Assembly (NCBI RefSeq): GCF_001194135.2 | Contig: NC_068982.1 | Location: 108,489,040 to 108,538,507 of the forward strand | From: Octopus bimaculoides | Lineage: Eukaryota | Reading direction: 5' to 3' | DNA: 49,468 bases | Part shown: positions 1-49,468 of the stretch, in pieces | Layout of the letters: each line of letters begins with the position of its first letter | How positions within the stretch are numbered: position 1 is the stretch's first letter | Notes under the pieces: generated by a model | Databases searched by the model: none | What the model was told of the DNA's origin: nothing | What the model saw: the letters and a program-made list of their open reading frames with translations, nothing else | Program-made: the position numbers and the translations under genes

Positions 1-180
1 TACATGCAACGTATAAATGAAATGACAATGACAAAACAACCGTGATGACAACTGTCCAGGAATACTGGAATCACGCGATGTAAAAGTCTTAGAGTTTGTT
101 TTCCCTGAAAGGAAAGAAAATGTATGAGTGCACAAGTGTGTGTGTGAGAAAAAAGACAGAACAAATGAAAGTGTCTGTAG

Positions 181-815
181 AATAGACTGCGAAAAAATCC
201 CAAAACACCGAGATAGAGTACATTGATGAAAACGTCGGCGCAGGAACTGCTCTAGCTGTGTTCTGTATGTGTGGTGGTAATGATTCAGTTGAAACTTGGT
301 GACGTCGGGGGGAAAGCTTGTAATTGATAGTAGTAATTGTTGTCGTCACGGTGGTAATCTTGGTTGGCGCACGACGCTGGTGGCGAAAAGGCTGTTTGGT
401 GATGAGTGTTTGAAGAGGTACGCTTTTACAGAACGATCGACAGACACAATTTCTGTACGACCATTAGCGAAAACCTCGAAGAAAAATTTTCTTAACCAAA
501 GATGAAAGAACGACCGTGTGAAATGAAATGAATAACAAGAGTTATTGTGTGGCATAAAAGATGTATGTGTAATGTGAGAGTGTGAATGCGACATATAAGA
601 ACATAAAAAGCAGGCCNNNNNNNNNNTAAAACATACATATCTTTTAGTTATACATCTTTAGAGGTGAGAATAACGAGCTGTCGAGTATAAGACCAAAAGA
701 TGTAGAGACAGCTTTAAACATAAGTCCATGCTCGATCGCTGGCCAGCGTGAAAGAGAATGAATTGAGCGGGAAACGCTTGCTTTATTAATTCTACGCATG
801 CGCAGGCGTTACTAC
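181..815. promoter_or_regulatory. CpG-enriched promoter-like / 5'-end region, probably of a leftward gene
   Basis: About 19 CpG in 181-480 and about 10 in 661-810 against a CpG-poor background. E2F-type TTTCCCGC on the - strand (767-774) and NRF1-like palindrome acgcatgcgc (794-803). No repeat family recognised here. Confidence 0.5.
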
Positions 816-1256
816 AGGCTTTAATGAAAGTTGTTTACTCTACAGGATTTTTAAATGTTACTATAATGTAAACATTTGCAAAAGAAGTTTTGTTAGACCA
901 GTACAGGGATATAGCAGTTACATGGGGTATAAATCTAAATGAGCAAAATCATTTTGCTTTCTGTATGTGCCTGAGAAAAACAGATAGATAGATAGGTAGG
1001 TAGATAGAATGGAAAGCATTGTAAGCTAAGAAATAGTAGAGGGAAAGAGGAAGAGGAAAAAAATTGATTATGAAAAGTCAGGTAAAGGTGTTTTAGATAA
1101 AGTATATTCAATTGAAAAAAGATAGTCAGTGTGTGTGTGTGTATTTATTTTATCACCAATGATATTCTGAAATATTGATCTACAAAAGTTTTATTTTTTG
1201 GGTTTTGAAAGTTTTAAAAATTACAATCAAACAAGAGTAGCATCCATTTCTGATAT

Positions 1257-1390
1257 TGGTTTCAAATTTTGGCACAAGGCCAGTAATTTCAGGGGAGGGG
1301 GTAATTCAATTCCATAGACCCTAGTGATCAACTGGTACTTATTTTATCAACCCTGGAAGGATGAAAGGCAAAGTTGACCTTGGTGGAATA
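1257..1390 (-). mobile_element. tRNA-derived SINE family B fragment
   Basis: Central domain ctggtacttattttatcaacc..ggaaggatgaaaggcaaagttgacc, shared with 9065-9277. Confidence 0.7.
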
Positions 1391-1909
1391 GCTTTTTCTG
1401 ATATTAACCACATATAGTAGATGTCGATGAAATGTTTAATTTCTGTGATGTTTTAGCTTCTTTATACAAAACATTCACGCATTAATTAATATTAACCAAG
1501 ATGCATACGCACATTCCATTTCTGACCACATGCTACCCCACAACACATCTACCAATGACAAACAACATCTAAAAATTTGAGACATAATGATTAAATTATT
1601 ATGAAACACAATCCACAAATCAATCTTCCCAGTTATACCACATCTTTGTGTAAATGAGAATCATATTCCACTCTCCAATATGCTGTGATAAATCATATGA
1701 GCTGCAATGTGACAGTCTGAACATATGCTGTCTCTACTCTCCATCTGTTGGTGTACTCCAGCAGAGTGTACTACAGCAGAGATGGGAAAATGGACTTATA
1801 GTATGGTCCTCTGCACTTATTGTAACTTATGCAACTTGGCACAAAGTTTGCAGATCTTTTGAGCCATTGCTGCTGCAGTCACTTCTATGAATATGTGTTC
1901 TTTATGCTT

Positions 1910-3240
1910 CTCTAGTAGGATATGAGTTGTGTTTTTTGAATGTTATAGTAGTGCTCTGGGGTTTTGTATATGTGACTTGATGTTTGGTGGTAGATTTTCA
2001 TGTAGTGATATGAACTGTAGGTGTTGTTGAATAAACTGTGTTCCTTCTTTGGATGTCTTCCTTCATTGGACACTAAACTCTGGTTGCGAAGACCTGTTGA
2101 GGCAAGTGAAATTAAAATCGAACCAAATTCGATGACTGGCACCCGTGCCAGTGGAGCGCTAACAGCACCATCCGAGCGTAATCATTTCCAAAACAGCTGT
2201 CTGGCTTCCGTGCCGGTGGCATGTAAAAAGCACCATTTGAGCGTGATCATTACCAACGCCGCCTTACTGGCACTTGTGCCAGTGGCATATGAAAAAACAT
2301 TCAAGCGAGGTCGTTGCCAGTGCCGCTGGACTGGCTCCTGTGCAGGTGGCATGTAAAAAACACTATTTGAGCATGGCCGTTGCCAGTACCGCCTGACTGG
2401 CCCTCGTGCCGGTGGCACGTAAAAGCACCCACTACACTCTGAGAGTGGTTGGTGTTAGGAAGGGCATCCAGCTGTAGAAACTCTGCCAGATCAGATTGGA
2501 GCCTGTTGCAGCCATCTGGTTCGCCAGTCTTCAGTCAAATTGTCCGACCCATGCTAGCATGGAAAGCGGACGTTAAATGGTGATGATGATGATTTTGTTG
2601 TTTGCTTGGTGTTGCATTATGTGTAAGTTATTTGAAGTTGTTCTAGTGACATGGGGTGTGGCTATAGTTTTTGTTGATACTAATTATACTATATAATGGT
2701 TTACTGTTTTGTGGTTTATGTTAGAATGTCATTTTTCTGTTTATCTAAAGTTTTTTGTTTTCTCTGTTTAGCAGTTTGATACCAAGTTATATTTCAAGTT
2801 ATAATTAGTTTCTGTATGTTGTTTGAGGTTATCCTTTGTTTTCATGAAATTGGCCATTTCTGGTGTTTAATTGAGCTTGTACTTTTTAATGTTGTCATGT
2901 GGAATATCTATATCATATGCTTAGAATTTTGATGAATGTATGTACTGCAGTGTCTATGGCAGTGATAGTTGTCTTCTTAAATTCTAAAAAACTTTGATTG
3001 TTTCTTGGTGAAACTTAACTCATTTTTTTTTTTTTTTTTTTGTGGAGAGTCGTTTGTAAAAGTGTTTTTGTTTTCTTTAGGATGTGCAGGTGTATTGTAA
3101 TAATTATTAGGTGGTCTGAAGAAAGATGGGGAGTTGTTTACCGGTTGTTTGATATTTTTGTTCATGTTGTTTAATAGTGTTTGTATGAATATCTCACTGT
3201 GATCATCTTGTCTTTTTTCTGTATTAGTTTATCCTGTATA
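1910..3240 (-). mobile_element. Possible highly decayed Penelope-like remnant interrupted by the RTE copy at 2075-2593
   Basis: Strong strand skew and weak - strand peptides (YIHQNSKH, FMKTKDN, HSLFNNTY) loosely resembling the Penelope RT C-terminal region. Confidence 0.25.
2075..2593 (+). mobile_element. 5'-truncated RTE LINE: 3'UTR with ~65-bp internal tandem modules and (GAT)n tail
   Basis: Starts near gaagacc (ORF end), has 3-4 gtggca..gtgcc(a/g) modules, then the conserved cacccactacactc..aacccatgctagcatggaaagcggacgttaaa-(gat)n end. Confidence 0.85.
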
Positions 3241-3339
3241 TTTAACCATTTTTAAAGATGTTGGGTTGGTATTGAGGAAAATTTGGCTATGACTTATCGT
3301 GGGCTGAAGGCTGCATACAAGTTTCCTTTGCTAGATTAT

Positions 3340-3660
3340 AGTTACTTGTTGCAATCATTTGTCATGTTTTGTGAGGTTCAGCCTCTTGAGATCAACTTTC
3401 ACTTCTTAGCATAACTTTCTTGATTTTCCTCCTCTGTAGATTCCTATCACTATCAACTATCATATGCATAACATGTCCATTCCAGCACAATCCCATGTCT
3501 GACCCTCTACTTCTGATTCCTCTTACATTCAGCTTCTCACAACTGATTTGGTCTCTCTTGTTCATGCACATTGACATTACGCACTGGAGTAATTGCATAA
3601 CCTTTCCATTCTGTGTTCAGTGCCCAATTTTTTGTTACTATACATCATCATACTTTGTAC
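3340..3660 (-). mobile_element. RTE LINE ORF C-terminal remnant
   Basis: ORF 3392-3598(-) contains EKLNVRGIR...LCWNGHVMHM, matching the RTE pattern EKLGIRGIR..RLRWYGHVMRM. Confidence 0.7.
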
Positions 3661-3680
3661 ATAATCATTATACAACCTGT

Positions 3681-3749
3681 CCTTTTCTCAGAAAGAAAAT
3701 CCTTTTCTGAGAAAGAAAATCCTTTTCTTAGAAAGAAAATCCTTTTCTT
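3681..3749. repeat. 20-bp tandem repeat x3.4 (ccttttctNagaaagaaaat)
   Basis: Directly visible; units differ only at N (c/g/t). Confidence 0.95.
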
Positions 3750-5234
3750 GCTAACATAGGTATTAGTTTCCAGAACTTTTTGTACTCCATAGTCTGTCTA
3801 CAATGTTTTTAAAACTGCCATCTCTACTACAAATTAGGTCATCTACATAACAAAAACTAATAGCTTCTTAGCATTTCAAAAACAAATTATTTCATGGCTG
3901 CTAACAACTTTTATGCAACAACTACATTTGAAGTCTTTCTTTTTTGTCAGCTTACCTTGATCTTACTACACATCTTGTGGACCTAACGTAGAGGTATTAT
4001 GCCTATGAATCTCCATCACTTTTATTGTTTTAACATGTGCTTCAGTATATTCTAACATTACATTTTGCTAATGAATGAGGAAGAGAGAACTCATGTTATT
4101 GTTTATTTAAATGAAATTTCTTTTTTACTATGTCTTCCCTTTCTGTTTGCTTAACTCCTTGCGAACCAGTATTTTACACAGAATATACTCTATGATCTCA
4201 GTGGTTCTTGCTCTTTTTGATTTCCTGGTTCATTAGAGATCAGACATAAAGTTATTGGTGCTCCTACCTGGAAAATTAAAACTATATTTTAAAGTTAAAA
4301 AACTTTTTAAATATAGAAAAACTATTGCTTATGTTTTACTAATTATGCTTATGTATTATGAAATTATGAAGAACATATTTTTCAAAATACCCAAGCATTG
4401 GTATGGATAGTCTAAAGCCCTAAATTATACTTTTAAGATTTTGCATTGCACTGAGATACCACTTGAAAACTGCTGACCTATCTACTTCTTTTCTGTACAT
4501 CAAACTTTCTAGATGGCAGAGTTTTGCATTCGTTTTTGCTAACTAAAACTTTGTCTCAGGTTTACTTTAAGGCCTATCAATTCTAGGTTTTGTTTCCATT
4601 TTCTTCTCTAATTTTCTGATAGACTCACTTTTGAAAACTAGCTCAACTTGCTCTGAGCTTAGAACTTCGGTAGTTGTCTCCCTTAAAAGACGGCGTCAGT
4701 AATACCTATTCTTAATACACTCCTGTACTGCATTTTGTCTAAGCTAAGCTTTTTCTAAGTAGTTTTTGTTATAATTCTTTTTCCTATTTTGCCCATCTTT
4801 ATGATGCTCCTCTAGTTGCCTCTTTCTAAATGTCACTTTTGCCTTTGACTACACCGTACTATCTGATTGGGCATATGAAAGGTTACTGTATGCTTTACTT
4901 CACTAAGTATTTTCAGTATCTCTGATGGTTCAGCTGTTTACTCTGCTTCATATATTTGGTTCTGCTTTCTACAATGTACTGTCAACTTCTGTAGTGGATA
5001 CTCCTATAGTCTCTTTATGGGTTAGTCCCTTTTTCCTGTTATATGTTTTCCACATGTAGCAACCTCATAGTGTTTTCAAGCCTCTTTTTTCTCGATGTCT
5101 TATATTGTTCATTGCAACATCATTTTCTACCAAACCTCCCAGGGTCATCTGTTACCTTTTATGGCTCTATCACCACTACCAGTCCACTGCCATGTTATCT
5201 TCAGTTTGGCTGGAAACATGCTCCATCCATTGAT

Positions 5235-5266
<32 letters not shown>

Positions 5267-6760
5267 CTAATTTGCAGCAAGTTCTCTCATAGAAACTACT
5301 AGTTGTACTCTACATTAAAAATTTCTAGCTCCTTCTTGTCATGCATTCTTTAAATGTATATTTGGTTGAGGGTGGGGGTCTTTCAGTTTTGATATCTTCC
5401 CTCTCCAGATTGTCTCATGTACCTTCATGCTAACCACTTTACTGAACTCCCTGCTAACTCTTATCTTGCTGATGACAACCTCTCTTCATGGCTTGCACAG
5501 CTCTAACGTTTGGTTTTCTTAGTGACCACTAAACTACAGAGGGTTTAATGAGTGCGAGATATAGTGGCTTGTCATTAACTGAGAACTACTCTTGTATTTG
5601 TCACCCCAGGAAGAAGACATTGATGGTGCTTTATTTGGTACTAACCTTGAACTACATCCCATCTAAATCAATTTTCTTCCTAATGAGTTGTGCTATAACT
5701 ATTTTTTAAAACTTTCATATTGAATTTTAAAATTTGCTTTCCATGTCAGTCCATACCAGTTCTAATTCAGTCTTACTGGCCTGCTAAGATGATTTACAGG
5801 AATACATCTGACTAGTATGCCCCATTTTTGACATGGTTGGTGTTAGGAAAGACTGGATTCTATTCCAAATACCGCCCACTTTATAGTGAATTTTATCAAG
5901 GCCCTAGCACTAGTGAAGTTGCTTTGTGTTCCACAAGATTAAAAAGTTTTTACTAAAAAAAAGAGATCTACTGTCATCCCTTGTTGCATAGTAATGTGAC
6001 TGGGACAGATGAGTTGTAGATAGCTACAAGGGTATCAAAGATGTGGGAAAAGTGAAGAGGTACTTTACAAGGACATATTGGGTAAGAGCTGCAAATGTAG
6101 ATATACTATACCTCTGAACTTCCGTTCTACTGTTTTAATGCTTCATATATATTCAAACAACTTTTTGTTAGTGAATAAGGGAAAGATAACTTAATTTAAG
6201 CTGGTTCTCTTATAACATGAGTTTTATGCACAGTCATCATTAGGCAAGAACTGCTATCACTCAAAATATTTGTTCTTTTATATCCATTGGTGTGGATTTG
6301 TTTTATTTTGTTTAGACCTCTTGATTTTATTGCTTGGTTCTGGTGGTCTTTTGTTTTGTTGTTTCTTTTAGGGAATTGTTTGTAACTGCCTTCTACTGAC
6401 TTTATGCTGTAAGTTGGCATATTTTTTTTCAAACATTCACCATTCTATTGGTTGTTTATATGCTTATATTTTGTTTTCTTTTCATGCTTTTGTTATTCTC
6501 ATTTTATTTTTGTAAACTTACTTGTCAAAAACCTGTGTTATTTTGGGAAATGTTTTTACCCTTGGTTAAATTTGAATATGAATTCAGATATTAAGCTGAT
6601 TTTTGGTAATTTGCCTTGTTTCTGTTTTTTTTTTTTATGGCCTAGTGGTTTGGGTGGTTAGTCTTGTTGGCTACACATTCTCTTCTTTTATGGTCTAGTG
6701 AATTTGGTAGTTAGGGGTGTGATTTTTTGCTCTATGAATACATAAGCATATTTTTTTTAT

Positions 6761-6800
6761 TGTGTGTGTGTGTGTGTGTGTGTGTAAATATATATATATG

Positions 6801-6860
<60 letters not shown>
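6761..6860. repeat. Compound microsatellite (TG)n-(TA)n-(CA)n
   Basis: Directly visible. Confidence 0.95.
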
Positions 6861-6862
<2 letters not shown>

Positions 6863-7539
6863 AATGTTTGTATTATATATTTGTAACATATATGTAACTA
6901 CATCTCTTCTAAACTGCATCTTTTTCTTCCTTACATTTCCTCTTCATACACTATGATTATCTCCCAGTACCCATCCCTCCCCTCACTGCCCCTACTTACT
7001 GTATCACTGCTTTTCTCCACCCCATCTTTATACCTACGTTTTCACCAGTCACCTCAATCCCCATTCCCTACTTGTACCTTCTTGACAATAACCTGGTCAC
7101 GTATATTATGACCTCTGTACCTTGAGGGCATGCTCAGGCAATTGCCACTATTTATCTCTTTCTTCCTTACTCTACCATCCCATCTATGCTCTGATCCCTG
7201 TTACTTGTGAGTATACCCTAGCACTTCACCATCATCTCTCTTCTGCTCTCTCCTGCACTTTTGCTGTTTTCCACTCTCTCTCTTCCCTCTGGGTGGAGAA
7301 GCCATCTATCTCCTCCACAGCAGCACACTTGTTTCTGACCTCATTCTCGATCACTCTCTCTCTTTCTCTTGCTTTTCCCTCTGGTTAGGTAACCAAGTAT
7401 CTCCTTTACATCAGCACACCTGTTTCTGTCCTTTTGCATGTACCTCTATTGCAAGACACCTTTTTTCTGCTTCTCTGTCTTACTCTAACCTTTTGTCCTC
7501 TGACACAAGATCCCCTCCTCCAATGCCCCCCCTCTCCTC

Positions 7540-7858
7540 CCAAAATTCCTTGTCTTGCAAGTTACTTGGTGACCCTGCTGGTGCCACATAAAAAGCATCC
7601 AGTCCACTCTGTAGTGGTTGGCTTTTGGAAGGGCATCCAGCTGTAAAAACCATGACAAAACTGACCTTGCCTGTGCTAGTGCCACATAAAAATCCACTCA
7701 GTCCCCTTTGTGGAGTGGTTGGTGTTAGGAAGGGCATCCTGCCTTTAAAATCCTGCCAAAACAGACAGTAACCTGGGGTAGTCTCCTACCTGGCTGGCTG
7801 CTGTCAAACCGTCCAACCCATACCTGTATGGAAGGCAGATGTTAAACGATGATGATCA
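7540..7858 (+). mobile_element. RTE-tail element with duplicated gtgccacataaaaa...ggaagggcatcc module
   Basis: Head cttgcaagttacttggtgacc is shared with 19290-19516; ends ccaacccata..atggaaggcagatgttaaacgatgatgat. Confidence 0.75.
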
Positions 7859-7929
7859 TCAGCATGTAACACCTACGTGTATGAATGTGTAATATTAGTA
7901 TGCAGAGATGTGGTACAGAAGAGATGGGA

Positions 7930-8205
7930 TCTAAACCAGGTATTAGAGGAACCAGTTGTAGTGTGCAACAAAGGTGTGATGTACATGGAGGATAACAACT
8001 GAGTAAAAAAGTGACAAGATAGCCAAACAAAGGAAACTGGGGAAGTGGAAGGCGTGGGTAGAAGTGATAGAAGCTGGCCTCAGGTTGCTGAACATTATAG
8101 AAGAAATGACATGGGGAAAAACAAAACAAAACAAAAGACAAGATACTGTGTTGGGAAGGCCTTGTCCACCCCATGCAAGCATGGGGAAATGGATGCAAAA
8201 TTGAC
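7930..8205 (+). mobile_element. Old RTE 3' end with short 3'UTR
   Basis: Degenerate ORF-end sequence followed directly by ccaccccatgcaagcatgg. Confidence 0.5.
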
Positions 8206-9064
8206 CCCCCCCCCCACACACATTTAAATAAGAGTTTTGATGCTAATATCCATGTTAAAGTTTGACATAGGTAATATACTTTAATATAAATGGATATTAC
8301 CGTCAAAACTCTTATTTAAATTTTTGATATATGACCAAGGGGATCGATCCATAAGGGGTCTACTATAGACCTTTTGTGGAACGAATTTTTGCTATTTTGG
8401 TAACGATTACATGTTTTATCTCACCAATACATTGTGGAGATATCATTATATGAACATATATGGTGCTCCAGCTTTGATTGTAGGGGATCCATAAAGGATC
8501 AAGGCATATCAAAGTGAAGCGTGCCACAAATTGGCTAGACAGAATGATGCAAAACAGACCATTAAGTAATCCATTATCATAGCATGGAATGCATTGATGA
8601 AAGGAAGTTCATTGTTGTTAAGTAATCTTCACCTCCAATAGGATCCAAAAATATCCAATGACGAATGGAGCCTTAAGAGTGGCATAAAGACATAATAAAA
8701 ACAGATGAATGAATTATCTGGTATTGTTGCAATTGTTTTGTTAAGTGACTTCATTGTGATATAAGCATAGTACAGTCAGCTAAGCAATGTGCACGGCATC
8801 CATAAGATTACATAATGTTATGCAACTCTCAACTCCTCAGGCTTACCAGATAAAACAGCAAGTAGTGGCATGTTGATTAATTCCTATAGATGTTTCCTTA
8901 TTTGCTTGTGTGTATGTATGTATGTATATGTATACACACAAGGCCTTTGAGGTCTGTGTAACTTATGTCATGTCTTTCTGCAGGTTACTGCTTGCAAAGG
9001 AAATGTAGAGCATATGCATGTGTAAGAGTGGACTCTTCTGATGACATCCAAGGACTAGTATATT

Positions 9065-9277
9065 CTTTTCTACTCTAGGCACAAGGCCCGAAATTTTTGG
9101 GGAGTGGGCCAGTCGATTAGATCAACTCCAATATGCAACTGCTACTTATTTTATCAACCCCGAGAGGACGAAAGGCAAGTCGACCTTGGCGGACTTTGAA
9201 CTCAGAACATAAAGACAGATGAAATACCGCTATGCATTTCACCCGGCGTGCTTACGTTTCTACCAGCTCACCGCCTT
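9065..9277 (-). mobile_element. Near full-length tRNA-derived SINE family B with 16-bp target-site duplication
   Basis: Perfect TSD caaggactagtatatt at 9049-9064 and 9278-9293; B-box-like gagttcaaagtcc on the - strand. Confidence 0.9.
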
Positions 9278-10629
9278 CAAGGACTAGTATATTAATACAC
9301 TCAGGTGCATAGAGAATATGTAATATAATTAAAAGAAGTTTTATTTTATGTTGATGGCTTCTACATTTTACTGTCAACAAATTTAAGTAAAAATAGAACT
9401 AAGAAAGTTTTATGATCTGACGATATATTTTGTTTTAGTTATAGGCTGGAAGTTATTTTTTTTAAATATAGGAAGATATTTTGAATAATTTTTATTTTTA
9501 TTTTGATGAAATTATGCTCCACCTGAAATATTCATGTGTATGTGCATATCATTGACATCATAATTTTCTACTTGCTTTCTATGCTGGTATGGGTTGGATG
9601 GGGTGTCACAACTCATGTCAATTCTTTATTTGAAGTTACTGCTCTCCTAGATGCTTGTGCATTTCATTTCTAGCTTGTTTTTTTTTTTTCATTTGAATTT
9701 TCTTCTTGTTGCCTGTCACTTTAGAGAATATACTGGGTACATTTTTATCATGACACCAGCATTAGAAAGGTTATAATATATCCTTGACAAAGCTAAAGGG
9801 TCCTCTCAATCTTGCATTATCTCCTCCCATTTGCCAACCACTTTCCTAAAGTTCTAGGCTGAGCAAAGCCTTGTGGATGGATTTGCTCAACAGAACTGAA
9901 AGAAGCCTTTGTGTGTGTGTGTCCTTGTTTTGACATTGCTTGATAATTGGAAATGAGCATCACCATCACAAGTAGTGCCCTTTATTTCCCCATTTCCATT
10001 ATATGTAAACATGCTTGGCCATGAGGAAATATTAACTTTGAGGGCTGGTGGTAGGAAGAGCATCTGGCTGTAGAAAATATGCCTCAACAAAACCCATGTG
10101 AGCATGGAAAAGTGGATTGTAAAAGTGATGATGATGTTTACAAAGTGTACGAGGTATATGTTATTGTGGAGAGATGGTGAGTGATAGTAGCAATAGAGAT
10201 CCACAGTGGTAAGATTTGAGGGATAGAAGACTGAAGTACAGATATGATGCAACCCGTCAGATATAGGCTATATGGAGGTGACATTGCTAGAGTATAGAGG
10301 ATCACAATAGGAGAGATTGAATGTGGATAGTTTCAATAATTTGTCTAACTACACAGGCAGCATGGAATAATGAATAAGAGAGAGTAAATGTCAGAGAGAT
10401 GGGTCACTTGGACAAAACCAATGCAGTCCCTGGCTACACTGGTTGCATGTTACAAGGAAATCTGCTGCCATCTTTAGTTACAACAGTGTAGTATTGTGGA
10501 TAGAAGTGAGGATATGTGATAGGCAGAAGAGTATCAAAGAGGTAGGCAAAGTAGCAGATGTAGAGTTAAGAACAATTTGGTTGGAGACCCAAATTAAGAT
10601 GTCTCCCAGCTCACATCATTAGCACTAGT

Positions 10630-11990
10630 TTTAAATTATTTTAATGTTCATTTTACATGATTGAATGGTGTGTGGATCTTCTCCTGCATTGCATATTGCC
10701 AATCATTTCAGTCCTTTGTCAGCTCTGTGAGGATCAGTTTTCTGAAATCAATCTTCACCACTTCGTCCCATTTCTTCCTGGGTCCTTTCTCTTTTGTAGG
10801 TTCTGTCCACTCTGAGCCTCCTGCACTTTATTTAACTGTCATTGCATGCTTGTCCTCAAGTACATGTGATTTCTCTTATATCCAGATTTTGTTTCAGCTC
10901 ATTTGTATCCTATTGTTCATTCATGCACACTGATGTTACATACCTAGCAGAACATGCAAGCTTTGTTTCATTCTTGTCTTTGAAAATCCTTTGCTCTCGG
11001 GACCCACATCTAACTATCATGCAACATTGCAGTTCAAACACAAGTATCATACAATCTTACTTTCTCTTTGAGGGAGAGAACCCTTTATAACTAGCACTTC
11101 TGTTATAGTCAGGAAGCCTGTGATGAATAGGATGAGAAATGAGCTTTAACGGACTTCTACTTGTACAAATTAGTTGTACTTATTGCTGACTCCCATTCTG
11201 CTGGTGGTACCTATGTGCATAGCCTTTACTGCCCTCACAAACTATCCAGCTACTCCTTTCTTAGTGTAAGATTACTGAGCATGAAAGCCTGATGAAAGCA
11301 GGGTCTCTAACTGCTAGGCACAGTGGCTTATTCCTAGCTAAGTATTTCTGTGGCTGTCTTTCTAGGAAGATAGCATCTCATATAGGCTAATTCTTTTTCT
11401 AATCAGCAACACATTTTGCAACATTCACAATTTGGTCCAACAATTTGATATCTTTATAACTTCTCTTTAGTGCATCTCCTTTCACCTTTTAGTCGTTGAC
11501 AATGACACTATACTAGATATTGAATATGATACCATCTTGTACTACTTGATTGATTATGTGGGTCACTATTCTGTACTCTACACTGTCAGACACTTTAAGT
11601 GTCTCAGCGACTTCTTTATGGACCAGGTACTTGCCTTTCTTGGTTTATTTTTAATAAGTTGACCTAGCACACTGCTGTCAACTTGAATGGCTGGTCTTTG
11701 TTGATTCTGCTTGCAGTAGATTCTCTTTCTCCATCAGGTATTCTCCATAGTCAAAAGCCTCTTATAGTAGTTCTTCCTTGCCTCATTTGGCATCAGTAAG
11801 AGCAAGTGTCCCATTGTCATTCCATATATACTTCTTGATGACATTTCAGTTCACTATAGTATACTGTGTAGCAATCCAAATACTTCATGCCTCTGCTTTT
11901 CATACTGCAGAACATATGCAAAACTCGCTCTTTCTGCTTTTCTCCTTTCTAGGTATAACTAATATTATAACTAATATTTTTGGTTTGAAT
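10630..11990 (-). mobile_element. Decayed RTE LINE (RT region to C-terminus)
   Basis: - strand peptides KGDALKRSYKDIKLLDQIV, QKYLARNKPL and GPRKKWDEVVKIDF match RTE ORF motifs, with many stops and indels. Confidence 0.7.
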
Positions 11991-12059
11991 GAAGGTATCC
12001 TGCTGGAGAGAAAAATGAAATAGAAAATGTGTGTATGTGTTTATATATGTGTATATAAG

Positions 12060-12190
12060 GTGACCAGTTGGCAAGGTTGTTAGAATATCAGGTTAATTGC
12101 TTAGTAGTTATCATTCAGAGTTCAATTCTTGCCAACTTCAACTTTGCTTTTCATTCTTTCAGGTTTAATAAATATTGATAAAATACCAGC
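12060..12190 (+). mobile_element. SINE family B fragment
   Basis: cagagttcaattcttgcc..ctttgcttttcattctttcagg resembles the B box plus central domain of 9065-9277. Confidence 0.55.
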
Positions 12191-12340
12191 ATGATGGTTC
12201 TATCCTGGGACCAACTTTTTCTTTCACTCTTTTCCTCTGTGTGTCTGTCTCTCTGGAAGAACTTGATTGTGACCACACTTGGAGAAGGATGGGCTCTGCT
12301 AGGTTTAAAAATGCCCAAGATATGCATATGTATGTATAGG

Positions 12341-13351
12341 ACATACGTAAGCTCGCAAGGAATGAAGCCAGTATGCTCCGTTGGATGTGTAATGTCAATG
12401 TGAATACCCGTCAGAGTGTAAGTATCTTGAGAGAAAAGCTGAACATNNNNNNNNNNNNNNNNNNNNNNNNNNNNNNNNNNNNNNNNNNNNNNNNNNNNNN
12501 NNNNNNNNNNNNNNNNNNNNNNNNNNNNNNNNNNNNNNNNNNNNNNNNNNNNNNNNNNNNNNNNNNNNNNNNNNNNNNNNNNNNNNNNNNNNNNNNNNNN
12601 NNNNNNNNNNNNNNNNNNNNNNNNNNNNNNNNNNNNNNNNNNNNNNNNNNNNNNNNNNNNNNNNNNNNNNNNNNNNNNNNNNNNNNNNNNNNNNNNNNNN
12701 NNNNNNNNNNNNNNNNNNNNNNNNNNNNNNNNNNNNNNNNNNNNNNNNNNNNNNNNNNNNNNNNNNNNNNNNNNNNNNNNNNNNNNNNNNNNNNNNNNNN
12801 NNNNNNNNNNNNNNNNNNNNNNNNNNNNNNNNNNNNNNNNNNNNNNNNNNNNNNNNNNNNNNNNNNNNNNNNNNNNNNNNNNNNNNNNNNNNNNNNNNNN
12901 NNNNNNNNNNNNNNNNNNNNNNNNNNNNNNNNNNNNNNNNNNNNNNNNNNNNNNNNNNNNNNNNNNNNNNNNNNNNNNNNNNNNNNNNNNNNNNNNNNNN
13001 NNNNNNNNNNNNNNNNNNNNNNNNNNNNNNNNNNNNNNNNNNNNNNNNNNNNNNNNNNNNNNNNNNNNNNNNNNNNNNNNNNNNNNNNNNNNNNNNNNNN
13101 NNNNNNNNNNNNNNNNNGTGGCACATAAAAGACACCATTTCGAGCGTGGCCGTTTTCGTGCGGGTGACACGTAAAAGCACCCACTACACTCTCTGAGTGG
13201 TTGGCGTTAGGAAGGGCATCCAGCTGTAGAAACTCTGCCAAATCAGACTGGAGCCTGGTGTTGCCATCCGGTTTCACCAGTCCTCAGTCAAATCGTCCAA
13301 CCCATGCTAGCATGGAAAGCGGACGTTAAACGATGATGATGATGATGATGA
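12341..13351 (+). mobile_element. Young 5'-truncated RTE LINE spanning an N gap
   Basis: Left of the gap it encodes KLARNEASMLRWMCNVNVNTRQSVSILREKLN; right of the gap is a CpG-intact 3'UTR and (GAT)n tail. Confidence 0.85.
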
Positions 13352-14014
13352 GTGTGAATACAAACTCCTATGTAAGTGAATTACTATTGGTTGAAAAGAA
13401 GTAATCTCTCATTAATAAAAAATATTTTCTATTCTAGTGATTCCAAATGTTCTTAAACATGTTAGTTGTGACATTTTATATTTTTGTGTAGAGCTGCATA
13501 TCATGTGACCTATCTGTTGACATTTTGGTACATTGTAGTACTTACTTCCTCATATGAGGAATGCCTTTGTAGTTTTTCTTTTTTATTGCCATTGTAAATT
13601 GTAATGTATTAAAAAAAAAAAAAATGTCCATAAATTTTTTCCATTAGTCACTCTGTTTCCCTTTCTTAATATTCACATTGGGCATATAAGGATGAAACAT
13701 TGTTTTTTCTGCTCTCTTAGATTGTTCTAGAAGTTATTTTCAAGATTTGAGATTTTAAGTGCTGGAATGTATCCATACAATATACTGGCAGTGCATAGAA
13801 TATACAATTAGTTTAGGTATTAAATTTCAGAGATGTTCAGAGTTTACCATTTCTAATTTAGTTAGTTGCTCATAATAGAATCTTTGGGATCATTTTGGTT
13901 TCAGACACCAAATTCTATTTTTTTTAAATTTCTACATGTACGTACTTTTCATGTTAATTATGAAAATCATGATTAGTTTTTGGAGAAATCAAAGTAAAGA
14001 AGTTAAGAAATTTT

Positions 14015-14163
14015 AGTGTGGCTATGTGGTAAGATGCTTACTTGCGAACCAAATGGTTCCAGGTTCAGTCCTACTATGTGACATCTTGGGCAAGTGTCTT
14101 CTACTATAGTCTCAGGCTGACCAAAGCCTTGTGAGTGGATTTAGTTGATGGAAGCCCATCATG

Positions 14164-14194
<31 letters not shown>

Positions 14195-14396
14195 TTTTGT
14201 TTCTCCCACCACTACCACTTGACAACTGTTGTTAATGCATTTACATCCCTGTAACTTAGCAGTTCAACAAAAGAGCCAATAGAATAAGTACAAGGCTTAA
14301 AAAAAAAGTTCTGGGGTCAATTTTTCAACTAAAACCCTTTAAGGCTGAGCTCCATCATGGCCACTGTTAAATGACTGAAACAACTAAAAGATAAGA
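14015..14396 (+). mobile_element. tRNA-derived SINE family A (internal (TG)n)
   Basis: A box tggctatgtgg, B box ggttcagtcc, ttgggcaagtgtcttctactatag body, tail gactgaaacaactaaaagataaga; homologous to 27800-28190. Confidence 0.9.
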
Positions 14397-15019
14397 TATT
14401 TTGAATTTCAGTTAATCAGATGCAACCATTTTCAGAACTCTGGAAGTTGGAATTATCACATTCCCTTGCCGTGTTATTTTTTAGAATTATTTTTGATTAT
14501 TTGTTACTTTGTGAAAAATAAGTAATAAAAATGTTATGTAACCTTTTTTATTGAAAGCAAATGAAACAAAACTGCAAATTGTGAAATTGGAACAAAGCAA
14601 CAAATGAACTTATGAAAGCTGAAATTTAATGCACTGTGACAATTTCAAAACCTACTGATTTGGTAGCACTCTTCCTTGATTGTATTTTGTCAGGAGCACA
14701 TCATTAGTCTCTTGATGATTGTTCCAGGGCCATTCATTTGCATTAAGTTATGAAATAGATCCCCTGTGCACAGTTCCCTCTTGAAGTTGTAATAATCAAC
14801 CTCAGTGTTGTGGTCCATTTGTACTTCCTCCCCATAGATATGAATAGTTGTTGTTTTACCTAATAATAAATAAAACAGCTAAGGTTGTTAGTGGAACAGT
14901 GCTTTAAGCCTTTCTGTGCAGACACAATTTTGTTGCTTTTGCCAACAAAGGAAATGTTCATTTGGTGTTTTCATTGACACAGTCAGTTCCTTGATATTAT
15001 ATCCTTCCTTCTGTTGGAA

Positions 15020-15392
15020 ATAACTCTCTGCAATGCATCTAGATGTCTCACCTATGTATATCATGTTCTTTTCTTTACAAGCATCCTTTATGCTGTAGAC
15101 TACGTTTCTAGTTCTACAGTTAATGCCAAGGTTAATCTTACATACAATGCGGTTATCATTGGTGCATGTGGTATTCTCAAAGGGATATGTCCTACATAGT
15201 TGTGATCTGATGGAGTTCCCTGGCTTTTCAACAATCTTCAAGTTGAGTTTGGCTTCCTTCAGAGATTTCTTAAATCTTTGGGCTAGTTCTCCATGGGCTA
15301 TGGCTTCTACAAACATCACTCCTTCATATTTGTCAGTCTTGTACCACGTGTTCACCTTGTTTGCTTTGTCACAAGCTCTTTGTATCCTATAC
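15020..15392 (-). mobile_element. Penelope-like element fragment, linker and GIY-YIG endonuclease N-terminus
   Basis: Open frame VMFVEA..LKIVEKPGNSIRSQLCRTYPF...CRTRNVVYSI..ACKEKNMIYIGETSRCIAE, with the typical NVVY.I..C..YIGETSR signature. Confidence 0.8.
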
Positions 15393-15399
15393 ACATATG

Positions 15400-15449
<50 letters not shown>

Positions 15450-15748
15450 TACATGCAGACACACAGACACATACATACATGTAGATACAAATCTACACCA
15501 GCACACACACATGCACACAAACAAACAAACAAAAAGAACAGATCTGATTAGACAGTCAATGACTATTGCAAAGGTTGCGAAATGCAACGAAAATTTTAGA
15601 AAAAATAGGTAAATGAGTGGAAATCGAAATGGTGAATGTGTTAAATAATAAGGCATTAAAAGAGAATGACTCTCCCCAGACACAATAAAAAATGTTTCAA
15701 AACATGAATTCACATAAACAGTCTTACAAACAAAATAAAAAAATGAAA

Positions 15749-15749
<1 letters not shown>

Positions 15750-15783
<34 letters not shown>

Positions 15784-16217
15784 TCATCATCGTAAATATA
15801 TATGCATATATGTAAATATACGTATATGTAAATATATACATGTATATATGTGTGTGTGTGTATGTATATATATATATATATATATATGTAAAAATGTATA
15901 TGTATATATGTGTGTGTATATATATATATATATATATGTGTATATATGTGTATATATACTTTCTGAGTGGTTGGCGTTAGGAAGGGCATCCAGCTGTAGA
16001 AACTCTGCCAAATTTAGATTGGAGCCTGGTGTTGCCATCCGGTTTCACCAGTCCTCAGTCAAATCGTCCAACCCATGCTAGCATGGAAAGCGGACGTTAA
16101 ACGATGATGATGATGATATATGTGTATATACATGTATATATATATGTGTGTGTATATATATATATGTAAATATATATGTAAATATATATATATATGTGTG
16201 TATATATATATGTATAT
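15750..16217. repeat. (TA)n/(TG)n microsatellite field containing an RTE insertion
   Basis: Directly visible. Confidence 0.9.
15960..16117 (+). mobile_element. Very short young RTE 3' tail
   Basis: Nearly identical to 13190-13345; (GAT)n tail. Confidence 0.9.
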
Positions 16218-16945
16218 GTGGACTCAATATACCTTGATTTTGCAAAAGCTTCTGACAAAGTGGATCATGGTATGTATGATATGCCAAACTGCGTGATCTC
16301 AGCATAGCTAGAAAACTTGGAGAGTGGTTACATGACTTTCTGAAAGATAGAAGTCAGGCAGTAGTGGTCAATGGAGCTACCTCAATAAAAACAAAAATAG
16401 TGAATGGCGTTCCATTGGGCACCGTCTTGGGACCACTGCTTTTCATAGTGGCCATCTCAGATAGGCCCACAACTGCCCGGATAGCCACCCTTGCTAGTTA
16501 CGCAGATGATAGGAAAATCTCGCAGAAAATGCTGAACCCCAGCAATGCTGCACATCTGCAGCAGGAGTTGGACTCAATTTACAGATGGCTGAGGATAATA
16601 ATATGCAGTTTAATGCTCAAAAATTCCAAGCCCTGCACTATCAGCATCCAAAACTGAACATGAAAATTACAGGGTCCACTGGTCCACAGGGAATTATAAT
16701 CCCAGAGCTTAAATCAGTGAGGGACCTGGGTATCAACATGAGTGATGATACCTCTTTCCAAGAGCACATTACCAGGATAGTGACAAAATGCAGATGACTG
16801 GCTGGATAGATCCTAAGAACATTCAAAACCAGAGATAAGAAACCATGATGGTCCTCTGGAGGACATTCGTCCTCAGCCACTTAGATTACTGCTCCCAGCT
16901 ATGGTCACCCAACTGTAAAATTAACAGCGGACCTTGAAGCAAGAA
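16218..16945 (+). mobile_element. CR1/L2-group LINE reverse-transcriptase fragment (pseudogenised)
   Basis: VDSIYLDFAKASDKVDHG, GVPLGTVLGPLLF, YADD, MQFNAQKFQAL, DLGI, YCSQLWSP across frameshifts. Confidence 0.9.
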
Positions 16946-17877
16946 ATAGCAGCAAAATCTTTTTCAATCACCCGACTGTCTTGAAATTATGTCTAGATAA
17001 TGGTGTCTTATGTTTCCTTCATATAAGAAAAAGATTGGATGGTTACAACGGCAATCCTTTTGATGGGTTTACTCAGGGTTGACCTATGGTTAAACAACCA
17101 CAACCTGTTGACTAGCTGCTACTTGTAACAAGTGAAATCTAATGAAACTTAAACTGTATGAAAGTAATTAGTATTTAAAAGTTACATTGAATCTCCTATT
17201 TCCTTTTCATCACTTGCAAAAAGTTCTAGGTTTATTTTAAGTGATTTCATTAAATATGCTATGAGTTATATATATATAAGGTTACTTATTTTAATTGCAA
17301 TTGAATGATACTTTAACATAAATGTGAAAAGACTAATCTTTTATGTGGGTGTATCAAGAAAACATATTTTCAGAACCAAAAGGAGTTTTTCATTGAGATG
17401 TTAATTAGTGTTCAATTTATAGTTGAATGATTTATAAACTAACAATCAATGATGATGATATGAATAGTAGCAACATTGGAGGAGTTGATAATATTTCAGT
17501 TTTTATACTAATTTAGTTTGTCCAAAAATTGCTTGTATGGAAAAGAGTTATTGAACCTTATGTATAAAAATTATTTCTTGTTCAGGCTAAAAGTAGAATT
17601 AGCTTTAGAGTAAGTTGTAACATGAAAAAGAGGAAAGTTCCATGTCATAGATGAAAGTGCTAGTTAACTTGATATTAAATGCAATCTGTTTCACGTCAGA
17701 AATGCTGACATTTCTGCTACTTTGTTTAAGACTGAAAAATTATGTTGTGTATTTACCCCCAAATCATTCTTTTATTATATCTCTTAATGATCATTCGCTT
17801 AAATCCTATATATTTTCATAGTCTAAGATGTATTTTTAAACTGTGCATGCCATCAATCTTGAACCTGTATTTGTTGA

Positions 17878-18225
17878 GAGAGGCATCCTGTGTCTATGGT
17901 GAGTTAATCTACATAAGTTGTGTTTGGACGACCTGCTCAAGTTCAGCCATGTTTTGGCATCCAGAATAGGTCACTTGCTAGCTCTTGTTTAGTTCACCAG
18001 CAATGCCCTGCTAAGCACAAGCGCCTTTCCATTACAATGGTGGAGACAGGTAGGAGATCTCCATAGAGCTGTTTCTTAATGGGATGAGTTCTCCAAGACA
18101 TGTTTAAGACTCAGGTATAAGTTCCATCTAGCTTGGATTACAGTTTTTCGGTAAGCACCCAGGCTGTTGTTCCATATGAAAGGATATAAGGTCTAATCAT
18201 TCTGAAACTTGCCAGAATTGTTGCC
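17878..18225 (-). mobile_element. RTE-clade LINE C-terminal remnant of a different family
   Basis: - strand AWVLTEKL*SKLDGTYT..LNMSWRTHP..QLYG...ERRLCLAGHCW...GRPNTTYVD. Confidence 0.75.
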
Positions 18226-19289
18226 ACAACACTTTCTGTTTTCAATTAATGAAAATTCCCCTATTCACTCTCCTGCCTTTCTTTACCAAACTTAGTCATT
18301 AATAAGATAATGATGTTTTTGCTTTGATTACAGGCGTACTTTTAATTAATCTTTTTTCTTTGTTCTCTACATTATGTTAATGCCCAATTTACTACTATTG
18401 ATATCTGTTTGTGTATTATATGAGAGGTGAGTGACTATATTGGTGGTTGATTATACTGTTGTACTATGTAAGATATTATTGATTGTGTAAGAGGTGTGGT
18501 GATTGATTTTATTGGCATATTGTATGAAAGAAGTGATTAGATTGTGTTTAACTCCATTTTGTTTTCTTGACATGGAGCAACTGAATGACTTGGGACCTGT
18601 TCTTGACTGCTAGGGGAACTGAAGCTCATATAATAGCCCCACTCCCAATGGGTTTGAACTTAGTGGACAATTTCATTTTTACTGACTAGACTGGTTGAAA
18701 ACAACCATATTAGTTAACTGTACTAAAGATGCATACATCTATCTGAAATGGTTTTATTGGTAATTGAAGGTTTCACCTTAAACTGATCATGGTAAAATTC
18801 AACACAGTACATACATTGCATGGTATTTCCAGTGTCTGAGAATTTCATTGCAAAGTAAATTATATTGTGTGCTGATACATTGTCAGTCATAAGTTTCTTC
18901 TCAGTCAAGAAAATTTCATCCTACAATCTGCAAATTTTTCAAAAATCTCAAAAGAAACTGTAATAAAAATGAAATAGTATATCTCTGAAGAAATTCCACA
19001 TTACCAAAGAGAATATAAAGATAGTACATAAAAAATTTGGTGTATCATCAATGAATACCGAACGAAATAGTGAATTATTTGAGGCATTGTTTGTAATTTA
19101 TCTTTTTATATTTCTCCTTCCTCCAATTGAAAACAGCATTATCTTTTTATTATATTTTCTTTTATGACTTTTAAAAGTAACTTGATTCCCCCCCCCACAT
19201 CTCTTTTATTGCAAAACACTTATTTTTGTCCCTCGATCATAGTTTAATCTCTCATCACCTGGCACAAAGCTATCTCTTCCATCTCAATC

Positions 19290-19516
19290 GAGAGGTCTTT
19301 GTTTTGTAAGTTACTTGGTGACCTCATTCGTGCTGGTGCCATGTAAAGAGCACCCAGTACACTCAGTAAAGTGGTTGGTGTGAGGAAGGGTATCTAGTCA
19401 TAGAAACCATGCCAATACAGACAGTAGAGAGCTTAGTGCAGTCTTCTGACTTGCCAGATCCTGTCAAACTATCCAGCTCATACCAACATGGAAAACAGAT
19501 GTTAAATGATGATGAT
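19290..19516 (+). mobile_element. RTE-tail element, older copy
   Basis: gttacttggtgacc head, conserved gtggttggtgtgaggaaggg block, gttaaatgatgatgat end. Confidence 0.75.
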
Positions 19517-19886
19517 AAACACACCTCCCTACCTATATTATACACACACACGCGCACACGCACACACACACACACACACACACACNNNNNNNNNNNNNNN
19601 NNNNNNNNNNNNNNNNNNNNNNNNNNNNNNNNNNNNNNNNNNNNNNNNNNNNNNNNNNNNNNNNNNNNNNNNNNNNNNNNNNNNNNNNNNNNNNNNNNNN
19701 NNNNNNNNNNNNNNNNNNNNNNNNNNNNNNNNNNNNNNNNNNNNNNNNNNNNNNNNNNNNNNNNNNNNNNNNNNNNNNNNNNNNNNNNNNNNNNNNNNNN
19801 NNNNNNNNNNNNNNNNNNNNNNNNNNNNNNNNNNNNNNNNNNNNNNNNNNNNNNNNNNNNNNNNNNNNNNNNNNNNNNNNNNNNNN

Positions 19887-19918
<32 letters not shown>

Positions 19919-20629
19919 GCTGAACTTCATCCTTATGAATGGAATGCAGAGTATTTATTTTGTAAATAAAATTGCAAATAATGTTTAGCAATGTATTTAC
20001 TCTGCTAATAACAATCATGACTATGAATTTATCGACAATTTATTTGGCATGATGTTGAATTTACTCACAATGTATTGGCATGTGACATAATTACCTTGCA
20101 ATGAAATTGCCAGGCAATGAAATTACAGACAGTGTATTTATCGTGATGTAATTACCCATGATTAATTTAAAATGATAGATTTACTGGATACTGAAAAGAA
20201 CGGTTACAGATTTAGTCAATTTCTGCATGTGACTTCATTTTATATTGCTTTCCTCTCAGATCCTTTCCTTTTTATTTGAGAATATATGCCACAAAATACG
20301 GTAGTACAGATCTGTGGTCTGATCTAAAATATACTAAACTTAATATTTCAATTCTAAATGATAACATGTGATACTTGCTAGACATTATAACTGCTCTTTG
20401 ATTTAGTAAAAGAAGAACAATCCCTTTCACAAGACTCTGATTCAATGTCTGTTTTTTGCTGAGTGACTGTATTACCAATGATTAGACTGCAGAACACTGT
20501 TTCTGCTATTTAAACTGTACTATTTTGTCTTCAGAGATAATTCGTATAAAGTATTTCCCACATAGCACTCATAGGATAGGCTTATTATTTTAATGCCCAA
20601 CTTACAATGTCTAATATAATTTAAAGCAG

Positions 20630-20740
20630 AGAACTGGCAGTGTTGTTGACTTGTGATATTTATTCTGTCACCTTGTGTTCTGAGTTCAAATTTCACCGAG
20701 GTCGATTTTGTCTTTCATCTCCTGAGATTGATAAAGAACC
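20630..20740 (+). mobile_element. SINE family B fragment
   Basis: gttctgagttcaaatttcaccgaggtcgattttgtctttcatc. Confidence 0.65.
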
Positions 20741-22964
20741 AATCTTGGATGGTAGACTAGCTGGATTGTTAGAATATCTGGTGGGAAGCCTTATGCTATT
20801 TGTACTGGCTCTGATGGGATAATGTATAGAAATAGAACCTTACAAATATATAGAATTGTGAGTAGAATGAGAAATCAGTATTGTTATAATGTAAAGGAGT
20901 AGGAAGTTTGAAATTGAGTAATAGGCACTCAATCTTTGCTTCTTTTTTAGGGACATAAATGTATAAAGAAAGTGAATTTAAAAAGTTGACATAGCTAACA
21001 GTTCAAGTTTTGATTTAGAGAAAGTACAGGTGCGAATAGTTTGAAGCGGTAGTATTATATCTGATATATACATGCCAAAACATGTTAAAGATGTTTATTG
21101 ATTTCAATTGTTGCAGATATGGTCTCTCTTTTTCTTTCTTTTTCTATTATGTTGAGGTCCATAGATCAGAGAGAGAGAGAGAGAAGAAGAATTTATTAGA
21201 TTGACCTATTTCAGTTGTCACAACTTCAAATTTTGTTCTTTTTTTAGTAGTATGTATTTAATTAAGCAGTAACTGTGTCTATGTTCTAATTATTAAGATG
21301 TATCATTGTATTACTATTTGCCAAAGCAAGTGATTCCAAAAATGGGTTCTACTCCCTTAAATCCTGGGATGGTCATTGGAGTTGCTTGAAAGAGGTTTAT
21401 GAATGTAAGCAAATGTAAGAGTACATAAGGTTTATTCTTATTCTTTTGAAATTTTTTGTTATTATTTTCCAGTGTTGCATGACTTAATCTTCTTGGTAAT
21501 GTTATAAAATAGTAAGTATTCTATTACTTACTATTTTATATAGAGCTAAGAGGATGGTTGGCTGAACACATTTAGAAATCACTGAACTATAGTTGTTAGA
21601 AAGTATATCCTTCTCTTGCTGATATTTTTTGTATTGCTGTGTTGTACTTTAAAGAGTTGTTGCCTAATATAGCTAAAGAGTTTGGTTGTTTAGCTAGGTT
21701 TTGTGAATTATATGACTAAGTATTGATTTTTAAAATCAACCATTTTCTTTCAGTAATCTTATCCTCTCAAATATCAACATTTATAAAATATCTTTTGACT
21801 TTCACACAAAATAGTTTCCTCTTCAGCTATGTAAATAATTGTTGGAGTTGAGTAGTAAAGTGTTGACCTGCAAATCAGCTACTTCAACACTATTTTTCTT
21901 CATCAATCTAGTTTTAAAAGAATCCCTATAATTTACTTCATTATTGAACATTTGGTTTTAGAAAGAACATCATTTCCAGAATTTTATTTAAACATTTGTG
22001 TTTCAAAATAAGAGAGTTGCTTCGTTTGACAACATTCTCAAGATGAATTTAAGAAGTTTGTAGTATTAGTTTCATTGTCATTTTGACATGGCATTGATCA
22101 CTTTCACAACTTTACAAAGAATACTTCAGCAAGTCTAGTGAAATCTATGCTTCAGTGATGAGCTCAAAATATGACTAAAATGTGCCCAGAGTTGTCTCGT
22201 ACTTACTCAAATAAACATTAGTAACTCTTTTTTTTTTCTCATTAAATAATTGCTCCTAGTTAGTCTTTTAATGATTTATGTATTAAATGTATTACCATTA
22301 TGTTACCAATAGGTTAGATCGGTTTGATTTACTTTCATAACCATATCATGGAATGACATGTTTAGAAAACTTATATATTGCTCTGGGTTTCTCTGAATAA
22401 AATGAAGCAATGTTAGTTTGGAAAAACATGTTTTGGGAAACATTAGTCAACCCATTGTATGCCACTGTAATAAAAACTCCCAGTGCTCTACAAGTGCATA
22501 AAATTTGACAAAATCCAGAAGAAATCAAATACTGTTTACTTCGTATCAAATAATATATTGACATTACTCTTACTGTTAATTGAATTATCTGATTATGTTA
22601 ACTTTTCCCTGTGACTAGTTAGCAATTCAACTGAAATAAATAAGCTCAATGTTTAAAGTCTATAGTATTGCTTTAGAAAGAACAAAATTAAATAGGCTAG
22701 TGATGATAAAAATGATGTTTGAAGTATCATTATGAAAAGGTATTAATCTTTCCTTGGCTATGGGTTTGTGTATTTCAATTAACTTTTAAAATAATCAGGA
22801 ATTTTAAGGGATTTGTCATTTTTTTTTTTCATTTGTTGGTACATTAGGCTGGTGTTGAAACACAAACAAAAGACAAATGTTTACCTACATATAGCAGCTC
22901 ATATTATTTTCCTTGTCATGATAAACTTTCAATCAAAATATAATATAGGTAATTTCAGAGACTA

Positions 22965-23965
22965 AGATATGAGACGAGGTGGTGAAGCATGGTTTTCGAA
23001 CTTTGAGCTTCACAGAGGCAATGACTAGCAACCAGGACCTTTGGCAATAGGCTGTGCTTGACAAGATGCATCAAGCCAAAGTTGTGATTGATGCTGGTGT
23101 CATATAACTGGTACCCATGACAGTGGCACGTAAAGAGCACCTTTTGAGCATTGGGCATCCTCACAGAGGCAAAGTGGCTGAGTTCCTTACAAGTGGAAGC
23201 AAGTTACTTTTCAAGCATTGGGCCTCATGGAGGCGAGTTCCCTTTCGAGTATTGAGCCTCACAGAGGCAAATACCCTTTTGAGTGTTGAGCCTCATGGAG
23301 GCACGTTGCCCCTCGAGTGTTGGGCCTCATGGAGGCACGTTGCCCCCTCAAGTGTTGATCCTCATGGAGGCACGTTTCCCCTCGAGCGCTGGGCCTCATG
23401 GAGGCACGCTGCTCCTCGAGCGCTGGGCCTTGTGGAGGCGAGTTCCCCCTCGAGCTGGGCCTGGTGGAGGCAAGTTCCCCCTCGAGCGCTGAGCTTTGTG
23501 GAAGTGAGTTCCCCCTCGAGCGCTGGGCTTTGTGGAGGCGAGTTCCCACTCGAGCGGTGGAGCTCGTTGAGGTGAGTTTGCCCTCAAGCAGTGGGGTTCG
23601 CAGAGGCATGTTCGCCCTCGAGCAGTGGGCCTTGTAGAGGTAAGTTCGCCCTCTAGCACTGGGCCTTGCGGAGGTAATGACTGAAACCTTTGGCATTATG
23701 TCATGCTTGAGAAGAAGACCCATCAGGCCAAGTAAAATTACAGTTGTGGCAGATACTGGTGTCACGCAAATGGCACCTGTGATGGTAGCACGTAAAAGCA
23801 GCCATTACACTCTCGGAGTGGTTGGCGTTAAGAAAGGCATCCAGCCATAGAAACCATGCCAAATCAGAATGGAGTCTGTTGCAGCCTTCCAGCTTGCCAG
23901 CTCTGGTCAAACTGTCCAACCCATGCCAGCATGGACAATGGATGTTAAATGATGATGATGATGAT
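22965..23965 (+). mobile_element. Composite RTE-derived element: ORF end + 34-bp VNTR + second ORF end and 3'UTR
   Basis: DEVVKHGFRTLSFTEAMTSNQDLWQ at 22975-23050; VNTR at 23211-23680; (GAT)n tail at ~23950. Confidence 0.8.
23211..23680. repeat. GC-rich 34-bp minisatellite, ~14 units
   Basis: Unit starts at 23211, 23245, 23279, 23313, 23348, 23382, 23416, 23450, 23482, 23516, 23550, 23584, 23618, 23652; consensus ~tcgagcgctgggcctYRtggaggcRagttccccc. Confidence 0.95.
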
Positions 23966-25926
23966 ATATACATACACACAAACACATATTTGTTTCTGTT
24001 TATCCCCCATACCAGTTGACCACCAGTTTTGGTTTGTCTACATCCCTATTACTTAACAATGCAACAAAAGAGACTGTTAGAATATGCACCAGGCTTTGGG
24101 CTTGATTCATTCAACTTAAAACCATTCATAGCAGTGCCCAACATGGGGTTACAGTCCAATGGTGTGAAGCAAGTAAAAGATAGACATAAGCCATTGTTGT
24201 TTAACTCTAATTTTTTATATCCTATCCCTATTCTTCCTCCTCTTTCTTTCTAAGCCAATACAGAGTTTTATGGTTGATTTCCACTTTGGAAAAAAAAAAA
24301 AAAAAAAACCTCCACTAAGTTAGTATGAGCAAATACAACATAAAACATGGAATTTTTTTGAAAATTTGTTTTATAGTCAGACAACCTTCTTACTATTAAT
24401 GCTAAGCAGAAGTTACCAAATAAGACAATGACAGTAGTTAAAAAGTGATCATTTAAATATATTTATTTTACCCTTGTGTTTCTTCAATTTTAATTTTTAT
24501 ATCAAGTAAAAAAAAAAAGTCATTTGTAACTTTTTATAGTTATTTTGTAATGATGTTACAGTGTGTGCACTTGTTTATGTTTATTTTCTAACTTCATTAA
24601 TATGAACAAACACTACGAGTAGTGTGCGATTTCAGTGTAAATTTCACTGACATCTATCTCATGTTGATAAACTTGTGATAATGCTATCTAATGCATTACA
24701 TGTGTGTGTGTGTGTGTGTATGCACTTTGTCATTTTAGGGATGTTTATTTCTGTCCTATCTTGTTTTGATTTTAATAACCACTTCTAATAGCTCTTCTAA
24801 TTGTTCTAACACACACTTACATATGCATGCATATACATACATTTTCAATTTGATCTTGATTTATCTTTCAAGGTGAGGAATATGAAATTTAGCAGTTAGG
24901 TTAACCCTGTTGCTTACATCTCTGACATCATTATTATTTATAATTATCATTGAAGTTGTTCTTGTTTGTTTCAATATGCAGGCATTATGTTAGGCATACT
25001 TAGAATGTTTCTTTATATACCATTCTCTGGAGATACTGCTACTTATACAAGTATGTTTGTGTACTCTAGTTGATATCTCATCATCATCTATTACATTCCA
25101 TGGGTGCCATAGTAGTCAAGGCTGTCTACTATAAACTGCTTGCTCAACGTTTTCCTTTTTTGTTGTATCTTAGGTATTTACCACGTGAAATCTGTGTGAT
25201 ATTGTTTGTTTGTCTGGCATTTGTCCTTGATTATTTTCTACCCTCCTCTGAGGTATTAGTCTCATTAATTTGTAAATGAAGTGGTGTAAAAGCTGCCACC
25301 TCATACACACTTTCTCTCCCATCTCTGTCTTTTCCTCTTTTCTCCTTCCTATCTCTTTCTTGCCATCCTCTGCCTTTTCCTCTTTTCATACCTCTCTTTC
25401 TTCTATATTCTTTTCTACAATTTTCTCTCACTTTCTCTCCTGCTGAGCCAATACAGTGTTCCCTGGTTTCTTCTCATTTTGCTCAGTCTTGTTGCACAAG
25501 GATATTTTTGTCATTCATTTGACATAGAATTTGTAATTGTTATCTGTTTTGCTTTAAATGATTTTATACTTTTTGTCATTGATTCTTTTCTTCAAAGTTA
25601 TCTACCATTTCAATGTTTATTTCTATGTCTATTGGCCTCTTTGGAAGTTGCAAAACAGTTTCTTGTTTTATATTTTCTACAGTTTTCTTTTATCAGCTTG
25701 TTTCTGTTATCTACTAGATATTTTTAGTCATAAAGGAGTCATTCTATAATAATTTTATGATTGCAGAAAGCTCTTACTATCTATATTTGTGGAAAATAAT
25801 ATGTGGCACATCTTAAATATTTAGTTATGTATATTATAGCTAGTTATTTACCTGGGCATTTAAAGCATTGAAACCATTTTTGATGCCTGTATAATCTTTT
25901 GTAACCTTTTATTAAATATATGAGTG

Positions 25927-26210
25927 TTATGGCCTGGTGGTTAAGGTGTTGCATTCACAATCACGAGAGCATGGTTTCAATTCATAGACCAGGTGGTGTG
26001 TTGTGTTTCAATTCATAGACCAGGTGGTGCGTTGTGTTCTGGAGCAAAACACTTCATCCCATGCTTCTCTGCAATCAGTTCAACACCTGATGTATGGTAC
26101 ACTGCTCAGACAACATTGGTTTGATGGAGAGTGTGAGCTAATGTGTGGCACAAACATTTGATCACTATAAACAAATCATTTGTGTGGGTCGTTCAGCAAA
26201 AGCTGACCTC
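25927..26210 (+). mobile_element. tRNA-derived SINE family C with duplicated B-box segment
   Basis: A box tggcctggtggttaagg, B-box-like ggtttcaattc; 31-bp tandem duplication 25974-26035. Confidence 0.6.
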
Positions 26211-26519
26211 TCCTATGTTGTCTTTGATAGTAGAGTCCATATTTTGTTTAGTTCATTGGGTCTTAAGTAAATCCTTGCTTACTACAGTTTTGATTTTGTC
26301 ACTGTTAAATCATCATAACTTTCCCTTAATTTACACCCTATAAATTAATTGCTACATTTCGAAAAAGGTACACAAATGGCCGCAAGTGACTAGCTGAGCC
26401 ATCCCACCTTTGCTACTATGCCTCTATCTCTTGCCAATCACTTATGGAAACTGAGGTGTTATACAGTTTCCAAGTTACCATGTGTTTTTGAAATCAAAAA
26501 TATTATCAACCCTCACATA

Positions 26520-27133
26520 AACCATATCTAGAAGTGAAAGTGACACCAAATAAAACAAGAAGCAAAGTTATTCTAGGCTTGATCACAGCCAAAACAAAAC
26601 AAAGAATAAAGAGCATGATAATGTGAATGAGTATTGGGATCAATCTAATTTGGTTTCTAAGTATGCAATATATATCATCATCATTTAACTTCCATGTTCC
26701 ATGCTGGCATGGGTTGGACATGGAATCAAATTCTAATAATGGTTGAAATGGAGCATCTATTAATACTTTGTTGGAAGATTGTAATCAGAAGCAAATTAGT
26801 GCTATGCTATCAAGAACTTTTTAACAAAACAATAAAGCATCTCAGTCAAGTTACAAAGCATCAAAAGATGAGGGACCTTCAATTGAAGTTAATCTTATTT
26901 ACAAACAGTGAATCCTAGGGCTTTAAAAGTATGCAACAAACATTGTCTTTCTCATTTGGTGATGAAATTAAAATGCCTGAAAGAATCTTGTTTGAAAGAT
27001 TGGTTCACATTGCCTTTTTGTCCAGAAGTTGAAAGTCATTGCAAGAAAAATGATTTAACTTTCAAAGATATTTTGATTCTTGATAATGCTCTTGGTCACC
27101 TTGATTAATGATTTTTTTAGTAATGCATGGGCT

Positions 27134-27168
<35 letters not shown>

Positions 27169-27650
27169 AGTTAAATATGACATGATTGTTACTGCTCATA
27201 AACTAGGAAACAATAGCTCCATTCAAGGTCTATTATATTTAAAAGAACTTTTTCACTGCCAATTAATGTTATAACTAGAGAAAATGCTGTTACTTGTCTG
27301 GAATTTTGGGGAAAAAAATTAACATTTGAAAAGCAATTGAAAATAATGAGCCAGGGGAAGATGTGACGGCACTTTTGCAGAATCTTTTATTCAAGTGTGC
27401 AAATGATTTTAGTTGCTTAAAAAATTCAATAAGTAAAATCATTAATGGAACTAGAAACATTGGAAGAGACTCTAGCTTCAAGGGTGTTGATTCAGGAAAT
27501 GCTTGTGGATTATTGACTTCACATTTCAAAGATTTAAGTAACAATGATTTTATTGAAATCAAGCATCATTAGGTATATGAAAAACAAGAAAGAAAGGAAC
27601 GTGAAGAAACAAAAATGTCTCAAAGGAAATAACAGTAAAAGTATTTGAAT
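26520..27650 (+). mobile_element. Tigger/pogo (DDE_1) DNA transposon remnant
   Basis: EMEHLLIL (CENP-B-type HTH region), YKASKD, NPRALK..DWF..FCPEVESHCKKNDLTFKDILILDNALGH and LLTSHFKDLSNNDFIE; frameshifted; small RTE tail fragment at 26674-26720. Confidence 0.8.
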
Positions 27651-27799
27651 TTGTTTTTGAGGTGCTGGGTTGAGCAGATATTGTCAGCTAAAGAGTAATT
27701 AACAATTTTCCTGGATTAATTAGGATTATTCTCATTGGTTATTAAATTTAATTAATATAGTTTTGATATATGCAGAAACAATACTCTTTTACTCTCTCT

Positions 27800-28190
27800 T
27801 TTTACTCTTTTACTTGTTTCAGTCATTTGACTGCGGCCATGCTGGAGCACCGCCTTTTAGTCGTGCAAATCGACCCCAGGACTTATTCTTTGGAAGCCTA
27901 GTACTTATTCTATCGATCTCTTTTGGCGAACCGCTAAGATACGGGGACGAAAACACACCAGCATCGGTTGTCAAGTGATGTTGGGGGGGGGGACAAACAC
28001 ACACACACACACACACATACATATATACAACGGGCTTCTTTCAGTTTCCATCTACCAAATCCACTCACAAGGTTTTGGTCGGCCCGAGGCTATAGTAGAA
28101 GACACTTGCCCAACGTGTCACGCAGTGGGAATGAACCTGGAACCATGTGGTTGGTAAGCAAGCTACTTACCACACAGACACTCCTGCGCC
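27800..28190 (-). mobile_element. Full-length tRNA-derived SINE family A
   Basis: Reverse complement begins ggcgcaggagtgtctgtgtggtaag; internal (CA)n; CpG-rich; tail (ttttac)n on the + strand. Confidence 0.92.
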
Positions 28191-30680
28191 TATAGTAGAT
28201 TAATTAATTGTGTATTTGTTGGTCCATGGTTTAATTTTCTTATTGCTGTTTCTTGAAGACATAATTGGACACTGAATTTTCCTCAGTCATAAGGGTCAAG
28301 GAGCTTTGCATATTTCTCTTGTCTAAGTTTTCATATTGATGCAAAAGGATGTTATACATCTTGCAGTTATCAATACATAAGGGAAGCTTAATTTCTATTC
28401 GACAGCACTTGTGAATGTTCCTCTTTTGATAGGTTTTTATATTTTTCTGGTCATATCATTTAAATGTGTGTATTTACTTGCCATTTGCTCTGATATATCT
28501 CATATACCTGCTTAATGGTGCCATCTTGCCTACATCTGATGTTTCTAAAATCTGTGAGAGGGAGACACATTCGAATATGGTAACCAACACATGCTATGCT
28601 CATATTTTTTTTTTCTTTTTGCAGCTTTATTAATGTTTTTGCTGATCTGTAACTATCTTTTCTCCTATTTTCTGTTTCCTCTTTTCACAGTTGTTTTCTT
28701 AGTGAGGATTTAAATTTATAAGGATTATTATAACTACCACATAGAATGTTGACAAATAGGTTATGAGTTTGTAGTTTCAATAATTGTGTGTTTTTGTTAT
28801 CTTGAAGTTTAATAATTTTCTTTCATTATACCAAATTATTGCTGAGCCTTAGATATTGGCTATAATATTACTACGTCTGCACCTTTATATTTTATGTTTA
28901 TATTGTGTTGCTGAAAAATTAATAAAAGTTAATTTGTAACAGTTACTTTTATTTTGTTCACTGTAGTCAGAACACATCCAATCCATGGCAGCATGGAAAA
29001 AGTGGACATTAAAATTATGACAGCTGCTAAAGATTTTTGGTGCTTGGAAAATGTAATTCCTGAGATGAGGAATAGACTGCTGCAGTGCTTTATATTTTGA
29101 TTCAGACTGTATTTTTCTTACAGTCAGAGATTACTAGGAGGACCACTGTTTCCATGCTCTATATCTTAAATAGATATTTTTCAATTTCTTTGGATACATT
29201 TCTGTTTTAGACATGATTAAGTAAATATAAAAATAGATATTTCATTTCTTTTAATTTCAGGCTGCATATGATTGGTTGGCCAATGCTTCCCTGTCATCAG
29301 GCTATGCTATCTCTTGCAAGTATATTGCTATATTGCTGGGAACAGTGTACATATTCCATCATTGCAGCTCTGTTGTGTATCTTTTTTATTCTTTATATCA
29401 AAAGTGAAGCGATTGCTTCTGCTTTGTAGTTCAATCCCTTAGGTTAATTTTCAGGCCCAGTTGGTTAAAAATAGGAGCCAGACCCTACTCTTTCTTATTT
29501 CAGTTTCCATCTTTATGCTTGTATTTTTCCTTTTTGCAAATATTACAATTGGTGAAGAAAAATATTCATATATTTCTTTTCTCTATATTGTCCGATTTGA
29601 GATAAGGTATATTTTCTACTTGTTTACAATATTGATTTATAAAAAGTGTTCATTTTTGTTTGCATTTGGTGGCACAATATTTTAATATCTATCTCTTGAT
29701 GAATTCTCCACATAGTACAATATTTTGGGTACATGTTTTTCATTTTATAGGAAGGAGTTAATTGAGTGTGGGAAGAATCCCTGTTGTATGAATATAGGAA
29801 GAATCCCTGTTGTATGAATATAGGAAGAAGAAATGAGAACTTGAGGGAAATCATGTATGATACAAATGTTATTGATATTGTGAGCAGGTTGGTGAATTGA
29901 GAGAAACAGTAAAGTAAGGGCTAGATTAAATGGCTTACAGTATTTATATTCCGAGTTCAAATTCCATTGTCATAAACTTTAACTTTTACCCAACACACCA
30001 GTTATGTACTGGCTTGATTTAATTAACTATATTTCTTCTACAAATATGTGGTTTCATGCCAATATCAGAAATCATTATTACTAGTGATGGTGTTAGTAGT
30101 AAATGTATTGGCTGCTAAACTTCTTAGTTTTCAGAACCTGAAATTCAAATCTTGTCCAACAAGAATTTAAAATAAATGTGATTACATTAACTTAATCTTG
30201 TTATTCATATTTCTCATATTAGAAAGGCTTGAAGAGGCTAAAGGTACTACCCTTCTTCCACAAACTACCAAACTAATGAAAAGAAAAAAAAAAAAATGAA
30301 AAATGTATGTACGTAATACATATTTCAGCTCTGAAATGAGCAGTCAACTGTAAATTAATCATTTCCACAAATATATAAAGACGTTCTTTTGTTCTTCAAA
30401 TAGGTTTTGTGACTCTTTCCTTCATTGCCAAGAATTCTGAACCTTGACCACTGTGGCACTTGGTCTATTAATATTTGTAATTTATTTTCATCATTAATGT
30501 CTAGAACCTATGTAGAATCTTTTTTCTATTTCCCACATGTGGATGCCAGCTTTTGATGTAAGCTTATTGGAATTTCTCTTGCCATATATATTTTTATAGT
30601 CTGAGGTCATAAACTTTTATTCATTCCTTTCCATTCCTTTTGTTAATATACCCAAAGTACTTATTTGAATTAACAGCATA

Positions 30681-31861
30681 TCTCTCTCTACACTCTCTCT
30701 CTCTCCCCCTCTACTCTCTCTCTCTCTCTCCCCCTCTACTCTCTCTCTCTCTNNNNNNNNNNNNNNNNNNNNNNNNNNNNNNNNNNNNNNNNNNNNNNNN
30801 NNNNNNNNNNNNNNNNNNNNNNNNNNNNNNNNNNNNNNNNNNNNNNNNNNNNNNNNNNNNNNNNNNNNNNNNNNNNNNNNNNNNNNNNNNNNNNNNNNNN
30901 NNNNNNNNNNNNNNNNNNNNNNNNNNNNNNNNNNNNNNNNNNNNNNNNNNNNNNNNNNNNNNNNNNNNNNNNNNNNNNNNNNNNNNNNNNNNNNNNNNNC
31001 TCTCTCTTCTCTCCCTCTACTCTCTCTTCTCTCCCTCTACTCTCTCTTCTCTCCCTCTACTCTCTCTTCTCTCCCTCTACTCTCTCTTCTCTCCCTCTAC
31101 TCTCTCTCTCTCTCTCTTCCTTCCCTCTACTCTCTTTCCCTCTACTCTCTCTCTACTTCTACACTCTCTCTACTTCTACACTCTCTCTCCCTCTACTCTC
31201 TCCCCCTCTACTTCCTCTACTCCCTCTACTCTCTCTCCCCTCTTTACTCTTTCTTCTCTCTCTCTTTCTCCTCTCTCTCTCTCTCTCTTTCTCCTCTCTC
31301 TCTCTCTCTCTTTCTCCTCTCTCTCTCTCTTTCTCCTCTCTCTCTCTCTTTCTCCTCTCTCTCTCTCTTTCTCCTCTCTCTCTCTCTTTCTCCTCTCTCT
31401 CTCTCTTTCTCCTCTCTCTCTTTCTTTCTCCTCTCTCTCTTTCTTTCTCCTCTCTCTCTCTTTCTTTCTCCTCTCTCTTTTTCTCCTCTCTCTCTTTCTC
31501 CTCTCTCTCTCCTCTCTCGCTTTCTCCTCTCTTTCTCCTCTCTCTCTCTCTTTCTCCTCTCTCTCTCTTTCTCCTCTCTCTCTCTCTTTCTCCTCTCTCT
31601 CTTTCTCTCCTCTCTCTCTCTTTCTCCTCTCTCTCTTTCTCTCCTCTCTCTCTTTCTCTCCTCTCTCTCTTTCTCCTCTCTCTCTCTTTCTCCTCTCTCT
31701 CTCCTCTCTCTCTCTCTTTCTCCTCTCTCTCTCTCTTTCTCCTCTCTCTCTCTCTTTCTCCTCTCTCTCTCTCTTTACTCTCTACTCTCTCTCCTCTCTC
31801 TACTCTCTCCTCTCTCTACTCTCTCCTCTCTCCCCTCTCTCTACTCTCCTATCTCTCCCTC
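30681..31861. repeat. ~1.2-kb pyrimidine/purine low-complexity tract (CT-rich, gap inside)
   Basis: 20-bp unit tctctcttctctccctctac repeated at 31001-31090, then ttctcct(ct)n units. Confidence 0.95.
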
Positions 31862-32514
31862 ACACATACATACACACACACAGTTTTTTGCAGAAATTTT
31901 CCCTTGCCTTTTGTCACAAAGAAACTGATGAGTATACATTAGATCTGACTTCACTGAATCTCTGTAGGATATTACATGATGTTCTTTGTCGATTTATCTG
32001 ATGTAGCATAGTAAAATAATATCAGAATAAGGGACAGCTATTAGGAATTAATTGGCTATCATCTGCTGGGCTTCTAATATGAGTATGAAATCATACATTA
32101 GTTGAAAAAGTGGTTGTATGTATGCCATAGGCAGTGTGTGTATGAATAAAAATTTATTACCAAAAAAACCGCTGACGATATGCTACATGTTTATCATGCA
32201 ATAGTAATTGTTATACTGCTCCTTACACTGTTAGTTTTGTTGTGCCAGGAGTTTTTAACCATCTAGTTTGGAGGGAAGGGCATTGCCCATGGCTTCCAAA
32301 ACTGATTGAAAGAAAGGAGGAAATTATCCTCAAACTGAGGACTGAGGATTTGAATGTTCAAAACAGAGTACACTCTACTAAACATACTCAAAAACCAGGT
32401 AGAGGCAACAGATTAAGTCTACCATTCAAGAACTCCTAAGGCAAAAGACTTGAACAAATACCACAAGGCATCTCATCTGTTGCTCTAACAACTCTGCTAA
32501 GCCATGACCCTGTT

Positions 32515-32610
32515 TTATTGGCCAGAATGAATGAAGGGCAAAGTTGGCATCAGTAGGGTTTGAACTCAGAGTGCAGTGAACCAGAACAAATACCACTAGT
32601 CATTTTATCC
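32515..32610 (-). mobile_element. SINE family B fragment
   Basis: gaatgaagggcaaagttggc..gggtttgaactcagag. Confidence 0.5.
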
Positions 32611-32754
32611 TCTGTTTTGAGTCTTTCTTTCAGTTATAGTAAGACACTTCTGCTTGTTTTTCTATTTCTTTAGCCGTCAAGACTTAATGTAAAGCTACCT
32701 AACCCTCTCAAATATATTACCACTCAGTCCAAGGAGTTTCTTCTTTTTCCTTTC

Positions 32755-32975
32755 TTTACTTTGTCTTACAATTTACTTGGCAGCTCCACTAGTGCTAGTA
32801 CTATGGAAAAGGCACCCATTATATGGTAAAGTAGGTGGTGTTAGGAAGAGTATCCAGCCATAGAAAATACCAAAGCTGACATTTGGGCCTGATGCAGTTC
32901 TGTGGCTTGTCAGACTCAGTCAGACCATCCAATTCATGCTTGCATGGGAAACAAACCTTAAAGGATGGTCGTGAT
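32755..32975 (+). mobile_element. Old RTE-tail element
   Basis: aaggcaccc..ggtggtgttaggaagagtatccagccatagaaa..ccaattcatgcttgcatgg. Confidence 0.65.
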
Positions 32976-33340
32976 GTAGTGTAGAGTTTCAATTATTGCA
33001 TTATTTATATGATACATTGTTCAAGTTGTTTATTCTTTAAAGCATACACATGTATCACTTTTCCATTTATTCATTCAGGCTAATATGGGTTGGATAGTTC
33101 TGAAAAGTTTTGGAAACATGCAGGTAACATGTATTAAGTGGAGTAAATTTTAAATTCAGCAAATATACTAAATCACTATTAAATAATTCTTAGGAGGGAA
33201 TTGATCCTCTGTATCTGTAGTAGTTATAGTTTGGCTATATAATATGGAAACATACTAGCCTTTTCCCCTCTGTATTATTTTCTTTTGTGCATTTTATTAA
33301 AAAAAACTTTAAGCAAACCTTTTGAAAGATGAAACTTGTA

Positions 33341-33773
33341 CATCATCATCATCATCATCATCGTTTAACGTCCGCTTTCCATGCTAGCATGGGTTGGACG
33401 ATTTGACTGAGGACTGGTGAAACCGGATGGTAACACCAGGCTCCAGTCTAATTTGGCAGAGTTTCTACAGCTGGATGCCCTTCCTAACGCCATCCACTCA
33501 GAGAGTGTAGTGGGTGCTTTTACGTGTCACCCGCACGAAAACGGCCACGCTCGTAATGGTGTCTTTTATGTGCCACCCGCACAAGCCAGTCCAGGGGCAC
33601 TGGCAACGATCTCACTCGAAAATCCTACGGGAGCCAGTCAGGCGGTACTGGCAACGGCCACGCTCAAAATGGTGCATCTCATGTGCCACCCGCACAAGAA
33701 CCAGTCCAGGGCACTGGCAACGATCTTACTTGGCTTGCCGGGTCTTCTCACGCACAGCACATTTCCAAAGGTC
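33341..33773 (-). mobile_element. Young 5'-truncated RTE LINE 3' end
   Basis: (CAT)n tail, CpG-intact 3'UTR modules, ORF-end ggtcttctcacgcacagcacatttccaaaggtc; 4 mismatches over ~215 bp versus 13118-13340. Confidence 0.92.
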
Positions 33774-33927
33774 TATATAAATTAATCTTTTATTTGATTT
33801 TCCTTTGTTTCATTCAGTAAGTTCTACCAATTATATACTCATGCATGCATACGTACATACATACAAACAAACAAACAATTACATATTTTATGTTTGCAAA
33901 CAATACTGACAAGTGGGCCACTGCTAT

Positions 33928-33961
<34 letters not shown>

Positions 33962-34296
33962 CAATATTTCAGCTGTGAAAATGCTTGTTTACACGTAATG
34001 TTTACAAAGCTTGTAAATTCTACTCAAAAACTTATTTACACAAGGTACTGAATGCAAAAAGTTTGTTAATAATTATGTCATTTTGTTGAGGAACAACTCT
34101 AAAATAAAGGGATTATTAAAAAATAAACCATATTTACTGAAATTCTTAATGCAATCACTAAATGCATGTGATAATTTTTAAGCTATTAGTCAAACTTTTC
34201 ATCCTTCTGACCTTAATTTTGTGGTATGAAATTATTAAATGTAAGATGGCAAAAAGCTAAGACAGTTTTTCATGTAATTTATTTTTATCTTTTCAG

Positions 34297-34413
34297 CCGC
34301 ATCCATTTGATGAATGTCGTTTTGACGTCAGCGTCAATGATAATGTATGGTATCTTCGTGCCAAAGATGTTGAAGAAAGGAAATTGTGGGTTGGTTCTAT
34401 AGAATTACACAAG
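34297..34413 (+). CDS. CERT1: Internal coding exon of ceramide transfer protein (CERT/COL4A3BP), C-terminal half of the PH domain
   Basis: Acceptor ttttatcttttcag and donor aag|gttagt; 117 nt, phase 0/0. Encodes [39 protein letters not shown], 26/39 identical to the human CERT1 segment as I recall it ([39 protein letters not shown]). Confidence 0.93.
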
Positions 34414-34669
34414 GTTAGTGTTTGCCCTCCCATCCTTTTAATGTTTTTAACCCGTTCCAATGTGACTTGTGTGTAAAGATAAAGTGAATATCTGTATATT
34501 TAAGACACTTTTATACTCACAAAACCTACCAGAAGAGAACATTGAAATATGTTCAATGACAATTTCTGTTATACTTTATATTTGCATTCTCCTCTTCAGC
34601 AAGAAGTCTGTTCCTGTCCCCCTATCAAACTTTTACCTCTTTCAATACTATACCGCACTCAGTTGAAGA

Positions 34670-34870
34670 GTACTTGGTCTTCCGAGTACTTGGTGGCACT
34701 AGTTCTAGTGCCATAAAAAAAAAAGTACCCAGTACACTCTAGACATTAGGAAGTGCATCCAGCTGTAGGAACCATGCTAAAGCAGACATTAGAGCTTGGC
34801 ACAGTCCTTTGGCTTGTCAGTTCCTGTTGATCCATTCAACCCATGACAGCATGGAAAAAAGGATGTTAAA
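34670..34870 (+). mobile_element. Old RTE-tail element
   Basis: gtacccagtacactc..taggaagtgcatccagctgtagg..ttcaacccatgacagcatggaaaa..gttaaa. Confidence 0.7.
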
Positions 34871-35501
34871 TATCGCACAAAATTTTGTTCTAAATCTCTT
34901 ATCGTAGTTTTATCAATTAATTTACCATTTTATTTAAATTGGGTTTTATAAAAATATTCTAATAATTCTGAAGCTTATTTACTGCTTAATAGAGGATCTC
35001 CAAATTTGCAATGTATCAAAAGAAATAGAATGATGTTCTTAGAAACTAACTGTTATGTATATAGAAGTGCTGCTTGTCTGAACAGTTAATGTTGCTTTAA
35101 TCTCTTTGATATTGCAAGCATTTTTTTTTTTCACTTTTTATTTTACACTATTTGTTTTTATGAAGATTTGTTTTCTTCATTTTACTAATTGCATTGCTTC
35201 TTTTCTAACATTAGCCTTTAATTTCCTCCATTTCTTTCACTAAATGCTTCTCATTTTCTCACTTTTTACTCTGTGTTGTCTTCTTCTTGTTGGATTTTTT
35301 TTCTTGAGTCTTTTATTTTAATATTTCTACAGAAGCTATTATTTTACTTGTGTAATTAGTATTTGTAATAACAATGGTTTTCATTGTTGGAACAAAAATA
35401 GTTTGTTTTCTATAATCTTGCTAACAGTAAATAAACAGTTTTATTGTTTTTCTTTTGTTGTTCACTGTCTCGGAAAATTTTGTGGGTTAGAGTAATGGAT
35501 T

Positions 35502-35715
35502 ATCATCATCACCCTTTTACTTTTCCTTATTGACTTGGGTGAGACAGGTCTTCACAATTCAAGTCAGTTCTTACTTAGGCAGGTTGGGGTCATGTTTTGC
35601 TTGTATGTTCCATTTTTGGCATGGTTTCTATGGCTGGATGACTCCACCCCCAACTTATTGCCAGTCATTTTACAGAGTGCACTGGGTGCATTGTATTATG
35701 GTGTCTTGTCTCCAG
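35502..35715 (-). mobile_element. Old RTE-tail element
   Basis: atcatcatc tail; tttctatggctggatg..cagagtgcactgggtgc. Confidence 0.6.
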
Positions 35716-36299
35716 AAAGACTGAAAAGTTCCCTCTACCCTATTTTATCTCTGACATTCACTAATTACTTCACATCACATAGTTTATTGAGTGGCACTAG
35801 CATTAAAGAGTTTGTCTTCTCCCCATCAAGATGCCCTTCTCTGTTGCATTGTCTCTGTTCATTTGTTCACCAGCACTGGAAGGTTGTCTTGTAACTCAAA
35901 AGACTAAAGAGTCTTCTTTGTTCAGTATTGTCTGTGTACATTCATTTCTTTCTAACTAGAGTGAGATGGTGATAGAGAAGAGATTAAAGGATGGGGTGGG
36001 GAGAGAGAGAGAGACAGACAAACAGTTGTTGGTTAAGTTAACAAATAGAGAGTAGGTTAGTACTAAAGAAGGGATTCAATGTGTATCTGTCAAATGCATT
36101 GGAATTTCTTGTTACACAGGTGTGTCGGGTGAGATAGTGAGAGCAGGGAGTCATTGTTTGGATGTGGGGTGAGTGATCAGTAAGAAAGTAACAGTGGTTG
36201 GGGAGTGGTTTTCGAAGATTTAATATATCAGAAGGGATCCAAATGTAAATATTATACATCCCATTTTCCATTCGCATTTTAAATCTCTTTCATACTTGA

Positions 36300-37640
36300 A
36301 TTGGTCGGGCACAGCTTCTCTAGCACAACACATCACTGCAACTTGTGATCCCTTGTTATTTTCCTTGTGAGGTTCAGTATCCTGAGATCAGTTTTCACTA
36401 TCTTGTGTTTACTTTGATCTTCCTTGTCCACATGTTCCATCCATTTGGAGTGCTGAGCACTTCTTTTTGCAACTCACTGCCTCCATATGCATCACATGCC
36501 CATACCAGCACAGTTTTCTTCATTGCACACTACAACTGATTCTACTTATATTCAATTTTTTTCTCAGTTCATTTGTGCTTTGTTGTCATCCTACACATTA
36601 ATATGACACATCCAACACTCTTTACATATCCTCTGCATTCAGTGCCCACCTCTTTATACATCATTGTACTTTGTATACAGGCATCGTACAATCTGAGCAA
36701 GAAATCCTTTGCTGCCAGTCAAGGTAATAGCTCCCTGAATTTTTCCCATACTGTTCATAGAAACTATACATTTAGAGCACCCACAGCTACTGCTAATTAG
36801 GTCACCTACAGAATAAAAGCTATTAGCAGCTTCTTGGGAACTTTCCCAATAATTGAGGGAATTTATTTCATATGTACTATTACTGCTAACTACTGTGTAC
36901 GTCTGCCACATATGATGTCTATCTTTACTATAGACCTGCCAGTGGTCCTACTAAATCTCTTGTGTCCATTAATTACAGTGGGTATACCACATTGAATTCC
37001 TACTGGCTTCTTTCCTGCATATCAAGCACACCCATTTTTTCAATGGTAATAGAATCCTATCTTCTTTCTTGTTAATTAAAACTTTGGTCTTTGTTTTGTT
37101 TGCTTTAAGACTTCTCATTTTTAGGTTTTACTTTAAGTGTGGAAATTCCTCTGTAAATTGTTGGCTAATTTAGCTATATGAACATGATTATAGGCATACT
37201 GGAGTTATTTCAAACTCTAAGTATGACCAAGATCCCCATAATGAACAGAAGGGAGCTGAGAACTGAGCTCTGATGTACATTCCTCTGCGTGCTAAATTCT
37301 TCTCTAAACTCTTTAACTCTCACCTTGCTGACAGCATCTCTAGACATGTCGTGTATGGTTCTCACAAGCCATTCAGCTATCATTAATTTTCTTACTAACC
37401 ACCTGATTATAGAGCATAAAATCTTGTCAAAGGCTGTCTTCCAGGTCAACAAATGCATGTATAGTGGCCTACTTCTAGCTAAGTGCTTCTTCCATATTTT
37501 CACTAGGAAGTGGGCGAGAGCTTCTTTCCTGCATATCAAGCACACCCACTTTCCCAAAGTCTTCTTTGTTGTTAACTAAAACTTAGCCTTAAGATCTCTC
37601 ACTCTTAGGTCTTGCTTTAAGTGTGGAAATTCTGAGCACA
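36300..37640 (-). mobile_element. Decayed RTE LINE, RT core to C-terminus, with a duplicated internal segment
   Basis: KKHLARSRPLY..KTAFDK...EWLVR..SKVRV...VHQSSVLSSLLF (37210-37557) and NSFYSVGDLISSSCGCS (36654-36911). Confidence 0.85.
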
Positions 37641-38812
37641 AACTTGGACTGTGTCTTGTCTTGGTTAATTCTGTTCTTAATCAGTGCTGCTTGTAATTAG
37701 TCCTTCAGTAGGTTACATAACCTACTCCAGCAATCTGATGCTTCTGTAATTGCCTCTCTTCTAAATCATCTTCTTTGCCCTTTTAGCAGTTGATAGTGAC
37801 CACTACTTCCTGCCAGCCATTGGGTGTGACACTTCACTAATAATGCATATAACTAGTTCATTATCTATTCCACCATATTGTTTTGTTATGTTGCATTATT
37901 TATTAAAAGATCTTGACTCAAGGTTTATATGCTGTACTGTTGCATTGTAAAGTTTCTTTTTGCTGGATTATGAAATGTCTAGTTGGAAAAATATACAGAA
38001 CTGAACTTGAAACATTCGATGCAAGCAGATTTATTAAGGGCTTTCAAGAAAATTTTGTTACAGAATTCTATATGATGCCAATATTAATTTTACTACACAT
38101 TTGTGATGCTATATAAACAGATTTTTCTTAAATTTCTCTACTTTTGCTATCAATTTTAACACTTTATTTGTACTATCATTACAATATTTCTTTTTTTTTT
38201 TTAATCTGATAAAGCGGGAAAAAATCAATGAGTGTCACAAAAATAGTTTTTGGTGCATCGCAAGGGCACTTAATGATGATTTCATCTCCATTTTATTTAT
38301 TCCTGTATATTGATTATTTTGTTTATGGAAGCAGGAAGGTATAAGCCACTATTTGTAGCAGTTTTGACAGGGTACCATACTCTAATCTGATGTTCACATG
38401 TGTAGATGATTGGTTTATGTGAGCTTGCAAGCCATTTAATAAAATATCTTCAATAAAATGGGAGTTAGCAATGAGTTCAGTGAGGAATTTAGTATCAGGT
38501 GGAGCTCCTATCTGTGTTGATGATCTAGTTGACTCAAAGAATTAGAGAAGAAATTAAAAATGTGGATGTAAAGTACAGAATTAAATGGTCTCAAAGTAAA
38601 TTTTAATGATAAAAGTCCTTGGTAACAAGGAAGAAACCTGGATTCTACCACCATCAGAACTCAATATGCAGAAAAATAGTAGGTAGGAATTCCATATAGT
38701 ATACCCAGTGTAGATTATAGGAGCATGAGATATACTGGAATCATAGGCAGAGTGACAGAGTGGGAAGACTTCATTTATGGCAGATTCACAATAGCAATTA
38801 GCAGTAAGGGCA

Positions 38813-39620
38813 CATCATCACCATCAACTTTAGTCCATTCCCCATGATGGCATGGGTTGGACAGCTTGAGAGGAACTGGCAAGGCCAGGGGCACACCGGT
38901 TTCATACACTGTTTTGGCTTGGTTTCTATAGTTGGATGCCCTTCCTAATACCAACCACTTTACAGAGTGTGCTGGGTGCTTTTTATGTGGATGCTTTTTA
39001 CATAACACCATCAATTCTGTTATGATGAGCAGGTCTTCTTGAGTATAGCAATGTGCCACATATCTCGGTCCTCTGTCATCTCCTTTGTAAGGCTTAGTGT
39101 TTTGAGCCGGTCTTCAGTACTTTGTCCCAGGTCTTCCTGGGCCTCTCTTTTCCACAACTTCCCTCCACTTTAAGTGATTGACATTTCTTTATACAACTGT
39201 CCTCATCTATCTGCATCATGTGATCAAACCAGTGCAGTCTCTTCTCTTGCACACCACATAATTCCTCTTATGCCCAACTTCTCTCTGTCCTGTCACACAT
39301 GCTCAATAACATTACACATCCAGAAGAGCATACCAGGTTCATTCTTCTCTAGTCTTCAGATGTCGTCTGCATTCAGGGCCTATGTCTTACTACCATGCAG
39401 CATCACAGTTCATACACATGCATCACACAATCTTCCCTTCACTTGGAGAGGGGGGAGAGAGAAAGAGAGAGACATGGTTGCCAACAGAAGTAAAAACTCT
39501 GAACTTTCCCCATCCTATTCTTATTTTAGCAATTACACTTTATGTACAGCCTCCTCCACTAATAATTAGGTTACCTAGGTAGCAGAGATTATCTACAACT
39601 TTCAGAGAGCCACCTGTGGA
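38813..39620 (-). mobile_element. RTE LINE 3' ~800 bp, ORF end joined to long 3'UTR and tail
   Basis: - strand VVDNLCYLG..GGGC..RIGWGKF, RLEKNEPGMLFWMCNV, RPRKTWDKV, then cacccagcacactc..ccaacccatgcc..(gat)n. Links the tail-only copies to an RTE ORF. Confidence 0.85.
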
Positions 39621-39641
39621 ATAAATTCTTTTTAATACTTG

Positions 39642-40295
39642 TCAGGCTCCTTAGAAGTAGTTGATGCTTTTTGTTATCGTTCATAATGGATCCTCTGATA
39701 GCATATAGCTTGAATGAAAACAAGATGGAAACAGTTTAGGTATCCATTACTTCTGTCATCAGTTCAAGGATTTTGTCCGTGAGTGAAACATAGATTATAT
39801 GATGCTTGTATTTGATGCACAATGTTGCATGGTAGCCAAACATGATTACTGATTGTAGAGGATTTACAGAGTTTGGAGAGAAATGAAGTGAGCATGTTTT
39901 GCTGGAGGTGTACTGTTACTTTGCATAAAGAACAGAGTACAAATGAGCCAAGAGAAAAATTGGGTGCCTAATGAATTGATGTAAGAGAGATGATTGTGCT
40001 GGTAATTGGCATGTAATACATATAGCAGATGTCATATGAGTAAAGAACTGCTGAGTGATTTAAGTAGAAGGAACCTGTTGAAAAGGAAAATTGAGGAAGA
40101 AAAACATTGGAAGAAGTTTTGAAAGCTAATCTCAAGTGGCTGAACTTCACAAAGGAGATGACAGAGAATCACAACAAATGTTGTGATGCTATGTTAGAGA
40201 AGACTCTTCTAACCCATGCAAGCATGGAAAGCAAACATACTTAGATGCTCTCCATTCAACCCATGTAAGCATAAATAAGTGGACATTAAATGATA
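39642..40295 (+). mobile_element. RTE LINE 3' fragment with short 3'UTR
   Basis: GSLEVVDAFCY, RLYDAC..TMLHGS, LERNEVSMFCW..REKLG, then agaagac directly followed by aacccatgcaagcatgg. Confidence 0.75.
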
Positions 40296-43071
40296 AATAT
40301 GTTGGTGACGATGTCATTATCGTAAGTAAGCTATATTCTTAGAAAATGGGATGAGTTTTCATCACTATTTTCTGTTTTAATCCTGTTTGAATTTAAGGAT
40401 AGTAAATGTAGCATTAAAACTGCAAGATGGATGGAAGAAGGTAAGTTGTATGATGCTGTAAAGTCTGTAGAATTTTGTATACTGGAAAAGAATAAATTAA
40501 TTTATATCCCATTGAATCTGGTGTGTGAATTTAAGAGATAGATAAGTTATGACTTAATGGTTGGTTATAATTGACTATCAAAAATATTGTTTTTGCTATT
40601 ATATCCATGTTAAGAAAACAAGACCATATTTGTTGACTGTCTGAATTTGGTAGCAGAAGATACACAAAATAAATGTTGGTAAGCAAAATCTGGAAGGAAG
40701 TATAATGGACCTTAAAGGGTTTGTCAACAGAGGAAATGATACACAGTTATGTGGGAAGATCTGATTGAGTGGAATGTTTTAGCTTCAATAAAGTAATCAG
40801 AATGAAATGCTAATGAAGCAATGTCTATTAGAGGGTGGACTCCTACTACCCTACCTCCACAATTTCATTACATAAAGTTGATTTGAAGAGATTTGATATA
40901 AGGAGATTGCAAGTGTTGGATAGAAGTTTTGTTTTTAACTTTTCAAATAAGTAATACTTGCAAATTGTAGCATGTTTTGGGAGAAAGGAATACGATCAGT
41001 TATTTTTTTAGTAATTTTTCATCATTTTCATATTCTGTTTATCTTTAATCAAAATATACAATTTTACACAAAATATAAAAACAGCAGTCAGTAATAGTTA
41101 TTTATTAGTTCAGGAATGTTTATAGTTTGCATAGTTGAAAACATATTTGGATAACAAGTGGAACTTGTACAGTTTTTTTTGTTTTTTTTTGGAGGTCAGA
41201 CAATGTATCATCTGTATTGTTGTTCAGAAGCAAAACTGTTTAAAAAGAAGAATGAAAGCTTTAATTTTTGTATTCTGAACCTTTGACCTTGTAAAATCAC
41301 GATAAACACTGTTTTTTTTTTCTTTTTTAAAGAGACACACCAAAATTATTCAAAATGTTTGTCATTGTATAAGTATATGGTTGTTTAATTGCCATAACAT
41401 CTACTTGCTGCTGATTTTTTATCATGTTCATATTTACTACAGAATTGCTGATAACAAAATAAGTCAGTGTTGTATATTTGTAGCTTCTTTGGGAATACTA
41501 CTACATATAAGATGATTATCAACTTTATAGATACACACACTAGGTTTCACCTTCCATAATTGTGTTGTGTTTCTTACATTTTATGCACTAATGTAGACAA
41601 TGCTTATTGTTATTAATAATTTATGATTTTTAAGAATGTGTGTAGAGGAAGTGTCGGAGTGAGTGCGTTATCAGGTCACTGGTTTCTGAACAATGAATTC
41701 CTATCTTACTGTAGATATTTTGATGTGTCTGTGAGCAAGAACCTTTCATTTTTTTGCCTTTAGTTTTTCTAAATGGAGACTAGGTATTTGTTGTTTGGTC
41801 CCAGGTCAACTTTGATGAAACAAATCTATAATCAAAGGCATTTTTAGCATGACCACCTCATCTTTTTTAGGAGTTATGTAGGAGTACATTATATACTTGA
41901 GTTAAGTGATTCCAAGGAAAGTTGGCTGCTGTTTTTAACGTGTCAGGGACTAAATTAAAGTTCCCTCTTTGGCTCATGGAGAAGAGATAGACTAGGAAAA
42001 TTAACAAAGAGATTATTTATTAAGTTAATTTATTCAGTAAATATCTCAGTAGATAAGAAATCTTTTCTTCTTGCTTGATGGTTCAGCTTGTTGTTCTCAG
42101 CTTGTAAAGTAAGCTGGCAACTAAGTCTGTTTGTAAATTTGTCTTTTATAATTGAAAAAGCATGTATACATGTGTCTGTCATTTTTTCACACATTGGCAT
42201 GCCGAGTGATAAGATGTTTTGACTGGATTTTTTGTAGGAACTATTTCTGAAAAGCCTCAGGCCCTTCTAGGGAATGTTACCTAAGAAAGACTAGCATCCT
42301 ATCCTGAGTGACAAATCTCACTTGTCCAACGATAGTAAATCTAGAGATATGCATTAACCTTATTAAACCTTCAAGATATATTATGCTCATATTTTTGTGA
42401 TTTTAATTTCAAGTAAATATGAAGCTTAGATTTCAATAGGAATACTGGCTACAATATTGTAATCAGGTTCTTGATTTTATGAATTTAGCTCCCAGGTACA
42501 CCCCTCTCTTATTTCTGCATATTTCTGTGCATTTGCAAATCCTCTAGATTGGGAAGATTTACAAAGTTTTTTTTACATTGGTTAGTTTTGAAAAACATGT
42601 AAAATAAACAGTTGCAATCATGTTTGTGCATGCACTCAAAGCACAATCATTATGGTTTTAACTTTAGTTTTGCAAGTTTGTGTGAGTGTATGTAAGTGTG
42701 TCTATTTGCATATGTGTGTTAGAACTAATTAAAGACTTATTTGTAAGCTGACTGCTCTAACTGGCTGATATTTTGCACATTGCTTGACCCTTGTACCTTC
42801 TTTTAACTATCCAAAATATATTAATCACAAAGTCTTACTTGTACATAAACACTCATATATTTACAGTGCTTTCTCGTGGTTTAGCTAAAATATCAAAATA
42901 ATGTTGTAATGGAGATAAATATTAATATTAGACAATCACTTTTGTAATATTCTACAAGCATGGATAGTCAAATTAATAGAGCTTCTGTCAACCTCTCAGT
43001 ATGATTGAGGTTCATATTTTGGTATTGCCAATACAGTGTGACAGTGGCCATGACTCTTAACTTTGAAATTA

Positions 43072-43457
43072 CCTTTTTACCCGTTTCGGTCATTGGACTG
43101 CGGCCTTGCTGGGGCACTGCTTTAAAGGGTTTTAGCTGGACAAATCAATCCTAGTACTTACTTTTTTGAAACCTGGTACTTATTCTACTGGTCTCTTATG
43201 GTGAACTGTTAAGTTACAAGGATATAAACAGACACTGGTCGTCAAGTAGTGGTGAGGAGCAAGCACAAACATGCGTGCGCACACACACACAGATATGTAC
43301 ATATAAATATAGACACAATGAGCTTTTTTCAGTTTCCATCTTAGCAAATCCACTCACAAGGCTTTGCTCAACCTAGGACTGGTGCCACACAGTAGGATTG
43401 AAAACAGAACCATGTAGTTGGGGAGCAAACTTCTTACTACACAACCATACTGCACCT
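43072..43457 (-). mobile_element. tRNA-derived SINE family A, older copy
   Basis: Colinear with 27800-28190. Confidence 0.85.
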
Positions 43458-43776
43458 GCATATTTACACCTCTTCCTCATAGTTTTAGGGTATCTAACTC
43501 TAGGAGAGACGAAACAACTCAGTAAAATTTATAAGGGTTTTGTAGCTTTTCAGTGCTGAGTTATGAATAAAGTTTGAAGATGGTGCATGCCAAAGTGAAA
43601 CACATTGATTATACTATTTATTCAAAGATCATTAGTTAGTTATATGATTCAGTTAATATGTCCTGATATATTAACTGTGAAAAAAAAAAAAAAAAAGTGC
43701 CAGTTAAGCTACATGATGGTATAGATGACATTAGTAAAAGTTGTTCACCAAAACAATTTCATGGAATGGTCATATA

Positions 43777-44728
43777 TGCAAGGCATACAAAAACTATCCA
43801 ACTTTATTTTTTCTTGCCAAAACTAATGCCACATAGGGAAAATCCTTTAGGTGGTAGGTGATGCCACCCTTCCTGTGCATGTGTGAAAATTTTTGCACCA
43901 GTAGGCCATGTTAGTTCCCAGCCATTACATCTGGAGTACAGATGTGTACTGAGTGCTTGTTGGATTTTTGTTTTCACCAAATGCATTAAGCAGAGGTATT
44001 GCATCAAGTTTTGCAAAAAGCTTGATGGTACTCTTGCGCAAACCATTCAGAAGATTCAGCAGGCCTTTGGCAATGATGCCATGGGAAAAACTCAAATCAA
44101 GGAGTGGTACAGCTGCTTACCTCAGTGGAGACATGGCCACACCTCAGTGGAGAGCAAGGCCACACCTCAGCGGAGAGCAAGGCAAACTCAAGCGGGTCAT
44201 CTACAATCCAAATCGAGGAGCTGATTGAGAAGGTTTAACAAATAATGATCAAAGACCATTGTGTAACAATCCAGGAAATTGTTCATGAAGTGAGAATAAG
44301 CATAGGATCAGTGCACTCCATATAAACGGAAGATTTGTGCATGTGGAGAGTGTTAGCAAAATTCGTCCCCAAGGTGCTGGCAGAACAGCAGAAGCAACTC
44401 TGCATAGAAATTGCTCAGGACATCCTGGACTGTGCAAACCATGACCCAGACTTCATGAAGACTATCATCACTGATGATGAAACCTGGGTTATGGCTTCTA
44501 CTTGATGTGTTCGGTCATCTTGTGTGAAAACAAAAATCTGACGTGCATGCACTGCATATCCGTATTGTAAGGGTAACAGCCAAGGAACTGACACCACCTA
44601 CCAACATGAAAATTTTCATGCATGCACAGGAAGGGAGGCGTCCTCTCCCACCCAAACGATTTTGCCCATGCGGCATTAGTTTTGGTGGGAAAATATACAG
44701 TTGGATACTTTTTGAATGCACCTTGTTA
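43777..44728 (+). mobile_element. Non-autonomous mariner derivative: N-terminal transposase pseudogene between ~220-bp inverted arms
   Basis: QRYCIKFCKKL...IQQAFGNDAMGKTQIKEW, AKFVPKVL..Q..IAQDILDC...FMKTIITDDETWV (first catalytic D region); 44497-44728 is the reverse complement of 43777-~44000. Confidence 0.9.
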
Positions 44729-45362
44729 ATGCTTAAATTTACAGTTAAAATAAATTCATGTGATAGGCAAACATTTGAAGGAAAAATTTTTTCACAGTTA
44801 TGTGAAGCAAGGATTTTTGAATCTCTAAAATATATACAAATTTCTAGTCATGAATTCTAAATGGAAGATGAACACTAATGTGTAAGACTAAATGAATGCA
44901 CAAATCAAATTTAAGGCCAGCTAAAACTTTTTTTGTTAATTAGAATTTTCAATTGAGGAAAGTTGACAGTTTTTAATTTTATGTTAGATCTTTATGGCAG
45001 TAATCATAATACCCTTTGAACTTTGGAAATACAAATTTGCACTAGGCAACACTAGATTGAAGAGTCTATCAATAATTAACTACCATTTTATCTTTGACTG
45101 AGATTAATTAGACTTAAAATAATAATGTTATAAGAAACGTGTTAACTATTGCATGAATCTTGGCTACTGTAACAAATTACTTCTGAAACTAACAAACTTA
45201 ATCCCTTCACTGTTACTTACCCTCATCTCATTTTTCCTTTTTTTCTTTCTTTTTTTTTTAGAATTTAAAATTCTTTTTAAAGCATATATTTAAAATTTCA
45301 TATCATTTGTTTTTAATTTCACTTTTTATTAATTTTTTCCCCTTCTTTTTCTGGTACTGTAG

Positions 45363-45416
45363 GAACATGTGACAAACAGTCCGGATTTAGCATCCGGTAT
45401 CCAGCCATATATCCAT
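45363..45416 (+). CDS. Candidate 54-nt symmetric cassette exon of CERT (EHVTNSPDLASGIQPYIH)
   Basis: Pyrimidine tract ttttttccccttctttttctggtactgtag before it and donor cat|gtacgt after it. 18 open codons in phase 0, matching the phase-0 end of exon 34297-34413. No homology recognised. Confidence 0.5.
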
Positions 45417-45933
45417 GTACGTCAACCCTTCTTCCATCTCCATCAGCTTAGAAACTAACATGCTTATGCTTTGTTTCAAAATATTGCTGTCATTGATATT
45501 GCTTGGGATGCTTATCATTGAAATACCACTGCATTGCTGTCTAACATTTTAACACTGTTCTGTTAAGTTCTGTCTCACAAAAAATTTGTTGTAAAATGCA
45601 AATGTATTATAATTTATCTCTGCAAGTTCATTTATTTAAAAAATAATTTTTATGACAATTGACTGATAATTCTCTTTTTCATAGTTATTAGGTTTCCCTC
45701 ACTTGAGTCAATTTCATCTCTTCCACTGTTAATAAGTTAGTTAACTAAAGGCAAATTCTTTTATAGTAACTGCAAAATATATTGTGCAATTGCTATAAAA
45801 CAAACTTATTTTCAATATATTGCTTTGTTTCTTACTATCAAAAAACCTTGAACACATTTTTGTGTTTTACTTGTGCCATACCTCCTAATAAGTTGCACAG
45901 TAAAATTCCTGATAAACAAAACATGAACCTTTA

Positions 45934-46250
45934 AGCGCAGGAGCAACTATGTGATAAGTAGCTTGCTTACCAACCACATGGTTCCGGGTTCAGTCCCATT
46001 GCGTGGCACCTTGGGCAAGCGTCTTCTGCTATAGCCTCATACCAACTAAAGCCTTGTGAGTGAATTTGGTTGAAGGAAACTGAAAGAAGTCCGTCGTATA
46101 TATATGTGTGTGTGTCTGTTTGTCCCCCTACCATCGCTTGACAACTGATATTGGTGTGTTTACGACCTTGTCACTCAGCGGTTTGGCAAAAGAGATCGAT
46201 AAAATAAGTACTAGGCTTACAAAGAATAAGTCCTTGTGTCGATTTGTTTA
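45934..46250 (+). mobile_element. tRNA-derived SINE family A, 3'-truncated
   Basis: gcgcaggag head, ggttcagtcc B box, gggcaagcgtcttctgctatagcc body. Confidence 0.9.
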
Positions 46251-47273
46251 TAGTCTTCACAGTCTGGAAAACTCATTGCCTTATAACTTTTCAATAACAG
46301 TAAGATTTAAAAGAATAAAAGAACTATGTTCAACAATAACCCTTATCTTCAGTTAGATACTCTTATCTAACTTCAAATTTTAAAGAAAGCAAACATATTC
46401 TAAATTTTGTATAATCTACAATATAACAAAAATCATTTGTTTGTATCTATTTTCTTGTTAAATTAGACTATTGAACTTGTAGAATAGATTATGAATTCAA
46501 GTCACAAATCCTCGTCAACTGCACAACTCGCCTTATATACTCTTCTGCACATAACACAACTCTTCATTCTTTAAAATTAATATTTTATCTTCTACTAATA
46601 ACTATACTCTCACTCTGTATTCATTTCTTTCAACAACGAAGATTTTCTTTATAATCTTCAGTCTGGGAATCTCATTGCCTTATAACATTTCAATAACAGT
46701 AAGATTTAAAATGCTACTTATTTCTACCTGAAATCCCGTTTCTCACAGTAGCCAATTAGAAGATTACTTTTACTACACCTACTAGGGCTCATTGTCTCCG
46801 TTGGGTTTTTTTTTTTTTTTTGGAAGCTTCACACTTTTCATAATTCCAAAATAACATCAGGGATATAATTGCTTTACATTTTCATAATTGAAAAATACTT
46901 AGTATCCATCGTCTTGTTACATGACTCAAATTATCCTCACCAAGAATCTTTTTCTCGTATTTGGGCTGGCACACCACCTCCAGTTTGAATTATTTTACAT
47001 TATTCCTAGTTCTGTCTTTTATTGTTGTATTGAGCTCTGTTTTCAAATTTTTGATATATATTCTACCCCTGTCTAATGTCTACACCTTCATTTCAGTGAT
47101 CTCTACCTTCTGAAAATCCCCAACTAATATACAATATATAAACACAATAAACTAACTTCCATTACTTCACTCCCCATATTAACTGTAGCATGTCAGCTGT
47201 CTCTGAGCAGTGCCTCATCTTTAAATATACTCATATAAAAGTCAGCAGCAATTAAAATGTGATGTAGAATTTT

Positions 47274-47486
47274 AGAGGCATGGCTGTGTGGTTAAGAAGC
47301 TTGTTTTGCAACCATATGGTTTCAGGTTCAGTCCCACTACATGACACTTTGAGCAAGTGTCTTCAACTATAACTCCAAGCTGACCAATACCTTGTGAGTG
47401 AATTGTGTGTGTGTGTGTGTCTCTCACTCACTCTTTCTTTCTTTCTCTCTTTCTTTCTCTCTTTCTCTCTCTCTCGCTCGCTCGCT

Positions 47487-47527
<41 letters not shown>

Positions 47528-47540
47528 ACTATGTGTGTGC
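47274..47540 (+). mobile_element. SINE family A head running into a (TG)n/(CT)n/(CA)n microsatellite
   Basis: tggctgtgtggttaag A box, ggttcagtccc B box. Confidence 0.8.
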
Positions 47541-47789
47541 ACACGAAAGAAAGAGTGTATGTACATGAATGTTTATTTTCACATCTTTGCATGACATCAT
47601 TGGTGAAGTATCATGTTTACGTCTGTAAACAAATAGTTCTTGTAGTTTGTGTGGTTTCAATGTGTGATGGCCAGATGAATAAAAATATCTTACTTGAAAA
47701 ACATGTAAGGGTATCTGCCTCAATAAATTTTCTGGGTTCTTTTTCTTTCACTTGCTGAATCTGGAGGAAGGTGCAGACCCTCCTAGACC

Positions 47790-47945
47790 AGTGAAATTGA
47801 TACCATTGATGTTCCTCTTGAACTTTTGTAACTCAACACCTTTGGGCAAGATATGAACACAGAAGGATTTCCAGAGTACCGACATTCTGGAAAGGAAGGG
47901 CTGGACATAGGGATTAGGGCAGGGCCTGGAGTTGGACACAATGAA
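47790..47945 (-). mobile_element. LINE C-terminal remnant (CR1/L2/Jockey-like)
   Basis: YVQPFLSRMSVLWKSFCVHILPKGVELQKFKRNIN resembles the F..RT..LWNSLP..F....LQ.FK..IN end motif. Confidence 0.5.
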
Positions 47946-48171
47946 AGTGATGAGAGAAGTTAATGAGATGAGAATGCTTAAGTGGAAGTGGTATGAACCT
48001 CACCAGTTCTGAGGAGCAGAGGCCATTATAGTATCAATAGGGGGCACTTGCCTGTAGACCAGAGGCTGTAGCATATCTGTGAGCGATTTTAATCCATTGC
48101 TCATAATAAAGGAGTGTGTAGTGTGATATTTTCTTGATGTGAGTCACATTTGTATTTTCTTATTAAAATAA

Positions 48172-49468
48172 GATGATTGGCATATTGGATATGCCAGATG
48201 ATTGGCATATCCCTGTTGGATATGCCAAATGATTGGCATATCCCTGTTGGATATGCCAGGTGATTGGCATATCCCTGTTGGATATGCCAGGTGATTGGCA
48301 TATCCCTATTGGGTATGCTAGATGATTGGCATATCCCTGTTGGATATGCCAGGTGATTGGCATATCCCTGTTGGATATGCCAGGTGATTGGCATATCCCT
48401 GTTGGATATGCCAGGTGATTGGCATATCCCTGTTGGATATGCCAGGTGATTGNNNNNNNNNNNNNNNNNNNNNNNNNNNNNNNNNNNNNNNNNNNNNNNN
48501 NNNNNNNNNNNNNNNNNNNNNNNNNNNNNNNNNNNNNNNNNNNNNNNNNNNNNNNNNNNNNNNNNNNNNNNNNNNNNNNNNNNNNNNNNNNNNNNNNNNN
48601 NNNNNNNNNNNNNNNNNNNNNNNNNNNNNNNNNNNNNNNNNNNNNNNNNNNNNNNNNNNNNNNNNNNNNNNNNNNNNNNNNNNNNNNNNNNNNNNNNNNN
48701 NNNNNNNNNNNNNNNNNNNNNNNNNNNNNNNNNNNNNNNNNNNNNNNNNNNNNNNNNNNNNNNNNNNNNNNNNNNNNNNNNNNNNNNNNNNNNNNNNNNN
48801 NNNNNNNNNNNNNNNNNNNNNNNNNNNNNNNNNNNNNNNNNNNNNNNNNNNNNNNNNNNNNNNNNNNNNNNNNNNNNNNNNNNNNNNNNNNNNNNNNNNN
48901 NNNNNNNNNNNNNNNNNNNNNNNNNNNNNNNNNNNNNNNNNNNNNNNNNNNNNNNNNNNNNNNNNNNNNNNNNNNNNNNNNNGATATTTTCTTGATGTGA
49001 GTCACATTTGTATTTTCTTATTAAAATAAGATGATTGGCATATTGGATATGCCAGATGATTGGCATATCCCTGTTGGATATGCCAAATGATTGGCATATC
49101 CCTGTTGGATATGCCAGGTGATTGGCATATCCCTGTTGGATATGCCAGGTGATTGGCATATCCCTATTGGATATGCTAGATGATTGGCATATCCCTGTTG
49201 GATATGCCAGATGATCGGCATATCCCTGTTGGATATGCCAGATGATTGACATATCCCTCTTGGATATGCTAGATGATTGGCATATCCCTGTTGGATATGC
49301 CAGGTGATTGGCATATCCCTGTTGGATATGCCAGGTGATTGGCATATCCCTGTTGGATATGCCAGATGATTGACATATCCCTGTTGGGTATGCCAGGTGA
49401 TTGGCATATCCCTGTTGGATATGCCAGGTGATTGGCATATCCCTGTTGGATATGCCAGGTGATTGGCA
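48172..49468. repeat. 31-bp hairpin minisatellite (gRtgat TGGCATATCC ctgtt GGATATGCCA), interrupted by a gap and running off the window
   Basis: ~9 units at 48172-48452 and ~14 at 49030-49468; each unit holds a perfect 10-bp inverted repeat. Confidence 0.97.

What the first reader, a model, noticed from the sequence alone, without database searches (positions are those of the whole stretch)
45363..45416. Candidate lineage-specific 18-aa cassette exon just after the CERT PH domain
Seen: clean acceptor, gtacgt donor, 54 nt, open in phase 0, and CpG retained in an otherwise CpG-poor intron. Downstream are ACTAAC (45454-45459) and TGCTT twice (45461, 45467). Established: in vertebrate CERT the PH domain is followed directly by the ESGYGSE linker and the serine-repeat motif (SRM) whose phosphorylation shuts off PH/START activity; ACUAAY and YGCY are Quaking/STAR and Muscleblind motifs. 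Inference: a regulated, possibly neural or muscle, insertion of EHVTNSPDLASGIQPYIH between PH and SRM could tune CERT autoinhibition. It is distinct from the known vertebrate 26-aa CERT-L exon, which lies near the START domain.
Basis: partly seen in the sequence, partly recalled or inferred. Interest (0 to 1): 0.7.

Follow-up and report, generated by a model that had tools for sequence, protein, structure and literature searches.

The report
Conserved alternative exon in octopus CERT
The 54-base segment is a real, alternatively used exon that adds 18 amino acids to the flexible tether after the membrane-targeting domain of the octopus ceramide transfer protein; public annotations of four octopod species already contain it, so it is a correct call but not a new discovery.

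Summary
Every sequence detail in the finding checks out. Window 45363-45416 is ctgtag|54 nt|gtacgt and is open in phase 0 after the CERT PH exon (34297-34413). It has 2 CpG plus one in the donor, ACTAAC at 45454-45459, and TGCTT at 45461 and 45467.

The exon is real and already annotated. The exact peptide EHVTNSPDLASGIQPYIH sits between ...IELHK and (Q)AESGYGSE... in RefSeq Octopus bimaculoides CERT isoforms X1 and X2, and is skipped in X3-X5. A Q2 variant occurs in O. sinensis X1-X3, in one of three transcript-derived O. vulgaris isoforms, and in the Argonauta hians model.

Against the A. hians gene, this is the best-conserved block of the whole window:
- Exon: 52/54 nt identical.
- First 43 intron nt after the donor: identical, ACTAAC included.
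- Last 50 nt before the acceptor: 86% identical.
- Constitutive PH exon flanks: about 50%.

Decapodiform sequences and other molluscs lack the insert. Bivalves insert 6-9 aa at the same junction, probably through an alternative donor. AlphaFold places most of the cassette in the disordered PH-SRM tether.

Regulation by Quaking or Muscleblind, and tuning of autoinhibition, remain untested inferences. Novelty: already known in databases, and not found in the searched literature.

The parts
34297..34413 (+). Constitutive CERT exon encoding the C-terminal part of the PH domain (residues 80-118 of O. bimaculoides CERT X1). It ends in phase 0 with donor AAG|gttagt.
   Evidence: tblastn with human CERT and with P0274. 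It is 39/39 aa identical to the Octopus and Argonauta proteins. Against A. hians it is 109/117 nt identical, and all 8 differences are synonymous.
45313..45362 (+). Conserved upstream intron: pyrimidine tract and acceptor (cccttctttttctggtactgtag).
   Evidence: 43/50 positions identical to A. hians L003. The 50 nt upstream of the constitutive PH exon are only 48% identical.
45363..45416 (+). 18-codon alternative cassette exon encoding EHVTNSPDLASGIQPYIH, which forms residues 119-136 of O. bimaculoides CERT X1/X2.
   Evidence: Sequence read. The exact peptide is in P0274 and P0273, and is skipped in P0268, P0269 and P0277. It is 52/54 nt identical to A. hians L003 52309-52362.
45417..45459 (+). 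Donor gtacgt plus 43 nt of intron perfectly conserved between Octopus and Argonauta, ending in ACTAAC (45454-45459). Candidate intronic splicing-control element.
   Evidence: Alignment A2 and segment identities.
45460..45566 (+). Further conserved downstream intron at 73-74% identity. It holds TGCTT at 45461 (not conserved), TGCTT at 45467 (conserved), and a conserved TGCATTGCTGxCTAACATTTT stretch.
   Evidence: Identity falls to 43% beyond 45567.
45233..45550 (+). Whole conserved block around the cassette. It is the highest-scoring Octopus-Argonauta match in the window.
   Evidence: blastn of the window against L003 gives 81.7% over 327 nt and 299 bits, against 224 bits for the PH-exon block. 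It matches a single colinear place in L003, unlike the interspersed repeats.

Best explanation
Window 45363-45416 is a genuine, evolutionarily conserved, frame-preserving alternative cassette exon of the octopod ceramide transfer protein gene (CERT/COL4A3BP). The window is most likely Octopus bimaculoides.

When the exon is included, it inserts 18 residues right after the last helix of the PH domain and 7-8 residues before the SLKRHGS kinase site that opens the serine-repeat motif. This lengthens the disordered PH-SRM tether from about 14 to about 32 residues. When it is skipped, the PH exon joins the SRM exon directly, as in vertebrates.

Shown here: the exon exists in annotated isoforms, both inclusion and skipping forms are annotated, and the exon, its splice sites and about 150 nt of flanking intron are under strong constraint.

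Inferred: inclusion is regulated through the conserved flanking intron sequence, by factors not identified here. At the protein level, the insert changes how readily the phosphorylated SRM folds back on the PH domain, and so modulates CERT autoinhibition.
For: Annotation
- The exact peptide is in RefSeq O. bimaculoides X1 and X2. A Q2 variant is in O. sinensis X1-X3, in O. vulgaris CAI9717079 and in A. hians GAB1604727.
- Skipping isoforms are annotated in the three Octopus species.
- O. vulgaris alternative forms were added by PASA from Iso-Seq and RNA-seq assemblies (PMC10700109). This is a transcript-based pipeline independent of NCBI Gnomon.

Conservation against the A. hians locus
- PH exon at L003 38573-38689, cassette at 52309-52362, SRM exon from 62842/62845, with the same phase and the same ctgtag and gtacgt sites.
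- Cassette 52/54 nt identical, next 43 intron nt identical, and the preceding 50 nt 86% identical.
- The constitutive PH exon has 8 synonymous differences and flanks at 48-56% identity.
- Only about 6% of the 15 kb after the PH exon aligns at all, and this block scores highest.

Alternatives excluded
- It is not a repeat.
- It matches no Rfam family.
- It has no significant RNA structure, z = -0.41.

Protein context
- In the AlphaFold2 model of P0208, the PH helix spans residues 104-123 and reaches the first five cassette residues.
- Residues 126-175 have pLDDT below 50, so the rest of the cassette lies in a disordered tether together with the SRM.
- The introduction of PMC9368931 cites an NMR study suggesting that the hyperphosphorylated SRM interacts electrostatically with the PtdIns(4)P pocket of the PH domain. 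Tether length is therefore a plausible control parameter.
Against: - No RNA-seq junction reads could be examined here. The transcript support is second-hand, through annotation pipelines.
- The A. hians model may have been built by homology to Octopus proteins (PMC12682272).
- There is only one synonymous and one non-synonymous difference between Octopus and Argonauta. Coding constraint therefore cannot be separated from nucleotide-level constraint, and the intron flank is as conserved as the exon.
- No recognisable motif or domain was identified in the 18 residues.
- The effect on autoinhibition is pure inference.
- Tissue specificity is unknown.
Confidence: 0.9

Rival explanations
1. The exon is spliced in, but the selected object is an RNA or DNA element rather than the peptide. 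It could be a splicing-control module, an intronic enhancer, or a cephalopod RNA-editing duplex. On this reading the 18 residues are a tolerated passenger in a disordered linker.
For: Conservation is as high in the 43 nt of intron after the donor as in the exon. The cassette lies in a region of pLDDT below 50. The two substitutions give no usable dN/dS.
Against: The open frame, the multiple-of-three length and both splice sites are retained in Argonauta. 17 of 18 residues are identical. No stable local RNA structure was found (z = -0.41) and no Rfam family matched. Flanking-intron conservation is the usual signature of regulated alternative exons, so it does not argue against a coding role.
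Confidence: 0.25
2. It is a chance pseudo-exon that gene predictors picked up and that spread between annotations by homology transfer.
For: From the sequence alone, about 0.3 such segments are expected per 15 kb with a crude matrix. The A. hians pipeline used Octopus proteins as evidence.
Against: The block is the best-conserved stretch of the window, in an otherwise largely unalignable intron. O. vulgaris isoforms were derived from Iso-Seq and RNA-seq PASA assemblies. NCBI lists both inclusion and skipping forms in two species.
Confidence: 0.03
3. It is an ancient cephalopod or mollusc exon that decapodiforms also have, rarely included or unannotated, rather than an octopod-specific one.
For: Decapodiform genomic DNA could not be fetched, because the gene ranges exceed 100 kb. 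Absence from annotation is weak evidence. Bivalves also vary this junction.
Against: Seven decapodiform sequences, including transcript-derived ones (P0281 on 98 contigs, P0166 on 18), all read IELHK(Q)TESGYG. The bivalve inserts (VFHNIEVE, VFCSTE) share no similarity with the octopod cassette. They begin with V-F, as expected for read-through into the intron at an alternative donor.
Confidence: 0.15

Closest known systems
RefSeq ceramide transfer protein isoforms X1/X2 of Octopus bimaculoides (XP_052834554.1, XP_052834555.1, XP_052834556.1) and X1-X3 of O. sinensis (XP_029649682.1, XP_029649698.1, XP_029649707.1)
   Same: The O. bimaculoides isoforms carry the identical 18-residue peptide at the identical junction. 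The O. sinensis isoforms differ by one residue (H2Q)..
   Different: Nothing differs. This is the same exon, so the finding re-discovers an annotated feature.
Vertebrate CERT-L / GPBP 26-aa alternative exon
   Same: It is also an in-frame alternative cassette exon of the same gene, and it also lies in an inter-domain region.
   Different: The vertebrate exon is serine-rich and lies between the FFAT motif and the START domain (my own knowledge; PMC11642137 mentions the splice variant that lacks a serine-rich domain). [quoted passage not shown]
Bivalve CERT isoforms with short inserts at the PH|SRM junction (Pecten maximus X2/X3, Argopecten irradians X1, Ylistrum balloti X1, Mytilus edulis X1)
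   Same: They lengthen the PH-SRM tether in frame at the same exon junction. Many of these taxa also share the tandem CAGCAG acceptor that gives +/-Q.
   Different: The inserts are 6-9 residues (VFHNIEVE(Q), VFLNIDVEQ, VFCSTEQ). They start with Val-Phe, as expected from use of a downstream alternative 5' splice site. A genomic read-through ORF, P0001, reads LHRVFCSTE. They are not a separate cassette and are unrelated in sequence.
Conserved regulated alternative exons with conserved flanking introns (general class, described for mammals)
   Same: The exon is short, symmetrical (a multiple of three), has a sub-optimal donor (CAT|gtacgt), and has about 100-150 nt of conserved intron on each side.
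   Different: The trans-acting factors are unknown here. The class is defined from vertebrate and insect data, not from cephalopods.

Membership tests
Frame-preserving alternative cassette exon | Canonical AG acceptor with a pyrimidine tract, and a GT donor | tested here: met
   ctgtag|G...CAT|gtacgt. Both sites are identical in A. hians.
Frame-preserving alternative cassette exon | Length is a multiple of three, and the exon is open in the phase set by the upstream exon | tested here: met
   54 nt. The PH exon ends in phase 0, and there is no stop codon.
Frame-preserving alternative cassette exon | Both inclusion and skipping mRNAs exist | tested here: met
   Both forms are annotated in O. 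bimaculoides (X1/X2 against X3-X5), O. sinensis (X1-X3 against X4-X6) and O. vulgaris (1 against 2). The O. vulgaris forms come from PASA transcript assemblies. Raw junction reads could not be examined with these tools.
Frame-preserving alternative cassette exon | Conservation of the exon and flanking introns in an orthologous gene | tested here: met
   Exon 96% identical, +1..+43 100%, -50..-1 86% against A. hians. Flanks of the constitutive exon are 48-56%.
CERT / COL4A3BP gene | The neighbouring exon encodes the CERT PH domain, and the full protein has a PH-SRM-FFAT-START architecture | tested here: met
   The PH exon is 67% identical to human CERT and 100% identical to the octopus CERT proteins, which carry PF00169 and PF01852. 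Only the PH exon and the cassette lie inside the window.
Vertebrate CERT-L (GPBP) 26-aa exon | Serine-rich insert located between the FFAT motif and the START domain | tested here: not met
   The cassette lies at residues 119-136, directly after the PH domain. It has 2 serines in 18 residues.
Quaking/STAR-regulated exon | ACUAAY element in the flanking intron | tested here: met
   ACTAAC at 45454-45459 is conserved in A. hians. The motif is not enriched in the window (24 matches against 26.6 expected), and it sits in a stretch where every base is conserved.
Quaking/STAR-regulated exon | Binding by, and splicing dependence on, a QKI/STAR protein | not testable with these tools
   This needs CLIP, knock-down or a minigene experiment.
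Muscleblind-regulated exon | Cluster of YGCY motifs near the exon | tested here: inconclusive
   There are two TGCTT copies. The copy at 45461 is AGCTT in Argonauta, and the copy at 45467 is conserved.
Transposon-derived (exonised) exon | The exon lies within an interspersed repeat | tested here: not met
   There is no second copy in the window. There is a single colinear match in L003, whereas the window's SINE-like repeats hit more than 10 places.
Intronic non-coding RNA gene (miRNA or snoRNA) as the reason for the conservation | Stable hairpin or a match to a known RNA family | tested here: not met
   Fold z-score is -0.41. No Rfam match at E <= 1.

The most novel reading that the evidence does not exclude
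The length of the disordered tether between the CERT PH domain and its serine-repeat motif may be a splice-controlled rheostat of CERT autoinhibition that molluscs evolved more than once. Octopods would do it with a dedicated 18-aa cassette guarded by highly conserved intron sequence. Scallops and mussels would do it with an alternative donor adding 6-9 aa. Many taxa add a further +/-Q from a tandem acceptor. If so, sphingomyelin synthesis could be tuned by tissue without changing kinase input.
Probability: 0.25. Interest if true: 0.55.

Novelty: already known. Interest (0 to 1): 0.3.

Why it matters
CERT is switched off by phosphorylation of the serine-repeat motif next to the PH domain. Human mutations that break this switch cause intellectual disability (PMC10178846, PMC8605338). 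An alternative exon that more than doubles the tether between the PH domain and that switch is a natural experiment on how the tether controls autoinhibition. Its flanking introns are very strongly conserved, and bivalves vary the same junction independently.

For genome annotation, the result is ordinary. No paper in the searchable library links octopus and CERT. The biology of the exon therefore looks unexplored there, but its existence is not news.

Tried and rejected
- A protein search with the 57-aa PH exon plus cassette returned no candidates. A 151-aa junction profile returned only short non-cephalopod fragments. The tool appears to return proteins of roughly the query's length. Only the full-length profile reached the octopus proteins.
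- An exhaustive HMMER search with the 57-aa query found PH-exon read-through ORFs and distant CERTs. Nothing matched the cassette residues. The one long alignment, P0041, is intron read-through.
- Genomic DNA for O. sinensis, O. bimaculoides and the cuttlefish could not be fetched, because the gene ranges are 101-108 kb. Conservation in close Octopus species and presence or absence in decapodiform introns could not be tested. Only A. hians (93 kb) was available.
- No other CERT exon was found in the window. Neither exon 1 nor the SRM exon is present. The downstream junction partner lies beyond 49468.
- An RNA structure or RNA gene as the cause of the conservation was rejected.
- Exonisation of a repeat was rejected.
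- ACTAAC enrichment was rejected as evidence in itself.
- No divergence date for Octopus and Argonauta was found in the papers read. Only a fossil minimum of about 29 Ma used as a calibration appears. I therefore used the intron and synonymous-site divergence of the same locus as the neutral yardstick.

Full report
**Observation**

Window 45363-45416 reads ctgtag|GAACATGTGACAAACAGTCCGGATTTAGCATCCGGTATCCAGCCATATATCCAT|gtacgt. It is 54 nt long and translates to EHVTNSPDLASGIQPYIH.

The upstream exon at 34297-34413 encodes [39 protein letters not shown]. This is 67% identical to human CERT residues 78-116 and ends in phase 0 before gttagt. ACTAAC lies at 45454-45459, and TGCTT at 45461 and 45467.

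The window is strongly CpG-depleted, with observed/expected 0.24 overall and 0.16 in the intron 34414-45362. The cassette keeps 2 CpG in 54 nt, and only 5.3% of 54-nt windows downstream of the PH exon do that.

I scored splice sites with a crude matrix written from remembered consensus frequencies. With it, the candidate is the only phase-0-open, multiple-of-three AG...GT segment in the 15 kb after the PH exon whose two sites score at least as well as its own. Two such segments occur on the + strand of the whole window and none on the - strand. The sequence alone is therefore suggestive but not compelling.

No other CERT exon lies in the window. Exon 1 and the SRM exon are both outside it. The window also contains five assembly gaps.

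**What it is**

A full-length CERT profile search returned 'ceramide transfer protein isoform X3 [Octopus sinensis]' (P0208). It reads ...[44 protein letters not shown].... Its 90% cluster settles the question.

| Species | Isoforms with the cassette | Isoforms that skip it |
|---|---|---|
| O. bimaculoides | X1 (XP_052834554.1/55.1), X2 (XP_052834556.1): exact window peptide EHVTNSPDLASGIQPYIH | X3-X5 (IELHK(Q)AESGYG) |
| O. sinensis | X1-X3: EQVTNSPDLASGIQPYIH | X4-X6 |
| O. vulgaris | CAI9717079.1: EQVTNSPDLASGIQPYIH | 2 further isoforms |
| Argonauta hians | GAB1604727.1: EQVTNSPDLASGIQPYIH | none annotated |

His at position 2 is seen only in O. bimaculoides, so the window is most likely from that species.

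The O. vulgaris alternative forms were added by PASA updates from Iso-Seq and RNA-seq assemblies (PMC10700109). That is transcript-based support from a pipeline independent of NCBI's. The A. hians models used homology to Octopus proteins among other evidence (PMC12682272), so I do not count that model as independent transcript evidence.

**Comparative test**

The A. hians gene was the only cephalopod locus short enough to fetch (L003, 93 kb). The others span 101-108 kb. In L003 the PH exon is at 38573-38689, the cassette at 52309-52362 and the SRM exon from 62842/62845. The ctgtag acceptor and the gtacgt donor are the same.

A blastn of the whole window against L003 gives few colinear matches outside the exons. 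The best of all, at 299 bits, is 45233-45550 against 52172-52495. The PH-exon block scores 224 bits.

| Segment (relative to the cassette) | Identity to A. hians |
|---|---|
| -50..-1 | 86% |
| Exon | 52/54 |
| +1..+43 | 100%, through ACTAAC |
| +48..+150 | 73-74% |
| Beyond +150 | 43-48% |

The two exon differences are CAT to CAG (His to Gln) and ATC to ATT (synonymous). For comparison, the constitutive PH exon has 8 synonymous differences in 117 nt, and its flanks are only 48-56% identical. This pattern of a short symmetrical exon, a sub-optimal donor and conserved flanking introns is the classical signature of a conserved, regulated alternative exon.

Three other causes of the conservation were excluded:
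- The block is single-copy.
- It matches no Rfam family.
- It folds no better than shuffled sequence, z = -0.41.

**Distribution**

Seven decapodiform sequences all read IELHK(Q)TESGYG, without an insert. They are three annotated Acanthosepion pharaonis proteins, three transcript-derived ones (one seen on 98 contigs), and P0166, which is 96% identical to the cuttlefish protein. Gastropods, a chiton and most bivalve isoforms read ...LH(K/R)QA(E/D)SGYG. The data therefore fit an octopod-specific exon, but decapodiform introns could not be inspected.

The same junction is also variable in bivalves. Scallops have isoforms with VFHNIEVE(Q) or VFLNIDVEQ, and Mytilus has VFCSTEQ. These inserts start with Val-Phe, and a read-through ORF reads LHRVFCSTE (P0001). 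They are therefore probably made by an alternative downstream donor.

Many taxa also show +/-Q. In A. hians this comes from a tandem cccagcag acceptor.

**How it probably works**

An AlphaFold2 model of the cassette-containing O. sinensis isoform (39-sequence alignment; mean pLDDT 69) shows a confident PH domain. Its last helix, residues 104-123, runs into the first five cassette residues. Residues 126-175 then have pLDDT below 50, covering the rest of the cassette, the ESGYGSE linker and the SRM.

Inclusion therefore lengthens a disordered tether from about 14 to about 32 residues between the PH domain and Ser of the LKRHGS site. PKD phosphorylation of the equivalent human Ser132 primes CK1G phosphorylation of the SRM. 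The hyperphosphorylated SRM represses both the PH and START domains, and an NMR study suggests it interacts at least partly with the PtdIns(4)P pocket of the PH domain (introduction of PMC9368931).

A longer tether would change the effective concentration and geometry of that intramolecular contact. This is my preferred mechanistic reading, but it is inference only.

The intronic ACTAAC is conserved and could bind a STAR-family protein. However, it is embedded in a stretch where every base is conserved, and the motif is not enriched in the window. One of the two TGCTT copies is not conserved. The Quaking and Muscleblind proposals remain untested.

**Comparison and novelty**

The exon is identical to an already annotated feature of RefSeq and ENA gene models, so its existence is already known. 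It is not the vertebrate CERT-L exon, which lies at a different position and has a different composition. I found no paper in the searchable library that links octopus and CERT, so its biology appears undescribed there.

**Verdict**

Interest is low to moderate (0.3).

Noticed in passing
window 30352-30579 (A. hians L003 37869-38093): A 229-nt block is 81% identical between Octopus and Argonauta. It lies in the intron upstream of the PH exon, 3.7 kb upstream in the window and 0.5 kb upstream in Argonauta. It has no CERT coding match. It could be a conserved non-coding element or an unannotated exon.
   Followed up: partly
window about 31237-31780, next to the assembly gap 30753-30999: A long purine/pyrimidine-skewed low-complexity tract. 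It translates as KRERE repeats on the minus strand, and GC skew is -0.68 in the 30-32 kb bin.
   Followed up: no
window 2432-2593, 7717-7859, 13184-13351, 15952-16117, 23820-23965, 33338-33510: Copies of a roughly 160-nt interspersed (SINE-like) repeat. Each matches more than ten places in the A. hians CERT locus at 70-90% identity, so the repeat family is shared by Octopus and Argonauta.
   Followed up: no
bivalve CERT proteins P0154, P0065, P0155, P0159, P0183 (not in the window): Scallop and mussel isoforms insert 6-9 residues (VFHNIEVE(Q), VFLNIDVEQ, VFCSTEQ) at the same PH|SRM junction. This is probably through an alternative downstream donor.
   Followed up: partly
L003 62838-62846; proteins: A tandem CAGCAG (NAGNAG) acceptor at the SRM exon gives +/-Gln isoforms in octopus, cuttlefish and scallop.
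   Followed up: partly
cephalopod CERT proteins, residues about 252-265 (not in the window): A second 14-aa alternative cassette lies between GRDLA and SILQQHGG. It reads F/LNQQRLFASTLIMS in Octopus and VADLSGQFSSLQIRS in cuttlefish. It combines freely with the 18-aa cassette among the annotated isoforms.
   Followed up: no
window 617-626, 12447-13117, 19586-19886, 30753-30999, 48453-48982: Five runs of N (assembly gaps). The last one lies in the intron downstream of the cassette.
   Followed up: no
tool behaviour: the search for homologous proteins seems to return only proteins of about the query's length. The 57-aa query found nothing, although P0208 shares dozens of 5-mers with it. A negative result from a short query is therefore not evidence of absence.
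   Followed up: partly
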